DNA of 64,000 nt from an uncultured Actinomycetota bacterium (GTDB taxonomy: Bacteria; Actinomycetota; Actinomycetes; JAHEKZ01), in contig CAWHIJ010000003.1 of NCBI GenBank assembly GCA_963829525.1, positions 128,001 through 192,000 of the forward strand, given 5' to 3'. Below the pieces are notes generated by a model. That model was not told the origin of the DNA. It worked only from the letters and a program-made list of their open reading frames with translations, and ran no database searches. Numbering within the stretch: position 1 is the stretch's first letter; each line of letters begins with the position of its first letter. Shown here piece after piece: positions 1-64,000 of the stretch. The position numbers and the translations under genes were made by a program.

Positions 1-107
1 GCCCCCGAGCTGCCCGAACCACCGTTATCGTCGCTGCCGCATGCGGCCAGTACCAGCGAAGCAGACGCGACGAGCGCACCTACCGCCAACAGACGCTTTC
101 TCTGCAC
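1..107 (-). CDS. ABC transporter substrate-binding lipoprotein, N-terminal part (runs off window start)
   Basis: Manual translation from GTG 107: VQRKRLLAVGALVASASLVLAACGSDDNGG (lipobox LAAC). RBS GGAGG upstream. Follows the PotA-like ATPase. Confidence 0.75.
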   Translation of the reverse strand, partial: MQRKRLLAVGALVASASLVLAACGSDDNGGSGSSG

Positions 108-186
108 CGGATCCTCCATCCATCTTCGGAAAACACCGAGAGCCGGCGGCCCACGGAATCCTGACTATTGAGTTGTCACGCGCGGT

Positions 187-1254
187 CTAACCCACCGCGG
201 TCTCGTGCTCACGCCGCCAGATCAGTTGCACCTGCCGTCCACGCATGCTCAGGACATCCATGGACGAGGTCTGCAGGTTCTGCTGAAGGGCGACGAGGTA
301 TCCCCCAGCTTCGAGGTCAACGACGAATCGTGTGGCGGCACCCACGTACACCACTTCACGGACGACCCCTGCGGCCGCGTGTTCGCCTGCCCCAGGCTCC
401 TCGAGCGTGTTGCCGATCCGAATCTTCTCCGGGCGGATGCTGAATACTCCCGCGTTGCCGAGCACCTGCTCAGCTGCGGTTCCTTGGAGCAGGTTCGAGG
501 TGCCGACGAAGCCGGCGACGAAGGGCGTGAGGGGACGCTCGTAGACATCAGCGGGGGTGCCCACCTGCTCGATGCGCCCGGCGTTGAAGACCGCAATCCG
601 GTCAGACATCGTCAGCGCTTCTTCCTGGTCGTGCGTCACGAAGATGAAGGTGATCCCCACCTGCCGCTGCAGCTGCTTGAGCTCTACCTGCATTTGCTCA
701 CGAAGCTTCAGATCGAGAGCCCCGAGGGGCTCATCAAGCAGCAGAACGCTCGGGCGGTTGACCAAAGCCCGAGCGAGGGCTACGCGCTGTCGCTGCCCGC
801 CAGACATTTGAGCTGGCTTACGATCCTCAAAGCCAGCAAGCTGGACACTGGCGAGCGCTTCAAGAGCCCGCCGGTGCCTTTCGGCCCTGGGCACCTTCTT
901 GACACGAAGCCCATACTCGACGTTTTGCACGACCGACATGTGAGGAAAGAGGGCATAGTCCTGGAAGACGGTGTTGACGTCCCTCTCGAAGGGGGCCCGC
1001 TTGGTGACGTCCTGGCCGTTGAGCTCAACGCTGCCACCGGTCGGCAGCTCGAAGCCGGCAATCATCCTGAGCACGGTCGTCTTCCCGGAGCCAGAAGGTC
1101 CCAGAAGCGTCAAGAACTCCCCGTCGTAGATGTCGAGATCCACGCCGTCAACCGCGACGACATCGCCGAAGTGTTTGCTCAGGCCGCGCAGAGTCACGGC
1201 CACAGCTGCGACGTCAACCGCGACGACGGGGGAAACCTGAGTGGCTTCCGGCAT
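187..1254 (-). CDS. Polyamine/PotA-like ABC transporter ATP-binding protein
   Basis: Walker A GPSGSGKT, signature MSGGQRQR, LLLDEPLGALD, VNTVFQDYALFPH, TOBE-like C-terminus. Confidence 0.9.
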   Translation of the reverse strand: MPEATQVSPVVAVDVAAVAVTLRGLSKHFGDVVAVDGVDLDIYDGEFLTLLGPSGSGKTTVLRMIAGFELPTGGSVELNGQDVTKRAPFERDVNTVFQDYALFPHMSVVQNVEYGLRVKKVPRAERHRRALEALASVQLAGFEDRKPAQMSGGQRQRVALARALVNRPSVLLLDEPLGALDLKLREQMQVELKQLQRQVGITFIFVTHDQEEALTMSDRIAVFNAGRIEQVGTPADVYERPLTPFVAGFVGTSNLLQGTAAEQVLGNAGVFSIRPEKIRIGNTLEEPGAGEHAAAGVVREVVYVGAATRFVVDLEAGGYLVALQQNLQTSSMDVLSMRGRQVQLIWRREHETAVG

Positions 1255-1454
1255 GAATATCGATCTCCCAGTGGACTCAGGCGCACACTACGTCCCCGGC
1301 GATGCCTGCGACAGAAGCACGACTATGCCGGACACGAATTGTTATCACACCGTCACGGCGAGCGACCTTAGGGCTGCTCCCCGTCACGCTCCGCATGCTT
1401 GTGGCCCAAATACCGGCTCGGACACTTCGAACTGGCGCCGCCGTCCCGGAGTGC

Positions 1455-2216
1455 CTACAGCAGGGGGAGGTAGGGCGCTAGGTCCGTCCGGAGGCCGGAC
1501 GCCTGGACACCGCCGGCGGCAACCGCCGACTGCCACGAGACGCGGCCAGCCGTAAGGCGACAGAAGGTGAGGGGGTCCATCTCGACAACGGCAGACGGTG
1601 TTCCGCGAGTGTGCTGTGGGCCCTCGATGCACTGCACCGCAGCGAATGGTGGGATGCGAACCTCAACGCTGCGCCCCGGTGCTCGCCAGCTGAGCACGTC
1701 AGCCAGCGCCCGCGTTGAGACCTGGAGGCACGGTCGTGACGCCGGCGGGCCCTCGCCGTCGACCGAACGGCTCAGATCGTCGCTGTGCACTGTCAGCTCG
1801 ATGCAACGAGTGCGAAGGAAGTCGACCCATCGAATGGGACCGCGCCTGGCCGCAACGACCGGGTTGCCTTCGACACTTGCGATCGCCTGCTCGGCCGCTG
1901 CTGCAATGGCGTCCACCGCAAAGAGAAAGCCATCCGCGGACGCAGCGGCTCGTGTTCGCTCATCGATGGCAGCAGCACCATCGGCATAGGTGGCAATGTA
2001 GTCGCCGAGTCGGAGGGGTCTTTCCTCACTCAGCACATCAGCAGCCGCCCGGATCGAGTCGGCGACCAGACCGAAATGCGCGACGAGATCACGCAGTGTC
2101 CACCCATCAATCGCACTCGCCGTCGACCAGTCTTCGATCCCGTCACACCAATCGCGCGTCAGCGACCACTGTTCGAGGTACGCCGCGGCGACCTTGCCGC
2201 CGTCGATCCCGGCCAC
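1455..2216 (-). CDS. Maleylpyruvate isomerase N-terminal (mycothiol-dependent, DinB-like) domain plus C-terminal bacterial SCP-like domain protein
   Basis: GWTLRDLVAH and ELTVHSDDL motifs, then VEVRIPPFAAVQCIEGPQHTRGTP. Usual position downstream of purL. Confidence 0.75.
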   Translation of the reverse strand: MAGIDGGKVAAAYLEQWSLTRDWCDGIEDWSTASAIDGWTLRDLVAHFGLVADSIRAAADVLSEERPLRLGDYIATYADGAAAIDERTRAAASADGFLFAVDAIAAAAEQAIASVEGNPVVAARRGPIRWVDFLRTRCIELTVHSDDLSRSVDGEGPPASRPCLQVSTRALADVLSWRAPGRSVEVRIPPFAAVQCIEGPQHTRGTPSAVVEMDPLTFCRLTAGRVSWQSAVAAGGVQASGLRTDLAPYLPLL

Positions 2217-4489
2217 TAGTCGAACAGCGCGGGGAAGGTTCCCTCGCTGGTCGCGCGCATCTCGTCGATTGGCAAGGTGAAGAGCCCCTGCACCTCAAGC
2301 CCGCCGATCTCAGAGTCGACCACGCCTATCCGCGCTGCGGGAACACCTCGCGCAGTGCACATGTCGGTGAACCGAACCTCTTCGCTCCGCGGGACGACGA
2401 AGACGATCCGTCCGGCGGACTCGGAGAAGAGAGCCACAAAGGGATCGATGCCGTCCGGCAGGAAGACGCGAGCGCCCTTGCCAGAACGCAGCGCCATCTC
2501 AGCGAGCGAAATGGCCAGCCCACCGACGGAGACATCGTGTGCGGCGGTGAGCAGGCCATCACGGGATGCGGCGACGGCGATCTCGGCGATCTTGCGCTCC
2601 CGGTTGAGGTCGACCTTCGGGGGCAGGCCACCGAGGTGGTCCTGCAGGTGGGCCCACTCCGAGCCGCCGAACTCGTCGGCCGTCTCACCCAGCAGCCAGA
2701 TGGAGTCGCCATCGGCGTCCCAAGCCAGCGGTGTGCGGCGCGCGACGTCGTCGATCACTCCGAGGACGCCGATGACCGGCGTGGGCAGGATCGCCGTTTC
2801 ACCGGTCTGGTTGTAGAAGCTCACGTTTCCACCGGTGACCGGCACCCCGAGCTGCAGGCAGGCATCAGCGAGACCGCGCGTGGTCTCGGCGAACTGCCAC
2901 ATGACGTCGGTGTCTTCAGGTGAACCGAAGTTGAGGCAGTTGGTGACGGCCAGTGGCTTGGCGCCCGTCGTTGCCACATTGCGATACGCCTCGGCCAAAG
3001 CCAGCTGCGCGCCGGTGTACGGGTCGAGCTTTCCGTACCGTCCGTTGCCGTCGGTACTGACGGCAACACCGAGACCATCGTCATTGATGCGCACGATGCC
3101 GGAGTCCTCCGGCTGCGCGAGCACGGTGTTTCCGAGCACGTAGCGGTCGTACTGATCGGTGACCCATGACTTCGATGCCAGATTGGGGCTGCCAAGGAGT
3201 GAAAGGAAAGTCTCGCGCAGCTCGGCACCGGACGACGGGCGTGCCAACGATGTAGGCACGTCCGCCTGCAGGGCGTCCTGCCAGGTCGGACGCGCATACG
3301 GCCGTTCGTAGACCGGCCCGTCGTGCGCCACGGTCTTCGGCGGCACATCGACGATCTGGTCTCCGTGCCATTCGATCGTCAGCCGCCCGGAGTCGTTCAC
3401 CTCACCGATGACAACCGCCTCGACGTCCCACTTGCGACAGACGGCCATGAACGCCACGAGCTTGTCTGGCGCGACTACCGCGCACATGCGCTCCTGCGAC
3501 TCGCTCATGAGGATCTCCTCAGGCGCGAGCGTGGAGTCGCGCAGCGGTACGCGGTCGAGCCAGACGTGCATGCCGCTGTCACCGTTGGACGCCATCTCAG
3601 ACGTTGCACACGAGATGCCGGCACCACCGAGGTCTTGGATACCGATGACGAGCTGCTGCTCAAAGAGCTCTTGGCAAGCCTCGATCAGCACCTTCTCGGC
3701 GAACGGGTCACCTACCTGCACGCTGGGTCGCTTGCTGGGGCCTCCGCTGCCATCGCTGTCGTCAAACGTCTCGGACGCGAGCACGCTGACGCCACCGATA
3801 CCGTCACCACCGGTCTTGGCCCCGAAGAGGATCACGTGGTTGCCGGCGCCGGTGGCCGCTGAGAGCTGGATGCGGTCGTGCGGTACGACGCCGACACAGA
3901 GCGCGTTGACGAGCGGGTTACCGATGTAGGTGGGGTCGAAGACAACCTCGCCGCCGATGTTCGGCAAGCCCAGGCAGTTTCCGTATCCCCCGATGCCTGC
4001 AACGATTCCAGGGAGGACGCGGTGCGTGTCAGGTGCGTCGGCCGGGCCAAAGCGCAGGGGATCCATCACCGCGACGGGTCGAGCGCCCATCGTCAAGATG
4101 TCGCGCACGATTCCGCCGATGCCCGTGGCTGCACCTTGATACGGCTCGACGTACGACGGGTGGTTGTGAGACTCGATCTTGAATGTCACTGCAAGGCCGT
4201 CGCCGACGTCGACGACGCCGGCGTTCTCGCCCATTCCGACCAACAGGATGTCCTCTGCTTCGGCAGGAACCTTCTCGCCGAACTGACGCAGGTGCACCTT
4301 GCTCGACTTGTACGAGCAGTGCTCACTCCACATGACCGAGTACATCGCCAGCTCGCTGCTGGTGGGACGGCGTCCGAGGTGCTCGCGGATCTGCTGGTAC
4401 TCGTCGCTCCCCAGGCCGAGGTCAGCGTAGGGCTGTTCGGCATCGGGAGTCGACTCGGCGTCTTTGACCGTGTCGACGTGCCGCGTCAT
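2216..4489 (-). CDS. purL: Phosphoribosylformylglycinamidine synthase subunit PurL
   Basis: [39 protein letters not shown]. Confidence 0.97.
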
Positions 4490-5164
4490 GCGTCCACCAG
4501 CTGGCTGATCACGGAGGAGAAGAACCCAAGTCCGTCCAGCGAAGGGCCGGTGAGCCGCTCAACAGCGTGTTCGGGGTGAGGCATTAGACCCACCACGTTG
4601 CCGCGGTCGTTGGTGATGCCGGCGATGTCGCGGTAGGAGCCGTTCGGGTTGTCGTGCAGGTAGCGGAACACCACCCGACCCTCACCCTCGAGCTCATCGA
4701 GCGTGCGCTGGTCGGCGACGAACCCGCCCTCGCCGTTCTTCAGCGGGATGAGGATCTCTTGGCCCTCGTCGTAGTCCGACGTCCACGCGGTGTTCGCACT
4801 CTCGACGCGCAGCCACTGGTCGCGGCAGACGAACTTGCGGACGTCGTTGCGGATCAGCGCCCCTGGGAGCAGATGCGACTCACACAGCACCTGGAACCCG
4901 TTGCAGATACCGAGTACCGGCATCCCGCCGCGGGCGGCATCGATCACGGTCTGCATCACGGGGGCGAAGCGGGCGATGGCCCCGCACCGTAGGTAGTCGC
5001 CGTACGAGAACCCACCTGGAAGAACGACGGCGTCCACCCCTTTGAGGACGGCGTCACCGTGCCAGAGCGAGACAGATTCGGCACCTGCAATTCGCACAGC
5101 GCGCGCGGCATCCTGGTCGTCGAGCGAACCCGGGAAAGGTGACGACGCCGATCCGCGCCGACAT
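4486..5164 (-). CDS. purQ: FGAM synthase glutaminase subunit PurQ (+1 indel near 5130)
   Basis: ATG 5164 gives [12 protein letters not shown], then the frame changes to [15 protein letters not shown]...[11 protein letters not shown]...GICNGFQ...GLMPHPE. ATGA overlap with purS stop. Confidence 0.92.
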
Positions 5165-5403
5165 CAGTGCTCCTCGACGCGGATCGTGTAGTCCTCAATG
5201 ACGGTGTTCGCCAGCAGAGTGCTAGCGATCTCGTCGAGGGCGGCGGCGTCAGGTGCTGCGTCGAGAACGATCTCGAAGCGCTTGCCCTGACGGACGCTGG
5301 CGATGTCGGAGTGTCCGAGGCGGGTGAGCGCCCCCAGGACGGCCTGACCTTGGGGGTCGAGGATCTCCGGCTTGAGCATGACGTCGACGACGACGCGAGC
5401 CAC
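5164..5403 (-). CDS. purS: FGAM synthase subunit PurS
   Basis: VARVVVDVMLKPEILDPQG...VRQGKRFE...LLANTVIEDY. Confidence 0.95.
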   Translation of the reverse strand: MARVVVDVMLKPEILDPQGQAVLGALTRLGHSDIASVRQGKRFEIVLDAAPDAAALDEIASTLLANTVIEDYTIRVEEH

Positions 5404-5569
5404 GGGCTTCTCCGGCTGCTCGAGGGGCGGGGCAGGACCCCGGCGGGTTGATGCCACCAGTCTATCGACGGAGCCTGCGGGCTTCCGAAGCGCCTCAGCG
5501 GCGGGTCGAGATGAGAGGTGCATGAACTCACAGCCCCGGGCTCGGGTCAGAGCTCATGCAACGCTCACA

Positions 5570-6093
5570 TCAACCGGACGACGGCAGGTCCGATACCCCG
5601 CTCTGACGAGCGATCTCGCTCCGGACCAGATGAGGGCCGAGCCACGCCGCGACGACGGCAGACGCAAGGACGGGAGCCGCCACCATCACCGCCAGAACCT
5701 CTCCCAGTCCCCAGGAGAGTCGAACGCTTCTGTCGACCAGCTGAACCACAGGTAGGCCACGAGCTGAACACTGGCGGCGATCGCGACCGCCCACCACCGG
5801 AGGCGAGGCATGGGCGGCAGCGACTCGACGTCTCTCCTACTGACCAGCCAGGCAAAGATCGCTGCGGCCAAGACACCTGCGGGGAAGGACACGATCAGCC
5901 CCAGCCCCACGCCCAAGACCGCCGCGAACTCGCCGGTGCCCGCGACGAACCGCCCCTCCGCCAAGAAGAAATCGTCCGGCCCTGCATCGGTGACGTACCC
6001 GAGGACGAAGCCCAGCACCGCTCCGAGCACCAGGCAGAAACTCAGTGACCAGGCCGAGCCAATGCCCCACATCCGCATGCCTGAGAGTCTCAT
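5570..6093 (-). CDS. Hypothetical multi-pass membrane protein (probable indel near 5710)
   Basis: Hydrophobic helices in ORF 5686..6279 from Met at 6093. The hydrophobic sequence continues in the alternate frame 5570..5797 (EVLAVMVAAPVLASAVVAAWLGP). Confidence 0.55.
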
Positions 6094-6098
6094 GCTCG

Positions 6099-7070
6099 TC
6101 AGGCCGGCGGGTTGGCTTGCCATGCCTCCCAGGCGCTCGTCACCATGGCGGCCAGGTCGAGGCTGCCGTCGACCACCGAGGTCGGCGCGGATCTTGTCGG
6201 CGGACGCCACCAGCCGCGCCGGGTCTCCCGCCCGGCGGTGCGACCAGGTCATGGGTGAACTCGATGCCGGTGGCGGCACGCACGGCGTCCATGACCTCGA
6301 TCACCGAGACGCCTTCGCCGCGTCCGACGTTGTAGATCTCTGACGCCGGCGCCCTGCTCGAGGCGCTTGACAGACGCGACGTGGGCATCGGCGAGGTCGG
6401 TGACGTGGATGTAGTCGCGGATGCACGAGCCGTCCGGCGTCGGGTAGTCAGAGCCGAAGACCTGCGGGTTCTTGCCCGTGGACAGCGCGCGGAACACCAT
6501 CGGGATCAGGTTGAAGACGCCGGTGTCACCGAGGTCTGGCCCGCCGGCCCCGGCAACGTTGAAGTAGCGCAGCGAGACCCAGTCGAGGCCGATGGCAGTG
6601 GCGACGTCCCTCATCAGCCACTCACCGATCAGCTTGGTCTCGCCGTAGGGGTTTATCGGCTGACAGATGTAGTCCTCGGTGAGCGGGTCATCGCTGTCGG
6701 GCATGCCGAAGGTGGCAGCCGACGAGCTGTAGACCATCTTCTTGACGCCGGTGGCGTCCATCGCCTCGAGCAGGCTCAGCAGACCGTCGACGTTCTCGCG
6801 GTAGTAGTAGAGCGGGCGCTCGACGGACTCACCGACTGCCTTCTTGGCCGCCATGTGGACGACCCCTGTCACGTCGTGCTCACGAATCGCCTTCTCGACG
6901 GCGGGGGCGTCCAGCACTGACGACTCGACCAGGGGGACGTCTGACGGAACCTTGCGGGCCTCACCGGTCGACAGGTCATCGAAGGCGACGACTCCGTGGC
7001 CGGACTCCTTGAGCGACTTCACGATGTGGGCGCCGATATAGCCGGCTCCGCCGGTCACCATCCATGTCAT
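6099..7070 (-). CDS. galE: UDP-glucose 4-epimerase (several indels at about 6160-6350)
   Basis: VTGGAGYIG, PINPYGETK, LRYFNVAG, DGSCIRDYIHV. C-terminus is spread over frames (IYNVGRGEGVSV; RRAGDPARLVAS; AMVTSAWEAWQ, stop 6099). Confidence 0.9.
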
Positions 7071-7215
7071 GCAGCCAGGGTACGGGCTCACCCTCGACCG
7101 CGAGGACGAACGATCAATCGGTCCATGAAGACTTACCCGGAGTTTTCGGCGTCGCGGGGAGCCTTCAAAGCAACGCTAAGTATTCATAGGGGGTACTCGG
7201 CGGGCTTGGGACGCC

Positions 7216-7635
7216 TCAGACCACGTCGTCGCGGTAGTCGTAGCCGGAGACCATGGTGGGGATGAGTCGGAAGAAGACGTCGGTGTGCTTCCCCGACGGA
7301 TCGTGCCCCTCGTAGCGACGGACGATCCGGCGATAGAGCGCCTGCGCATCGATGCCCTCGGCATAAGGGTCGAGCACCTCATGCGCAGTCCCACGGACCG
7401 ACACGTAACGGGCGTGCTCTCCCTCCTCCATCACCATTCCCGCAACCAAAGGCCGCTCCCTCATGTCACGCGCCTTCAGCGAGTCCGCCCCTGTGCTGAA
7501 GAGCAATCCGTCAGCATCAGCGACGAACCAGACGGGCACGACAACAGGCGAACCATCAGGACGCACCGTCGCTAGCGCGAGATAGGCGAGGGTTTCATCG
7601 GCGAAGAGGTCCTCGAAGCCGTTGGGGATCTTCAC
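7216..7635 (-). CDS. Pyridoxamine 5'-phosphate oxidase-like (PPOX class, probably F420-dependent) protein
   Basis: LATVRPDGSP..VPVWF, K-x-RDMRERP, YVSVRG. Confidence 0.75.
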   Translation of the reverse strand: MKIPNGFEDLFADETLAYLALATVRPDGSPVVVPVWFVADADGLLFSTGADSLKARDMRERPLVAGMVMEEGEHARYVSVRGTAHEVLDPYAEGIDAQALYRRIVRRYEGHDPSGKHTDVFFRLIPTMVSGYDYRDDVV

Positions 7636-7641
7636 GATGAC

Positions 7642-8543
7642 CTAGCTGAAACGCCGGCCGGTGAGGCGCTCATAGGCCTCGACGTACTTGGCCCGGGTCT
7701 GCTCGACGACTTCGTCGGGCAGCGCCGGAGGCGCGTCGCCGGAGTGGCGGTCCCACCCGGACGCGGCGGACGTCAGCCAGTCGCGGACGTACTGTTTGTC
7801 GTAGGACGGCTGCGCGTGACCTGGCTCCCACAGGTCAGCCGGCCAGAAGCGTGACGAGTCAGGAGTGAGTACCTCGTCGGCGAGCACGATCTCGCCGGTC
7901 GACGGATGGCGTCCGAACTCGAACTTGGTGTCGGCCACAATGATGCCGCGATCTCTGGCGATCTCCTCGGCGCGTGCGTAGATCCGCAACGTCAACGCGC
8001 GCAGCGCTTCAGCATCGTCGACTCCAACGGTCTTGACGACCGTCTCGAAGTCGACGTTCTCGTCATGGTCACCGAGGTCTGCCTTCGTTGCCGGGGTGAA
8101 GATCGGCCTCGGGCAGCCGCGAACCGTCGACGAGGCCCGGCGGCAACTCGTTGCCGCAGACCGGGCCGGTCGCGCGTGTAGTCGGAGAGGCCTGATCCTG
8201 CGAGGTAGCCACGCGCCACGCACTCGACGGGAAACATGTCGAGCCGCTGCGTCACCATCGCTCGTCCGGCGACCTCAGCTGGGACGTCGGTCGACAGCAG
8301 GTGGTTCGGCACCACGTCCGCAAGCTGCTCGAACCACCAGAGCGTCATGGCGGTAAGGATGCGGCCCTTGTCTGGGATCGTCGTCGGCAACACCCAGTCG
8401 TATGCCGACATGCGATCACTGGCGACGAAGAGAAGTGAGCCATCCGGGTATTCGTAGAGGTCGCGCACCTTGCCGGAGTAGACCGCGGTGACGCCGGGAA
8501 GCTCCGGCGCCGCTGGCACATTGGCCATCGGCGACGCCGTCAC
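7642..8543 (-). CDS. purC: SAICAR synthase (indels at about 8100-8170)
   Basis: [64 protein letters not shown] 8543 overlaps the purB stop. Confidence 0.92.
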
Positions 8544-9978
8544 AGGATGTCCCCAGGACGGTAGCCGGCAGCCTCGGGGTGACTCTGCAACAACTGCAGC
8601 GACACGCAGCACGACAGCAGCCACCTGGTCGGTCGCCGTCCCGGTGAACGTCAGTGGTTCGGCGACCAGCTGCTCGAGGTCGGACGCGGTCAGCCCCAGC
8701 CGCTCGTCGGACGCCAGACGCGCCAACAGATCGTTGCGCTCCGCGCCCTTCTCGCGCATCTCCAGTGCCACGGCGACCGCGTGCTCCTTGATCACCTCGT
8801 GTGCCGTCTCGCGTCCGACACCCGACCGCACGGCAGCCATCAGCACCTTGGTGGTCGCGAGGAAGGGCAGGTAGCGCTCGAGCTCGCGTTGCACGACGGC
8901 CGGGAAGACGCCGAACTCGTCGAGGACGGTGAGGAACGTCTCGAACAGCCCGTCGATCGCGAAGAACGCGTCAGCGAGGGCGACGCGTCGTACGACCGAG
9001 CAAGAGACATCGCCCTCGTTCCACTGGTCACCAGCCAGCTCACCGACCATCGACGCATATCCGCGCAGGATCACCGCGAAACCGTTGACCCGTTCGCACG
9101 AGCGGGTATTCATCTTGTGCGGCATCGCCGACGAGCCGACCTGTCCGGCCTTGAAGCCTTCGGTCACGAGCTCGTTGCCAGCCATCAGACGGATGGTCTT
9201 TGCCAGCGACGACGGTGCGGCCGACAACTGCACGAGCGCACTCACGACGTCGTAGTCGAGCGAACGCGGGTAGACCTGACCGACGCTGTCGAGCACCTGC
9301 TCGAAACCGAGATAGCGCGAGATCTCGATCTCGAGCTCGGCCACCTTGTTGGCGTCCCCGCCGAGCAGGTCGAGCATGTCTTGGCTGGTGCCGACCGGGC
9401 CCTTGATGCCGCGCAGCGGATAGCGACCGATCAGGTCGTCGACGCGCTGGTAGGCCACCAGCAGCTCGTCGGCAGCGGAGGCGAAGCGCTTGCCGAGCGT
9501 GGTGGCCTGCGCCGCGACGTTGTGCGACCGTCCAGCCATCACCAGTGTTGCGTGCTCGGACGCCAGGGCGCCAGCCGTGCAAGCGTCGCCACTGACTTGT
9601 CGCGAACGAGCAGAAGCGACGACCGCACCTGCAGCTGTTCGACGTTCTCGGTGAGGTCGCGCGACGTCATACCCTTGTGAATGTGCTCGTGACCGGCGAG
9701 CGCGCAGAACTCTTCGATGCGCGCTTTCACATCGTGGCGCGTGACGCGCTCGCGCGCTGCAATCGAATCGAGGTCGACGTGTCGATGACGGCGCGGTAGT
9801 CATCGATGACCAGCTGCGAGACGTCGAGCCCAAGGGTGCGCTGCGCCTCCAACACCGCGAGCCAGAGCTGTCGTTCGAGGACGACTTTGTGCTCGGGGGA
9901 CCAGATCCGCGCCATCGCCGCAGAGGCGTAGCGAGAGGCGAGGACGTCAGGGATCTGCGGCTTGGAAGACGAGGTCAC
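8540..9978 (-). CDS. purB: Adenylosuccinate lyase (multiple indels)
   Basis: [57 protein letters not shown] across three to four frames. Ends YRPGDIL-stop at 8540. Confidence 0.92.
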
Positions 9979-10021
9979 GGGGGCATTCTCCCAGGTATGC
10001 GCTGGGACGTCGAAATCTCTA

Positions 10022-10342
10022 CTAGGCCGGTGGCTGAACGCCGTTGGGGCGTCGGTAGATCCCGGGTGAGCGGCGTAACAGCAGTCCCTCGTCGACCAAG
10101 TAGCGACGCAGCATCGCCACGTCGTCGGAGAACGGTCGCAGCCGCGCATTAACCGCGGTCTCTTCGTGGTCCACCCTCGGTTCGATCTGCTGCGCCATGT
10201 GACGAAGGACGACCAGCCTGTTAGCCCGCTTGCGCGGCATCGCGATCAGGCGGCCGTCAGCGTCGAGGTGCCGGCTGAGTATGAGGGTTGATGGAGGGTG
10301 GGGCTGAAGTGTAGCGTGGGAGCGTAACGTTGGAGCGCACAT
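10022..10342 (-). CDS. DUF2087-domain protein (start uncertain)
   Basis: DGRLIAMPRKRANRLVVL...VNARLRPFSDDVAMLRRYLVDEGLL pattern typical of DUF2087. Confidence 0.65.
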   Translation of the reverse strand: MCAPTLRSHATLQPHPPSTLILSRHLDADGRLIAMPRKRANRLVVLRHMAQQIEPRVDHEETAVNARLRPFSDDVAMLRRYLVDEGLLLRRSPGIYRRPNGVQPPA

Positions 10343-10629
10343 AGCAGCGTATAGGAGGTGACGTTGTGGCGAAGCTCCACATTCTGCTGAGCAGGGGCTC
10401 ATGCGTGAACCTCTGAATACGCATCCTGCCAAAACCGCCACCCCGCTTGAGCGGTCGCTATGGGGATCTCGCCCGATCGCTCCAGACTCCGAATCGCTGA
10501 GCTCACCTCGACATCGAGCAGGGCGGGCGCTGCGATCTGAGTGCGTTTGCACCCATACTCAGGGGCTAAGGGCCGAGCGGCACTGGGTCCGAGGGCCGGG
10601 ACCACGACAGAGGCGTCAACGACGATCAT
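10320..10629 (-). CDS. VapC-family PIN-domain toxin, frameshifted/garbled
   Basis: MIVVDASVVV, AAPALLDVEVSSAIR. With three single-base restorations the 3' part reads FTHEPLLSRMW(E)LRHNVTSY(D)AAYVAL. 3' end not resolvable. Confidence 0.7.
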
Positions 10630-10856
10630 CGGCGGTCTGCGTGGATGGCGTCCAAAATCTCGTCAACACCTAGGTCAACACGGAGCGGAGCCAGCCGAGC
10701 AAAGATGTCGGCGTTCGACGGCTTGGTCGCGTTGGCGATGATCTCGCGCAGTACGTACTCCGACAGCGAGACGCCCGACTTGCTCGCCCGAAGACGAAGA
10801 GCCTCGTGAACCTCGTATGAGCGCATTGCGATCTGAGTGGACGGTCTTGCACCCAT
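10626..10856 (-). CDS. VapB/FitA-like ribbon-helix-helix antitoxin
   Basis: EVHEALRLRASKSGVSLSEYVLREI...ILDAIHADR. ATGA overlap with the PIN toxin. Confidence 0.75.
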   Translation of the reverse strand: MGARPSTQIAMRSYEVHEALRLRASKSGVSLSEYVLREIIANATKPSNADIFARLAPLRVDLGVDEILDAIHADRR

Positions 10857-10861
10857 TCAGG

Positions 10862-12145
10862 CTAAGGGCCGAGGCACTGGTCCAACAGCTCGTTGCTGCC
10901 CGACGTCGACGCCGCCTGCTCGGCGATGTCCCTCCGGTGGTGTGAACCGGTGAGCGCGATTTCCCCCACGGCCGCATATGCGGCCCTCCGAGCGGCGGCG
11001 AGGTCAGCCCCCGTCCCCACCACCGAGAGCACCCGCCCGCCAGCACTCACCACGCCTCCGTCGGCTGACCGCGTCCCCGCGTGCAGCACATAGGCGTCCG
11101 GCACGGCGTCAGCAGCCTCCAGGCCGTCGATGGAATCCCCGGTCCTGGGTGTGTCTGGGTAGTTCTCGGCGGCGACGACTACGGTGACAGCTGCGTCCGG
11201 TGTCCAGCGCAGATCGGGCACGTCGGCGAGGTGTCCCGTGGCGGCCGCCCTGAGCAGGCCCCCCAGCGGGGTCAGCAGCCGCGCAAGAACCACCTGCGTC
11301 TCGGGGTCGCCGAAGCGGGCGTTGAACTCGACAGTGCGCAGCCCGCGGGACGTCAGGGCCAACCCGGCGTAGAGCAGACCGGCGAAGGGCGTTCCGCGCC
11401 GACGCATCTCATCGACCGTCGGCTGCACCACGGTTCGCACGATGTCGTCCACCAGAGTCGCCGGCGCCCACGGAAGCGGTGAGTAGGCGCCCATCCCCCC
11501 GGTGTTGGGTCCGGTGTCACCGTCGCCCACCCGCTTGAAATCTTGTGCCGGAACAAGCGGAATGACGGTGGTGCCGTCGGTGATGCAGAAGAGACTGACC
11601 TCGGGGCCGTCGAGGTATTGCTCGATGACGACCCGGCCACAGGACGCCGCGTGTGCAAGCGCCGCGTCGCGGTCGTCGGTGACCACCACGCCCTTGCCGG
11701 CGGCCAACCCGTCGTCCTTGACGACGTACGGCGGGCCGAACGCGTCGAGCGCTGCTGCTGCTTCATCCGGTGTCTCGCAGATGTGCGCCATGGCTGTTGG
11801 CACGTCGGCGGCAGCCATGATCTCTTTGGCGAACGCCTTCGAGCCCTCGAGCTCAGCAGCCGCGGCGGACGGGCCGAAACATGCGATCCCCTGAGCGCGC
11901 ACGGCATCGGCGGCACCAGCGACGAGCGGAACCTCAGGCCCGATCACCACGAGGTCAACTGCCTCGGATACCGCCAACGCCGCGATGGCGTCGGGGTCGC
12001 CGGCATCGACAGCGACATTGGTGGCCAGGGCTGAAGTTCCCGCGTTGCCAGGTGCACAGACGAGCCGTCCGACGTCCGGGTCGATGCTGAGCGCCCGGCA
12101 GAGGGCGTGCTCACGCGCACCGGATCCAATGACGAGGACATCCAC
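10862..12145 (-). CDS. purD: Phosphoribosylamine-glycine ligase
   Basis: [57 protein letters not shown]. Confidence 0.96.
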
Positions 12146-12237
12146 GACGGCGACCCTACCCCACCGCCGAACAAGAGGGCATCTGCACGCTGTGAGCAGT
12201 GCAGGTGGCCTTGCCTGTCATGGACTCAGCGGTCCGC

Positions 12238-12690
12238 CTAGCGCCGGAGGTGTCTCCGCCCGAGGGGGCGTCGTCCGGAGCCTCGCTGGGGCTGCCGTCC
12301 GGCATGTCGCTATCGCCGGGGAAGTCACCGTCATCGTCGAAGTCGTGGCCGTCACCGTGCTCGCCGTCGAAGAGGGGCCCACCATGACCGCCATCCCCAA
12401 AGCCCGGTCCGTCGTGGTGGCCGTCCGCGATCGCGGCCCCGGACTCCGCCGAGCAGACCGATCGTCAGTGCGCCCGCCGCGATGCCGACCGGGATCAGCC
12501 ACCGTCGGCGGGACGCGGGTGGTGCGTCCGCCTCGGCCGACACATAGTCCGGCACAGGCGCCGCCGCCTCGCTGGTCACCGACGGCTCTGCCTCCGAGTT
12601 CGTCGGTGAGGTGGTCTTCGGGTCGTCCGAGGGAGTCCAGTAGGGCTTCTCGGTCGGATCTGGTGTCTGAGGTGTCTCGTAGTTCGTCAT
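12238..12690 (-). CDS. Single-pass membrane protein with Pro/Thr-rich N-terminus and His/Asp/Gly-rich C-terminus (indel near 12440; end uncertain)
   Basis: MTNYETPQTPDP...RRRWLIPVGIAAGALTIGLLGG, then in a shifted frame DGHHDGPGFGDGGHGGPLFDGEHGDGHDFDDDGD. Confidence 0.55.
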
Positions 12691-12734
12691 GATCCGACAG
12701 TGGACGACGAACCTGTACAAATACTGGGGGCTGA

Positions 12735-12750
12735 CTGTGACCGGCTGTGA
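12735..12750 (-). promoter_or_regulatory. TCACAG direct repeat, candidate OmpR/PhoP-family binding site
   Basis: Minus strand TCACAG-CCGG-TCACAG about 45 nt upstream of the ATG at 12690. Confidence 0.45.
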
Positions 12751-12751
12751 G

Positions 12752-14197
12752 ATATCGGACGGACGACGAAGCGTGACGGCCACCGCCGTCCCAGAGCTGC
12801 TGCTCGTCAATTGCACCTTGCCACCATGCGCGGCGACGACTGCTGCCACGATCGACAGACCCAGGCCACTACCCCCCGACGCCCTGGTGCGTGACACATC
12901 TGCGCGGGAGAAGCGGTCAAACGCGTGGGGTTGGAAGTCGGAGGGCATTCCGGGGCCTGATCGGTCACGGTGAGCAGGACGCTATCCGTCTGCTTCGCGA
13001 CCGAGACTTCTATCGGCGTCGGGGCAGGGGTGTGCTGCACTGCGTTCGCCAGAAGGTTGCTGACAACCTGCCGTAGCCGTCCCTCGTCACCGACGACGAT
13101 CGCGGGACCTTCGGGGAGGTCAACCGATATCGGATGTCCGTGCGCAGTCACGGAGAAGTCGTGGCAGATCTCCGCGACGAGGACACACACGTCGACATCG
13201 TCTTCAAGCAGTGGACGACCCTGGTCCAGCCGTGCCAGCAGCAAGAGGTCCTCGACGAGGGTTTGCATGCGATCTGCCTCTGCCTCGATGCGCCGCAACG
13301 CCACCTGACGATCGTCCTCGCTGACGTCCCCCCGGTACAGCCCGCATACCCTTGACAGGTGGGCGGGCGTGTTGCCGGTGCTGTATCAGACGAATGGCGA
13401 AGACGCTCGTCCAGCCGTTTTCAACGAGAGGTCGAGATGGTCGAGCATGTCGTTGAATGCCTCGGTCACATCCCCGATCTCGGTGCCGGGGCTTCCGCTG
13501 GCACCCGTTGCTCCAGCCGTTGCGATCCCCTGGTCAACGGCAGCGAGGCCACCTCGCGCGCGGTCCGCGCCAGGCGGTCGAGTGGCAGCAGCTCACGGCG
13601 AACGAGCCACCCGCCACCGAGACCGACCGCCAATGCAGCGGCGGCAAGCGTCAGCGCTTCGATCAGCAGCAGCCGGGTCAAGGTCTCGTTGACCGGCTGC
13701 AGAGGAAGGCCGACGGTTATCACGTGACCTGAGAGTCGATCGCCTGGACCGCTCGGTACGCCCCAGATCAGAAAGCTTGACGGTGCTCGGCTCACCGTCG
13801 GCCGTCTGCAGCGCCGCCGCATCGTCGAACGTGAGTCGGGTGTCACCGTCCGGTCCGCCCGAGTCCCCCTCGTGCTCTCCGCCATCTCGGTGACGCTCAC
13901 CCGGAGATGCGATGAGGACCGGCGATTTGAGCAGCTGGCCGGACGCGTCGCTCTCCACCACCACGGTGCCGTCGCGGAGACCGGACGGGTCGAAGGTCCT
14001 TGACGCGGCTAGCCCATTAGCGGTGCTGACCAGCTCGCGATCGATCTGCTGCATGTGAAAGGCTCTGAGGGCAACGGCATGGTAATCCACGCACCCACGA
14101 GGACGAGCACGACAAGGACCACCAGCCCGATCGTGATCCTCCGGCGCAGGGAGAAACGTCTGAGGGCCCCGGCTCGAGGCGCGGGCTGGGCCGCCAT
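12752..14197 (-). CDS. HAMP-containing sensor histidine kinase (heavily frameshifted; 3' end approximate)
   Basis: SLRRRITIGLVVL TM, LPLQPVNETL...PLDRLARTA HAMP, LVEDLLLLARLDQG, RLRQVVSNLLANA, FDRFSRAD..GGSGLGLSIV. Confidence 0.8.
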
Positions 14198-14944
14198 CAC
14201 GGGTTGTCCGACCTGGGAGATCTGATCACGTAGCCGACGCCGCGCACCGTGTGGATCAGCGGCTCGCGGTCCTGCGTCGATCTTCTTGCGCAGGTAGGCG
14301 ATGTACAGCTCGACGACGTTGGCCTGGCCGCCGAAGTCGTAGTTCCACACCCGGTCGAGGATCTGCTGCCTTGCGACAGCACCCGTCGCGGGCGTTGCGC
14401 ATGAGGAACCGCAGCAGCTCGAACTCGGTCTTGGTGAGGTCGATCCGGTCGCCCGTCGCGCGAGCACCTCGTGGCGTCCTCATCGAGGGTGAGGTCGGCG
14501 ACCGTGCAGGACGTGCGTCTCGGCTGCCGACGCGTGACGCCGGTACGGCGCAGGAGCGCGTGCAGCCGGGCGACCAGCTCCTCGAGGCGAGAACGGCTTG
14601 GTGACGTAGTCGTCGCCGCCGGGGGTGAGCCCGTGGACCCGGTCCTCGGTCGCGTCGCGGGCGGTCAGGAACAGCACCGGGACGTGTCGTAGCCGTCACG
14701 GCGCAGCCGGCTGGAGAACCTCGAAGCCGTCGAGGTCGGGGAGCATGACGTCGAGGACCATCGACGTCGCGGCTCGGAAGGCACGTACTGCGGTGAGCGC
14801 CGCGCGACGCCGGTGGCAGCAGTGCTGGACCTCCCAGCCCTCGTAGCGCAGCACCGTGCTGATCAGCTCGGTGATGTTCGGCTCGTCGTCGACGACGAGC
14901 ACCCGGACATCGGGCTGGCTCTCACCCAGGGGCACGCCGTCCAC
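14197..14944 (-). CDS. OmpR-family response regulator (PhoP/TcrX-like), frameshifted
   Basis: [97 protein letters not shown]. Confidence 0.88.
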
Positions 14945-15042
14945 CTCGGTGGTCCACCTCCGATCGCGTCGAACCGGCGTTGCGACGGCTCGGTCTCGAC
15001 GCTAGCCGCACAAGTCGTGATTCCCGAACGCGCCATCGACTC

Positions 15043-15060
15043 TCACAGCAAGTCCACAGG
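15043..15060 (+). promoter_or_regulatory. PhoP-box-like direct repeat upstream of the response regulator
   Basis: TCACAGC-AAGT-CCACAGG (11-bp period), matching the TCACAGC-N4-TCACAGC type site of mycobacterial PhoP. Confidence 0.55.
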
Positions 15061-15194
15061 TCGTGCGGGCTCTCGACCTATTCACTGCCACAGCCGGAGA
15101 CCTCGGATGACCGCCCACGTCGCAGTAACCCACAGCATGACCCCAGAGGTAGTTGCCCAGAGCGGGTGAATGCATCGCTCTGGGGAAACTGGGG

Positions 15195-16562
15195 TCAGCC
15201 CTGGTAATGGCTGGCGATGTCGCCGAAGGCGTCGTCGAGGATTGCGAGGCCCTCTTTGGCCTCTGTCTCCGACACCGTGCACGGCGGCACCACGTGCAAC
15301 CGGTTGTAGTTGGTGAACGGCATCAGGCCGCGGCTCTTGCACGCCCCAATGAGATCGACCATGGGTGCGTTCGCAGCACCGGCGGCGTTGTAGGGCACGA
15401 GCATCTCGCGGGTCTCGCGGTTCTTGACGAGGTCGAGCGCCCAGAAGACGCCGAGACCGCGCACTTCACCGATCACCGGGTGACGCTCGGCCAGCTCACG
15501 GAGGCCCGGTCCGAGTACGTTCTCACCGATCGCCTTGGCGTTCTCGACAATGCCTTCATCACGCATTGCGTTGATGGTGCCGACGATGGACGCCGCCGCG
15601 AGCGGGTGCCCCGAGTAGGTGAGCCCTCCGGGAAACACGCGGTCGTCGAACGTCGCAGCAATCTCGTCACTGATGATGACGCCACCCACTGGCACGTAGC
15701 CGGAGTTGACGCCCTTGGCAAAAGTGATGAGGTCGGGCTCGACACCGAAGTGCTCGAAGGCGAACCAGTCACCGGTGCGACCGAAGCCAGCCATGACCTC
15801 GTCAGCGATGTAGATGATCCCGTACTTGGTGCACAGCTCACGCACCCCGGCGAGGTAGTGCGCCGGGGGGATGAGGACGCCAGCGGTGCCGACGACGCTC
15901 TCGAGTGTCAAGGCAGCAATGGTCTGCGGGCCCTCGAACTGGATCACCGACTCGAGGTGCTGCAGCGCGCGGTCGGCCTCCTGCTCGTCGCTGTCGGCCC
16001 AAAAAGCCGAGCGGTACGGGTAGGGACCGAAGAAGTGCACGATTCCGGCGATCCCGGTCTCGTTCGGCCAACGGCGCGGGTCGCCGGTGAGCGTGACCGC
16101 AGTCGCGGTGTTGCCGTGGTAGCTGCGGTACGCCGCCAGCACCTTGTGACGCCCGGTGTGCAGCCGCGCCATGCGCACGGCGTTCTCGATGGCGTCGGCC
16201 CCACCATTGGTGAAGAAGATCTTGTTGTGGTTCGGCGGTGCAAGCTCGCTGATCAGGCGGGCTGCCTCGCCGCGCACATCGTTGGCATGCTGCGGTGCGA
16301 CGGTGCTCAGCTTGGCCGCCTGCTCCTGGATCGCCGCGACCACCTTGGGGTGTTGGTGCCCGATGTTGGTGTTGACCAGCTGCGACGAGAAGTCGAGGTA
16401 GCGCGTCCCGGCGTAGTCCCAAAAGTACGAGCCCTCAGCAGCGGCGATGGCCATCGGGTTGAGGGCGCCCTGGGCCGACCAAGAGTGGAAGACGTGCTTG
16501 CGGTCGAGGGCGACGACCTCTTCACCGCGGGCAGGGTCTGGCGTGGGGCTGGGGCTGGTCAT
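15195..16562 (-). CDS. Class III PLP aminotransferase (taurine/GABA/putrescine-type)
   Basis: YLDFSSQLVNTNIGH, FFTNGGADAIE, SYHG, IADEVMAGFGRTG, PDLITFAKG. Confidence 0.9.
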   Translation of the reverse strand: MTSPSPTPDPARGEEVVALDRKHVFHSWSAQGALNPMAIAAAEGSYFWDYAGTRYLDFSSQLVNTNIGHQHPKVVAAIQEQAAKLSTVAPQHANDVRGEAARLISELAPPNHNKIFFTNGGADAIENAVRMARLHTGRHKVLAAYRSYHGNTATAVTLTGDPRRWPNETGIAGIVHFFGPYPYRSAFWADSDEQEADRALQHLESVIQFEGPQTIAALTLESVVGTAGVLIPPAHYLAGVRELCTKYGIIYIADEVMAGFGRTGDWFAFEHFGVEPDLITFAKGVNSGYVPVGGVIISDEIAATFDDRVFPGGLTYSGHPLAAASIVGTINAMRDEGIVENAKAIGENVLGPGLRELAERHPVIGEVRGLGVFWALDLVKNRETREMLVPYNAAGAANAPMVDLIGACKSRGLMPFTNYNRLHVVPPCTVSETEAKEGLAILDDAFGDIASHYQG

Positions 16563-16719
16563 GGCGACTCCTCGGAAGGCTTGCGCGAACGGCTCCAGGG
16601 TAAGGCCTCGACAGGTGGACCGCGTCGGTCGCCCACCAGCGCCGAAAACCACCTGAAATTGATCTTGTGTCCGATCACACCAGAGAGTTGGCTGAATTCT
16701 CCCACGCCAAGGAGTCCCC

Positions 16720-17088
16720 ATGTCCGAGCAGGTCCATGCGCGTTCCTTTGACCAGGCCGATGAGGTGCGAACCTTCACCAACGGACACCTCGACATCATC
16801 CGGATCGACAATCGTGAGGTGGGGCGCACCGTCTTCGAACCAGGATGGCGCTGGTCGAACGACGTCAAGCCCATCGCGAAGACTGATCTCTGTCAGGTGC
16901 ACCACGTCGGCTACCTGCTGCAGGGTCGAATGGTCGTCCAGATGGCCGACGGCCAGGAGCTCGAGCTGCACGCCGGCACGGTCGCGGAGATCCAACCAGG
17001 GCACGACGCCTGGATCGTGGGCGATGAGACCTGCGTGATGGTCGACTGGGGCGGCGCATCCAACTACGCAAAGGCTCCCGGCGCCTGA
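16720..17088 (+). CDS. Cupin-domain protein
   Basis: FEPGWRWS..VKP, CQVHHVGY, PGHDAW. RBS AAGGAG. Confidence 0.8.
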   Translation: MSEQVHARSFDQADEVRTFTNGHLDIIRIDNREVGRTVFEPGWRWSNDVKPIAKTDLCQVHHVGYLLQGRMVVQMADGQELELHAGTVAEIQPGHDAWIVGDETCVMVDWGGASNYAKAPGA

Positions 17089-17104
17089 CCTGCCGTGCTT
17101 CGTG

Positions 17105-18193
17105 TCACGACGGGCTGCGCAGACGCAGTCGAAGCGACGTCCGCACCGCCGGCCAATCGTCGTCGGTGATCGAGAAGATCACCGTGTCCCGCACCGATCC
17201 GTCCAGGCGGCGCTGGTAACGCCGCAGCAGGCCCTCGCGCACCGCGCCAAGCCGCATGATGGCGTCCTGCGACCGGGTGTTGCGCACATCGGTCTTGAGT
17301 TGGACGCGACCGAACCCAAGATCGTCGAATGCATGCCCGAGGAGCAAGAGTTTGGTTTCTGGGTTCACAACCGATGCCCAGACCGATGGCGCATAGGCGG
17401 TGGAGCCGACCTCCAGCCGAGCGTCACGCTGCGACACCTCGAGATAGGACGACCACCCCACCACAGTCCCAGCATCAAGACCTTCAAGCGAACGACGGAG
17501 GCGCACCGTCCACGGGTGCATCGAGGAAATGGACGCGGCCACCAGCTCACGCATCTCTTCGGCATTGTGTGGACGTGGCACCGTCAGGTGCGTCCACACG
17601 CGAGCATCATCTAGCGCAGTGAACAGCCCGCTGGCGTCGTCGAGCGCCGTTGGTCGAACTTCGACGTGATCACCTGTGAGGACTGTGTCTGCTGCTGGCG
17701 GCCAGCTGGCCTGCCCGCGGACCGGGCCTACCGGTGGCGCGACGGCGCGTGACAACTGCACGTACTCGCCGCCATCCACTCCCTCGTCCCGCTTGGTGCC
17801 ATCGACGCTGAAACCGATGGACTCGTGAAACGCAACAGAGGCCGAGTTCACAACGGACGTGACGCACCTCATCTGTCGAACCCCGCGCTCGGCCACGTTG
17901 GCATCGAATCGGTCGTAAAGCTGGCGCCCCAGCTCTGCACGTCTGTGCTCGGGAGCAACGCCGATGAAGTGCGCGTAGGCGACGGTGGGGTCGTCCACAG
18001 ACACGAAGCCAATCAGGAAACCGGCGAGATTCCCGTCCGGCGTCTCGGCAACCAAGCTCGTGCCACTGAAGTTCTCCAGAAAGAGCGGCTGCAGGAGCCC
18101 CCGCATCTCGCGTCCATCCCACCACTCATCGAGGACGGCCAGGATCGGCGCATGGTCAGCCACAGTGGCAGCCCTGATCTTCCACGTCGACAT
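17105..18193 (-). CDS. Tandem GNAT acetyltransferase (GNAT plus RimJ/RimL-type GNAT)
   Basis: YAHFIGVAPEHRRAELG...NSASVAFHESIGF, then LEVGSTAYAPSVW...RVQLKTDVRNTRSQDAIMRLGA. Confidence 0.8.
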   Translation of the reverse strand: MSTWKIRAATVADHAPILAVLDEWWDGREMRGLLQPLFLENFSGTSLVAETPDGNLAGFLIGFVSVDDPTVAYAHFIGVAPEHRRAELGRQLYDRFDANVAERGVRQMRCVTSVVNSASVAFHESIGFSVDGTKRDEGVDGGEYVQLSRAVAPPVGPVRGQASWPPAADTVLTGDHVEVRPTALDDASGLFTALDDARVWTHLTVPRPHNAEEMRELVAASISSMHPWTVRLRRSLEGLDAGTVVGWSSYLEVSQRDARLEVGSTAYAPSVWASVVNPETKLLLLGHAFDDLGFGRVQLKTDVRNTRSQDAIMRLGAVREGLLRRYQRRLDGSVRDTVIFSITDDDWPAVRTSLRLRLRSPS

Positions 18194-18290
18194 GGCATCG
18201 TCACCCTAGACAAACAAATCCCGATGTGGTTGCAGCAAATGGTGCCCTGACAACGTCAACTGCAACAACATCGACCGCCTGGACCTGTGC

Positions 18291-19625
<1,335 letters not shown>

Positions 19626-19650
19626 CTAGCGGATCTGTACCGTGCTGCGC

Positions 19651-20625
19651 TCAGGCCGCGGCTGGCCCCAGGCTCGCCATCGCCCGGCCCAAGGCACGGC
19701 CAGACAGGTAAGCCGACTCAATTCGGGATGGTCCGTGCCAACCGTCTCCGCAGAGCCCGACGCGGCTCTCACCAAGGAAGTAGTGCTCGGTGTGAGGGTT
19801 GATCGGCTTGGCCAGGGACCACCGCTTGGCGGCGACCGACGACGGACTTGCCGTGATCCCCAGGACGCCCTCAACCTCGGCGAGCACCGGGGCGATGACA
19901 GCCTCTGGGTCGTCAAGGTGACGTGCTGACAGGACTGGATGTGTGTGGGCAACCAGTACAGGTGCATCGTCACCTCGACGCCGTCCATCGTCTGCGATGA
20001 AAGTAAGCGCTGGTGAATCGTTGACGAAGACACCGTCGATCTCGGGCCACGCACGGGAGTCGTAGGAGGCGATGACTGAGATGCACGGCTCCCACATGCC
20101 CCCGGACATGGCTCGCTCTGCCGACAGCGAGTCGGCGAGGACGTCGAGGGCCTGGGGCCCTGGCATCGCGAGAGCAATCCCGGCGTAATCGACGCCGTCG
20201 ACTGTCGGCCCGGGCTCGACCTCAGCTGCATCGGTGTGCTGCTCCAGGGCAAGCCCGCGGGCAAGGTCCTCAATCAGCGATCGAAGTCCCAGCGCCGTTG
20301 CGTAGCGCATCGGTCCGGTGCGGGTACCGATCAGGCCACCTGGATCGCCCACATGAAACGTGTCGGTCCACGGGTGGGCGAGCTCGATGTCGAGCCACTG
20401 ATCGACGACCTCCTGGAAGGCAGGAACCGAAACAGTGAAGTAGCCCGCCCCTACGTCCACTGGGCGATCGTTGATGGTCTTGACCGCCATCCGCCCACCA
20501 GGGCGGTACCCGCGGTCGCGGACGACGACAGGACGCCCCGCGTCTGCAAGCGCACGCGCGCAGGCAATGCCGGAAACCCCTCCTCCAACAACGAGGAACT
20601 CTTCATCCCCCAAACCGGCTTTCAC
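19651..20625 (-). CDS. NAD(P)/FAD-dependent oxidoreductase (renalase-like)
   Basis: VVGGGVSGIACA, GGRMA, DVGAGYFT, LCGDGW...IESAYLSG. GTG 20625 overlaps the cls stop. Confidence 0.85.
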   Translation of the reverse strand: MKAGLGDEEFLVVGGGVSGIACARALADAGRPVVVRDRGYRPGGRMAVKTINDRPVDVGAGYFTVSVPAFQEVVDQWLDIELAHPWTDTFHVGDPGGLIGTRTGPMRYATALGLRSLIEDLARGLALEQHTDAAEVEPGPTVDGVDYAGIALAMPGPQALDVLADSLSAERAMSGGMWEPCISVIASYDSRAWPEIDGVFVNDSPALTFIADDGRRRGDDAPVLVAHTHPVLSARHLDDPEAVIAPVLAEVEGVLGITASPSSVAAKRWSLAKPINPHTEHYFLGESRVGLCGDGWHGPSRIESAYLSGRALGRAMASLGPAAA

Positions 20626-21782
20626 AACCACCGCCTCACTGGCTGCACCACCTGCTCCATTGCCTTTTGCGTAGCTGAGCGACTCCGCCACCGCTCCAGG
20701 TCAATCGGCTTGCTGCGCTCAAGGTCGTCGTCGAAGTGAGCATCCAAGGTCGCAGTAACATCTGCGTCGACGATCGCTAGGGCGATCTCCTCGTCGTGGT
20801 TCATGCTGCGCCGGTTGAAGTTCGACGAACCGATAACGCTCAACGTGTTGTCGACCGTCATGATCTTCGCGTGCAACATTGACGGCTGGAAGTTCCACAC
20901 CTCGACGCCACCGTCGACGAGCTCGGCGTATACCGACTCCGAGGCCAACTGACAGACTCGCTTGTCAGCACCTGGGCCCGGCAGCAAGATCTGCACCTGT
21001 ACCCCTTCGCGCACCTTGGCGAGCAGCTGGTCGACGAAGTCGTTGCTCGGTGCGAAGTACGCGGTCGCGAGTCGAAGGCGATGAGTCGCCGACGCGATCA
21101 CGACATGGAACAGCGTCTGCATGTCGTCCCACCCGATGGACGCCGACCCGCGGACCACTTGAATCGTGGCAGTGCCCGACCGCTCGTGCTCCGGGAACTG
21201 GTCATGTGCGTCGAACATGGGCTCACCGGTCTCTGCCCAGTTCTGGGAGAAACCGGCAGCGATGCCGTCGACGGCTGGACCCTCAACCCGGATGTGTGTG
21301 TCCCGCCATTCGTGGGCGTTTCGGGCATTGCCCGTCCACTCCTCGGCGATACCTACACCGCCGGTGAATGCGATGGTTTCATCGAGGACCAGTACCTTCC
21401 GGTGACACCGGTGGTTCTGCTTGAACGGCGACTTCACCCACGGTTTGCGGAACCACTGAACCTGCACGCCAGCGCGTTCCATGCGGTCGACGAGGCCGTC
21501 CTCCATCTTGAAGCCACCGACAGCATCAATGAGGACCCGCACCCTGACACCGGCCTTGGCCCGTTCCGACAGATGATCAGCGAACTGTCGCGCGATGTCG
21601 CCGGTCCAATAGACGTAGGTCATCAAGTCAACACTTCGTTGAGCGTTCGCGATCGCACCCAGCATCGCCGGGAAGATCTCGTCACCGTTGCGGTACACCG
21701 CGACCTCATTGCCCTCCGTGGCCGGAGTGCCCAGCAATGCCTCCAGCCGTCTCCGGACAGAACGAGCCTCTTCCGTGCTCAT
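20622..21782 (-). CDS. cls: Cardiolipin synthase / phospholipase D family
   Basis: Two HKD motifs: HRKVLVLD and LHAKIMTVD...GSSNFN. Confidence 0.88.
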   Translation of the reverse strand: MSTEEARSVRRRLEALLGTPATEGNEVAVYRNGDEIFPAMLGAIANAQRSVDLMTYVYWTGDIARQFADHLSERAKAGVRVRVLIDAVGGFKMEDGLVDRMERAGVQVQWFRKPWVKSPFKQNHRCHRKVLVLDETIAFTGGVGIAEEWTGNARNAHEWRDTHIRVEGPAVDGIAAGFSQNWAETGEPMFDAHDQFPEHERSGTATIQVVRGSASIGWDDMQTLFHVVIASATHRLRLATAYFAPSNDFVDQLLAKVREGVQVQILLPGPGADKRVCQLASESVYAELVDGGVEVWNFQPSMLHAKIMTVDNTLSVIGSSNFNRRSMNHDEEIALAIVDADVTATLDAHFDDDLERSKPIDLERWRSRSATQKAMEQVVQPVRRWL

Positions 21783-22192
21783 TCGGCTGCAAGGGCCGCA
21801 GCCGCAGCGGGGCTCGAGTCGACCAAGAACTGCTGGCAGCGCTCGGCCTCAGGCGTTTCGCCGATCGCGGCGGCCGCCGCACCAAGTGCGTAGAGGCTTC
21901 GAAGGAAGCCGCGATTGGGCTCATGCTCCCAGGGCACGGGGCCGTGACCCTTCCAGCCGTTGCGACGCAGCTGGTCGAGGCTGCGGTGGTAGCCGGTGCG
22001 GGCGTAGGCATAGCCGGCTACCGGGTCGTCGCCAGCCAGAGCCTCCTCGGCCAACATCGCCCATGCCAGCGGAAAGTCGGGATGTGTCGCAGCCACCGCT
22101 CGCGGCGACGTACCGGCATCCAGAGCAGCAAGGGCGGTCGGGTTCTCGGGCAACAGGGTGGCCGGCGGCTCGCCGAGCAGGTTCTGGGTCAC
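21779..22192 (-). CDS. DUF3151 family protein
   Basis: YAYARTGYHRSLDQLRRNGWKGHGPVPWEHEPNRGFLR. Confidence 0.85.
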   Translation of the reverse strand: MTQNLLGEPPATLLPENPTALAALDAGTSPRAVAATHPDFPLAWAMLAEEALAGDDPVAGYAYARTGYHRSLDQLRRNGWKGHGPVPWEHEPNRGFLRSLYALGAAAAAIGETPEAERCQQFLVDSSPAAAAALAAE

Positions 22193-22368
22193 GCGTCCTT
22201 TCTACGGCACGTCCTTCCCCGCCGTCACGGCGGCGGTGTCCGACACCTCTGCTGCTGCACCGACTTCGGACCGTTACCCGCGTTGAGCGCGGCTATTGCT
22301 CCGGAGCCGGGCGCTCATCGAGGCCGCACGGCAGGGATGGCACCGTCAGCGTTCATCTACCCGCACGC

Positions 22369-22983
22369 TCAATGAACTGGGGGACGTTCGGCATGCTGCC
22401 GGATCCAGGCGTGCATGGCGATGGCAGCGGCCGCCCCGGCGTTGATCGAGCGCGTCGAGCCATACTGCGCGATCGACACCGTAGCTACGGACGCGGCGCG
22501 CGCAGCTTCCGAGAGGCCCGGACCCTCCTGACCGAAGACCATGACGCACTCTCGTGGCAGCTCATAGGTCTCGAGTGGCACAGCTCCGGGGAGATTGTCG
22601 ACACCGACCAGGGGGAGCGCACACTCCGATGCCCAGCGCACCAGTGCACCGACGTCCTCATGATGCCGAATGTGCTGATAGCGATCGGTCACCATCGCCC
22701 CTCGTCGGTTCCAGCGCCGTTTCCCGATGATGTGCACCTCTGCAGCAAGGAAGGCGTTCGCCGTCCGAACCACGCTGCCGATGTTGAAGTCGTGCTCCCA
22801 GTTCTCGACCGCGACGTGAAACTCATGCCGGTGGGTATCGAGGTCGGCGATGATCGCGTCCCGCTTCCAGTAGCGGTAGCGGTCGACCACATTGCGACGA
22901 TCGCCTTCCGCCAAGAACTCGGGATCGAACCTGGGATCGTCCGGCCACGGCTTCGGATGCGGACCTACCCCGACGACGTCCAT
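22369..22983 (-). CDS. TrmH/SpoU family RNA methyltransferase
   Basis: ENWEHDFNIGSVVRTANAF, FGQEGPGLS, RSINAGAA. Confidence 0.9.
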   Translation of the reverse strand: MDVVGVGPHPKPWPDDPRFDPEFLAEGDRRNVVDRYRYWKRDAIIADLDTHRHEFHVAVENWEHDFNIGSVVRTANAFLAAEVHIIGKRRWNRRGAMVTDRYQHIRHHEDVGALVRWASECALPLVGVDNLPGAVPLETYELPRECVMVFGQEGPGLSEAARAASVATVSIAQYGSTRSINAGAAAAIAMHAWIRQHAERPPVH

Positions 22984-23021
22984 GTCAGCGCAGCCTAGAG
23001 CTGTCGTTACGCTATTGCGTT

Positions 23022-23702
23022 GTGCACCTCCTCCCAGAACTGCTCTCCAGCCGGATGCTCGGCCCTGGGTGGCTCGACCCGCAGAGTCTGATCGAGTCGC
23101 TCGGCCCCTGGGCGCTCCTGGGGATCACCGCGATCATTTTCGCCGAGTGCGGACTGCTCATCGGCTTCTTCCTGCCGGGAGACTCGCTGCTCTTTGTGGC
23201 GGGTTTGTTGGTAGCCAGCGGCTTCATCGACACCAACATCGCTGTCGCCTGCCTGATCTTCACGATTGCCGCCGTCACGGGAAACATCGTCGGCTACTGG
23301 ATCGGACTCAAGGCAGGGCCAACGATCTTCAGCAAGCCTGACTCAAAGCTGTTCCGCCAGGAGTACGTCGACCGCACGCAGCACTTCTTCGACCACTACG
23401 GTGCACGCGCCATCATTCTGGCGCGTTTCATCCCTGTCGTTCGTACCTTCATCACCGTCATGGCCGGCGTCGGGCGTATGCACTTTCGGACCTACATCGT
23501 CTACAGCACGATCGGCGGGATCCTCTGGGCAACCGGTGTCACGCTGCTCGGCTACTTCCTTGGCAACGTGCCTTTCGTCGCCAACAACATCGAGGCAATC
23601 CTCATCGGCGTCGTGCTGGTCTCAGTTCTTCCGGTGGTCTTCGAGTACTTCCGCCACAAGCGGGCAAACAGCGCACGCGGCCCTGACCCCAGCGACGCCT
23701 GA
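23022..23702 (+). CDS. DedA family membrane protein
   Basis: FAECGLLIGFFLPGDSLLF, LARFIPVVRTF. Confidence 0.9.
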   Translation: MHLLPELLSSRMLGPGWLDPQSLIESLGPWALLGITAIIFAECGLLIGFFLPGDSLLFVAGLLVASGFIDTNIAVACLIFTIAAVTGNIVGYWIGLKAGPTIFSKPDSKLFRQEYVDRTQHFFDHYGARAIILARFIPVVRTFITVMAGVGRMHFRTYIVYSTIGGILWATGVTLLGYFLGNVPFVANNIEAILIGVVLVSVLPVVFEYFRHKRANSARGPDPSDA

Positions 23703-23725
23703 CTCCGGCGGATGCACCGAGCGAC

Positions 23726-23788
23726 ATGTGAGCGTTCGGTACACCGACACGCCTGAGAACGGCTCCTAGATGTACCGAACGCTCACAT
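23726..23788. repeat. Perfect 18-bp inverted repeat with 27-nt spacer (REP-like element or bidirectional terminator)
   Basis: ATGTGAGCGTTCGGTACA (23726-23743) and TGTACCGAACGCTCACAT (23771-23788), between convergent dedA and lemA. Confidence 0.8.
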
Positions 23789-23824
23789 AGCCATCTTGAC
23801 GTGGACGCCGATGGGTCGCAGGCC

Positions 23825-24418
23825 CTAGAACTGAACTTCTGGCGCCGCCCGTACGGTCGGGTCCTCCGCCTCGAAGTACTCCTGCTTGACGAAGTTGAAC
23901 ATGCGGGCGACCACGTTCGGCGGGAACGACTCGACCTTGGTGTTGAAAGTCCGCACGTTGGCGTTGTAGAACCGCCGCCCCGCCGCAATTCGGTCTTCGG
24001 TCTGGGTCAGCGAAGTCTGCAGCTCGAGGAAGTTCTGGTTCGCCTTAAGGTCGGGGTAGGCCTCTGCCACCGCGAGCAACTGGCGCAGGGCAGACGTCAG
24101 CATGTTCTCCTGCACCGCCTGCTCACCGGGCGTCGAACCAGGTGTCACGGCGGCAGCGCGTGCTGCGGTGACGTTCTCGAAGGTCTGCCGCTCGTGAGCT
24201 GCGTATCCCTTGACCGTCTCGACCAAGTTCGGGATCAGGTCGTAGCGTCGGTGCAGCTCGACGTCGATCTGCTTCCACGACTCTTCCACGATGTTGCGGA
24301 GCTTGACGAAGCCGTTGTACGTCACCATCACCCAGATGCCGGCCAGCACCACGACAACGCCGAGCACGATCCAGATCCACACAGTGAACGCTCCCAGCAT
24401 CAAGAACAGCGTCGACAA
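23825..24418 (-). CDS. lemA: LemA family protein
   Basis: QIDVELHRRYDLIPNLVETVKGY, AEAYPDLKAN..FLELQ, RRFYNANV. Confidence 0.92.
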   Translation of the reverse strand: MSTLFLMLGAFTVWIWIVLGVVVVLAGIWVMVTYNGFVKLRNIVEESWKQIDVELHRRYDLIPNLVETVKGYAAHERQTFENVTAARAAAVTPGSTPGEQAVQENMLTSALRQLLAVAEAYPDLKANQNFLELQTSLTQTEDRIAAGRRFYNANVRTFNTKVESFPPNVVARMFNFVKQEYFEAEDPTVRAAPEVQF

Positions 24419-24474
24419 CCCCGTCGCCAGTGATGGTAGACCCGACCGGCGTGCCGAGCGAGCACCGTTTACGG

Positions 24475-25011
24475 CTACTCCAGGCCGAGATCCGACAGCT
24501 CGTAGGCCGCCAGGTAGGGCAGCCCTACCGCCTCGATGGCTGCCCGCGCTCCGCGGTCGACGATGACCACGACGGCAACGACTTCCGCGCCAGCCTCGCG
24601 CAGTGCGTCCACCGCCGTCATTACCGAGCCACCCGTGGTGGATGTGTCCTCTACGGCCAGCACCCGGCGTCCTGTCACGTCAGGGCCTTCGATGCGGCGT
24701 TGCAACCCGTGCTGCTTCTCTGATTTGCGCACGACGAAGGAGTCCAGTCGCTGTCCGCGCGCGGCGGCGGCATGCAGCATCGCAGCGGCAACGGGGTCGG
24801 CGCCGAGGGTAAGCCCGCCGACAGCGTCGTAATCGAGATCGGCTGTGAGGTCGAGCAGCACCGAGCCAACGAGCGGGGATGCCTCACCGTCGAGGGTCAC
24901 CCGGCGAAGGTCGACGTAGTAGTCAGCCTCCCTGCCGGACGAGAGGACGACGCGGCCGTGCACGACGGCCTTGTCCTTGATCTGCGTCAGCAGTGCATCG
25001 CGATCGGTCAC
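24475..25011 (-). CDS. pyrE: Orotate phosphoribosyltransferase
   Basis: LSSGREADYYVDLR, GGLTLGADP, VRKSEKQHG, VEDTSTTGGS. Confidence 0.93.
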   Translation of the reverse strand: MTDRDALLTQIKDKAVVHGRVVLSSGREADYYVDLRRVTLDGEASPLVGSVLLDLTADLDYDAVGGLTLGADPVAAAMLHAAAARGQRLDSFVVRKSEKQHGLQRRIEGPDVTGRRVLAVEDTSTTGGSVMTAVDALREAGAEVVAVVVIVDRGARAAIEAVGLPYLAAYELSDLGLE

Positions 25012-25106
25012 GATGCAGAGCCTACGGGGTGGCTGACCGGGCTCAAGGTCGGCACAAGTCGGCAAACTTGATCAAATCCAAGGCCCGCGTGCGGTAGGCA
25101 TAGGGG

Positions 25107-26030
25107 GTGCCAGTCATCGAAGCCCGTGGTGTCCGCAAGACCTACCGTCGCCGGGGTAAGCCCCCTAAGGCAGCCCTGGACGGTCTCGACCTCGTTGTCG
25201 ATGAGGGGGGTGTGCATGGATTCCTCGGTCCGAACGGGTCAGGGAAGACGACGATGCTGCGCTGTCTCCTCGGGCTTGCGCGGCCGGAAGACGGCACCAT
25301 GCAGATGCTGGGTAAGCCGGTGCCGGACGAGCTTCCATCTGTGATCGGCTCGACGGGCGTCCTGCTGGAGAGCCCAGCATTCTTCCCACCTTTCACCGGA
25401 CGCCTCAACCTCCAGCTGCTCGCCCAGGCGTCGGAGATTCCGGCCACGCAAGTCGAGGCGGTGCTCGATCTCGTCCAGCTCAGCGATGCCGCCGACGAAC
25501 GCGTCAAGGGCTACTCGCTCGGGATGCGGCAACGCCTGGGCATCGCGGCAGCACTGCTCAAGCAGCCGAGCGTGCTGATCCTCGACGAGCCCAGCAACGG
25601 CCTTGACCCCGCGGGAATGCGCGAGGTACGGCAGCTGCTCCGCGCGCTCGGCGACTCCGGTGTCACCGTGCTGCTCTCTTCCCACTTGCTCGGTGAGGTG
25701 CAGCAGATATGCGACACCGTCACCATCGTCAACCACGGTCGTGTCGTTGTGGCGGGCCCTGTCGCCGATGTCCTGCAGTCGAGGTCTTCCGGTGCGATCG
25801 CCGTCGGTGTTGCCGACAGCGAAGCCGCCCTCACTGTCTTGACCGAGGCTGGATTCACCGCTCACCTCCTGGATGGGCGCATCACTGTCGACGGCGTGGC
25901 CGACGGTGCCGTGATTGTCGAGACGCTGGCATCCCGGCAGTTGTATCCGTCCTGGGTCATGCCGGTGCAGGTCGATCTTGAACAGGCGTTCCTCGAGCTC
26001 ACCGATGATGTCGAGGGAGGCCCCTCATGA
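25107..26030 (+). CDS. ABC-2 type exporter ATP-binding protein
   Basis: GPNGSGKTT, YSLGMRQRLG, ILDEPSNGLDP, SSHLL. Confidence 0.9.
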   Translation: MPVIEARGVRKTYRRRGKPPKAALDGLDLVVDEGGVHGFLGPNGSGKTTMLRCLLGLARPEDGTMQMLGKPVPDELPSVIGSTGVLLESPAFFPPFTGRLNLQLLAQASEIPATQVEAVLDLVQLSDAADERVKGYSLGMRQRLGIAAALLKQPSVLILDEPSNGLDPAGMREVRQLLRALGDSGVTVLLSSHLLGEVQQICDTVTIVNHGRVVVAGPVADVLQSRSSGAIAVGVADSEAALTVLTEAGFTAHLLDGRITVDGVADGAVIVETLASRQLYPSWVMPVQVDLEQAFLELTDDVEGGPS

Positions 26031-27046
26031 GCATCCCCACCCTCGAGCGGCGCCCCACTCACAAAGTCGGGCCACTCCTGCGCTCGGAGATCTCGCGCAT
26101 CACCCACCGACGTCTCTTCCGGGTGCTGACCCTGATCCTGCTCGGCGGCATCGTGCTGATCAGCACCATCGTCTTCTTCGTGCACAGCAAGCAGGTCGGC
26201 ACAACCCAGGAACAGCTCCAGAGCAACCAGGCTGAGCAACAGCGGGGCTGGAAGCAGTGTGCCGATTCCGCCCCGAATCCAGACAGTGCCGAGAATTTCT
26301 GTGGCCCTGAGCCGGCCACCCAACCGCTGGAAAGCTTCGACTGGGGACAGGACGACCGATACAAGGCGTATGAGGCGCTGCCCATCTCACTGATCGGCGC
26401 AGCCATCGCCTCTGCCGGCGTCGCGTTCTTGATCGGTGCCAGCATCGGGGGCGCCGAGTGGTCATCTCGCTCGATGACGCTGCAGCTGCTCTTCGAGCCC
26501 CGCCGCCTGAGGTTGTTGACCGTCAAATGGCTCGGCCTCCTGCTCTGCACCGCACTTCTCGCCATCGTCGCCATGGCGATCACCGTCGGGTTCGGCGCAC
26601 TGACGGCGCAGCTTCGCGGCACGTGGGATCAGCAGTTCGCTCCTGTCGACGAGCTGCGCGACAACCTGGGGCAGACGATGGCGCTGATGGGACTACGAGG
26701 CCTGGTGCTTGTCGCTGCGGCCGCGACCATCGGTTATGCCATCGCGATGCTGGTGCGGAACACCGGGGCATCGCTGGGGGCCGCCTTCGTGTACTTCGTC
26801 GTGGTCGAGAACGGCATCAGATTCGTCTTCATGCGCCACGGCAGCGAGCCGTTCATGCTCAGTACCAATGCCGTCGCATTTCTCTTCCCTGGTGGTCTGG
26901 AGGTTCCTGGCAACGCAGTGGGGCCCTACAGCGAGCCCACGTCGGTCGACCTGACGAACCTCCGCTCGTTCGTGACGCTGATGGCGTACACCGCCCTGCT
27001 GAGTCTGCCCGCTGCCTGGTCGTTCACCCGGCGCGACGTCGGCTGA
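26027..27046 (+). CDS. ABC-2 type exporter permease
   Basis: LLRSEISR, IGGAEWSSRSM...EPRR, C-terminal RRDV. Coupled to the ATPase. Confidence 0.85.
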   Translation: MSIPTLERRPTHKVGPLLRSEISRITHRRLFRVLTLILLGGIVLISTIVFFVHSKQVGTTQEQLQSNQAEQQRGWKQCADSAPNPDSAENFCGPEPATQPLESFDWGQDDRYKAYEALPISLIGAAIASAGVAFLIGASIGGAEWSSRSMTLQLLFEPRRLRLLTVKWLGLLLCTALLAIVAMAITVGFGALTAQLRGTWDQQFAPVDELRDNLGQTMALMGLRGLVLVAAAATIGYAIAMLVRNTGASLGAAFVYFVVVENGIRFVFMRHGSEPFMLSTNAVAFLFPGGLEVPGNAVGPYSEPTSVDLTNLRSFVTLMAYTALLSLPAAWSFTRRDVG

Positions 27047-27068
27047 CATATCTCGGCAGACTGCTCCC

Positions 27069-27773
27069 ATGCCCCGGTCCGTTGCGCTGATCCACTCGCC
27101 CTTTACGTCGGCGGGTGTGTGGGGGACGGTGCCAGAGGCCCTCCGCGCGAAGGGAGTCCAGGTCACCGTCCCAGAGGTCCTCGATGACGACGAACCTCCA
27201 TACGCATCTCGGTTCGTCGCCCGCGTCGCCCAACAGCTTCAGCTCGACGCTCCCGGAGCACACGTTGTGCTGGTCGGCCACGGTGGCGCCGGGCCCCTTC
27301 TCCCGCAGATTGCCTTCGCCAGGAACGCCTCTGGCTCACCGGTCGCCGGCTATGTCTTCGTCGACGCGATGCTTCCGCGCACACTGAAGACCGCCACGCG
27401 CCTCGACCTCGTCGGAGCCGACGACCCAGTAGCAGCTGCCGAGCTGGGCCAGCGACTGGCAGCTGGGGGCCGTTTCCCGGAGTGGACCGACGGCGAGCTC
27501 GCCGTCACCGTGCCTGACCCGACAGACCGGGCCGTGCTGCTGGCCGGGCTGCGCCCCCGCTCGCTCGACTTCTTCATCGAGCCGCTGCCTGTTCCTGAGG
27601 ACTGGCCAGATGCCCCGTGCAGCTATCTCCAGCTCTCGGACAGCTACGCCAGCGCCGCTCGTACTGCCCAGCTACGCGGCTGGTCCGTCTGCCAGGAGGA
27701 CGCCCATCACTTCTGGGCCATGACTCACTCCGAGGACTTCGCCGCACAACTGCTGGCCCTTCTCCCCAGCTGA
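27069..27773 (+). CDS. Alpha/beta-hydrolase-fold protein
   Basis: ALIHSP, VLVGHGGAG (Gly in place of the usual GHSGAG serine), VFVDA, C-terminal His. Confidence 0.65.
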   Translation: MPRSVALIHSPFTSAGVWGTVPEALRAKGVQVTVPEVLDDDEPPYASRFVARVAQQLQLDAPGAHVVLVGHGGAGPLLPQIAFARNASGSPVAGYVFVDAMLPRTLKTATRLDLVGADDPVAAAELGQRLAAGGRFPEWTDGELAVTVPDPTDRAVLLAGLRPRSLDFFIEPLPVPEDWPDAPCSYLQLSDSYASAARTAQLRGWSVCQEDAHHFWAMTHSEDFAAQLLALLPS

Positions 27774-27828
27774 CGCGCCGGGCCCGGCGAGTGTCCCCCA
27801 GGAAGTCGGAAATCAGCGCCGAGTGTGG

Positions 27829-28602
27829 CTAGCGACGTCCGCTGATCCGCGACCGACGCACCCGCTCGGCACGTCGCAAGACGTCACGCGGCAACAGGTG
27901 CGTGCCGGCAACCAGCGCCCGATAGGCACGCCCCGGAATCGAGATCACCTTGCCGCGCCGGAGGTCGTCCATAGCCCCCTGGACCACATCGTCCACATTG
28001 AGCCACCAGGTGTCGTTCGACCGATCGATCTCGATGTTCGCGCGCTCGTGGAACTCGGTGCGCACAAACCCGGGACACAGGGCGAGCACCCGCACTCCCG
28101 TTCCGGTGAGATCGGTCGCGAGGCCTTGGCTGAAGAAGGTCACCCAAGCCTTCGCAGCGCTGTAGGTGCTGAACGGCAGGAAGCTCGCCACACTCGAAAC
28201 GTTGATGATCGTTCCGCTGCCACGTTCTGCCATTCCCGGGGCCGCTGCACTGCACAGCCGCATGACAGGGGTGACCATGACATCGATCAGTGACTGCTCC
28301 GCCTCGACGTCCCCGCCGACGAAGCGCTGATTGATGCTGAACCCGGCATTGTTGACGAGGACGTCGACCGGTCGCTCGGAATCGCGCAGGCGGTCTTCGA
28401 CGACGGCGAGTTGGGCGCGGTCTCCGATGTCGGCAACCATGACCTCAACCTCGACTCCTCCTGCACGTAGCTCGACCGCCAAATTGTCGAGTCGCTCGCG
28501 GTCGCGCGCGACGAGGACGAGGTCGTAGCCGTCGGAGGCCAGCCTGCGGGCGAACCCCTCGCCGATTCCAGACGTCGGGCCAGTGACCAATGCGGTGCTC
28601 AT
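27829..28602 (-). CDS. Short-chain dehydrogenase/reductase
   Basis: TGPTSGIG, LVNNAG, YSAAK, CPGFVRTEF. Confidence 0.9.
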   Translation of the reverse strand: MSTALVTGPTSGIGEGFARRLASDGYDLVLVARDRERLDNLAVELRAGGVEVEVMVADIGDRAQLAVVEDRLRDSERPVDVLVNNAGFSINQRFVGGDVEAEQSLIDVMVTPVMRLCSAAAPGMAERGSGTIINVSSVASFLPFSTYSAAKAWVTFFSQGLATDLTGTGVRVLALCPGFVRTEFHERANIEIDRSNDTWWLNVDDVVQGAMDDLRRGKVISIPGRAYRALVAGTHLLPRDVLRRAERVRRSRISGRR

Positions 28603-28627
28603 TCGATCACCCTGGCACGATCAGACC

Positions 28628-29767
28628 ATGACGACGACAGCGCGTGCCCGCGACCTCGGTATCGAGTTCGACGGAACCCCTGGACCGCACAACGCCATCA
28701 CCGATGTTCCCGGGGTCGAGATCGGCTTCACCACACTCGTTGAAGGCGAGGGTGAGCACGCTGTCCGTACCGGAGTCACGGCGGTCCTTCCGCGGGGCAA
28801 GGGCGGCGTCGGAGACCCGTGTCACGCCGGGATGTACTCGATGAACGGCAACGGCGAGCTGACAGGCTCTCACTGGATCGCCGAGACCGGGCTGCTGCAC
28901 CTGCCCATCGGTATCACCAACTCGCACGCCGTCGGCACCGTGCACCGAGGCATCATCGACTGGGTCATCAACGAGCACCCTCTGGTCGCACGCGAGTGGC
29001 TGTTGCCCTGCGTTGGCGAGACTTTCGACGGTGACCTAAACGACATCAACGGGCGCCATGTCGCCAGCGAGCACGCAGTCGCGGCGCTGCAGGCGGCCTC
29101 GGAAGGTCCTGTTGCCGAGGGCAATGTCGGAGGCGGCACCGGTATGAACTGCTACGCCTTCAAGGGTGGAACCGGAACCGCTTCACGGGTCATCAGGTAC
29201 GGGGACAGGTCGTACACGATGGGAGTGCTCACGCAGGCGAACTTCGGCGACCGCCATGAGCTGACGATCCGTGGCACCGCAGTCGGGACGGCGATTCCTG
29301 ACGACAACCCGTTTCGGGACGCACAGACGCGCCCGCCAGGTGGCGGCTCGGTCATTGTGATCGTCGCCACCGACGCGCCGCTGCTGCCGCAGCAGTGCCA
29401 AGCGCTTGCGCGCCGCGTTCCCCTCGGCCTGGCGCGAACCGGTACGACGGGATCGCACTTCAGCGGCGACATCTTCCTGGCGTTCTCAACCGGCAATCCT
29501 GGGGCGCTGCACGTCGGAGAGCTGGGCTCGCCTCCGGCCGGATCCTTAGAAACCGCCGCCTTCGTCCCGTGGGCGCAGATCGACCCGTTCTACGCAGCAA
29601 CGGTGCACGCGGTGGAGGAGTCTGTGATCAACGCACTCGTCGCTGCCGAGACGATGGTAGGTCGAAATGGCTTCCGGTCTCCCGCGCTTCCGCTGGACCG
29701 CGTCCAAGGGCTCATGGGCCTCGATACGCCTAGGGCGCGGAGCGAAATCCGCGCTGAGCGCGGCTAA
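28628..29767 (+). CDS. DmpA/P1-family (beta-peptidyl/D-) aminopeptidase
   Basis: PGPHNAITDVPGV, NGNGELTG, GNVGGGTGM..FKGGTGTASR, GGGSVIVIVATDAP, SGDIFLAFST. Confidence 0.9.
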   Translation: MTTTARARDLGIEFDGTPGPHNAITDVPGVEIGFTTLVEGEGEHAVRTGVTAVLPRGKGGVGDPCHAGMYSMNGNGELTGSHWIAETGLLHLPIGITNSHAVGTVHRGIIDWVINEHPLVAREWLLPCVGETFDGDLNDINGRHVASEHAVAALQAASEGPVAEGNVGGGTGMNCYAFKGGTGTASRVIRYGDRSYTMGVLTQANFGDRHELTIRGTAVGTAIPDDNPFRDAQTRPPGGGSVIVIVATDAPLLPQQCQALARRVPLGLARTGTTGSHFSGDIFLAFSTGNPGALHVGELGSPPAGSLETAAFVPWAQIDPFYAATVHAVEESVINALVAAETMVGRNGFRSPALPLDRVQGLMGLDTPRARSEIRAERG

Positions 29768-29788
29768 CGCTCCGCAAGTGCGGCCACC

Positions 29789-30865
29789 TCAGCGCGCATA
29801 GGCGGCCACAAGTGCCTCGCGCGTGACCTGAGTCTGGGCCTGGACCAGCGCGAACATCGCCTCACGTGCCCATCGCTGCTCGGGCGATGTCAGCAGCATC
29901 GCGCGTCCGGCCTGCACGGTGATCAGCGCGGAGGTCACGTCCTGCGCAAGCCGGGTGACCTCCGCCCTGATGGCGATCCGCTCATCCACCGCCTCCCCGG
30001 GCGCGACGTCGTCGACCAGCGCGTAGGCGCGCGCCCGCAGCCGCACGTACCGCTCCTGCCACTGTCGCGCAAGGCCCGACGCCGACTCCCAACGCCGGTG
30101 CTCGGCCGCCGCTGTCAGCGCGTTGAGTGCGGCTCGAGTGAGTCCGAAGACTGCTGGTGGCGCATTCGCCGTTCGTTGCAAATCTGCGGTCAACCACTCA
30201 CGTTTCGGTAGTACGCGAGCCACCTCGGCATCACTGACCGGCATGTGGTCCAGAACGGCTCCGACCGTCGATGTTCCCTGCATCGCGGCGAGCGGGAGTT
30301 CACCGGTGATCGTCAGCCCCTGGCGCTCGGACGCGGGCAGCAGCGCCTGCACGACCTCGCCGTCCGGCGTCTCAGCCATGAGCAATAGGACGTCGGCAAG
30401 GCCCCACGACGTGATCCAGTCGAGGCGACCACTCACCACAAATCCGTCACCCTGAAGAGTCGCAGTGACCGTCGGTGCGCCTGGACGGCGTAAGTGCGCG
30501 AAGGCGACTGCGCCGAGAAGGCCACCACTCTGCAGCCCTGCGGCCCAGCGCTCGCTCAGCGTCTCGTTCTGGGTGGTTCGAGCGGCCTCGGCCGGCGATC
30601 GATGTTGTGCCAGGACGAACCATAGGGCACCGGACGTCCCCGCAAGTTGCTCGTGCACCTCGCGCGTCCGAGCTGGCGACCAACTGCTGCCGAGCCCCGC
30701 CGAGAGGACACCGGCCGCGGCCAGTCGGGCGACATCGGAACGACTCACCCCTTCGCTCTCGAGCCGCTGCGCGTCCGGCGCATAGGCGCGCACCGCGTCT
30801 ACCGCCGCCGCCAGCTCTGCTGAATCGCTGACTCGCGCATCGGCACCGATCACGTCCTCGACCAC
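29789..30865 (-). CDS. Acyl-CoA dehydrogenase-like flavoprotein
   Basis: WFVLAQH, AVAFAHLRR, VSGRLDWITSWG, LAAMQGTST, QRWAREAMF. Start estimated. Confidence 0.7.
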   Translation of the reverse strand: MVEDVIGADARVSDSAELAAAVDAVRAYAPDAQRLESEGVSRSDVARLAAAGVLSAGLGSSWSPARTREVHEQLAGTSGALWFVLAQHRSPAEAARTTQNETLSERWAAGLQSGGLLGAVAFAHLRRPGAPTVTATLQGDGFVVSGRLDWITSWGLADVLLLMAETPDGEVVQALLPASERQGLTITGELPLAAMQGTSTVGAVLDHMPVSDAEVARVLPKREWLTADLQRTANAPPAVFGLTRAALNALTAAAEHRRWESASGLARQWQERYVRLRARAYALVDDVAPGEAVDERIAIRAEVTRLAQDVTSALITVQAGRAMLLTSPEQRWAREAMFALVQAQTQVTREALVAAYAR

Positions 30866-30887
30866 CTGACCACCGTACGGTGGGGCC

Positions 30888-32066
30888 GTGAGCACCGACC
30901 GCCTCGTCCCCCACTTGGCTGGGCTCGGCACCACGATCTTCGCCGAGATGTCCGCCCTTGCCGTCTCGACAGGGGCCATCAACCTCGGGCAGGGATTCCC
31001 CGACGTGGATGGCCCGCCGTCAGTCGCTGAGGCAGCCGTTGAGGCGATACGAAGCGGGCTCGGCAACCAATACCCGCCCGGCCCCGGGGTTCCTGTTCTA
31101 CGGCAAGCGATCGCCGCGCACCAAAAGGGGTGGTACGCACAGGCACTCGATCCCGACACCGAGGTGCTCGTGACTGCCGGAGCCACCGAGGCGATCGCCG
31201 CAGCGATGCTGGCGTTCATCGATGAAGGCGACGAGGTCATCGCGCTCGAGCCGTTCTACGACTCATACCGAGCAACAATCACCATGGCCCGCGGCCGCTG
31301 CGTTCCGGTGCGGCTGGAACCGCCGGACTTCCGCCTCGCCGCGGACCGGCTCCGCGCGGCCGTGACGGATCGGAGCAAAGTGATTCTGCTGAACTCCCCG
31401 CACAACCCAACGGGAGCGGTCTTGAGCCGCGCTGAGCTGGACGCTGTGGCACGGGTGGCGATCGACCACGACCTCCTCGTCGTCACCGACGAGGTCTACG
31501 AGCATCTCGCCTTCGACGAGCCCCACATCCCGATCGCCGAGCTCCCAGGAATGGCTGAGCGCACCGTCTCCATCTCGAGCGCGGGCAAGACGTTCTCGTT
31601 CACCGGGTGGAAGATCGGCTGGGTCACCGGTCCGGCTGAACTCGTCGCTGCCGTGCGCACCACTAAGCAATTCCTCACCTTCGTGAGCGGAGGTCCGTTC
31701 CAGTTCGCCATTGCGCACGCGCTCGAGAACGAGATGCCATGGGTCGAAGGTCTGCGAGAGTCGATGGCCGATCGCCGCGACCTGCTCAGTGACGGCCTGG
31801 CCGGTCTCGGTATGACCACCTACCGCCCTCGCGGCACGTACTTCGTCACCACCGACATCCGATCCGTCGGTTGGGATGACGCCCTCACCTTCTGCCGCGC
31901 CCTTCCCGAACGTGCCGGAGTTGTTGCCGTGCCTTGCTCTGTCTTCTACGAAAGCCCCGGCCCGGCCGAACGCGCCATGGTTCGCTGGACGTTCAGCAAG
32001 CAGGAGCACGTTCTCCAGGATGCGCTTGCACGCCTGGCGGCAGCCGACCTGTCGCCCACAAGCTGA
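30888..32066 (+). CDS. Class I/II PLP aminotransferase (DapC/N-succinyldiaminopimelate aminotransferase-like)
   Basis: TTIFAEMSALA...INLGQGFPD, NSPHNPTG, DEVYEHL, SSAGKTFSFTGWKIGW. Confidence 0.88.
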   Translation: MSTDRLVPHLAGLGTTIFAEMSALAVSTGAINLGQGFPDVDGPPSVAEAAVEAIRSGLGNQYPPGPGVPVLRQAIAAHQKGWYAQALDPDTEVLVTAGATEAIAAAMLAFIDEGDEVIALEPFYDSYRATITMARGRCVPVRLEPPDFRLAADRLRAAVTDRSKVILLNSPHNPTGAVLSRAELDAVARVAIDHDLLVVTDEVYEHLAFDEPHIPIAELPGMAERTVSISSAGKTFSFTGWKIGWVTGPAELVAAVRTTKQFLTFVSGGPFQFAIAHALENEMPWVEGLRESMADRRDLLSDGLAGLGMTTYRPRGTYFVTTDIRSVGWDDALTFCRALPERAGVVAVPCSVFYESPGPAERAMVRWTFSKQEHVLQDALARLAAADLSPTS

Positions 32067-32084
32067 GGAGGAGCGTGAGCGCCG

Positions 32085-33323
32085 TCACTCGATGTCCCGT
32101 TCGGCGTCGTCGATCCTGGCATCTGTCAGCACGCGCATCACGCCCAGCGTGCTGAGTGAGATGAGGGCGGCGAGCGCGAAGGTCACTCTGATTCCCCACC
32201 AGTTCGCCACCACTCCACCGAACAGGGAGCCGAGCGGCATCGTCCCCCAGGCCAAAAGGCGGTAGGCGCTGTTCACCCGTCCGAGCAACCGATCGGGCGT
32301 CACCCGCTGGCGCAGCGACACCATGACCACGTTGCCCAACACCACCGTGATTCCGGACGCCGCCAGGACGCCACCGATCACCCAAGGGTTAGCGGTCAGT
32401 GCAGGTACGCCGATGGCCAACGAGGTCACGACGATCATCAGGACCAAGGTCCGGGAACGACCCAGCTTCGTCTCGACCCGCTCAGCGATGAACGTCCCGA
32501 GGAAGGCACCAACGGCGGTTGCCGTGAGCAGGACGCCGTACTGCGGCTCGGAGAGACCCATGGGCGAGTTGACCCCGACGGCGTAAAGCACGAACACGGC
32601 GAAAGCGGCGCTGAAGGCGAAGTTGCCGAGCCCGGTCAGCAACGCCATCGCGCGTAGCACGCGATGTCCCCGGAGGAAGCGCAACCCTTCGGCAACGTCG
32701 GCGCGAATCGTCGTCGATCCGTCGTGTCCGGTTCGGAAGGAGCCACGCAGGAGCAGCAAGATCCCCGCTGCCACGAACCACACCCCCGCAGATCCCGCCA
32801 TGACCAGAGCGGCCCCCAAGGTCACCAGAAAGCCGCCCAGCGGTGGGCCGACGAACTCGTTCGCTGTCAGCTCGGCTGCATAGAGGCGCCCGTTGGCTCG
32901 CGAGAGCAGCCGCCGGTCCACCACCTGCGGAAGAATCGACTGCGCCGAGGTGTCATAGAGGGTCTCGGCCATGCCGATGCTGAAGGCCACGACGTAAAGC
33001 ACCACGATGGTCGCGACATCCATCGTGATGGCGATGGCCAGGAGTGCAAGCAGTGTCGCTCGCACGGCGTTTGCCGACAACATCACAATGCGGCGGTCCT
33101 GACGGTCGGAGACGGCGCCGGCATAGAGCGAGAAGACGAGCCATGGCAACCCACCTGCCACAGCAAGTCCGGCGATCAATGTCGGGTCGCGGGTGTACTG
33201 GATCGCGATCAACGGCAGTGCGACCTTGAAGACTCCGTCGGCAAGGTTCGACAGACCCGCAGATGACCAGAGCCGCCAGTAGTTGCTGCCAAGGGACTCA
33301 GGCATCGGCTCGTCAGCAGTCAC
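32085..33323 (-). CDS. MFS transporter (H+ antiporter/efflux type)
   Basis: About 12 hydrophobic segments, AGAVSDRQDRR, LRQRVTPDRLLGRVNS. Confidence 0.88.
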   Translation of the reverse strand: MTADEPMPESLGSNYWRLWSSAGLSNLADGVFKVALPLIAIQYTRDPTLIAGLAVAGGLPWLVFSLYAGAVSDRQDRRIVMLSANAVRATLLALLAIAITMDVATIVVLYVVAFSIGMAETLYDTSAQSILPQVVDRRLLSRANGRLYAAELTANEFVGPPLGGFLVTLGAALVMAGSAGVWFVAAGILLLLRGSFRTGHDGSTTIRADVAEGLRFLRGHRVLRAMALLTGLGNFAFSAAFAVFVLYAVGVNSPMGLSEPQYGVLLTATAVGAFLGTFIAERVETKLGRSRTLVLMIVVTSLAIGVPALTANPWVIGGVLAASGITVVLGNVVMVSLRQRVTPDRLLGRVNSAYRLLAWGTMPLGSLFGGVVANWWGIRVTFALAALISLSTLGVMRVLTDARIDDAERDIE

Positions 33324-33373
33324 GCGTCAGGCGTCCACACGCTCGACGTCCAGAAGTGACGCCGGATTGGGGG

Positions 33374-34978
33374 TTAGAACCACTTGGCGTAAAGCAGTTC
33401 CTCTGGAGTGACCACGCGGCCTTCAGGCGGGATACCGTGGAACTGCTCACCGATCGCCTTGGCCCACTTCGACCCGCGCGCCAACAGCTCACGGCTGTCG
33501 GTCTGCATCCGATCGCGGGTGACGAGGATGCCGAGATCGGCGCCGGGATAGCGGTACTCCCCCTCGCCGTAGACCTGCATGTAGTAGGCCTCGGCATCGT
33601 CGCTGACGTTGTGCCAGTCGGTCTCCTCGTGCACATAGGCGATCTTGCCGTCGTCACCCATCCGCCACAGCCCGCTGCGCGGGGCAGCTGTGATGAGCTC
33701 CACGTCATCGGTCACCTGCTTGAGTACGAGCTGGGTCCATCGGTCGAAGTCGCGCCAACGCTGCTGCACCGCGTCGATGTCGATCTCCCAGTCGACATCG
33801 GAGAACTCGAGCATATGGAAGAGAAACAGCGGGATGCCGCCGTACCTTGACGTGATCAGGTTGGTGAGCGGAGACGCGCCGGAGATGCGTGGGTTGATCT
33901 CACCCAGGTAGACATTTCCGTCATCATCGTCGACGAGAAAGTCGAGACAGAAGACACCCTTGTAGCCGACCTCGTAGAGCCGTTCGCCAAGCTTGCGTGC
34001 CATTCGACCTATCTGCTTGCGGACGTCCTCGGTGAACACACCGGGGAAGACATCGTTGCCGCACCAGCCACCGCGGTAGGGCGTGAGCTCGGGGAAGCCG
34101 GTGATGTCGGTTTGGATCGGTCCCACCAGCGTCCCGTGCCGTGTCGCGCAGGCCTCTACCGTGCCGGGGAAGTGATTGATCCGCTTCATCACCTTGAGCT
34201 CAGTGTCGGTGAGCACATCTTCGTTCTCGAGAAAGTCATCCTCGTTGGAAATGAAGAACGTGGTGCGCCCGGAGTCTCCGTAAGGCGTCTGCACGACGAG
34301 GTCGTCTCCCAAGTCGGCACTCTTGGCAAGTTTGCGCAGTTTCTTGTAGGTATTGGCCTTACCCATGACGTTGGGGACGCTGGCCACCCCGGCCTCGTTT
34401 CCGAGCTGAGTGGTGACGATTTTGGAGTCAATCTGCTCGCGCAGCTCACGGGGAGGAAGTGCGATCTCCAACCCCAGTTGATGCGCAAAGCTCTCGGTTT
34501 CTTCATCGAACATGACAAACAGCGCTTTGCCCGGTCCGTTCTTCTTGATGAAGTCAATGACCTCCTTGTTTCCGAGCAGGTATGAGTTCACCGACTCAAA
34601 CGACTCGAAGTCACGTGGACCGGCGTGCGCCGGGGAGAAGGACCTCGAATGTGAGCCGTGGAAGCTGTCGAAGTAGGTGATGTACCGGAAGGATCCGATC
34701 CACTCATCGATCCCCAGCAGGTTGTAGGCAGTCGGTGAGATGAAGTAGACCGGCGACGTGTTCTCACGGAAGTACTGGTAGATGTCGGAGAGGCTGCGCA
34801 ACACGGGGCCCTCAGGTTTGCGACGCGCCCGCGTTGCCTTGGCCTTTTGTGTCTTGGTCGGCTTCTTGGCCGATCCGGTACCAACGTTGCTCATGGTCTT
34901 ATCCAGTCGCCGTGGAGGGCGGCCAGCGCGCTTGTGCTTCTTGCGCTTGCCCTTCTTTTCCTTCTTCTTCTTCGCCAT
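33374..34978 (-). CDS. ATP-grasp ligase (family often auto-labelled 'biotin carboxylase') with Lys/Arg-rich N-terminal extension
   Basis: IDSKIVTT, VVQTPYGDSGRTTFF, GWCGND, FCLDFL...YLGEINPRISG (ATP-grasp ExNPR). No biotin carrier or carboxyltransferase gene nearby. Confidence 0.75.
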   Translation of the reverse strand: MAKKKKEKKGKRKKHKRAGRPPRRLDKTMSNVGTGSAKKPTKTQKAKATRARRKPEGPVLRSLSDIYQYFRENTSPVYFISPTAYNLLGIDEWIGSFRYITYFDSFHGSHSRSFSPAHAGPRDFESFESVNSYLLGNKEVIDFIKKNGPGKALFVMFDEETESFAHQLGLEIALPPRELREQIDSKIVTTQLGNEAGVASVPNVMGKANTYKKLRKLAKSADLGDDLVVQTPYGDSGRTTFFISNEDDFLENEDVLTDTELKVMKRINHFPGTVEACATRHGTLVGPIQTDITGFPELTPYRGGWCGNDVFPGVFTEDVRKQIGRMARKLGERLYEVGYKGVFCLDFLVDDDDGNVYLGEINPRISGASPLTNLITSRYGGIPLFLFHMLEFSDVDWEIDIDAVQQRWRDFDRWTQLVLKQVTDDVELITAAPRSGLWRMGDDGKIAYVHEETDWHNVSDDAEAYYMQVYGEGEYRYPGADLGILVTRDRMQTDSRELLARGSKWAKAIGEQFHGIPPEGRVVTPEELLYAKWF

Positions 34979-35021
34979 CCTGCCGGGACCCTATCCCTGT
35001 TCTGAACCCCGTGACAGGAGT

Positions 35022-36101
35022 TCACGCGATCAATACTGGAGGGTGATCTGGGACGTGATCCCCCGCCGGTTCGTACACCGGCGGCGGAACAGCCACCAGC
35101 GACCGACGGTGGCGCGAATCCTCCTCGAAGTTCTGCAGTGACAGCGTCCATCGATCGTCCGGCCAGCTGAGCTCGAGCATCCTGTGGTCGACGTCGTAGG
35201 CGGCCGTATAGACCGTCCCCCATGTGCTGGTCGCCGTCGAGCGATGAATCGGGGCAGTCAGGAACTGGTTGACGAGGTCTGGCACTCCGAGCACGGGGTT
35301 GGCCACTGCCTCTGCCATCGCCTGTTCGCGAGGAACAGTCGCACAGAACTCGGCATGCTCTGGCCACATGGTCGGACCCTGGCGGTTGGCTGCCGTGATC
35401 ACCCCGCTGACGATCGGCTCGCGGTCGGGGGCGACGTAGACAATTGCGCCGCGACCTGACGCATCCACCAAGGCGATGTTGTACGTCAGCTGGATCGGGA
35501 TCCGGTGCAGCATCGCCACGGCCTCATCGACGTTGGTGGCGAACTCGAGTAGGTAGCGGACCACCAGTCCGATGCCGAAACCGTCGCCGACGACGGGCCG
35601 GCCGCCGAACGCGATCGCCACCGAGAGGCCGTGTGCGTTGACGCCGTCCAGCGCACCCCAAAGGCAGTCGGTCATGGCCATGACGGGGGTCCCATGCCAG
35701 GACGAGGCCAGCACCGTGTTGTCGCACAGCAAGGGCGGGTAGTCGTAGTTGCGCAGCAGCACGTTGCGCTCGCGGTTATAGGTCAGCAGCGAGCAAGCAG
35801 CGAAGAGGGGCGGCGGCCGCCAATGGCTCAAGAACCTGGCCTCCAGGTCGCCGCCGCCAACCGCCTCCACCAGCCGGTCGTAGGTAGGGGCGAGCTCGGG
35901 CATGTAGGTGCGCAGCATCTGGGCGCACTCGGCGTAGCGCGGACGCGCGGCCTCACCCTGGTTCAGGTACCACCGTCGGTAGGCCGGCCACGCGGCCGAG
36001 AAGAACTCGAGCAGCCGTCCGTCCAGGGCGTCCCCGGCGTCGATCGACCGGAAGGTCGTGTCGAGCTCGACGACCTCCGGCGAGACGTGCGGGTGATGCA
36101 T
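35022..36101 (-). CDS. C45-family autoproteolytic acyltransferase/hydrolase (Ntn), copy 1
   Basis: PPLFAA|CSLL candidate cleavage Cys, LLRNYDY, DCLWGALDGVN, GDGFGIGLVVRYLLE, WGTVYTA. Confidence 0.8.
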   Translation of the reverse strand: MHHPHVSPEVVELDTTFRSIDAGDALDGRLLEFFSAAWPAYRRWYLNQGEAARPRYAECAQMLRTYMPELAPTYDRLVEAVGGGDLEARFLSHWRPPPLFAACSLLTYNRERNVLLRNYDYPPLLCDNTVLASSWHGTPVMAMTDCLWGALDGVNAHGLSVAIAFGGRPVVGDGFGIGLVVRYLLEFATNVDEAVAMLHRIPIQLTYNIALVDASGRGAIVYVAPDREPIVSGVITAANRQGPTMWPEHAEFCATVPREQAMAEAVANPVLGVPDLVNQFLTAPIHRSTATSTWGTVYTAAYDVDHRMLELSWPDDRWTLSLQNFEEDSRHRRSLVAVPPPVYEPAGDHVPDHPPVLIA

Positions 36102-36309
36102 TCGAGCCCACCTAGAGACGGAGCAGCAGAACGTACGCCCGAGTATGAGTGATCCGGAGGGAAAATCGACAGCAAACGACACCAAATTGAGCCGAAGTCG
36201 CGACATTCCCGCAGGCAACCCCAGGATCAGCAAATGCCGCGAAACGCCCACGGGTGGCTGTGCGGGGCCACTCCGGGTCACTCGGACGCCCCCGACTAGC
36301 ATCCCCCGG

Positions 36310-37746
36310 GTGGAGTTGCATGAGTACGCCCAATACGACGCCCTGGGGTTGGCTGAACTCGTCGCCGACGGCCAGGTCAGCCCGCGTGAGCTCGCAGCCT
36401 GCGCCGTAGCCGCCGTCGAGCGGGTCGACGGCACCCTGGGGGCGGTGGTCGAGACATACGCTGACCGGGCCGAATCCATCGGCGACGAAATCCCCGCCGA
36501 GCCCTTCTTCGGTGTCCCCACCATGGTCAAGGACCTCTTCCACGGCGAGGCCGGCAAACACTGCGGCAATGGCAGCCGCCTCAGCGAGGACTGGGTGGTC
36601 TCTCTCGACACCGCCTTCTACGACCGGATCCGACGCAGCGGCCTGATCAACGTGGGACGCACCACAACGTCGGAGTTCGGGATCATGGGTACCACCGAGA
36701 CTCTCGCTGCTGGGCTGACCTGCACCCCGTGGAGCTCAAACCACTCAGCTGGCGGCTCCAGCGGCGGGGCGGCAGCCGTCGTCGGCGCTGGGATCGTGCC
36801 GGTGGCCTCAGCCAGCGACGGAGGCGGCTCCATCCGCATCCCCGCGGCCTCCTGCGGAGTCGTGGGGCTGAAGACCTCGCGCGGAAGAGTTACCTGGGGA
36901 CCGCAGATCGCCGAGGCGCTCGCCGGATGGGCGGTGCACTTCATGGTGAGCCGCTCGGTCCGCGACACCGCAGCGATGCTGGACGCCTTGGGTGGCCCCG
37001 CGTATGGCGACCCCTTCGTCATACCTGGTCCAACGCGCCCCTTCCTAGAAGAGGTGGGGAGCTCGGTCGAACCGCTGCGGATCGCCTACTGGAGCACGCC
37101 TTGGTCGGGGCAGGACCCCGACCCCGAAGTTGCTGCTGCCACCGAGTCGACGGCGCAGTTGCTTGAGTCGCTCGGGCACCACGTCGAGCTGGCCACACCC
37201 CAGTTCGACTGGGAACCGTTCCTGATCGCGATGACTGACGTTTGGGCGGCCGACAACGCGCACACCGTCGATGGGCTTGCCGCCTTCCTGGGAAAGACCG
37301 TCAACGCAGACACGCTCGAAGGTTCGACGCTCGCGGCAGTCGAGTACGGGCGCACCATTTCGGCCGGGCGCCTGCTCGATGCCATGGGCCAGGCGAACCA
37401 CCTCGCACGCATCATGGGCTGGTTCTTCGCGTCCTACGACGTCCTCCTGACCCCAACCCTCGGACGCCTACCTGCGCCGCTGAAGATGTACGACCCTTCC
37501 GAGCCCGTGGAGCTGCGGCGAATGTTCGAGACCTGGTCACCGTGGGAGTCGTTCCTACCGGTGTTCAACGCGACCGGCCAGCCGGCCATCAGCCTGCCGC
37601 TGCACATGAGCGACACCGGACTCCCGATCGGCATGCAGCTCGTCGGCGGATTCGGCCAGGAGTCGTTGCTGCTGCGTCTGTCGGCACAGCTGGAAGAGGC
37701 GCTGCCATGGGCCGGACGGATCCCACCGATCCACGTCAGCCGCTGA
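36310..37746 (+). CDS. Amidase (amidase-signature family)
   Basis: GVPTMVKDL, GGSSGG, ASDGGGSIRIPAASCGVVGLK, FNATGQPAISLP. Confidence 0.92.
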   Translation: MELHEYAQYDALGLAELVADGQVSPRELAACAVAAVERVDGTLGAVVETYADRAESIGDEIPAEPFFGVPTMVKDLFHGEAGKHCGNGSRLSEDWVVSLDTAFYDRIRRSGLINVGRTTTSEFGIMGTTETLAAGLTCTPWSSNHSAGGSSGGAAAVVGAGIVPVASASDGGGSIRIPAASCGVVGLKTSRGRVTWGPQIAEALAGWAVHFMVSRSVRDTAAMLDALGGPAYGDPFVIPGPTRPFLEEVGSSVEPLRIAYWSTPWSGQDPDPEVAAATESTAQLLESLGHHVELATPQFDWEPFLIAMTDVWAADNAHTVDGLAAFLGKTVNADTLEGSTLAAVEYGRTISAGRLLDAMGQANHLARIMGWFFASYDVLLTPTLGRLPAPLKMYDPSEPVELRRMFETWSPWESFLPVFNATGQPAISLPLHMSDTGLPIGMQLVGGFGQESLLLRLSAQLEEALPWAGRIPPIHVSR

Positions 37747-37761
37747 CCCCCACCTCATCGT

Positions 37762-38016
37762 TCAGCCCTGCCGCCACCTTGACCAGGCGGCCTGCTTGGT
37801 CGTCCCGGCCACGTCGGCCACCTGCGACCAAGACCCGCTCTCGGCGAGCGTGCGCGCCGAGAGTCCAAGGCACTGGCCGACCTCTTCGCTGACGCGGAGC
37901 AACTCCTCGAATGCCCTCCGGTCTGACCGCGTGGCCAGCTCTCGGAGTGCAGTCACAATGAGGTCACCGACCTCGTCGACCGTCTGGGTGCTGAAGTGCT
38001 CGCGACCGTGCATCAT
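37762..38016 (-). CDS. Small helix-turn-helix protein (84 aa), putative repressor
   Basis: C-terminal SWSQVADVAGTTKQAAWSRW HTH pattern. ATG at 38016. Confidence 0.75.
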   Translation of the reverse strand: MMHGREHFSTQTVDEVGDLIVTALRELATRSDRRAFEELLRVSEEVGQCLGLSARTLAESGSWSQVADVAGTTKQAAWSRWRQG

Positions 38017-38038
38017 GTGCCCACTGTCCACTGCGGCG

Positions 38039-38065
38039 TTGTCCTGGACAAGTTGTCCGGGACAA
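38039..38065. promoter_or_regulatory. Two tandem 13-bp palindromes, putative operator
   Basis: TTGTCC-T-GGACAA (38039-38051) and TTGTCC-G-GGACAA (38053-38065), just upstream of the HTH gene. Confidence 0.6.
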
Positions 38066-38086
38066 GTGGTGACTCGACAGCGTGGC

Positions 38087-39358
38087 CTATCGAAGCCGCA
38101 CCTGCACCTCGTCGTCCGACGAGTCGAAGGTGCGACGCCAGGTCCTACCAGGCCAGCGGTAGATGACCTCCCCGTCGTTCGGCCGGTAGTCCGCCGTGTA
38201 GAGCGTTCCAAAGCCTCCCTCGAAGTCGGTGCTCCGTAAGGCCGGGGACAGAAAGGTCGCCGCGGCCGTATCCGCGGCGCAACCATCGCGGTCAAGACCG
38301 CGCAGGACGTCTTGGCGCTCCACGCTCCGAAACCGTCGCGCCAGCTCGGGGCGGTCAGGAACCAAGCCTCGATGGTTCGTAGCCAATGGCATGTCGAAGT
38401 ACTCAGGGTCACGACCTGGCGCCACAAACACCGTGGCCGCCACGCCTGTGCGGTCGGTCATGGTGAGGTTGTAGCTGGCAGCCACAGGCACACGGCCAAT
38501 CACCTGACGCGCCTCTTCAACGGTGTCGCACATCTCCAGCAAGTAGCGCACCACAAGTGGGATGCCGAACCCGTCGCCGGTGCCGGGCAGCCCACCAAAC
38601 GTCAACGAGACAGCCAGCCCACTGTCGTTCATCCCGTCCAACAGACCCCACAGGCAGTCGCTGGTTCCGATCACGCGCCGATCACCCCATTGGCTCGACA
38701 GGCTCACCCCTTCGAACAGCATCGGGTCGTAGTCGTAGTTCCGCAGCAGGGCGCGCTCGCTGCCATTCACGACCAGTTGCGAGCACCCGGGCGCGAACGC
38801 CGGCGGGTTCCACAACGAGAGCATCCGGGCGACGTCACTGTCGTCGTCGGTCAACGTGACGAGGTGCTCCCATGTGGGCAACAGCTCCGGCATGTACCGC
38901 CTGATGGCATCCTGAGACTGCGACAACGAGGGACGCCGGTCCCAGCCCTCGGACGCGTACCACGACAGGTAGGACGCCCGCGTCGCCTCGAGCAGGGCAC
39001 TCCATGCCGGTCCAGGACGCTGTTCGTGGAGACCCAACATCGTGAGACTGACCGGGGCCGGCATCGAAACGGGCTCCACCATCGATGCGCGCCGCCAGTC
39101 GACCGCAGTCCCGCAGGTGGCCGAAGCCGGTGTTGCCCGAACCGGACGGGTGGCATAGGACGCGGACGACGAGGACCAGGTGGAGGCGCCCAGGCACCGG
39201 CCTAGATCACCCATCGACCGTCCGAGGTGCTCCAACGTCCGTGCCAGCTGAGCGCCGTCGTGGTCGGCACGTCGACCAAGTTCGTCGCAGGCCAGCGCGA
39301 GATGGTGTGAAAGCTCCGATGTCGTCAGGGATGCGAGTGAGCTATGCGTCATTGTCAT
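38087..39358 (-). CDS. C45-family autoproteolytic acyltransferase/hydrolase, copy 2, with N-terminal extra helical segment
   Basis: PAFAPG|CSQL, LLRNYDY, DCLWGLLDGMN, GDGFGIPLVVRYLLE, FGTLYTA. About 90 extra N-terminal residues if the ATG at 39358 is used. Confidence 0.78.
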   Translation of the reverse strand: MTMTHSSLASLTTSELSHHLALACDELGRRADHDGAQLARTLEHLGRSMGDLGRCLGASTWSSSSASYATRPVRATPASATCGTAVDWRRASMVEPVSMPAPVSLTMLGLHEQRPGPAWSALLEATRASYLSWYASEGWDRRPSLSQSQDAIRRYMPELLPTWEHLVTLTDDDSDVARMLSLWNPPAFAPGCSQLVVNGSERALLRNYDYDPMLFEGVSLSSQWGDRRVIGTSDCLWGLLDGMNDSGLAVSLTFGGLPGTGDGFGIPLVVRYLLEMCDTVEEARQVIGRVPVAASYNLTMTDRTGVAATVFVAPGRDPEYFDMPLATNHRGLVPDRPELARRFRSVERQDVLRGLDRDGCAADTAAATFLSPALRSTDFEGGFGTLYTADYRPNDGEVIYRWPGRTWRRTFDSSDDEVQVRLR

Positions 39359-39360
39359 GC

Positions 39361-39407
39361 CGTCAAGTAAACCTTGACGCCGCCCCTTCGTCAAGTTTAC
39401 CTTGACG
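39361..39407 (-). promoter_or_regulatory. Tandem palindromic operator overlapping a leaderless sigma70-type promoter
   Basis: CGTCAAG-TAAAC-CTTGACG (39361-39379) and CGTCAAG-TTTAC-CTTGACG (39389-39407). Minus strand reads TTGACG-N17-TTTACT-N7-ATG. Confidence 0.75.
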
Positions 39408-39437
39408 CCGCAATCCGCCGGCTCAGCACGAACGTAA

Positions 39438-39464
39438 GGTTTCGGGCGGTCCCAAGCCGGGTAC
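39438..39464 (+). promoter_or_regulatory. SigB/SigF-type promoter
   Basis: GGTTT-N16-GGGTAC upstream of the ORF at 39519. Confidence 0.7.
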
Positions 39465-39518
39465 TAGCCGGATGAAGGGACGAGAAGGGCGGCACCGGCA
39501 TGATCGCCGCAGTCGAGG

Positions 39519-39944
39519 ATGGAGACAATGACGCGCATGCAGGAGGAGCTGGACAATGCCCAAAGCCTGTCCGTTCCATGGCTGCTGCCGGAAGGCTCTG
39601 AAAGCGTGACCCTCGCGCGGCATGCTGCGCGTCGCCACCTCACCGCGCTCGGCGTCGCTCCAGAGATCATCGATACCGCCGAGCTGCTCGTAAGTGAACT
39701 CACCGCCAACGTGATCAAGCATGCTGGGGGTCGTCCCACCCTACGAGTGATGCGGCACGATGACGTGATCCGAATCGAAGTGGGCGACTCCCGACCAGAT
39801 CAGTTTCCGGTCGCACGCGACCTTGACACCGAGGCCCCATCCGGACGCGGGCTGCTTCTGGTCACGACTCTCGCCACGTCCTGGGGTTACGAACTCGATG
39901 GCGATGGGAAGTTCACGTGGGCCGAGCTCGAGATGCCTCAATAG
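39519..39944 (+). CDS. HATPase_c-like ATP-binding protein (RsbW/anti-sigma regulatory factor-like)
   Basis: AELLVSELTANVIKHA, RIEVGD, SGRGLLLV, GKFTWAEL. Confidence 0.85.
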   Translation: METMTRMQEELDNAQSLSVPWLLPEGSESVTLARHAARRHLTALGVAPEIIDTAELLVSELTANVIKHAGGRPTLRVMRHDDVIRIEVGDSRPDQFPVARDLDTEAPSGRGLLLVTTLATSWGYELDGDGKFTWAELEMPQ

Positions 39945-39972
39945 CGACGGCACTTGCTGCCTCCACGGCTGG

Positions 39973-40692
39973 TCAGCTCTCCAACGTCATCTGGTCACGA
40001 AGGTGCGCCAAGGTTCGCGTGAGCAGACGTGAGACGTGCATCTGCGAGATGCCGAGCTCGTCGGCGATCTCAGTCTGTGTCATGTTGCGGAAGAAGCGCA
40101 TCTCCAAGAGCCTGCTCTCCCTTTCTGGAAGCATGGCCATCAGCGGCCTAAGAGCGTGGCGGTCCTCTACCCGCTCGAACGACGGGTCGACACTCCCCAC
40201 AACGGCTGCGAGACTCAAGGCGTCTTCGTCAGGGTCGACCAGTGGGTCGATGCTCTGCGTGTTGTAGGCCCGGCCGACCTCCAACCCCTGGAGCACATCG
40301 TCCTCGCTGACCGACAGCCGCTCAGCCAGCTCGGACACCGTCGGTGAGCGGTGCAGCTCGTGGGTGAGGTCGTCTACCGCTTTCGTCAGCGCCATCCGAA
40401 GCTCTTGCAGTTGGCGCGGTACGCGCAGCGCCCAACCCTTGTCCCGGAAGTGTCGCTTGATTTCGCCCAGCACGGTTGGTGTCGCAAAGGTCGCGAACTC
40501 GATCTCACGTGACGCGTCGAACCGGTCTGCGGCCTTCACCAGCGCCAGATAGGCAACCTGCGTGAGGTCCTCCAGCGACTCGCCTCGGCCGATGAAGCGA
40601 CGAGCCAGGTGTTCTGCCAGGCCCATGTGCGACTGGACGAGCAGATCGCGGGCCTGCGTTCGGTCTGACATTGCCGTCATCTCCGTCGGCAC
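39973..40692 (-). CDS. sigF: SigB/SigF/SigG-family RNA polymerase sigma factor
   Basis: LEDLTQVA..LVKAADRFD, FATFATPTVLGEIKRHFRD..WALRVPR, MTQTEIADELGISQMHVSRLL. Confidence 0.9.
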   Translation of the reverse strand: MPTEMTAMSDRTQARDLLVQSHMGLAEHLARRFIGRGESLEDLTQVAYLALVKAADRFDASREIEFATFATPTVLGEIKRHFRDKGWALRVPRQLQELRMALTKAVDDLTHELHRSPTVSELAERLSVSEDDVLQGLEVGRAYNTQSIDPLVDPDEDALSLAAVVGSVDPSFERVEDRHALRPLMAMLPERESRLLEMRFFRNMTQTEIADELGISQMHVSRLLTRTLAHLRDQMTLES

Positions 40693-40702
40693 CTCAGCAC
40701 CT

Positions 40703-41125
40703 TCAGAGCGCGGCGTCGAGGACGGGGCCTCGACTGCGGGTCACAGAGATTACCTGTCCGCGCTCGTCGGTCTCGCTGGAGACCTCGTTGGCGAGGGCCC
40801 GCAGGATGCTCCACGCAAAACCCTCGTCGGGAGCCGTGGATGCCGTCGTGACGGCGGCGGTCAGCCGAAATCGAATCGTGTCGTCGGTCGCCTCGATCTC
40901 GCAGAGCAGTGTCCCCTCGGCGCCGGAAGTCAGAAGGACTGACGCCGCCTCGTCGATCAGGATACGGAGGTCGTCGATGTCGTCGAGCGAGAATTCCAGC
41001 CGGCTCGCGATCACGCCGGCGGCGGCCCGCAGCACGGCGAGATGGTCGGCCTGGGCCGGAACCTCGATCGTCACCATGCCCGGAGCGCCACCTCGCCCGA
41101 TGTCTCGCCCCTGGGTGTCACTCAT
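40703..41125 (-). CDS. Anti-sigma factor (RsbW/UsfX-like)
   Basis: VPAQADHLAVLR...FSLDDIDDLRILIDEA...FAWSILRAL, directly upstream of the sigma factor. Confidence 0.82.
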   Translation of the reverse strand: MSDTQGRDIGRGGAPGMVTIEVPAQADHLAVLRAAAGVIASRLEFSLDDIDDLRILIDEAASVLLTSGAEGTLLCEIEATDDTIRFRLTAAVTTASTAPDEGFAWSILRALANEVSSETDERGQVISVTRSRGPVLDAAL

Positions 41126-41468
41126 CGCCGGCGACCGATTCGACAGCAGCTAACTCGTCGTGGTGAAGGTCGAACACGGTGTCCATGCCGGTGAGGTGCA
41201 GGATCTTACGAATAGCTCCGTCGGGCACTACAAAGGCCAGTGCCACATCGGCCTCACGGCAGCGACGTTGACAGCCCACCAGCTCACCGATGCCTGTCGA
41301 GTCGATGAAGCCTACGCCGCGTAAGTCGACCACGATGCCGGCGTCCGCCGCGGTCTCGGCAGCGATCAGACCCTCACGGAACTGCTCCGAGGTGGCGAGG
41401 TCGACCTCGCCCTGGGGCGCAACTACGACTGTAGTTCCGACATTTCTCTGCCAGATCTTCAAGTTCAC
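41118..41468 (-). CDS. STAS-domain anti-anti-sigma factor (RsbV-like)
   Basis: GEVDLATS, VDLRGVGFIDSTGIG (phospho-Ser motif), LHLTGM. Confidence 0.9.
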   Translation of the reverse strand: MNLKIWQRNVGTTVVVAPQGEVDLATSEQFREGLIAAETAADAGIVVDLRGVGFIDSTGIGELVGCQRRCREADVALAFVVPDGAIRKILHLTGMDTVFDLHHDELAAVESVAGDE

Positions 41469-41477
41469 AGTAGGACC

Positions 41478-41504
41478 CTACCCGGCGTGTGAAGACGGCA
41501 AACC
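41478..41504 (-). promoter_or_regulatory. SigB/SigF-type promoter of the STAS-anti-sigma-sigma operon
   Basis: Minus strand GGTTT-N16-GGGTAG, 9 nt before GTG 41468. Confidence 0.72.
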
Positions 41505-41514
41505 TGCCTCCGGA

Positions 41515-41541
41515 GGTTTTCTTCCGAGCCTGCGCGGGTAC
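41515..41541 (+). promoter_or_regulatory. SigB/SigF-type promoter
   Basis: GGTTT-N16-GGGTAC upstream of the 43-aa ORF. Confidence 0.72.
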
Positions 41542-41573
41542 AAGCGCCTTACAACTTCCCGAGGAGGACCGCA

Positions 41574-41705
41574 ATGGCTTTGTTCCGCACCGTCTCCCGC
41601 ATTTCCATGGTCGTGAGCGCCGCGCTCGGCGCCTGGCGGCTGTGGCAGACCTGGCGCCAACGCCACCAGACGCCTACATCACCCCTGGCCACCTCCGACG
41701 TTTGA
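41574..41705 (+). CDS. 43-aa small protein (not in ORF track)
   Basis: MALFRTVSRISMVVSAALGAWRLWQTWRQRHQTPTSPLATSDV. RBS GAGGAGG at 41561-41567 and its own promoter. Confidence 0.65.
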   Translation: MALFRTVSRISMVVSAALGAWRLWQTWRQRHQTPTSPLATSDV

Positions 41706-41725
41706 TCCAGGCATCCTGCGGGTAA
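41699..41725 (+). promoter_or_regulatory. SigB/SigF-type promoter
   Basis: CGTTT-N16-GGGTAA upstream of the GPGG protein. Confidence 0.65.
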
Positions 41726-41786
41726 TCCCTGCCTGACATTGATTCTCAAAAAAGAGCGTCTGAAGAAACCGTCCTTGGGAGACCTC

Positions 41787-41930
41787 ATGGAGATGCTGTT
41801 GTGGATCGTGGCCGTCATCTTGGTAGTGAGCGGCATCGTGGCCCTCGTCCGAGGTTCTGTTCTTTGGGGAGTCGTCCTGATCATCGTCGGACTGCTCGTC
41901 GGCCCCGGTGGTGTCAGCCTCTTCACCTAG
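41787..41930 (+). CDS. GPGG-motif small membrane protein (47 aa)
   Basis: MEMLLWIVAVILVVSGIVALVRGSVLWGVVLIIVGLLVGPGGVSLFT. RBS GGGAG. Confidence 0.85.
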   Translation: MEMLLWIVAVILVVSGIVALVRGSVLWGVVLIIVGLLVGPGGVSLFT

Positions 41931-42049
41931 CCCACCGCACTTTCACCGAAGAAAACGATCATCGAGGACAGGCACAGCACGAACGACTGACTGAGCAGCA
42001 CAACTGAACAGCACAACAGCCAGGTCACCGCAAGGAAAGAGGGCGTCTG

Positions 42050-43090
42050 ATGCAATACGGAGCAGTTCTCGACGACGAGCAGCTGGCGTCGTCCGCTCTG
42101 CCACCACCGCGTGGACCACTCACTGATGCTCTCTTCGACCTGCTGACGCGTGACGCGCATCGCCCGCGGTTGGTGCTGCCACGTGTCGAGGACGGGGACG
42201 ACGACCCGCTCTACGGCGACGACTCCGCTCTCGCTCTCTACGCCCTTTACGAGCTGCACTACCGCGGCTTCGACGGCGTCGACGTGGCATGGGAGTGGCA
42301 GCCAGACTTGCTGGCCTGGCGAGGAGAGCTTGAGCAAGCGGTGGTCGCCAGACTGCACGAAGAGGTTGGAGCGCTACCGGATCGACCGCAGATTCCCGAC
42401 GCACTCCACGCGCTCATGGAGGATGCCGACGGTCCGAGTCTCTCTCGGTTTCTGCTGGAGACCGGCACCGTTGACCAGTTCCGCGAAATGGCGAAACACC
42501 GCTCCATCTACCAACTCAAAGAAGCCGACCCACATACCTGGATCATCCCCCGCCTCACCGGCCATCCGAAGGCTGCTGCTGTCGAAATCCAGTCAGACGA
42601 GTACGGCGACGGGGTCGCCCGCGACATGCACCAGAACCTCTTCGGGCTCACCATGAGTGAGCTCGGCCTAGATCCTTCGTACCACGCCTACCTTCCCGCT
42701 ATCCCGGGTTGGACGCTGGCCGGAGTCAACGCCGTCAGTCTCTTCGGCCTGCACCGAAGGTGGCTCGGCGCTGCCGTGGGACACCTGGCCATGTTCGAGA
42801 TGACCTCGGTCGAGCCGATGGGCGCCAGCGCTGCGGCGCTGCGGCGGCACGAGTTCGGCGCCGACGCGCGCCACTTCTACTCGGTCCACGTCGTTGCCGA
42901 TGCGCACCACCAAACCGTCGCCGCCGACCAGCTCGCCAAGGGGCTCGTGGACCAGCATCCCGACCTTGCCCACGACGTGCTCTTCGGCGCAGCCGCTGTC
43001 ATGGCGTTGGAAGGCGAAGCTGCGAGGCGGATGATGGCGGCCTGGGAGCGCGACCAGTCGTCGCTGCGTCCCGAGCAATCCGCGTTCTAG
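42050..43090 (+). CDS. Iron-containing redox enzyme (heme-oxygenase-like) family protein
   Basis: LYELHYRGF, HRSIYQLKEADPH, EIQSDEYGDG, FEMTS, HVVADAHH. Confidence 0.82.
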   Translation: MQYGAVLDDEQLASSALPPPRGPLTDALFDLLTRDAHRPRLVLPRVEDGDDDPLYGDDSALALYALYELHYRGFDGVDVAWEWQPDLLAWRGELEQAVVARLHEEVGALPDRPQIPDALHALMEDADGPSLSRFLLETGTVDQFREMAKHRSIYQLKEADPHTWIIPRLTGHPKAAAVEIQSDEYGDGVARDMHQNLFGLTMSELGLDPSYHAYLPAIPGWTLAGVNAVSLFGLHRRWLGAAVGHLAMFEMTSVEPMGASAAALRRHEFGADARHFYSVHVVADAHHQTVAADQLAKGLVDQHPDLAHDVLFGAAAVMALEGEAARRMMAAWERDQSSLRPEQSAF

Positions 43091-43094
43091 CCTT

Positions 43095-44204
43095 TCAGAT
43101 CTCGACATCTTCCTCAGGCATCGGCTCCACGGCTCGCGTCACTCGGAGGGCAACGAGGGCGACGTCGTCCTCAAGATCCTCCGCTACGAATGCCCTTAGA
43201 TCGGCCAGGATGCCGTCGGCACACTCCTCGACCGACGCCGCCTTCACCGCAACCCGCACCAATGAATCAGCAACCCCGAAGAACTCTCCGCGCGCATTGC
43301 GAGCGTCGGACAGGCCGTCGCTGTACATCAGCACCACATCATTGCGCCGCAGCCGAAGTGAGGCCACCACAGGCGTGTTGCTCCCGGAGATGAGGGAGAG
43401 TGGGGGGACGGGATCCACCTCGAGCTCACGGGCGTAACCGTCCCGAAGCAACAACGGCGGCGGATGGCCCGCGGACACATAGTGCAGCTGATCGACACAG
43501 AACTCGGCCACCAATGCCGTGACGAAGTCGGCGTCGGCGACCTCGCGGGCCACCGAGGCATTCATCCGACCAATGAGATCACCGAGGTCTTCTTCGATAA
43601 ATGCCCATTCGCGGAAGGCACCAACCGCTATGGAGGACGACAGGACGGCCGGAAGCCCCTTCCCTCGCGCATCCGCCACGAGCACACGGAGCCCGAACGG
43701 TGTGAGGACTGCCTCATAGGCGTCCCCCCCGATGTTCGCCTCCATCGATGCCGATACATAGCGCACAGCGGCATCCACCCCGTCCGCCTGCGGCGGATCC
43801 ATGCGCATGATCGCCCGCTGTGCGGTCTTGGCCACCTCACCGACAGCGAAGAGGAGGTTGGCCTCCTTCATGCGTGACTGCGCCGCCACGATGCCTACGA
43901 CAGTGGAGGTCAGCATCGCGGCGATCCTGGCGTCCTGTGAGACGTCCCATGCCACACCGAGCCAGAAGGATCCGAGCACAAAGGCAAGGGCGGCGAACCC
44001 AGCCGCCATCGCGACCCGCACGGCGCGCTGCACCAGAACCGCGGCCAACATCGGAGACACCGCGAGCAGCCCAAACACGGGCTGGCTGGTCTCTTCGGCT
44101 GCGACGATATTGAAGAGGGTGACCGAAACGGTGAACGCGGTGCTTGCCTGCATACCTCGGTCGCGGTACCACGGCTGGACGCGGCGTGACTTCTGAGAGA
44201 TCAC
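43095..44204 (-). CDS. Membrane-anchored PP2C/SpoIIE phosphatase (RsbU-like)
   Basis: N-terminal TMs, IGGDAYE, VADARGKGL, SAGHPPP, YSDGLSDAR, EDDVALV. Confidence 0.88.
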   Translation of the reverse strand: MISQKSRRVQPWYRDRGMQASTAFTVSVTLFNIVAAEETSQPVFGLLAVSPMLAAVLVQRAVRVAMAAGFAALAFVLGSFWLGVAWDVSQDARIAAMLTSTVVGIVAAQSRMKEANLLFAVGEVAKTAQRAIMRMDPPQADGVDAAVRYVSASMEANIGGDAYEAVLTPFGLRVLVADARGKGLPAVLSSSIAVGAFREWAFIEEDLGDLIGRMNASVAREVADADFVTALVAEFCVDQLHYVSAGHPPPLLLRDGYARELEVDPVPPLSLISGSNTPVVASLRLRRNDVVLMYSDGLSDARNARGEFFGVADSLVRVAVKAASVEECADGILADLRAFVAEDLEDDVALVALRVTRAVEPMPEEDVEI

Positions 44205-44286
44205 GGCTCGAGGATTGTGTGCAGGTCCTCGCCCGTCAAGAGGGGGCCCGTCAGTCCGTACGTCTTTAGCTTCTGGTCACCGGGGC

Positions 44287-45174
44287 TCATGGCGATGTCT
44301 GAACGTTGGGAACACACACCAGTAGCGCATCCGGTTCGGCGCGTACCTTCAGACGCTTCGTCTTGACTCGGTCACCACCGTCAACCTGGTACAACCTGCT
44401 CGACTTCAGTCCGATGTCAATCTTGCGCGCCGATGTCATCTCGACGTACTTCGCGCGGGCAGTCTTTCCAATTGCTGCGCGTCCCAGCACTCTCGCCCAC
44501 TGCGTTGGACTGGTTGCGGTTATGACAGCCACGTCAAGTTTTCCGTCATGAGGGGTCGCGTCGTCAAACGCATCAATCCCGCCGAGAACACGTCCCACGT
44601 TCCCTACGATCACGCATCCAGCCTTGCCGGAGAAGAACTTCACTCCGTCAACCTCGACGCGGACCTTGACCACAGCGCTGTTGACATTCCTGATACCGGT
44701 TAGCACATAGGCGCCACGTCCGAGACGATCCTTCAAGCCCCCGTCAGCGTCACGAATCATCAACGCATCGGCGCCGACACCGGCCATCACCCCGAAGCGC
44801 TCGCCGTTGATTCGACCCACGTCAACCGACCGCACGTCCCCAACCAATCCAACCTCAACGGCCTGCTTGAGGTCGACCGGGATTCCTAGGTTGCTCGCGA
44901 ACAGGTTGCCGGTTCCCGCCGGAAGCACTGCCATTGCGACACCTGTCCCAGCCAAAAGGTTCAGACTGCGCTGGACCGTTCCGTCGCCTCCCCATACGAA
45001 GACCCGTTCCACCCCAGCGTCAATCGCTTTCTGAACGTACTTAGGAGCCTTCTTGCTCTTGGGCACCTCGAACCACAGGGGATCGGTGATGCCGTACCGC
45101 GCAAAGACCTCGCGCAGCTCGGCTAACCCTCCGTCGAGTGACTTCCTATTGTGTGCCACGACGGCGATCTTCAT
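44287..45174 (-). CDS. Diacylglycerol/lipid kinase family protein
   Basis: WGGDGTV, LPAGTGNLFA, MAGVGADA, YQVDG. ATGA overlap with the upstream PAP2. Confidence 0.88.
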   Translation of the reverse strand: MKIAVVAHNRKSLDGGLAELREVFARYGITDPLWFEVPKSKKAPKYVQKAIDAGVERVFVWGGDGTVQRSLNLLAGTGVAMAVLPAGTGNLFASNLGIPVDLKQAVEVGLVGDVRSVDVGRINGERFGVMAGVGADALMIRDADGGLKDRLGRGAYVLTGIRNVNSAVVKVRVEVDGVKFFSGKAGCVIVGNVGRVLGGIDAFDDATPHDGKLDVAVITATSPTQWARVLGRAAIGKTARAKYVEMTSARKIDIGLKSSRLYQVDGGDRVKTKRLKVRAEPDALLVCVPNVQTSP

Positions 45175-45932
45175 GAGGTGCTCTTCTCCAGCTCGGCGGA
45201 CTTGGGGGCACGATGGCGGGGGGCTGTGGACCCTATCCACGCGCGCACCGCAAGGATTGCCAACACGACGCTGGCGATTCCTATCAAGAAGCCGACCGCG
45301 ACATCGGTCGGATGATGCATCCCTCGGTAGACACGGGATGCCGCCACGATGGGGCCCACCAGCACCGCCACGATCCACGCAAACCACCGCACCGCCGTCG
45401 ATCGAATGTTCCAGCCGACAAGGACCGCCAAAGTCAGCGCCAAAGCTGTTGCGGCTGCGGTATGACCTGACGGATACGACGAGGTTGGGGGCGAGACATC
45501 GAGTTGCTCAACGTTCGGCCGGTCCCGCGGGACCAGGAGTGTTGTTGCGACAAACACTGAGACCTCGATAAGAAGTGCTGTTGCCAGCAGCAAGACCGAC
45601 GCCCAGCGACGCGCAATCAGAAACCCGATACCGACCAGAATCGCGATGGCAATTACTGTCAGGGTTTCCCCGAGACTGCTGCCGACCAGGGACCACGCTT
45701 CCCCCATCTCGGTGCGAGTCTTTTCGATGTCTTCCGGCAGAGTGCGATCCCACTGCAACAAAGAGCTATCGGCCAACGGGCCGGTAATGAGGACTCCAAC
45801 CCCCGCAATGAATCCAAGAAGGAGCAGCCAACCGCACGAGATCGTGATCCAGAAGCGGCCCCAGCGCCTCGCGGCTTCCTCACTGAGCTCGGGCTCGACG
45901 AATCGGTCTGAGTCGGCAGGAATTGGCGTCAC
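45171..45932 (-). CDS. PAP2-family phosphatase 1
   Basis: RDRP, SSYPSGH, SRVYRGMHHPTDV. Confidence 0.85.
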   Translation of the reverse strand: MTPIPADSDRFVEPELSEEAARRWGRFWITISCGWLLLLGFIAGVGVLITGPLADSSLLQWDRTLPEDIEKTRTEMGEAWSLVGSSLGETLTVIAIAILVGIGFLIARRWASVLLLATALLIEVSVFVATTLLVPRDRPNVEQLDVSPPTSSYPSGHTAAATALALTLAVLVGWNIRSTAVRWFAWIVAVLVGPIVAASRVYRGMHHPTDVAVGFLIGIASVVLAILAVRAWIGSTAPRHRAPKSAELEKSTS

Positions 45933-45939
45933 ACTGGAT

Positions 45940-45966
45940 GTATACCCAGGAGTTCCACGGGTAAAC
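45940..45966. promoter_or_regulatory. Overlapping back-to-back SigB/SigF-type promoters
   Basis: Minus: GTTT-N15-GGGTAT, then GTG 45932. Plus: GTAT-N15-GGGTAA, then ATG 45975. Confidence 0.6.
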
Positions 45967-45974
45967 ACTCTCGT

Positions 45975-46787
45975 ATGACGCCACTGCTGTTGACCCTCGT
46001 GGTCGCCGCCGCCGCCGCTTCCGCCACTTATGGCGCCCTAGCTCTCTGGCGGGCTCACCACCCTGGGAGCGGCTTCGCAGGTAGCGAACCAGACGCGATG
46101 GAAGAAGTCAGCGAGCCAACCCGCGTCTTGGGTACTGGTGTCGCCCTGGCGATCTTGGCAATCGCGGGGCTCTTCCTGGGCGGCCTGGTGCGAGAGATTG
46201 AGCGCGGAACGGCCCTCGTCCGCTGGGACGACCGCGTTGAACGGTGGGCATCTGACAACGCAGGAAACCTGGGGAGCGACGCGCTGAGATTGATTACCCA
46301 CCTCGGCGACACCCTCGTGGTCGTGATCTTGGCCACACTTGCCGCCGTGAGTCTGATCGCCATTCGGCGGCGGAGGCTCGCTCTCTTCGTCGTCATCGTG
46401 GTGTTTGGCCAGTGGGCACTGGCCAACCTCATCAAGGAAGTGACAGCACGGGCGCGCCCGGCCCTTGACCCCCTTGCGCCCTTCAGTGGCTATTCCTTCC
46501 CGTCCGGGCACTCGACAGCTGCGGCAGCCACCTATCTGGCACTCGCCCTCGTGCTGGTGGCGACTCGTCCTGGCTGGGACACGCGACTTGTGGTGTCGGG
46601 AGCTGTCGGCCTCGGCGCCGCGGTAGCGGCGAGTCGCACCCTGCTTGGCGTCCACTGGTTCAGCGACGTCCTAGGAGGCCTCGTTCTCGGCTGGGCATGG
46701 TGCTTCGTTTGCGCCTGGGCGGTGCAACTGACCGACACCCGCAACGGATCAGAAGACCGCGTCGCCTACCGTGTCAAGCATGAATAG
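45975..46787 (+). CDS. PAP2-family phosphatase 2
   Basis: KEVTARARP, YSFPSGH, SRTLLGVHWFSDV. Confidence 0.87.
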   Translation: MTPLLLTLVVAAAAASATYGALALWRAHHPGSGFAGSEPDAMEEVSEPTRVLGTGVALAILAIAGLFLGGLVREIERGTALVRWDDRVERWASDNAGNLGSDALRLITHLGDTLVVVILATLAAVSLIAIRRRRLALFVVIVVFGQWALANLIKEVTARARPALDPLAPFSGYSFPSGHSTAAAATYLALALVLVATRPGWDTRLVVSGAVGLGAAVAASRTLLGVHWFSDVLGGLVLGWAWCFVCAWAVQLTDTRNGSEDRVAYRVKHE

Positions 46788-46848
46788 AACACGCAGGGAA
46801 GGACCACTGCTGTGATCCCGCCCTGCGTGTTCGGGTCATCGATCAGAT

Positions 46849-47022
46849 CTAGCGCTTAACTGCGTCTTTGATCTTCTCGCCGGCCTGCTTGACGTCAGCC
46901 TCCGACTGCTCGGCGCGACCCTTGTTCTCCAGGTCACGGTTGTCGGTTGCGTCACCGATGGCCTCCTTGGCCTTGCCCTTGGCGCTCTCGGCCGCGTTAC
47001 GTGCCTTGTCATCCATTCCCAT
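46849..47022 (-). CDS. CsbD-family general stress protein
   Basis: MGMDDKARNAAESAKGKAKEAIGDATDNRDLENKGRAEQ...KIKDA. RBS GAGGAG. Confidence 0.9.
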   Translation of the reverse strand: MGMDDKARNAAESAKGKAKEAIGDATDNRDLENKGRAEQSEADVKQAGEKIKDAVKR

Positions 47023-47069
47023 ACTGGGGCTCCTCTCAGAACTCTCTGGATACCTTCCATCGAGAAGGA

Positions 47070-47096
47070 CATCCCCGCCACAGCGCTGGCCAAACC
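47070..47096 (-). promoter_or_regulatory. Probable SigB/SigF-type promoter of csbD
   Basis: Minus strand GGTTT-N16-GGGATG. Confidence 0.5.
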
Positions 47097-47163
47097 TGAT
47101 CGACGACTTTCCGTCGCACACACCAAAGAGCGGGCGAGCTGTAACACATCTGCGGCGCTCCAC

Positions 47164-47646
47164 TCACACACTGCCGGAGGTTGGTCGATGAGCCACGATC
47201 CCCGGGACCCTGACGCGTATCAACAGGCCACTGATCACGAGCGCTGCGATGATCACGGTGGGCACTGCCCATTCACCCAGATCGCCAGCAACTCTGACCG
47301 TTAGCTGACCACATCCAGCGGCTACAAGGCCGGCATACGACCACGTCATGCAATAGGCATGCATGTTGATCGGCAACGGTGACCGGCTGCCCATGAGCAT
47401 CGGCAAGAGCCCGGCCACGATCGTCAGCAGACTTACCACCGCCAGAGCGTGGAAGACGCCGAAGGTGGCATTGCGGTGTACAAATAGCGCGGCCACATCG
47501 ACCGCGACCAGGCAGACGACATAGACCGAGCCGGCCCCACGGTGCCGGCCGATGCCCTTCGGGAGCGCCAGAACCACCGCTCCTACCACCAGAGCAGTGA
47601 CTGCCGCCATGATGTGCCCAGCTGCAGCGAGCCCTTGCCAGTCCAC
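47164..47646 (-). CDS. DUF2306-like membrane protein
   Basis: HIMAA...PKG...HRGAGSVYV, FGVFHALA, HAYCMTWSYAGL. Start estimated. Confidence 0.65.
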   Translation of the reverse strand: MDWQGLAAAGHIMAAVTALVVGAVVLALPKGIGRHRGAGSVYVVCLVAVDVAALFVHRNATFGVFHALAVVSLLTIVAGLLPMLMGSRSPLPINMHAYCMTWSYAGLVAAGCGQLTVRVAGDLGEWAVPTVIIAALVISGLLIRVRVPGIVAHRPTSGSV

Positions 47647-47716
47647 GTCGATGATCAAACCACCCCGGAAACCTGACCGGCCCACACTTGAACCACCCGC
47701 AGGGTAGACAGGAGGA

Positions 47717-48355
47717 GTGTTGCCCCTCCTCGCCGTTGCGCTCGCGTCCTTCCTGACTCTCGCGCTGCTCGTGCAGGCCAGCCCGAGGGTGCGTGGCTGG
47801 GACCATTCAGTCGCCAGGTGGGTGGCCGAGGAGGTTTCGCCCAGCGCCGGCGGTCTCGCCCACGGGCTGACCCAGATCGGCAGCTCCCCCGTCTATATGG
47901 CGGTGTCCATGGTGGTCACCGTTGCCCTGCTGGTGACCCGACGCTTCCGGCTGGCCGGGTTCCTCGTGTGCGTCGTCCTCGGCCAATGGATGCTGTCCAA
48001 CCTCCTGAAGCACCTCTTCGAACGGGACCGTCCCACCATCGACCAGGTGGTCCATGCCTACGGCTACTCATTCCCCTCCGGGCACGCGACGGCGTCCGCT
48101 GCAGTGTTTCTGTCCCTTGCGCTCGTGGTTGCCGCAGTCCGGCCTCAGTGGAACAGGTCGCTGATCATCGGCTCAGCGATCGCCTTGGCAGTGCTCGTCG
48201 CCGGCACCCGGGTCGTCCTCGGCGTCCACTGGACGACCGATGTGCTTGCCGGTCTCGCTCTCGGTTGGACCTGGTGCCTGCTCTGCGCCTGGGTGTTCCG
48301 GGTGCTGCCCGTTCTGCTTACCGCTTCCACAAAGACAGCGACGGTGCGGATATGA
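47717..48355 (+). CDS. PAP2-family phosphatase 3
   Basis: KHLFERDRP, YSFPSGH, TRVVLGVHWTTDV. RBS AGGAGG. Similar to copy 2. Confidence 0.87.
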   Translation: MLPLLAVALASFLTLALLVQASPRVRGWDHSVARWVAEEVSPSAGGLAHGLTQIGSSPVYMAVSMVVTVALLVTRRFRLAGFLVCVVLGQWMLSNLLKHLFERDRPTIDQVVHAYGYSFPSGHATASAAVFLSLALVVAAVRPQWNRSLIIGSAIALAVLVAGTRVVLGVHWTTDVLAGLALGWTWCLLCAWVFRVLPVLLTASTKTATVRI

Positions 48356-48819
48356 GGTGGGTCCCCTACGTGGTCAGCGCGGTGGCAGTGGTGGTGACGC
48401 TCGCGGTCGCAGGCGCGGGTACCCGCCCGACCACTGACTGGTACGTCGACCTGGCCAAACCCTCATGGCAACCTGACCCATCGCTCATCGGTCTGGCATG
48501 GACGATCATCTACCCGCTGATCGCGATCGTTGGCGGATTCGTCTGGACCCAGCTCGAGGGGCGCGAACAACTGACGTGGGCTCTGCTGCTGACACTCAAC
48601 TTGGTGCTGAACGCCGCATGGTCGTGGGTCTTCTTCGTAGCTCAGGAGCCTTGGTGGGCTGTCGCCGAGATCACCTTGCTCCTCGTGAGCACCCTGGTGC
48701 TCGTAGCGATGGCCTGGCGCGCCGCACCATGGGCTGGCAGCGCGCTGCTTCTCTACGCAGCCTGGGCTGCGTTTGCCGGCTGGCTAACCTTCACGCTCGC
48801 CCGGTTGAACTCCGGGTGA
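48352..48819 (+). CDS. tspO: TspO/MBR-family tryptophan-rich sensory protein
   Basis: WYVDLAKPSWQP, AWTIIY, LNAAWSWVFF, LLYAAW. ATG 48352 overlaps the PAP2 stop. Confidence 0.85.
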   Translation: MRWVPYVVSAVAVVVTLAVAGAGTRPTTDWYVDLAKPSWQPDPSLIGLAWTIIYPLIAIVGGFVWTQLEGREQLTWALLLTLNLVLNAAWSWVFFVAQEPWWAVAEITLLLVSTLVLVAMAWRAAPWAGSALLLYAAWAAFAGWLTFTLARLNSG

Positions 48820-51379
48820 GGGCGAGCGACGCACCATCGGGAGCAGCGTCCACCGTGACGATGTCGCCGTCGTGGACGTCGCCGCCGATGATCAATCGGG
48901 CGAGCGCATCTCCGATCTCGGTCTGGATCAGTCGGCGGAGTGGACGCGCACCGTACGCCGGGTCGTAGCCCTCACGCGCCAGCCACGAACTGGCCCCATC
49001 AGTGACGTCCAGAACAATTCGCCGATCGGCCAACCGCTTGGCAAGCAGAAGCACCTGAAGCCGAACGATTTGAGCAAGCTCGGCTTCCGACAGTGCGTCG
49101 AAGAGCACGACGTCGTCAAGGCGGTTGAGGAACTCCGGCTTGAAGGTGGAGCGCACCATGGACATCACACGATCGCGCTTGGTGGCAGCGTCAAGGTCGG
49201 GATCGACCAGATAGGTCGACCCCAGGTTCGACGTCAGGACCAGCAGCGCATTGGTGAAATCGACGACGCGACCCTGTCCGTCAGTCAGGCGACCGTCATC
49301 GAGCACCTGGAGCAGCACGTCGAAGACCTCGGGGTGCGCCTTCTCGACCTCATCGAGCAGGACAACGGAGTAGGGACGACGGCGAACGGCCTCGGTCAGC
49401 TGTCCGCCCTCTTCATAGCCGATGTATCCGGGAGGTGCACCGACCAACCGGGCCACCGAGTGCTTCTCCCCGTACTCGCTCATGTCGATCCGCACCATGG
49501 CGTGCGGGTCGTCGAAGAGGAAGTCGGCAAGCGCCTTGGCCAGCTCAGTCTTGCCGACACCGGTGGGGCCCAGGAAGAGGAACGACCCGGTCGGGCGGTT
49601 CGGGTCGGCAATCCCGGCACGTGACCGACGCACGGCGTCCGAGACAGCGCCGATGGCCTCGCGCTGGCCAATCACCTGCTTGCCCAGCTCGTCCTCCATG
49701 CGCAGCAGCTTGGCGGCCTCGCCTTCGAGCAGCCGCCCCGCGGGTATGCCCGTCCAGGCAGCCACCACCTCCGCGATGTCATCTGGCCCAACGGTTTCCT
49801 TCACCATGGGAACCGTCTCGTCCGCGGTCGCCGCCGCTTCGACGATCTGTTTCTCGAGCGCAGGGATCTCTCCGTAGAGCAGAGCCGATGCCGTTGCGAG
49901 GTCGCCGTCACGCTGTGCTCGTTCGGCTTCGACGCGCTTGGAGTCAACCAGCTCTTTCAGCTCACCGACGCGGTTCAGCCCGGCCTTCTCCTGTTCCCAC
50001 CTGGCCTGCAGGGCACCGAGCTGCTCTTGCAGATCGGCAAGGTCGGCGCGCAGCTTCTGGAGTCGCTCCTTGGATGCCTCGTCGGTCTCACGAGCAAGCG
50101 CCATCTCCTCCATGAGCATGCGGTCGACCTGACGCTGCAGCTGGTCAACCTCGACCGGGCTGGAATCGATCTCCATCCGTAGCCGCGATGCCGCCTCATC
50201 AACCAGGTCAATCGCCTTGTCAGGAAGCTGCCGCGCGGGGATGTAGCGCTGCGAAAGACTCGCTGCGGCCACGAGCGCGGCGTCCTCGATCTGGACCTTG
50301 TGGTGCGCCTCGTACCGCTCCTTGAGCCCACGCAGGATCGCGACCGTGTCCTCGACACTTGGCTCGTCGACGAGCACCTGTTGGAAGCGACGCTCCAGCG
50401 CCGGATCCTTCTCGACGTGCTCACGGAACTCGTCGAGCGTCGTGGCCCCAATCATTCTCAGCTCTCCGCGAGCCAACATCGGCTTGAGCATGTTGCTGGC
50501 GTCCATGGCCGAGTCGCCCGTCGCACCAGCACCCACCACGGTGTGCATCTCGTCGATGAAGGTGACCACCTGGCCGTCGGAGCCCTTGATCTCATCGAGG
50601 ACTGCCTTCAGTCGCTCCTCGAACTCGCCACGGTACTTGGCGCCGGCGACCATGGCACCGAGGTCGAGTGCCACCAGACGTTTGCCGCGCAACGACTCAG
50701 GGACGTCGCCGGCCACCATCCGTGACGCGAGCCCCTCGACGACGGCGGTCTTGCCGACTCCGGGTTCACCGATCAGCACGGGGTTGTTCTTGGTTCGCCG
50801 GGACAGGACCTGGACGACTCGGCGAATCTCGGCATCGCGCCCGATGACCGGGTCGATCTTGCCGTCACGCGCGCGCGCCGTGAGGTCGACGCCGTACTTC
50901 TCCAACGCCTGGAACGTTCCCTCTGGATCAGCGGTCGTAACTCGAGCACTTCCTCGCACCCGCTCAAGGGCGTCGCTGAGCGCCGTCTCCGTTGCAGCAG
51001 CGGCAGTGAGCACGTCAGCGGCATCGCTCGGCACACCGGCAAGCGCCAGCAGCAGATGCTCGGTGCTGACGTAGCCGTCGCCGCGCTCTTGGGCACGCTC
51101 CTGCGCTCGGGCAAGGACGCGTTGCAAAGCGCCAGACGCCTGCGGTCCGGACGCGGTGGTTCCTGCCACCCGCGGCAGCCGGGCGACAGCGGCCTCCGTC
51201 TTTGCCGAGACGTCGGCCCGGTCTACACCGATCGCCTGAAGCAGAGCAGCAGGGATGCCGTCAGACTCTGCAAGCAGCGCAGCAAGCAGATGGACGGGAT
51301 CAAGCTGCGGGTTGCCAGCGGAAACGGCCGCTTGCTGGGCGCTGGACAGAGCCTCTCGGCTGCGAGTCGTGAAGTCCAT
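48791..51379 (-). CDS. clpB: ATP-dependent chaperone ClpB
   Basis: Two AAA+ modules ([16 protein letters not shown]), coiled-coil middle domain, [18 protein letters not shown]. Confidence 0.97.
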
Positions 51380-51403
51380 GGGGTGCTCCTGGGGAAGAAG
51401 TGA

Positions 51404-51826
51404 CTAAAGAGATGAGCGGGGGGGCCGGCGCCAGACCACCACAGCAGCGCTGTCCCGCAGTACAACGTCGGTGCCGGGCGTTGTGGTCTGCTTCAGCTGG
51501 GTGATCGCGCGGTGAGCGGCGTCGAGGTCCGCCTCCAGCTGACGCACCCGAGCCCTCAGCTGGTCGGTGAGGTGCTCGAGGTCGAGGATGCGCTTGACGC
51601 CGGTCAGCCCGATGCCCTCGCCAGAGAGGTGCTGAATCTCGCGAAGCCGCTCAACATCGCGAGCTGAGTAACGGCGTCCGCCACCGGAGGTGCGCTGTGG
51701 CGTGACCAGTCCCACGCGGTCGTACTGACGCAGTGTCTGCGGATGCATCCCGGTGAGCTGCGCGACTACCGAGATGGCGAAAACAGGGGCTGTGTCGAAG
51801 TCCTCGAAGTTCATGGACATCGTCAC
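51404..51826 (-). CDS. hspR: Heat-shock repressor HspR (MerR family)
   Basis: ISVVAQLTGMHPQTLRQYDR.GLV.P.RTSGGGRRYS. Follows dnaJ. Confidence 0.93.
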   Translation of the reverse strand: MTMSMNFEDFDTAPVFAISVVAQLTGMHPQTLRQYDRVGLVTPQRTSGGGRRYSARDVERLREIQHLSGEGIGLTGVKRILDLEHLTDQLRARVRQLEADLDAAHRAITQLKQTTTPGTDVVLRDSAAVVVWRRPPRSSL

Positions 51827-52965
51827 TCCCTTCCGGCCAGCGCGATGAGGTCTGCTCTGGGGTCGTCGGAGGCGGTGGCCTCGGCATAGTCGGCCAGCGC
51901 CTTTCGGGCCTTGCCGTCGACTCGCTGCGGAACCGCAACCTCGACCGTCACAAGGAGATCGCCCTTCTTGCCCTTGACCTCAAGGCCACGCCCCTTGACG
52001 CGAAACGTTCGGCCGGACGGCGTTCCTGCTGGGATCTTGAGACTGACCGCCTCGCTGTCGAGCGTCGGCACGGTGATCTTCGACCCAAGTGCCGCCTCGA
52101 CGAACGTGATGGGCACAGTGAGCGTCAGGTGTTCGCCCTTGCGACCGAAGACCGGGTGAGCCCCAACATGGACAGTGACGAGGAGGTCTCCGGCTGGTCC
52201 ACCGCTGCGACCGGGCGCTCCCTTGCCGGGGACCCTGAGAGTCCCGCCGTCCTTGATGCCTGAGGGGACGCGCACATTGACCGTTCGGGTCTGCATCGTT
52301 GCGCCAATACCGGCGCACGATGCGCACGGGTCGTCGACGACCTGGCCGCGCCCGTGGCAGGCTCGGCAAGGTTCGGCAAAGCCAAAACCACCCTGCTGGC
52401 GAACCGTCTGTCCGCTGCCGTTGCATGCCGAACACGTGTGCGGCGTAGTTCCCGGTTTGGCGCCGCTGCCGCCGCAGGTAGGGCACGCGGCCTCTGCGCG
52501 CAGCTGAACTGATGTGGTCACACCAGAAGCTGCATCTCGGAAGCTGAGGGTGATACGTCCAGTGAGGTCCTCCCCCTTCACAGGACGACGGGCGCCTGTG
52601 CGGCCACCAAAGAGCCCACCCAGCATGTCCCCCAAGTTGGACTCACCGAACAGGTCACCGAGGTTGACCGAGGTCGCGCCACCTGGTGCACCGGCACCGA
52701 AGCCGCCCGGCATTCCTCCGCCGAACGAGCCGCCATACTGACGCATCTCGTCGTACTCGCGCCGCTTGGTCTCGTCGGAGAGGACGTCGTAGGCCTCAGA
52801 GATCTCCTTGAACTTCTCTTCGGCCTTGGCGTCTCCGGCGTTGGCATCGGGGTGGAACTGCCGAGCCAACTTCCGGTACGACTTCTTGATCTCGTCTGCC
52901 GATGACGTCTTGGTGACCCCGAGCACGGCGTAGAAGTCCTTGTCGAGGTAGTCACGTGCGCTCAT
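51823..52965 (-). CDS. dnaJ: Chaperone DnaJ
   Basis: J-domain HPD, G/F region, four CxxCxGxG repeats. Confidence 0.96.
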   Translation of the reverse strand: MSARDYLDKDFYAVLGVTKTSSADEIKKSYRKLARQFHPDANAGDAKAEEKFKEISEAYDVLSDETKRREYDEMRQYGGSFGGGMPGGFGAGAPGGATSVNLGDLFGESNLGDMLGGLFGGRTGARRPVKGEDLTGRITLSFRDAASGVTTSVQLRAEAACPTCGGSGAKPGTTPHTCSACNGSGQTVRQQGGFGFAEPCRACHGRGQVVDDPCASCAGIGATMQTRTVNVRVPSGIKDGGTLRVPGKGAPGRSGGPAGDLLVTVHVGAHPVFGRKGEHLTLTVPITFVEAALGSKITVPTLDSEAVSLKIPAGTPSGRTFRVKGRGLEVKGKKGDLLVTVEVAVPQRVDGKARKALADYAEATASDDPRADLIALAGRE

Positions 52966-53055
52966 CGGTCACCTCCTTCGGCTATCTGTGCGGTTGTCCC
53001 CAGGATGAGTGTGGTGTTTGTTGTGCGAGTGCGGGTGAATGCGTCGTTCTCGGAA

Positions 53056-53649
53056 CTAGGGAGTAGGTGGGTCGGCTACCGCGACACGAGCTGGTCGCAG
53101 TACTCGACCCGCGTATCGGTAGCCCGGCTGCAGAACGGCAACGCACGTCGTCTCGGTGACGGACTCGTCCTCGGAGTGGATCAGGGCTTCATGCACGGTC
53201 GGGTCGAACGCCTCACCCGCAACGCCGTACTTCTCCAGTCCGAGTTTCTCGACCGTCGCTTCAAGCGCCTCGGCCACGGACTTGAAACCGCCACTCAACT
53301 CGTCGTGCTCTCGGGCCCGGTCAATGTCGTCGAGGACCGTCAGCAGCTCGGCCAGAACAGCGGCGGCCGCCTGGTCTCGCACGAGCTCGCGGTCGCGGTC
53401 TACCCGCTTGCGGTAGTTGGCGTACTCAGCGTGCACCCGCTGCACGTCAGCGGTTCGCTCGGAGAGCTCAGCCTCAAGCGCAGCCAGGTCTCCCTCGACC
53501 AGCTGCCCGGCGGCCTCCTCGGCCGCGAGCGCGTCGGCGGGGGAGGTGGCCGCCGGAGCGACCACCTCCCGCACCTGACCGGTCTCGGGGTCGATCCGTC
53601 GCTTGTCACGGATGACCGGACCCTTCGTACCGTCTTCGCGCTCTGTCAT
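53056..53649 (-). CDS. grpE: Nucleotide exchange factor GrpE
   Basis: [20 protein letters not shown]...VLRPARV. Confidence 0.95.
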
Positions 53650-55505
53650 GCCTTCGAGCCTTCGTCTGTGTCGCTTGAGTCACTACCCTCGTCGACAACT
53701 TCAGCGTCGACGATGTCGTCGTCGCTGCCGCTGTCACCGGACGCTCCCGCCGCACCCGGAACGTCGCCGGACTGGTACATCGCAGCACCTAGCGCCTGAC
53801 TAGCCGTCGCCACCTTCTCAGCCGCTGCCTTGATCGCATCGGTGTCGGTGCCGTCGAGCGCCTTCTTCAGCTCTGCGAGTGGCTCGTCGACGTTGGACTT
53901 GGCGTCCTCCGGGATCTTGTCGGCGTTCTCAGTGATGAACCGCTCGGTCTGGTAGACCAGTGCGTCCGCTGAGTTACGCACCTCAGCCTCTTCCTTACGC
54001 GCAGCGTCATCAGCGGCGTGGCTCTCGGCGTCGGACATCATCCGGTCGATCTCTTCCTTCGACAGCGCTGAGCCACCGGAGATCTTGACCGAGTTCTCCT
54101 TGCCTGTTGCGAGATCCTTGGCGTGCACGTGAACAATTCCGTTGGCGTCGATGTCGAAGGTGACCTCGATCTGTGGAATGCCTCGTGGTGCCGGTGGAAG
54201 CCCGGTGAGGTCGAAGTCGCCGAGCTTCTTGTTGTACGCAGCGATCTCGCGCTCGCCCTGGTACACCTGGATCTGCACCTGCGGCTGGTTGTCGTCGGCG
54301 GTGGTGAAGATCTCCGACTTCTTCGTCGGGATCGTAGTGTTTCGCTCGATGAGCTTGGTCATGATGCCGCCCTTGGTCTCAATGCCGAGGGAGAGCGGAG
54401 TCACGTCAAGGAGCAGCACGTCCTTGACCTCACCCTTGAGGACGCCGGCCTGCAGCGCTGCTCCGACGGAAACGACCTCGTCGGGGTTGACCGACTTGTT
54501 CGGCTCTTTGCCGCCGGTGAGCTCGCGAACCAGGTCAGCAACAGCTGGCATACGAGTCGACCCGCCGACCAAGATGATCTGGTCGATGTCGGCCAGCTTG
54601 ACGCCGCCATCTTTGATGACGGTCTCGAAGGGGCGCCGGGTGCGCTCAAGCAGGTCGTGCGACAGGTTCTGGAACTGCGCGCGGGTAAGCGTCTCGTCGA
54701 GGAAGAGCGGGTTCTTGTCCGCGTCGATGGTGATGTACGGCAAGTTGATAGAGGTCTGCATCGAGCTCGAGAGCTCGATCTTGGCCTTCTCAGCCGCCTC
54801 GCGAACCCGCTGCATCGCCATCTTGTCCTTGGCCAGGTCGATGCCGTTGGCTGCCTTGAACCGGTCGACCAGGTGGGTCACGATCGCGTCATCCCAGTCG
54901 TCGCCACCGAGGTGGTTGTCGCCACTGGTGGCCTTCACCTCGACGACGCCCTCACCGATCTCGAGCAGGGAGACGTCGAATGTTCCTCCGCCGAGGTCGA
55001 AGACGAGAACAGTCTGCTCGAGGTCACCCTTGTCGAGACCGTAGGCGAGCGCAGCCGACGTGGGCTCGTTGATGATGCGGAGCACATTCAGACCAGCGAC
55101 CTCACCGGCCTCCTTGGTGGCCTGGCGTTGGGCGTCGTTGAAGTAGGCGGGAACGGTGACAACAGCTTCGGTCACCGGCTCGCCCAGGTAGGCCTCTGCA
55201 TCCCTCTTCAGCTTCTGCAGGACGCGGGCACTGATCTCTTGAGGCGTGTACGCCTTGCCGTCGATGTCGACTGACCAGGTCGTCCCCATGTGCCGCTTGA
55301 CCGAACGAATCGTGCGGTCGGGGTTGGTGACCGCCTGGCGCTTGGCGACCTCTCCGACCAGGACCTCGCCGTTCTTGGCAAAGGCGACGATGCTGGGCGT
55401 GGTGCGTGCCCCCTCAGCGTTCGCGATGACGGTGGGTTCGCCACCCTCCAGAACCGAGACGACCGAGTTCGTCGTCCCGAGGTCGATTCCAACGGCTCGG
55501 CCCAT
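53646..55505 (-). CDS. dnaK: Chaperone DnaK
   Basis: [38 protein letters not shown] 55505 with RBS AAGGAG. Confidence 0.97.
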
Positions 55506-55570
55506 GGTTTTTCTCCTTCTGAGTTCCGGCACGTCGTGCCAGGTAGTCTGCGGTGAGTCCTATCAAAGAA

Positions 55571-55591
55571 CATGAGTCGCTTCGACGCAAG
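55571..55591. promoter_or_regulatory. HAIR (HspR-associated inverted repeat)
   Basis: CATGAGT-N7-ACGCAAG versus consensus CTTGAGT-N7-ACTCAAG, upstream of dnaK. Confidence 0.8.
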
Positions 55592-55610
55592 TTCATCAGT
55601 TGACATAACA

Positions 55611-55645
55611 GCGAAGACCCCCCGGAACTTCCGGGGGGTCTTCGC
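55611..55645 (-). terminator. Intrinsic terminator hairpin
   Basis: GCGAAGACCCCCCGG-AACTT-CCGGGGGGTCTTCGC downstream of the secreted-protein gene. Confidence 0.8.
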
Positions 55646-55688
55646 TTGAGAAGTGATCTAGATCACAGTATTCAGCCGGTAGGCACGC

Positions 55689-57501
55689 TCACCGCAGGGT
55701 CACGGTGACCGGCCGGCTCGTGACCTTGTCGACCGCCCGCCCTGTCCCGTTCTGCTGCTTGACGGCCTTGCCGAGGGTCCGGTAGCGGGTGGCCTTGCTC
55801 ACCTTGACCGTCCACCGTGCCGTTCCGTTGGCCGCTGTCTGTCCGCTCTGGATGGTGGCGAAGGATCCGCCTGAGCGCGGCGCTCGCTGCAGGGCGACGG
55901 GCAGGCCCCGAATGGTGTTCTTGCTGTCGGGTCGCGAGAGCTTGACGGTGAAGGTGACCTTGGCGCCCTTGCGCACCCTGGTGGAGCTCGCCTTGATCGT
56001 CGCCTTGTTCTTCGCGACCGAGACGCGCGCGATCGAGGTGCTCAGACCGTTGCTCACGCCGCCGTTGCCCACCACGCCCGCGACCCACACGTCCCACGGC
56101 GAGGTCGGATCGAGCGCAGCCCCGGTGGTGTTATCGAAGTTGGTCGTTCCACCTAGCGGCGGGACATCTACAACCCCGGAAGCCTTGGCGATGAACCGCG
56201 GATTGAGCCACTTGCCGCCCTTCTTGGCGAAGACCGCGAGTGAAGGCCCGGCGGCCGTGCCCACGTCGTTGGCCGTCAGCAGGACGTTCCCTGCCCCGTC
56301 GATCGCGAGGTCGGGGTTGAACCAGTCAGCGGTGCCTGACGCCAGCGTCTTGTCCGACGCCAACGAGACGCCCGACCCGGTGTTGATCCCGAACACCCGG
56401 ACGGCGGCCCGGCCACTGCTGTTGACGGTTGTAGCCGCATAGAGGTTGTTCTTCCGCCATGCGACTCCGGTGAACGCCAGTCCGCCGAGGTTGAGGTCGT
56501 CGCCGCTGGTCTGCACGATCACCGGGGGTGCCACCAGCGGATCGCTCGGGAACACCACGTTCTTGCTGAACTGCGGTGGTGTACTCGATGCCGGTCCCGT
56601 GTAAGTGGCGACAGTGACGTCACCGGTGTCCGGGATTGCGATGAACACGTTGGCCTGCTTGCTCGCGTTGACCGCCGGCGCCTGGCCGTCGTAGGTGTTG
56701 CTGACGCTCGCTGCCCAGCCGCCGGGCTCGGCCCCCTTGTAATAGTCCGACTTCGGGAACATGAAGATCCGGTTGGCCACCACCGCATCGCTCGGGTCGT
56801 CGGCAACCGCCGTGACGGCGATCTTGTCCGAGCTGACACCGACCAGCGGCTTGGACTCGACAACATCCAAACGGCCTGGCTCCTCCTCATCCGACGTGGC
56901 GAAAGCGAACTCGACCGGCTTCAGCCACTTCTTGCCGCTCATCGGTACGGCTGCGGTTCCCTTCGAGATTCGCATCACGAGGCCCACATCACCGCTGTTG
57001 TCGGCAACTGCGACGACGATGAACCGCTTGCCGATCGGGTCGTAGACCACCGACGCCTGAGAGACCGTGACGGGGTTGCTCAAGCCGAAGAACTGCAGCA
57101 GGGTCTTGGTAGCTCCCTTGGGGCGCACACCTGTGGACTTGACGAAGGCGCGGATGCCTCCCTGCGAGCCGTCGCTGACCGTCTGCACCACGTGCGTGGC
57201 ACCGGCGGCCACTCGAGACGCCCTGCTGCCCGGCTCCCTGGATGCCCTGCCAGGTCTGCAAGATCTGCGTGCCCTTGGCCGTCGCCGCTGCCCTCGCTGC
57301 TACAGGCTCAACACTCCGGAAGGCCGAGGGTCGGTTGCCCACCCGAGTGCCGTCGGCGGACGCAGCCACCCGGTCGGCCGACACCAGGAAGAATTCGGGG
57401 TCAGAGGGCCCGCCTGCCCCAGCTGCCGTTGCGCCACCACTCGGGGCAATCACCAGCCCTGCGGCAAGAGCACCAACGACCCCCAACGAGGCCCCACGCA
57501 T
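55689..57501 (-). CDS. Large secreted protein (about 600 aa; beta-rich body plus C-terminal Ig-like segment), indel near 57210
   Basis: Signal-like MRGASLGVVGALAAGLVIAPSGGATA in one frame joins VAAGATHVVQTV...VVYDPIGKRF...KATIKASSTRVRKGAKVTFTVKL in the next. Confidence 0.7.
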
Positions 57502-57812
57502 ACGACGCACCAACACGACAAACCTCCAGGGGGTCTTCTCTGACGCGCGACAGCGCCCCCGACAGCCACGCGCGTGCAACGCTATTGCCCGAATCGTCCC
57601 AGGGCTAGCGGCCACCCTCGCGAATCGATGTGAATAATGTATCCACTGATCGGCCAGTCAGCCAGGTTACGGTCTGGCGACGATCAGTGGCGGCGCCGAC
57701 TCTGCTCGCTAGGCTCCACTGCACCGGATCGGCGGGCCCCTCGCCCGGGGTCAGCACCAACCGTCAGCGGCTGGGTCGCTCCACACCTAGCCGCGATCAA
57801 GCAGGAGGTTTC

Positions 57813-60005
57813 GTGCGCCCAGCGCTGGCCATCGGTCTGTTGATGACACTCGTCACCGGTCTCGTCGTCGCACGACGCGGCTTCATGATCGGACGACTTA
57901 TCGGTGTGGGCCAACCGCGCCCCAAAGGGAGCCTCCCCGACCCCCGTGAACTCGTGCAGGCAGAGACAGTCGAGGTGCTTGGTCAACGCAAGCTGCTGAA
58001 GTGGACCGTGCCTGGCTTTGCACACTTCTTCGCCTTCTGGGGCTTCATCGTCCTCGGCCTGACGATCCTCGAGGCCTATGGAGCACTTTTCGACCCAGAG
58101 TTCTCGATTCCCGTTCTCGACCAGTGGTCGTTCGTGGCGTTCATCGAGGACTTCTTCGCCGTCATGGTGCTTGTGGCTCTCGTCATCTTCACCGTGATTC
58201 GGATCAAGCAGAACCCGCACCGTGTCGGTCGTCTCTCGCGCTTCTACGGCTCGCACACGGGGGCGGCGTGGCTCGTCCTCTTCATGATCTTCAACGTCGT
58301 CTGGACGCTGCTGCTCTACCGCGGCGCGCAGATCAACTCTGGCAACTTCCCATACCCCGGCGGCGCTTTCGCATCGGAGATCGTCGCCGGCTGGCTCGAG
58401 CCACTCGGCGAAGTAGCCAATGAGCGGATCGAGACGGTCGCGATCCTGCTGCAGATCGGCGTGATCCTCGCATTCATGATCATCGTGGTCTACAGCAAGC
58501 ATCTGCACATCGCGCTGGCTCCACTGAACGTGGCTTTCTCGCGGCGCCCGAACGCGCTGGGTCCGATGCTGCCCATGTACTCCGGAGGACAGCCCATCGA
58601 CTTCGAGGACCCGGGCGAGGACGACATCTTTGGCCGCGGCAAGGTCGAGGACTTTACGTGGAAGGGGCTGCTCGACTTCTCCACCTGTACCGAATGCGGG
58701 AGATGCCAGTCCCAGTGCCCTGCCTGGAACACTGGCAAGCCGCTGTCGCCGAAGCTGCTCATCATGGCGCTGCGAGACAACGCCTTCGCCCAGGCGCCTT
58801 ATCTCATCAAGCAGAAACATCCTGACTACCTCGCGTCGACGGGTGGACCCGCTCCCGCTGTCCCGGTCGAGATCACGGAGTTTCCGCAGTCGGTGCAGGA
58901 CGCCGCCGCACGTCCGCTCGTGGGGCCGACGGAGTTCGACGAGGACGGTCATGGCATCGGCGGCGGCGTCATTGACCCAGACGTTCTCTGGTCGTGCACA
59001 ACGTGTGGCGCCTGCGTCGAGCAGTGCCCGGTCGACATTGAGCACGTCGACCACATCACCGACATGCGTCGATTCCAGGTGTTGATCGAGTCGGAGTTCC
59101 CAGCTGAGCTCGGCGGTCTCTTCAAGAACCTCGAGACCAAGGGCAACCCATGGGGGATGAACGCCTCATCACGTCTTGACTGGGCCGCCGACCTGCCGTT
59201 CGAGGTGAAGGTCGTCGACGGTCCGCTCGATGGTGACACGGAGTACCTCTTCTGGGTCGGCTGTGCCGGTGCGTTCGAGGACCGTGCGAAGAAGACGACG
59301 CAAGCCGTCGCCGAGCTGCTGCACATGGCGGGCGTGACGTTCGCCGTTCTCGGCGAAGGAGAGACCTGCAGTGGTGACACCGCTCGTCGTTCTGGCAACG
59401 AGTTCCTCTTCCAGATGTTGGCGCAGCAAAACGTCGAGACGCTCAACGAGATCGGCGCAAAGAAGGTCGTCGTCACCTGCGCACACTGCTTCAACACCTT
59501 GCGAAACGAGTACCCGCAAGTGGGTGGCCACTACGAGGTCGTACACCACACGCAGCTGCTCAACACACTCGTCCGTGATGGCAAGCTCACACCGGTCTCG
59601 TCGGTGAGCGAGCAGGTGACGTACCACGACCCGTGCTACCTCGGCCGGCACAACAAGGTCTACAGCCCTCCGCGCGACTTGATCGGCGCATCTGGCGCTG
59701 AACTGACCGAGATGCCGCGTAACTCCGAGCGGGGATTTTGCTGCGGCGCCGGTGGGGCCCGCATGTGGATGGAGGAGAAGATCGGCAAGCGGGTCAACAC
59801 CGAACGCACCGAAGAGGCGATCGCGACCGGCGCAAAGACCATCGCAGTCGGCTGCCCGTTCTGCCGGGTGATGCTGAGTGACGGCGTCGCCGAGGTGCAG
59901 TCAGACGTCGAGCGCGAGGAACAGGTGCAGGTGGTCGACGTCGCCCAGCTGCTGCTCAAGGCCGCCAAGAACGGGTCGGTCAGCCAGAGCAGTTCAACCC
60001 CATAG
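57813..60005 (+). CDS. Membrane-bound Fe-S oxidoreductase (FadF/heterodisulfide-reductase-related)
   Basis: N-terminal TMs, CTECGRCQSQCP, CTTCGACVEQCP, CCG domains (YHDPCYLGR, CCGAGG). GTG 57813 after AGGAGG. Confidence 0.9.
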   Translation: MRPALAIGLLMTLVTGLVVARRGFMIGRLIGVGQPRPKGSLPDPRELVQAETVEVLGQRKLLKWTVPGFAHFFAFWGFIVLGLTILEAYGALFDPEFSIPVLDQWSFVAFIEDFFAVMVLVALVIFTVIRIKQNPHRVGRLSRFYGSHTGAAWLVLFMIFNVVWTLLLYRGAQINSGNFPYPGGAFASEIVAGWLEPLGEVANERIETVAILLQIGVILAFMIIVVYSKHLHIALAPLNVAFSRRPNALGPMLPMYSGGQPIDFEDPGEDDIFGRGKVEDFTWKGLLDFSTCTECGRCQSQCPAWNTGKPLSPKLLIMALRDNAFAQAPYLIKQKHPDYLASTGGPAPAVPVEITEFPQSVQDAAARPLVGPTEFDEDGHGIGGGVIDPDVLWSCTTCGACVEQCPVDIEHVDHITDMRRFQVLIESEFPAELGGLFKNLETKGNPWGMNASSRLDWAADLPFEVKVVDGPLDGDTEYLFWVGCAGAFEDRAKKTTQAVAELLHMAGVTFAVLGEGETCSGDTARRSGNEFLFQMLAQQNVETLNEIGAKKVVVTCAHCFNTLRNEYPQVGGHYEVVHHTQLLNTLVRDGKLTPVSSVSEQVTYHDPCYLGRHNKVYSPPRDLIGASGAELTEMPRNSERGFCCGAGGARMWMEEKIGKRVNTERTEEAIATGAKTIAVGCPFCRVMLSDGVAEVQSDVEREEQVQVVDVAQLLLKAAKNGSVSQSSSTP

Positions 60006-60212
60006 AGCAACCCACCAAGCCCGCCCAGTGCACACTCAGCTGACGCCTCAGCAGACCGAGTGCGACGCTAAATGACGCTTGGATCCGAGACCTTGTGCCG
60101 TATCGTGGAATGAAATCCCCACGATTTGGAACACCGGTGCTCCGTGTGTTGCCATATGTCTTGTTCCTATGTACTACGCCGACGTAAGTCGGCCCTTCCC
60201 TAGAGGTGTGTT

Positions 60213-60356
60213 GTGAGTTCTGTCGTCGCCCCCGTCGAGCGTCTCGTCCAGCGTTTCCAGATATGGCGCTACGAGGAGCAGCACGTTGCCCGCTCGCGCA
60301 GTCAGCGCAACGCCACCGAGCGACTGCAGATCGCCAGGGCAAGCCACCTTCACTGA
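60213..60356 (+). CDS. 47-aa small protein A (IWRY/ERL motif; not in ORF track)
   Basis: GTG start after GAGGTG: MSSVVAPVERLVQRFQIWRYEEQHVARSRSQRNATERLQIARASHLH. Ungapped similarity to the next ORF. Confidence 0.65.
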   Translation: MSSVVAPVERLVQRFQIWRYEEQHVARSRSQRNATERLQIARASHLH

Positions 60357-60414
60357 GCATGGCCCCGAGGCCGGCTAGGTCTGTCACACTCGATTCACGC
60401 GAGGGGAGACGACC

Positions 60415-60585
60415 ATGGGTGGCATCACCAAGTCCGCCAAGGACCTGTGGACGCGACTGCTCATCTGGCGTTATCGAGCCGAGCAGGCTGAAGTCGCCCG
60501 ACAGGACAGTGACTCCGAGGAACGACTCCGGATGGCCGAGGAAGGCATCTTTCCTTACGGACGCCCGAACAGCGGCTCCGTGTAG
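60415..60585 (+). CDS. 56-aa small protein B (IWRY/ERL motif; not in ORF track)
   Basis: ATG after GAGGGGAG: MGGITKSAKDLWTRLLIWRYRAEQAEVARQDSDSEERLRMAEEGIFPYGRPNSGSV. Confidence 0.7.
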   Translation: MGGITKSAKDLWTRLLIWRYRAEQAEVARQDSDSEERLRMAEEGIFPYGRPNSGSV

Positions 60586-60597
60586 AGAACCCGTGCG

Positions 60598-61185
60598 TCA
60601 CGCCGTCGGCGGGATGTCCGTCCGATGGAAGTTCAAGAACGACTTGCTCGGCGTCGGGCCACGCTGGCCCTGGTAGCGCGAGCCGTACTTTGCCGAACCG
60701 TACGGGTGCTCAGCCGGTGAAGAAAGCCGGAAGAGGCAGAGCTGCCCGATCTTCATCCCGGGCCAGAGCTTGATGGGGAGCGTCGCGACGTTGCTCAGCT
60801 CGAGCGTGACGTGACCGCTGAAGCCGGGGTCGATGAAGCCGGCCGTCGAGTGCGTCAGAAGGCCGAGACGGCCGAGTGATGACTTGCCCTCCAGTCGTCC
60901 GGCAACGTCGTCGGGGAGGCTCACGACCTCGTAGGTCGACGCGAGAGCGAACTCTCCGGGGTGCAAGATGAACGGCTCATCGCCGTCGGGCTCGACCATG
61001 CGCGTGAGGTCGGGTTGCTCCTGTGCCGGGTCGATGTGCGGGTAACGGTGGTTCTCGAACACCCGGAAGTAGCGGTCGAGACGGACATCGACGCTGGATG
61101 GCTGGACCATCGCGGTGTCGAAGGGCTCGAGCTGGACGCGTCCAGCAGCGATCTCAGCCTGGATGTCACGGTCGGAGAGGAGCAC
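60598..61185 (-). CDS. dcd: dCTP deaminase
   Basis: [45 protein letters not shown]. Confidence 0.95.
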
Positions 61186-61275
61186 GCGGGGAGACTACTA
61201 GCCCGACAATGCCCCGTGGCCCGGGCGGGTCCAGGTGCGGCATAATCACAGGTGCTCTCCCTCGGGGAGAGCCGC

Positions 61276-61346
61276 GCGGGTGTAGTTCAATGGTAGAACA
61301 TCAGCTTCCCAAGCTGACAGTGCGAGTTCGATTCTCGTCACCCGCT
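61276..61346 (+). tRNA. tRNA-Gly (anticodon CCC), CCA not encoded
   Basis: Acceptor stem GCGGGTG/CACCCGC, D arm GTTC..GAAC, anticodon arm TCAGC-TTCCCAA-GCTGA, T loop GTTCGATTC. Confidence 0.95.
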
Positions 61347-61454
61347 CCCCTCCCTCGGTGGGGCCCCCTCCCGCCGCGATCACCCGTTAGGCCCAGCGCT
61401 GACGGCGGCACGGCGTCGATGCATAGGGGACTGAAAGAGGTGGCCGACTTCGTG

Positions 61455-62261
61455 ATGCGTACCCGCCTGGGCGCACTCGCCCTCGCTGCAGGAGCGATCG
61501 TCTCGATGGTCGCCGCCCCAGCAGCGTCCGTGATCGCCCCCAACCCAGTGCTTCCAACGGCCAACGCCAAGTGGGACTACCAAATCGGAAAGCCCTATAC
61601 CCCGCGCAAGGGCGTCACCGTGGTCTCGCGCGACCGTACCGAAGCGCCACTCGCCGGCGCGTACACGATGTGTTACGTCAACGCCTACCAAACTCAGCCG
61701 GACAGGGTGCGTTGGTGGAAGAACAACCACGACAACCTGCTGCTGAAGAAGCCTGGCGGCGGTTACGTCGTTGACAGCTATTGGGGCGAGGTTCTCTTTG
61801 ACATCGGAACTCCCGAGAAGCGAGACGCGCTCGCCAGCATTGTCAACGGCTGGATCACCCGGTGCGCAGATGACGGCTTTCAGGCAGTGGAGCCCGACAA
61901 TCTCGACTCGTGGACGCGGTCCAACCGGCTACTGACCCGCGATCAAGCCTTCGCCTTCGCAAAACTCCTGATCGACCACGCCCACTCCAACGGTCTCGCC
62001 ATCGGACAGAAGAACGCAGCCGGCCAGACAGCGCGCGGCAAAACCGCCGGCTTTGATTTTGCCGTTGCCGAGGAATGTGGGAGATACAAGGAGTGCAATG
62101 CCTACACCGCTGCTTACGGCGACCAGGTGTACGTCATCGAGTACCGACTTCAAGACTTCACTTACTCGTGCGAGCGCTGGGGTAGCGAGCTCTCGATCAT
62201 CCTGCGCGATCGCAACGTCACTGCTCCCGGCTCGAAGACCTACGTCTACAAGGCCTGTTGA
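61455..62261 (+). CDS. Secreted endo-alpha-1,4-polygalactosaminidase (GH114-like)
   Basis: Signal peptide, WDYQIG, CYVNAYQTQP, GFQAVEPDNLDS, IGQKN, FAVAEEC, VIEY. Confidence 0.85.
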   Translation: MRTRLGALALAAGAIVSMVAAPAASVIAPNPVLPTANAKWDYQIGKPYTPRKGVTVVSRDRTEAPLAGAYTMCYVNAYQTQPDRVRWWKNNHDNLLLKKPGGGYVVDSYWGEVLFDIGTPEKRDALASIVNGWITRCADDGFQAVEPDNLDSWTRSNRLLTRDQAFAFAKLLIDHAHSNGLAIGQKNAAGQTARGKTAGFDFAVAEECGRYKECNAYTAAYGDQVYVIEYRLQDFTYSCERWGSELSIILRDRNVTAPGSKTYVYKAC

Positions 62262-62908
62262 CGCGACACTCTCCGCGGGATCACCAACCACGCCCCGACG
62301 AGGAAGCAGAGCGCGCCCAACAGCGTCCCACCGTTAGACCATCTCGCGTTCAGCAGTTCGTTCGTGGACGGGACCACATAAGCGCCGACCGCGGATATGC
62401 CGAAGAAGATCGACCCGACCATGTTGAACGTGCTGATCGTCCACGAACGGTCGCGAGCGTGTCCGTGCCGATGACGTCGGACGTCCGGCATCAGCGCAAT
62501 GGCGCTGGAGACTAGGAAGAGAATCGAGCCAACGGCGTCCGGGCGCCAGATCACCTGGTTCTCGACCGCCTGTCGTCCCGATAGGTCAACCAAGGCGGCC
62601 AGCGTCGTGACGTTGAAGAAGATCGTGCCGATCCACTGGATCCAGGAACTGGTCCAGGCCGGCGCTCGGCTCAGCAGGGCCGCGGTTGTGCTGGCGGTCG
62701 GTCCCTCCGGTCCCGACCGCCAGGCCAGGCGCATCTGGATGCTGGACGCCGAGGTGAAGAAGATCGACCCGACGAAGAAGGTGAGCGCACCAACGACCGG
62801 AGACCAGCTGGTACTGAGGCTGAAGACCACGCCAACGGCGAAGCAAGCCGAGCCAATGACGAAGAGCCACCCCATCCAGGTGGTGGCGCGGAGAGAGGGC
62901 GTTGGCAC
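62246..62908 (-). CDS. YrhK-like membrane protein
   Basis: Repeated LFVIGSACF / FFVGSIFFT / VGSILFLVSS / LGALCFLVG helices. Start estimated. Confidence 0.65.
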   Translation of the reverse strand: MPTPSLRATTWMGWLFVIGSACFAVGVVFSLSTSWSPVVGALTFFVGSIFFTSASSIQMRLAWRSGPEGPTASTTAALLSRAPAWTSSWIQWIGTIFFNVTTLAALVDLSGRQAVENQVIWRPDAVGSILFLVSSAIALMPDVRRHRHGHARDRSWTISTFNMVGSIFFGISAVGAYVVPSTNELLNARWSNGGTLLGALCFLVGAWLVIPRRVSRQQAL

Positions 62909-62948
62909 GACGGTGATCTTACGGAGGTCGGAGCCGCAACGTTGGCCA

Positions 62949-64000
62949 TCACACTCGATGCTGCGGCGGCGTCCACACCCAGATCTCAGACGGGGCAAGA
63001 GCCGCCGAAATCACCTTGCTGAGCTCTCGCTGGACCTTGCCGGCATCCATCTGGTGACGAAGCCCCTCTGCGAATGCGTCCGCAGTGCGTTGACCGTCGT
63101 AGGCGGTTCGGTCGAACCGCCGATCGACGGCCCCTCGGACGCGCCGCAGCACGGGCTGGAACACAGCCGCTGCGGCGAGTGTCGCGATTGCGATCGGCCC
63201 CGACCCCGATCCTGGAACGAGGTTGGTCAGAGAGGTCACGACAATTGCGTACACCCCGACTACCGCCGCACTCACGAGCGCGTATGAGATCGAGCGGCTG
63301 ACGATCCGGTCGATCTCGTAGAGGCGATAACGCATCACGGCAATCCCGATTGCGATCGGGATGAGGGCGTACATGATGACGACAACCTGGTTCAGCACGT
63401 CCTCGACATTCCACGGCACGGCGAACGAGAGAATGAACGTGCCGATCACGATGGACGCAGCCCATGCGACCCAGCGAATCTGGGCACGCTCGACCGAGCC
63501 TGCGTGTCGGTAGCGCACCACGACTGATGCCGCACTCACGAAGAAGCAGGCAAGCAGCGGCAGCCCGAGCAAGGGAAAGATCGTGTCGATGTGGGCAATG
63601 ACCCATTCGCTCGCAACGGGGTTGGCAACTCCCGGACGCACTTCGGCATACGCCGCACTGATGAGGACCGTCCCCGTCACAAGCAGCGCGATCGAGAAGT
63701 TCGAGAACCACCGCCAACGCGGGGAAGGGAGCCGTCCATCGGGAAACCTCAGAAGCACCTGGGTGAAGAGAAGCCCGACCGGCGGTAGCCAGATCCAACC
63801 GGTGTCATCGCCGCCGGCGAACCAAAGAAACCAGGCTGCGACTTGCGGATGAGAGTCGGCGAGCGAGTCACCCAGCGCGTAGGCGGGGGCTGCGAGGGCA
63901 AAGCATCCCGACACGAAGAGAAGCATCCAGCCGAGCGGGTTCCGCGGAATCCGCGACGCCAACAGCCAGCCGACTGCCGCCGCGGACCCAACCAAGACTC
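62949..64000 (-). CDS. Multi-pass membrane protein resembling the sensor region of actinobacterial histidine kinases (5' end outside window)
   Basis: PRNPLGW, LRFPDGRLPSPRWR, ERAQIRW, AVMRYRLYEID, VDRRFDR..YD. Stops with no kinase core. Confidence 0.7.
   Translation of the reverse strand, partial: VLVGSAAAVGWLLASRIPRNPLGWMLLFVSGCFALAAPAYALGDSLADSHPQVAAWFLWFAGGDDTGWIWLPPVGLLFTQVLLRFPDGRLPSPRWRWFSNFSIALLVTGTVLISAAYAEVRPGVANPVASEWVIAHIDTIFPLLGLPLLACFFVSAASVVVRYRHAGSVERAQIRWVAWAASIVIGTFILSFAVPWNVEDVLNQVVVIMYALIPIAIGIAVMRYRLYEIDRIVSRSISYALVSAAVVGVYAIVVTSLTNLVPGSGSGPIAIATLAAAAVFQPVLRRVRGAVDRRFDRTAYDGQRTADAFAEGLRHQMDAGKVQRELSKVISAALAPSEIWVWTPPQHRV

Follow-up and report, generated by a model that had tools for sequence, protein, structure and literature searches.

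We analysed a 64,000-nt stretch of DNA (C3:128001-192000; hereafter the window) containing a run of three co-oriented genes that encode a C45-family hydrolase (C45a), an ATP-grasp protein and an MFS transporter, with intervals of 43 nt (34979-35021) and 50 nt (33324-33373) between them, as the first-pass annotation had described. The divergent amidase and the second C45 paralogue (C45b) that it had reported are also present. Among the genes that it had placed at 28.6-32.1 kb, the DmpA peptidase and the aminotransferase were recovered, while the match of the acyl-CoA-dehydrogenase-like (ACAD-like) ORF is weak. The features are:

28583-29767 (+): DmpA/BapA-type S58 aminopeptidase (PF03576)
29789-31240: ACAD-like ORF with a weak Acyl-CoA_dh_M match
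30888-32066 (+): class I/II aminotransferase (NF005855)
32085-33323 (-): MFS_3 (EntS-like) transporter, 412 aa (PF05977)
33374-34978 (-): ATP-grasp ligase of the PRK06524/GabtS family, 534 aa (NF005096)
35022-36101 (-): C45a, Cys-Ntn hydrolase/acyltransferase proenzyme, 359 aa (NF040521)
36102-36309: divergent control region of C45a and the amidase, 208 nt
36310-37746 (+): amidase-signature (AS) amidase, NylA-like, 478 aa (PF01425)
37762-38016 (-): small ORF, 84 aa
38039-38051 and 38053-38065: palindrome pair TTGTCCnGGACAA, upstream of the small ORF
38087-39358 (-): C45b, paralogue of C45a, 423 aa (NF040521)
39361-39379 and 39389-39407: palindrome pair CGTCAAG-N5-CTTGACG, likely operator

The ATP-grasp protein and its neighbours

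The ATP-grasp gene owes its automatic name 'biotin carboxylase' to NF005096/PRK06524, a profile that it matches with 687.7 bits (cut-off 684). Judged from its sequence, and in agreement with the first-pass annotation, it is not a biotin carboxylase (BC): the accC model TIGR00514, whose cut-off is 626.5 bits, gives just 29 bits, and an invariant Ala within an invariant SGAS stretch replaces the Glu that serves as the catalytic base in BC. There is also no carrier protein at the locus, the genome's real BC-BCCP being 2.5 Mb away; no biotinyl domain was found within the window, and all 8 Biotin_lipoyl matches in the genome fall outside C3:128001-192000, in line with the earlier claim. The ATP-grasp core is kept (ExNxR and D318), the mean column identity of the alignment is 69% across phyla, and the AF2 model (mean pLDDT 73) has biotin carboxylase and PurK as its top Foldseek matches. 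Residues 1-28 form a Lys/Arg-rich tail that is missing from most relatives in the alignment, and the ORF has an alternative start at 34894.

Over 434 aa, the protein shares 49% identity with P0276, a 'biotin carboxylase-like protein' of M. tuberculosis whose N-terminal half, going by name and organism, is presumably Rv1722. A bioRxiv preprint from April 2026 describes Rv1722 as the GABA-trehalose synthetase GabtS: the purified protein made 6'-GABA-trehalose from GABA, trehalose and ATP, did not need a partner protein, and formed an ester and not an amide bond (10.64898/2026.04.15.718621). The earlier statement that no product had been characterised is therefore outdated for the family. Hydrolase partners are not described in that preprint, and 'hydrolase', 'esterase' and 'operon' have 0 occurrences each in its text (10.64898/2026.04.15.718621).

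C45a scores 132.2 bits against NF040521 (cut-off 85). Its predicted nucleophile is Cys103, and C103-S104, R117-N118-Y119-D120 and N155 are invariant in 16/16 aligned sequences; the AF2 model (pLDDT 89) has isopenicillin N acyltransferase (2x1c, TM 0.65) as its top structural match. The amidase (251.5 bits against PF01425) carries the VKD, GGSSGG and GGSIR motifs in its translation, and among solved structures its closest relative is 6-aminohexanoate-cyclic-dimer hydrolase (3a2p, E 1.7e-74). Because it scores 319 bits against NF005899, below the cut-off of 418, it is not an equivalog of a named amidase. In the 208-nt region between the two genes we found no Rfam match and no sigma-70-like site.

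Fold prediction gave the ligase and C45 a median ipSAE of 0.74, compared with 0.43 for the best of three controls; this score is the model's own confidence, obtained from alignments built for this analysis, and the same mark is attained by 58 of 80 solved complexes and by 2 of 110 mismatched pairs. Contacts agreed to at least 85% between runs, the pLDDT of the partner was at least 90, and the predicted interface takes in the catalytic-loop residues 338-339 of the ligase. The prediction supports the formation of a complex between the ligase and C45a.

C45b (132.9 bits against NF040521) is 36% identical to C45a (E 1e-62) and has an N-terminal extension of about 90 aa, which recurs in the orthologues of the related loci L013 and L027. 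The first-pass annotation had assigned operators to C45b and to the small ORF, and both palindrome pairs proved to be present, exact and, as exact matches, unique in the 2.96 Mb genome. The two copies of CGTCAAG-N5-CTTGACG end 2 nt upstream of the C45b start, and the pair also lies directly upstream of C45b in all three related loci that have this gene (L013, L019 and L027); it is likely to be the C45b operator. The two copies of TTGTCCnGGACAA upstream of the small ORF were not found in those three loci. We could not uphold the label 'HTH' for this 84-aa ORF, which has no significant family match in a Pfam search (best E 0.22).

The remaining neighbours are the MFS_3 transporter (PF05977, E 6.4e-31; TIGR00900 189.5 bits, below its cut-off), the DmpA-type peptidase (PF03576, 366 bits; PDB matches 1b65 DmpA at 2.4e-91 and the beta-peptidyl aminopeptidase 3n2w (BapA) at 2e-80), the class I/II aminotransferase (213 bits; NF005855 576 bits, cut-off 553) and the ACAD-like ORF (Acyl-CoA_dh_M, E 1.9e-4, 22 bits, below the 33.3 cut-off).

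A conserved core of three genes

The first-pass annotation had treated six genes as a single system, of which only the amidase, C45a and the ATP-grasp ligase are conserved. When the 45 Actinomycetota-type loci with at least 3.5 kb upstream were counted for synteny, every one had the C45 (45/45) and every one the amidase (45/45), and the C45 was directly upstream of the ATP-grasp gene on the same strand in 49/51 loci. A CN-hydrolase of one family lies within 10 kb in 21 of the 27 other loci; in Proteobacteria it stands in for the amidase, and in Alphaproteobacteria it is 0.1-9 kb off and usually on the opposite strand. The linkage of ATP-grasp and C45 is conserved far beyond the window's genome, plasmid operons included, as the neighbourhood check suggested earlier has now established. 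In the sister clade, on plasmids, the same three families travel together: a C45 is listed beside the ATP-grasp in 6 of 8 annotated records examined, and by blastp the plasmid C45s share 38-46% identity with the window's, the CN-hydrolases share 50-63% among themselves, and the R. leguminosarum amidase shares 45% with the window amidase. Ligase and hydrolase are also found fused, the fusions carrying NylB-like or amidase domains: seven of nine long ATP-grasp homologues have a PF00144 domain and one an amidase domain, and the amidase half of the amidase-ATP-grasp fusion is closest to GatA (4.9e-50). The conserved core is therefore three genes, i.e. a divergent NylA-like amidase, a C45 and an ATP-grasp ligase, which is narrower than first proposed, yet better conserved.

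The MFS transporter, the aminotransferase, DmpA, the second C45 and the small ORF are lineage-specific additions. By tblastn the transporter is found in 9/80 loci, all close relatives, and C45b with the small ORF in 3/80, the small ORF matching only L013, L019 and L027; the MFS, aminotransferase, DmpA and ACAD-like genes are restricted to the window's own family.

Genes of GABA metabolism and catabolism recur around the core. Alongside the operon lie gabT or gabT + gabD in Roseobacter ponti and Chondrinema, and genes annotated for arginine or guanidino-compound catabolism, which leads to GABA, in Roseateles and Shinella. In 8 Actinomycetota loci the triad has class-III aminotransferase genes on its flanks. 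The sister-clade operons encode ABC importers of the peptide type or permeases for amino acids, together with Orn/Lys/Arg decarboxylases (confirmed by Pfam for 3 of them), dehydrogenases of the Glu family, gabT/gabD, and regulators of the MurR or Lrp type; some related operons have agmatinase- and arginase-family genes, and in a gammaproteobacterial locus the ATP-grasp gene is followed by one for an amino-acid permease. In most Actinomycetota loci the triad comes without an importer, decarboxylase or dehydrogenase. In the window genome, the matches to GAD and GabT exceed the respective cut-offs. No GABA gene adjoins the triad in the window itself, where the adjoining aminotransferase is of class I/II and not class III; this counts against the make-and-break reading proposed below.

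A putative make-and-break module and its alternatives

Going by homology, the partner hydrolases (the NylA-like amidase, the NylB-like fusions and DmpA) point to omega-aminoacyl bonds. We propose, with about an even chance of being right, that the triad is a make-and-break module whose product is an omega-amino acid conjugate, with GABA as one candidate acid; its acyl donor, acceptor, direction of flux and purpose are what we infer. The ATP-grasp protein would convert the carboxylate of its amino-acid substrate (GABA or a near relative among the omega- or beta-amino acids) into an acyl phosphate and would then join the activated acyl group to a hydroxyl or amino acceptor. C45a, translated just upstream, is predicted to sit on the ligase near its catalytic loop, and C45a and the NylA-like amidase could re-cleave the omega-aminoacyl bond or trim related amides. 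In this way the cell would bank, and then release, the carbon and nitrogen of the omega-amino acid. The window lineage would have added the MFS transporter, the beta-aminopeptidase and the aminotransferase, and would have placed a second C45 copy under its own palindromic operator. The first-pass idea of a ligase and hydrolases that make and remove a product agrees with the fusions and with the single relative that has been characterised.

The uptake and catabolic genes of the related plasmid operons are easier to reconcile with the degradation of an imported compound than with storage. On such a route, which we consider unlikely, the C45 and the amidase would free an omega-amino acid or polyamine from an imported amide or opine-like compound, and the ATP-grasp would then ligate it protectively, as PuuA does, with the C45 as PuuD. 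The importers or permeases, decarboxylases, dehydrogenases, gabT/gabD and regulators of the sister clade favour this, as does the gammaproteobacterial permease; however, the triad stands alone in most Actinomycetota loci, the sole characterised relative is biosynthetic, and the window transporter is of the EntS-like MFS_3 type, whose characterised members are, to our knowledge, exporters. It is less likely again that the window repeats the mycobacterial reaction, with GABA-trehalose, or an ester of GABA with a different sugar, as the product of the ATP-grasp and with the C45 and amidase as the esterases that act on it. Family membership with 49% identity and the genomic GAD and GabT would be in keeping with this, and DmpA-type and Ntn enzymes are able to hydrolyse esters, but the window enzyme lies in a separate clade and the partner of the mycobacterial type is a serine hydrolase resembling NylB, not a C45 or AS amidase.

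Slightly more doubtful still is an amidotransferase-like complex, in which the C45 or the amidase would free ammonia or an amine that reacts with an acyl phosphate on the ATP-grasp to give a primary amide. Class II glutaminases have an N-terminal Cys, like C45, and AS and CN domains act as glutaminases in GatCAB and NadE; the predicted interface at residues 338-339 and the GatA-like half of the fusion would also suit such a complex. However, the amidase is transcribed divergently, the alphaproteobacterial CN-hydrolase is 0.1-9 kb away and usually on the opposite strand, a tunnel is without evidence, and Rv1722 works alone (10.64898/2026.04.15.718621). A biotin-independent carboxylase of the PurK type, acting on a urea or amide nitrogen ahead of an allophanate-hydrolase-like amidase, would agree with the top fold matches, but we regard it as very unlikely. 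AS and CN enzymes do hydrolyse ureido compounds, and agmatinase- and arginase-family enzymes, encoded in some related operons, release urea. Against this stand the 29-bit accC score, the invariant Ala at the base position, a C45 left without a role, and a characterised relative that is a carboxylate ligase (10.64898/2026.04.15.718621). Least credible is the first-pass suggestion that the ATP-grasp adds a protein or peptide tag which the C45 takes off: RimK-type precedents exist, the ligase has its basic tail and its conservation is very strong, but the loci hold neither a conserved small ORF nor a target gene, related operons contain genes for small-molecule transport and catabolism, and most relatives lack the tail.

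Comparison with known systems

GabtS is in the same ATP-grasp family as the window protein, formerly auto-named '(biotin) carboxylase'; it activates a carboxylate with ATP and has a hydrolase attached, P0276 having a NylB-like C-terminal half. The window ligase differs in that its partners are a C45 and a NylA-like amidase instead of a beta-lactamase-fold hydrolase, in its predicted complex with C45, and possibly in its acceptor and acid. In a quick tree a long branch carries the mycobacterial pair, which falls outside both the window clade and the sister clade (89% support), and both substrates may therefore differ. This separation, like the activity of Rv1722 without a partner, counts against the make-and-break reading, as does the type of partner: amide hydrolysis is the typical activity of C45, AS and CN enzymes, whereas the family's sole known product is an ester.

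Acyl-CoA:isopenicillin N acyltransferase, the C45 type enzyme, resembles C45a in structure, in its proenzyme architecture and in a Cys nucleophile after Gly or Ala at about residue 103. However, C45a shares just 12% sequence identity with it, has a bacterial context with an ATP-grasp partner, and has no conserved acyl-CoA-forming enzyme beside it. AccC and PurK share the three-domain ATP-grasp fold (Foldseek E ~1e-13 to 1e-14, TM 0.43-0.59) and the E-x-N-x-R motif, and the window protein differs from them in its Ala at the BC catalytic Glu position and in the lack of a carrier at the locus. The Puu pathway (PuuA, PuuD) and glutathionylspermidine synthetase/amidase likewise pair an ATP-dependent ligase with an amidase that depends on Cys, both acting on one amine conjugate; these proteins belong to other families (the ligase is GS-like, the amidase a class I GATase or of the CHAP type), and the likeness would be one of functional analogy only. 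NylA and NylB both cleave omega-aminoacyl amides: NylA is the nearest match of the window amidase (1.7e-74), and the hydrolase domains fused to the ATP-grasp family are NylB-like (P0271 4.6e-69, P0276 1.2e-49), the window-type enzymes being natural homologues in genomes without a link to nylon.

Gene content of the locus and conservation of the triad

The conserved unit at this locus is a triad of an ATP-grasp ligase, a C45 Cys-Ntn hydrolase (C45a) and a divergent amidase of the amidase signature (AS) type, and the ligase belongs to a family with one characterised member. The window is of high GC content (0.61-0.67) and comes from a 2.96 Mb Actinomycetes MAG of 3 contigs; the nearest database proteins carry the names 'Actinomycetes bacterium' or 'Candidatus Nanopelagicales'. 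Start codons were set from the DNA reading and orthologue comparison. ORF listing and family scans bore out the gene list of the first-pass annotation, in which the 43-nt and 50-nt gaps of the C45, ATP-grasp, MFS run are exact.

Genes of the locus and those adjoining it, with the basis of each assignment where one applies
28583-29767, DmpA, adjoining (family scan)
29789-31240, weakly ACAD-like ORF, adjoining (Pfam score under the cut-off)
30888-32066, class I/II aminotransferase, adjoining (family scan)
32085-33323, minus strand, MFS_3 transporter (ORF and family scan)
33374-34978, minus strand, ATP-grasp (ORF and family scan)
35022-36101, minus strand, C45a (ORF and family scan)
36310-37746, plus strand, amidase (ORF and family scan)
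37762-38016, minus strand, small ORF of 84 aa (ORF listing)
38087-39358, minus strand, C45b, a second C45 paralogue (ORF and family scan)
39519-39944, plus strand, anti-sigma-like HATPase_c_2 ORF of the partner-switching set adjoining the locus
39973-40692, minus strand, sigma-70 family factor of the same set
43095-44204, minus strand, SpoIIE-type phosphatase of the same set

We found the ATP-grasp in all 19 other genomes of the window's own family, with strong matches in 3 further families of the class, and of 8000 scored candidates 7193 protein clusters matched it at E <= 1e-5. A pattern search across 185,579 species genomes (one genome per species) gave 507 matches, and 492 of these encode a relative. 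The best 80 loci, which we compared by tblastn with the window's proteins, comprise 53 of Actinomycetota type, spanning Actinomycetes, Acidimicrobiales, Thermoleophilia and Gaiella, and 27 others (mostly Proteobacteria). Both C45 and the amidase were present in every Actinomycetota-type locus with at least 3.5 kb of upstream sequence (45/45 each), and in the remaining 8 every miss falls at a contig end. In 49 of 51 loci C45 is the gene immediately upstream of the ATP-grasp and has the same orientation. Among the same 80 loci the MFS, aminotransferase, ACAD-like, DmpA and SDR genes are restricted to the window's own family, and the small ORF and C45b both occur in 3. The proposal that the whole 32-39 kb stretch forms one operon-like system was therefore rejected, as only three genes are conserved together; of the first-pass reading, the ligase/C45/amidase unit stands and the six-gene system does not.

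In the 27 other loci the AS amidase was never found and C45 was found in 4, and one family of carbon-nitrogen (CN) hydrolases lies within 10 kb of the ATP-grasp in 21, in several different arrangements. Two unrelated superfamilies thus fill the amidase role, AS amidases in the Actinomycetota-type loci and CN-hydrolases in most of the others. We also considered loss of C45 in the Alphaproteobacteria that have none beside the window-type ligase, and rejected it because 4 of 5 such genomes carry C45 genes elsewhere; in at least 2 of these genomes a sister-clade ATP-grasp sits beside one of the C45 genes so placed.

Two further features of these loci were seen. At L061:7460-8688 a gammaproteobacterial C45 is spread over two ORFs (253 and 156 aa), probably through a frameshift in the MAG or because the gene is broken. 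Eight alphaproteobacterial loci (L082 and 7 similar) have the ATP-grasp divergent beside rpsB-tsf-pyrH, a neighbourhood that is probably lineage synteny, with a GGDEF-EAL gene between the ATP-grasp and the CN-hydrolase.

The first-pass annotation had also given C45b dedicated operators. Two exact palindrome pairs are present, at 39361-39407 and 38039-38065, each unique genome-wide as an exact match. The former ends 2 nt ahead of the C45b start and occupies the same position in all three other C45b-bearing loci (L013, L019 and L027), which makes it a credible operator; the latter was not found in those three loci. The 'HTH' label of the 84-aa ORF remains a guess, as its best matches (HTH_AsnC-type, E 0.22; Myb_DNA-bind_8, E 0.23) are not significant. 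C45b itself has an N-terminal extension of ~90 aa without a family match, which recurs in the orthologous proteins of L013 and L027 (431 and 425 aa, respectively); kinship between this extension and the small ORF was not supported (E 0.66). Rfam gave no match at E <= 0.1 across window positions 27000-41000, the promoter scan returned 0 sites, and terminator-like sites numbered 5 against 3.8 expected.

The remaining window genes are housekeeping genes for purine synthesis, DnaK/DnaJ/ClpB and the sigma-factor partner-switching set. Among them, in a single 613-aa ORF (7992-9833, minus strand), the adenylosuccinate-lyase domains Lyase_1 and ADSL_C precede a SAICAR synthetase domain; the ORF represents a PurB-PurC fusion or else two genes without an intervening stop. 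An identical, weak accC score of 23.1 bits was obtained at G000:C1:435-692, a contig end of the window's own genome, and at G000:C3:139663-139920 (window 11663-11920), the ATP-grasp domain of the window's purD; the identical scores may reflect a duplicated stretch in the assembly.

The ATP-grasp ligase

The ATP-grasp matches NF005096 at 687.7 bits, barely above the cut-off of 684, in an alignment that spans positions 13-482 of the 493-position model. The acidic and Asn residues typical of Mg-ATP binding in the superfamily and its Gly-rich loop are in place: D318, E332, N334 and R336 and the loop YGDSGRTT are invariant in 11/11 sequences and align with the E-x-N-x-R motif that pyruvate carboxylase shares with biotin carboxylase (BC). 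A predicted model (pLDDT 73) has a fold of the biotin carboxylase/PurK type, which is generic for that branch of ATP-grasp enzymes.

Identity with biotin carboxylase (AccC) was rejected: the cut-off of TIGR00514 is 626.5 bits, and the protein reaches 29.3 (21.7 when the whole genome was scanned). In a profile alignment to carboxylases, the BC stretch R-I-Q-V-E-H, which holds the catalytic Glu, corresponds to R-I-S-G-A-S in the ATP-grasp, where S338, G339, A340 and S341 are invariant. Biotin_lipoyl had no match within the window, and the real BC-BCCP fusion of the genome lies at C3:2630579-2632330, in agreement with the earlier remark that no biotin carrier is near. Nearly all members of this large family are mislabelled 'biotin carboxylase', and a protein atlas search returned nothing beyond the ATP-grasp's own clusters of that name.

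The protein begins with a Lys/Arg-rich N-terminal tail (window 34895-34978; MAKKKKEKKGKRKKHKR...). Similar basic tails occur in close relatives (open frames of 512-649 aa), that of the homologue P0005 being longer, and distant relatives are without one. Six N-terminally extended representatives (P0122, P0124, P0125, P0136, P0154 and P0264) gave no extra Pfam domain.

The C45 and amidase partners

Both C45 proteins score well above the NF040521 cut-off of 85 (C45a 132.2 bits, C45b 132.9 bits) and keep the R-N-Y-D block and the Cys nucleophile, both invariant in 16/16 aligned sequences; the residue ahead of Cys103 is Ala or Gly. Searched by sequence against the PDB, C45a matched nothing but lectins, by chance (E 0.01). 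Its predicted structure (pLDDT 89) matched isopenicillin N acyltransferase (2x1c_A, E 3.3e-13, TM 0.65), followed by NAAA, acid ceramidase and bile salt hydrolases.

Complex prediction from our own alignments suggests that the ligase and C45a may bind one another. With ligase residues 30-506 the median ipSAE was 0.74, the best of 3 controls reaching 0.43; of 80 solved complexes 58 attain this mark, as do 2 of 110 mismatched pairs. At least 85% of contacts are shared between the runs, and the pLDDT of the partner is no lower than 90. The predicted interface is formed on the ligase side by the conserved C-terminal tail 489-506 and residues 338-339 and 447-456, and on the C45a side by residues 83-100, 122-125 and 293 and the tail 338-359. 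We know of no solved complex of a ligase with a C45 protein of this kind.

The amidase scores 251.5 bits against PF01425 (cut-off 27), and its translation contains VKD, GGSSGG and GGSIR, which we take to be the stretches of the Ser-cisSer-Lys triad. NylA is its best PDB match (E 1.7e-74); the top curated model, NF005899, gives 319 bits against a cut-off of 418, and none reaches its cut-off. For the window's DmpA the matches are DmpA itself and BapA, a beta-peptidyl aminopeptidase. NylA, NylB, DmpA and BapA cleave acyl bonds of amino acids with a non-alpha amino group.

Relation to GabtS and a proposed role

Longer homologues of the ATP-grasp include 9 fused forms (5 rechecked with Pfam): 7 with PF00144, 1 with an AS amidase and 1 without a recognised extra domain. 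One of them, P0276, is a 906-aa M. tuberculosis 'biotin carboxylase-like protein' whose N-half is 49% identical to the window's ATP-grasp over 434 aa. From its name, organism and domain order we infer that P0276 is Rv1722 and Rv1723 read as a single ORF, so that its N-half would be Rv1722 (P71980). The fused domains of P0276 and of another homologue, P0271, are closest to NylB (1.2e-49 and 4.6e-69, respectively). According to a 2026 preprint, which gives the first biochemical assignment for the family, Rv1722, once annotated as a carboxylase, is an ATP-grasp protein that in purified form makes 6'-GABA-trehalose, an ester, from GABA and trehalose; the preprint is confined to mycobacteria and explicitly leaves the breakdown pathway open (10.64898/2026.04.15.718621). 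Rv1723 is described in a second preprint as a beta-lactamase-like serine hydrolase with poor beta-lactamase activity. Literature searches, with limited coverage of subscription journals, turned up nothing on the ligase/C45/amidase module apart from the Rv1722 preprint.

A plasmid tblastn gave 33 records with ATP-grasp homologues (35-47% identity), of which we inspected 10, 8 of them annotated. In 6 of the 8 a 'C45 family peptidase' adjoins the 'biotin carboxylase'; the two without a listed C45 have IS elements after the gene in one case and an unlisted gap in the other. These C45s are 38-46% identical to the window's, i.e. members of the same family. CN-hydrolases, 50-63% identical to one another, occur in 4 annotated records and AS amidases in 2; over 481 aa that of R. 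leguminosarum shares 45% identity with the window's amidase. Six records list a large PLP enzyme, and the 3 of these scanned with Pfam are Orn/Lys/Arg decarboxylases. Beside the operon lie gabT in Roseobacter ponti, and gabT with succinate-semialdehyde dehydrogenase in Chondrinema; neighbours in Roseateles and Shinella are 5-guanidino-2-oxopentanoate decarboxylase, an aldehyde dehydrogenase, an agmatinase-family gene and D-amino-acid dehydrogenase, and in R. leguminosarum peptide-type ABC importers and a Glu-family dehydrogenase. At the alphaproteobacterial locus L096 (G045:C8:156450-160304) a large Orn/Lys/Arg decarboxylase is followed directly by C45, with no ATP-grasp between them in the 3.9-kb locus sequence.

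In 8 Actinomycetota loci the triad has class-III aminotransferases at its flank. These are a heterogeneous group, and one of them resembles GABA-AT (455 bits, cut-off 506). At L034:11447-12634 and L054:11447-12634 an ornithine-aminotransferase-like gene directly follows the ATP-grasp (TIGR01885, 494.7 bits, cut-off 378). The window's genome also encodes GAD and GabT. Taken together, the hydrolase theme, the GABA genes in sister operons, the class-III aminotransferases and GAD/GabT suggest that the acyl group comes from an omega- or beta-amino acid similar to GABA.

The most probable role of the triad, to which we give about even odds, is the making and breaking of an omega-aminoacyl (GABA-type) conjugate. 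A far bolder version, which we regard as improbable, is that the ATP-grasp/C45 pair is a two-enzyme machine that builds GABA-type omega-amino acids into amide-linked conjugates or into short oligomers (nylon-like natural gamma-peptides), with the NylA-, NylB- and DmpA/BapA-like hydrolases as dedicated breakdown enzymes. If true, it would provide the long-sought natural substrates of the ancestors of nylon-oligomer hydrolases, and a widespread omega-aminoacyl storage or signalling metabolism with 492 species representatives. Five rivals are less probable, in falling order. A Puu-like catabolic route would fit the importers, decarboxylases and dehydrogenases of the sister operons; a reaction identical to GABA-trehalose synthesis has the similarity to P0276 for it and the separate clade described below against it. 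An amidotransferase-like complex, which we consider unlikely, would accord with the predicted ligase-C45a interface. A biotin-free carboxylase, less likely still, would share the fold, but R-I-S-G-A-S stands at the catalytic stretch. Protein tagging, which the first-pass annotation had offered alongside an amide-linked metabolite, is the least likely of these rivals; the gene contexts are those of small-molecule transport and catabolism.

The one characterised member of the ATP-grasp family is GabtS (Rv1722); the window's ATP-grasp belongs to a different clade. A quick ML tree (39 rows) places it in a clade of 26 rows (99% support) that has the plasmid clade as its sister, and the mycobacterial pair falls outside both on a branch of length 1.51. 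Unlike the mycobacterial proteins, most of the family keeps company with a C45 Ntn hydrolase and an amidase in a fixed triad, and the hydrolase partner has been exchanged among four superfamilies (AS, CN, C45 and NylB-like). The triad therefore supplies candidate breakdown enzymes and a lead substrate class, and would give relatives of the nylon-oligomer hydrolases a natural context.

Follow-up and report, generated by a model that had tools for sequence, protein, structure and literature searches.

A tandem gene pair next to dcd represents a family of predicted single-helix microproteins restricted, among the genomes searched, to one uncultured lineage of Actinomycetes

The window analysed here is a 64,000-nucleotide stretch of contig CAWHIJ010000003.1 (assembly GCA_963829525.1), taken from the 2.96 Mb, 65% G+C genome of an uncultured Actinomycetota bacterium. 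Two small open reading frames lie on its plus strand between an Fe-S oxidoreductase gene (57630–60005, plus strand; CCG and 4Fe-4S domains) and dcd, the gene for dCTP deaminase (60598–61185, minus strand). ORF1, the type A microprotein gene (60213–60356), starts with GTG and encodes 47 aa with the C-terminus ...ARASHLH, followed by TGA. ORF2, the type B gene (60415–60585), starts with ATG and encodes 56 aa, a predicted helix with a G-x-x-P-Y-G-x-P tail. Reading of the sequence places a plus-strand Shine-Dalgarno element 6 nt ahead of each start codon (GAGG, 60203–60206, for ORF1; GGGGAG, 60403–60408, for ORF2), and an in-frame TAG (60201–60203) sets the upstream limit of the ORF1 frame. The genes are 58 nt apart, a σ70 promoter and terminator scan found no terminator-like site between them, and they are presumably co-transcribed. 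The pair is convergent with dcd, whose stop codon is 12 nt from that of ORF2. A preliminary description had placed both ORFs, each with its ribosome-binding site, at these coordinates, as we find them, but it called the pair hidden and put it before dcd. Since dcd is on the minus strand, the ORFs lie beyond its 3′ end. They are hidden only in part, because gene callers do find them: identical or similar predicted proteins are already public as 'hypothetical protein'. Twenty sequencing runs are listed as sharing sampled words with this DNA, the best four being freshwater sediment metagenome DNA runs (shares of 0.53–0.83), among which the source sample may itself be represented; six metatranscriptome runs have small shares (0.04–0.19), from which we draw nothing about transcription or habitat.

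ORF1 and ORF2 align without gaps from residue 1, with 12 of 41 residues identical and 20 of 41 similar (BLASTP, E 6e-7, single comparison). The identities are M1, L11, R14, I17, W18, R19, Y20, R29, E36, R37, L38 and A41; all but M1 had been listed in the preliminary description. The best ungapped BLOSUM62 segment scores 58, a value reached by none of 1000 shuffles of ORF2 (mean 20.7, sd 4.3, maximum 52). When the host genome was searched, each ORF retrieved itself and, weakly, its paralogue, and nothing else. Chance alone readily yields ORFs of such size in this DNA, 56 of them (≥25 aa) overlapping 58500–62500, and the case for both genes therefore rests on conservation.

A whole-genome six-frame search found ORF1-type sequences, 67–91% identical, in 10 of the 13 other genomes of the genus, and ORF2-type sequences in G006 (80% identity), G001 (51%), G004 (46%) and G011 (36%). 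Codon analysis of ORF1 used nine type A orthologues of equal length, giving 36 pairwise comparisons. Among the 47 codons, 15, 12 and 34 columns vary at codon positions 1, 2 and 3 respectively. All 36 pairs have a dN/dS between 0.08 and 0.54 (median 0.27), and GC3 is 0.77–0.85 vs a GC2 of 0.40–0.49. The GTG start and the GAGGT preceding it are retained in all 11 genomes of the type A alignment. For ORF2, dN/dS between the present genome (G000) and G006 is 0.22; type B comparisons beyond these two are near saturation, with values of up to 0.94. Two competing long frames, on the plus strand (60206–60676) and antisense (59980–60387), are not supported as coding because their third positions fall on the less variable first and second positions of ORF1. 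Stop-codon readthrough of type A was likewise discarded: the genome search had read through the TGA, but the sequence past the stop is not conserved in any of the nine SHLH-type orthologues. These comparisons indicate that ORF1 and ORF2 are genuine protein-coding genes under protein-level selection, as had been proposed from the pair; translation we infer from evolution alone.

A jackhmmer search seeded with ORF1 against the six-frame ORFs of related loci retrieved ORF2 and 18 further distinct small proteins. The core of the resulting 20-member alignment (A1) is gapless, and a broader profile (A5) was built from 48 members. In the host genome, profile A1 returns ORF2 at E 7e-24 and ORF1 at E 1.5e-21, values that are not independent. 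Because both proteins are rows of A1, the independent evidence of their membership is the search from ORF1 alone together with the alignments. Both have the length of 47–77 aa and the gapless helical core of ∼45 residues that define membership. In the genome collection used, the taxonomic family makes up the entire order and has 20 genomes. Profile A1 matches 17 of them, namely G000 and 16 of the 19 others, and by genus 13/13 in g1, 1/2 in g3, 1/1 in g4, 1/1 in g5 and 0/2 in g2. At E ≤ 0.001 it matches none of 381 other genomes from the class, which are a sample, so that absence means not found in those searched; the unpublished genome G033 is counted solely among genomes without a significant match. 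A profile search such as the preliminary description had called for gave matches within the family or order, and no convincing one in the class genomes beyond it. Profile A5 gave partial matches in 21 genomes outside the taxonomic family (E 8e-4 to 0.01), mostly inside long open frames, which we read as noise. Inside the taxonomic family its matches range from E 2e-9 to 9e-26, except for one second match in G017 at 3.8e-4. Among 1.84 billion representative proteins, A1 matched 32 at E ≤ 0.001: 31 are 47–77 aa long, the other is an unrelated 718-aa repeat protein, and no fused or domain form of the family is among them. A collection clustered at 90% identity holds 29 matching clusters, named, where a name is given, 'hypothetical protein'. 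Eight related loci sit in MAG records labelled 'Actinomycetes bacterium', 'Candidatus Nanopelagicales bacterium' or 'uncultured Actinomycetota bacterium', and the lineage carrying the family appears to be uncultured. Judged from these profile searches, the microprotein family is confined, among the genomes searched, to one uncultured family or order of Actinomycetes.

AlphaFold2, run with the family alignment, models ORF1 as one continuous helix (residues 7–46, pLDDT 86) and ORF2 as a helix (residues 3–42) followed by a low-confidence disordered tail (pLDDT 66, modest confidence). Each family protein is thus predicted to be essentially one long α-helix, in agreement with the helical character proposed for the pair; a lone 40-residue helix says little on function. 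Column statistics for the 48 members reveal a hydrophobic stripe in the N-terminal third (positions 4, 8, 11, 12, 15 and 17). The conserved columns are R14 (38 of 48), I17 (38), R19 (42), R32 (41), A34 (35), E36 (43) and R37 (39). Position 20 is aromatic throughout (Y in 36, W in 9; Y, W or F in all 48), position 38 is L, V or I in 39 members and position 44 is either G (37) or S (11). ORF1 has all of these residues (with S at 44), ORF2 all but two (S32 and S34). The motif put forward from the pair therefore survives as a family signature at R14, I17, R19, Y/W20, E36 and R37 but not at L11, W18, R29 and A41. It was also incomplete: R32, A34 and G44 are family features that the pair conceals, with Ser at positions 32 and 34 of ORF2 and at position 44 of ORF1. 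E, R, Q and A abound in residues ∼21–43, which contain opposite-charge i/i+4 pairs (R32/E36 and D33/R37). Over the whole length of the helix, hydrophobic positions are interspersed with conserved Arg, Glu and Gln, and the 48-member columns contain no hydrophobic segment of membrane-spanning length; read by eye, the sequence gives no sign of a signal peptide. Type A proteins end in an invariant S-H-L-H, and most other members carry a short Gly/Pro-rich tail of the form G-[IVG]-x-x-[YGP]-G-x-P-P.

In a maximum-likelihood tree of the 48 members, which has few columns and many unresolved forks, the SHLH-ending type A sequences form a clade of 11 rows (support 100/94). They fall within a wider dcd-adjacent clade (98/87) that adds the longer, tail-bearing forms of G004 and G012. 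Type C is also a clade (100/98), and type B sequences group loosely. The tree indicates that types A and B are old, separate paralogue lineages. Genomes carry one to three copies at several unrelated chromosomal positions, and five assemblies (G005, G007, G010, G012 and G013; completeness 69–99%) have a single member. The genomes are metagenome-assembled and some are 69–76% complete, so that the single-copy counts could be underestimates. In all 11 genomes compared, type A converges on dcd, and in nine of them it follows the Fe-S oxidoreductase gene. G006 and G001 have the same A-then-B order as the present genome. In G004 and G011 a type B gene immediately precedes the promoter block of type A, and in seven of the 12 genomes with an ORF1-type locus (G003, G005, G007, G008, G010, G012 and G013) type B is absent beside type A. 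Type C, found in G002, G003 and G008, is flanked on one side by a polyprenyl synthetase gene, which adjoins a nuoN-like gene, and on the other by an EamA transporter gene. Other members have unrelated neighbours (tautomerase, phosphate-binding-protein-like, SDR, MFS/ThrE, RidA/LysR, and peptidase C69/thioredoxin-like genes). Flanking genes differ from subtype to subtype, no conserved partner gene was found beside family members, and the neighbourhoods do not point consistently to any one function. A link to respiration or quinones can be drawn for two of the contexts, those with the Fe-S oxidoreductase and with nuoN/polyprenyl synthase. Because gene orders and copy numbers vary among genomes, we regard the tandem pair as one of several arrangements and not as an obligate unit. 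On these comparisons type A is the stable member, and type B is faster-evolving and movable or dispensable.

Upstream of ORF1, an alignment of 11 genomes revealed a conserved 66-bp block (60093–60158, plus strand), a candidate promoter/operator. It is conserved in all 11 genomes, CGATTTGGAAC is invariant, and its nucleotides are better conserved than those of ORF1 itself. The block contains an imperfect 15-nt inverted repeat (60094–60108/60119–60133) and several GGAAC/GTTCC half-sites. It occurs once in the host genome (by exact motifs, and by an nhmmer profile at E 9e-20 with the next best match at E 0.4) and, among the related loci compared, solely ahead of type A genes (12 genomes). A consensus scan found no σ70 promoter and no intrinsic terminator. 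Actinomycete terminators often have no U-tract, and the scan may miss a site for this reason. ECF promoters follow the pattern GGAAC ... GTT. When the block was fitted by eye to σ70, ECF, σ54-like and GlnR-like consensus sequences, each fit failed; for ECF the spacing is ∼3 nt too short. The 5′ UTR contains a hairpin, GCCGAC-GTAA-GTCGGC (60178–60193, plus strand), seen as an inverted repeat and in the RNAalifold consensus. One of its pairs shows compensatory changes in four sequences (AU, UA, GU, GC), and 92.7% of cells are paired vs 31–58% when the partners are slid. The consensus fold also contains a short plus-strand helix (60194–60206) of CCUU (60194–60197) with the Shine-Dalgarno GAGG (60203–60206), whose four pairs are kept in 97.7% of cells through one-sided changes only. 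This helix is weakly supported by the alignment, and may have a role in translation control. Single-sequence folding of the block and the 5′ UTR is unexceptional (z −0.58 and −2.13; −0.58 for the 5′-UTR hairpin). We take the block for a dedicated, probably regulated promoter/operator that is followed by a structured 5′ UTR, a reading that we hold weakly because no σ70-like promoter or terminator was detected and the fold energies are unremarkable.

No Pfam family matches ORF1 or ORF2 at E ≤ 10, and NCBIfam has none for either. For the 48 members, NCBIfam, PHROGs and PADLOC returned scattered single matches that add up to no family (for PADLOC two, at E ∼0.007–0.009). The best recurrent Pfam family was found in two of the 48 members, at E 0.044, and DUF1127 in none at E ≤ 1. 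A sequence-profile search of the PDB gave as its best, non-significant match the Pro-rich tail of exendin-4 (5niq, E 0.87). Foldseek found no match to the ORF1 model in the PDB at E ≤ 10, as expected for a lone helix. In the ESM Atlas the best feature scores for ORF2 (0.79–0.81) belong to unnamed 'hypothetical protein' clusters and are below the usable range, and ORF1 gave no usable match. A search of 59800–61400 with Rfam passed only a tRNA (61276–61346); one other match, to a vertebrate lncRNA model, had an E of 0.34. A full-text literature search returned general small-protein papers only, a sequence family not being searchable by words. By these comparisons the family is new, in that it fits no entry of Pfam (DUF1127 included), NCBIfam, PHROGs, PADLOC or the PDB; the preliminary description, too, had recognized no family for the pair beyond a loose echo of DUF1127.

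The preliminary description had further suggested that the two proteins form a heterodimer, and in its strong form this would make the tandem pair an obligate functional unit. The genes are adjacent on one strand with no terminator found between them, their order recurs in two other genomes, and both products are modelled as lone amphipathic helices, which call for a packing partner. However, in the seven genomes where type B is missing beside type A, the type A stop codon is 29–181 nt from the dcd stop codon, five assemblies hold one family member, G004 and G011 have type B upstream of the type A block and not in an operon behind it, and the two types are old, separate lineages. Because ORF1-type genes are so often found without an ORF2-type neighbour, a heterodimer is not required, and we consider an obligate one unlikely. 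Prediction of the ORF1–ORF2 complex (alignments A2 and A3; two runs, without controls) scored 0.00, a result of 'no answer' that weighs neither way. The abundance of chance frames in this 65% G+C genome, with 56 in 4 kb, and the block that outdoes ORF1 in nucleotide conservation could instead mean that the conserved element is not coding at all, for instance a regulatory region, a small RNA or a long 3′ UTR, and that the ORFs in it are accidental. This is hard to reconcile with variation that falls mostly on third positions and a dN/dS below 1, with alternative frames whose third positions, from coordinates and codon counts, coincide with the less variable positions of ORF1, with protein-level homologues at unrelated loci in different flanking DNA, and with Rfam finding nothing but the tRNA; we rate the chance of it as very slight.

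A role in cis, with the peptide secondary, would make the ORFs a leader or regulatory uORF, or would have their convergent transcript run antisense into dcd and tune its expression. Type A is indeed convergent with dcd in every genome aligned, and no terminator-like site was found in the 12 nt between the ORF2 and dcd stop codons, although the scan may simply have missed one. Against this, there is no downstream gene on the same strand to lead into: what follows is dcd, which runs on the other strand and is convergent in 11 of 11 genomes, which is not the arrangement of a leader peptide or attenuator. Conservation of the amino acids extends to paralogues at loci without dcd, and where no type B gene intervenes the distance to dcd ranges between 16 and 181 nt, so a cis role is in our view quite improbable. 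Much the same holds for membrane-active peptides, type I toxin-like toxins or secreted peptides, also highly unlikely, which the small size and the amphipathic, aromatic and Arg-rich N-terminal segment LWTRLLIWRY might suggest. The proteins have no hydrophobic stretch of spanning length and no evident signal peptide, the searches turned up neither an antitoxin-like partner nor an antisense RNA family, and the PADLOC matches are the two single ones. Divergent membership of a described small-protein family, DUF1127 or another Arg-rich DUF, draws on small size, Arg content and helicity, a likeness that only the preliminary description had drawn. The Pfam and DUF1127 searches, the scattered NCBIfam, PHROGs, PADLOC and PDB profile matches and the lack of anything usable in the ESM Atlas make it extremely improbable.

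ORF1 and ORF2 do share with DUF1127 proteins a small size, a high Arg content and a predicted helix, but they have no HMM match to that family, either as ORFs or among the 48 members (E ≤ 1), and no DIG motif. As a concept, charged single α-helix segments (ER/K-type SAH) offer another comparison. Like these, residues ∼21–43 of the family are E/R/Q/A-rich, have i/i+4 opposite-charge pairs and belong to one uninterrupted predicted helix. Unlike linker-like SAH segments, the family helix is the whole protein and has a hydrophobic N-terminal stripe and position-specific conservation. The end of the type B helix with its tail, NGG-S-P-Y-G-P-P-P, resembles the exendin-4 'Trp-cage' tail (PDB 5niq; ...WLKNGGPSSGAPPPS). 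This is a curiosity only: the match is not significant, the position of the caged Trp is not conserved and the tail is of low confidence in AlphaFold2. A further parallel is the class of cytosolic bacterial microproteins whose mode of action is to bind a larger protein, a class summarized in 'Small proteins in Gram-positive bacteria' (PMC10730256). The features in common are a length below 60 aa, a stand-alone gene, a size that permits no enzymatic domain, predicted helicity and a conserved charged and aromatic face. The present family differs in having no sequence or profile similarity to any described member in the libraries searched, in its restriction to one uncultured lineage and in its up to three paralogues per genome. 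Its members also resemble entries in 'A catalog of small proteins from the global microbiome' (PMC11364881) in being a metagenome-derived small-ORF family without an assigned function, already deposited as 'hypothetical protein'.

The reading that we favour, and consider likely to be right, is that ORF1 and ORF2 are real, old paralogues (types A and B) of a lineage-restricted family of 47–77-aa single-helix proteins. As to what they do, we tentatively suggest, at somewhat less than even chances, a mechanism that combines a solo, soluble, partner-binding or self-associating helix with conditional expression of type A. Each protein would act alone, as a soluble cytoplasmic helix that binds either another macromolecule (protein or nucleic acid) or itself. 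Binding would be through the conserved face formed by R14-I17-R19-Y/W20 ... R32-(D33)-A34-E36-R37-L38. The type A gene would be switched on under particular conditions via its dedicated operator-like block, and perhaps also via the helix that could mask its Shine-Dalgarno sequence. A bolder version, rather unlikely as it stands, is that the proteins are lineage-specific single-helix regulators docking on part of the core cellular machinery, for example RNA polymerase, a respiratory complex or the ribosome. Type A would then be the inducible master copy, with a unique, near-invariant operator and an SD-masking 5′ UTR, and the paralogues B and C, interchangeable with one another, would serve to retune the target they share with it.

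The immediate impact of these findings is modest because the lineage is uncultured, no function is assigned and the proteins are already public as hypothetical. The analysis nevertheless demonstrates that comparative genomics alone can separate real genes of 47–56 codons from chance ORFs in a high-G+C genome. The type A block, unusually conserved and unique in its genome, offers together with the 5′-UTR hairpin a handle on regulation in this lineage. If the docking-regulator reading were true, an uncultured actinomycete order would have yielded a microprotein regulator of a new kind. The family itself is a lineage-restricted addition to the broad class of bacterial microproteins, and a well-supported, evolutionarily validated addition to the largely uncharacterized small proteome of uncultured Actinomycetes.

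The 66 bp block upstream of ORF1, the type A microprotein gene (60213–60356, + strand), is more strongly conserved than ORF1 itself (block at 60093–60158), and an 11-mer within it is invariant across 11 genomes. It fitted none of the promoter types with which it was compared. Between the stop codon of the Fe-S oxidoreductase gene and the block lie two degenerate copies of a dispersed repeat (60027–60078; G000:C3:188027–188078 in the genome of origin), whose 32 nt unit has a consensus of about GCYCGYCGAGTGCACACCTGGTTGACGCCCAAG. A loose pattern allowing one mismatch gave 37 matches in this genome; the repeat occurs at roughly 20 places, each with one to three copies arranged head-to-tail, and further copies are found on the same contig beyond the window. 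In the related genomes G003, G006, G007, G008 and G013 this gap likewise contains similar copies, whereas those of G012 are located on the downstream side of the type A gene. The element has the appearance of an intergenic, REP-like repeat or of a binding site present in multiple copies.

On the other side of the microprotein genes, a tRNA gene (61276–61346; Rfam tRNA, 72.9 bits) lies next to dcd, immediately upstream of it and on the other strand. It is crossed by the long ORF listed at 61023–62261 (+), so the GH114-family glycoside hydrolase gene must actually begin downstream of the tRNA.

The type B protein carries a C-terminal tail with the motif (E/N)-G-G-S-P-Y-G-P-P-P, encoded in the window at 60544–60582. 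The motif is similar to the exendin-4 Trp-cage tail (NGGPSSGAPPPS), with a PDB profile match that was not significant (E 0.87). A third subtype, type C (...W-R-D-R-E-R-R-A-A-x-Q-R...E-R-D-E-M-T-R-K-G...), is represented by loci L054, L060 and L061 from G002, G003 and G008. It occupies a conserved gap flanked by an EamA transporter gene and a polyprenyl synthetase gene, the latter following a nuoN-like gene; searching the G000 genome with the family profile detected no type C copy. The dcd-adjacent family members of G004 (L007:1802–1966) and G012 (L009:1495–1659) are 55 aa long and end in a tail, G-[VI]-x-x-x-G-x-R-P-T, as in types B and C. In the remaining genomes the dcd-adjacent form has 47 aa and ends in SHLH. 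Since the two longer members bear a B/C-like tail, this 47 aa form looks like a derived, truncated version.
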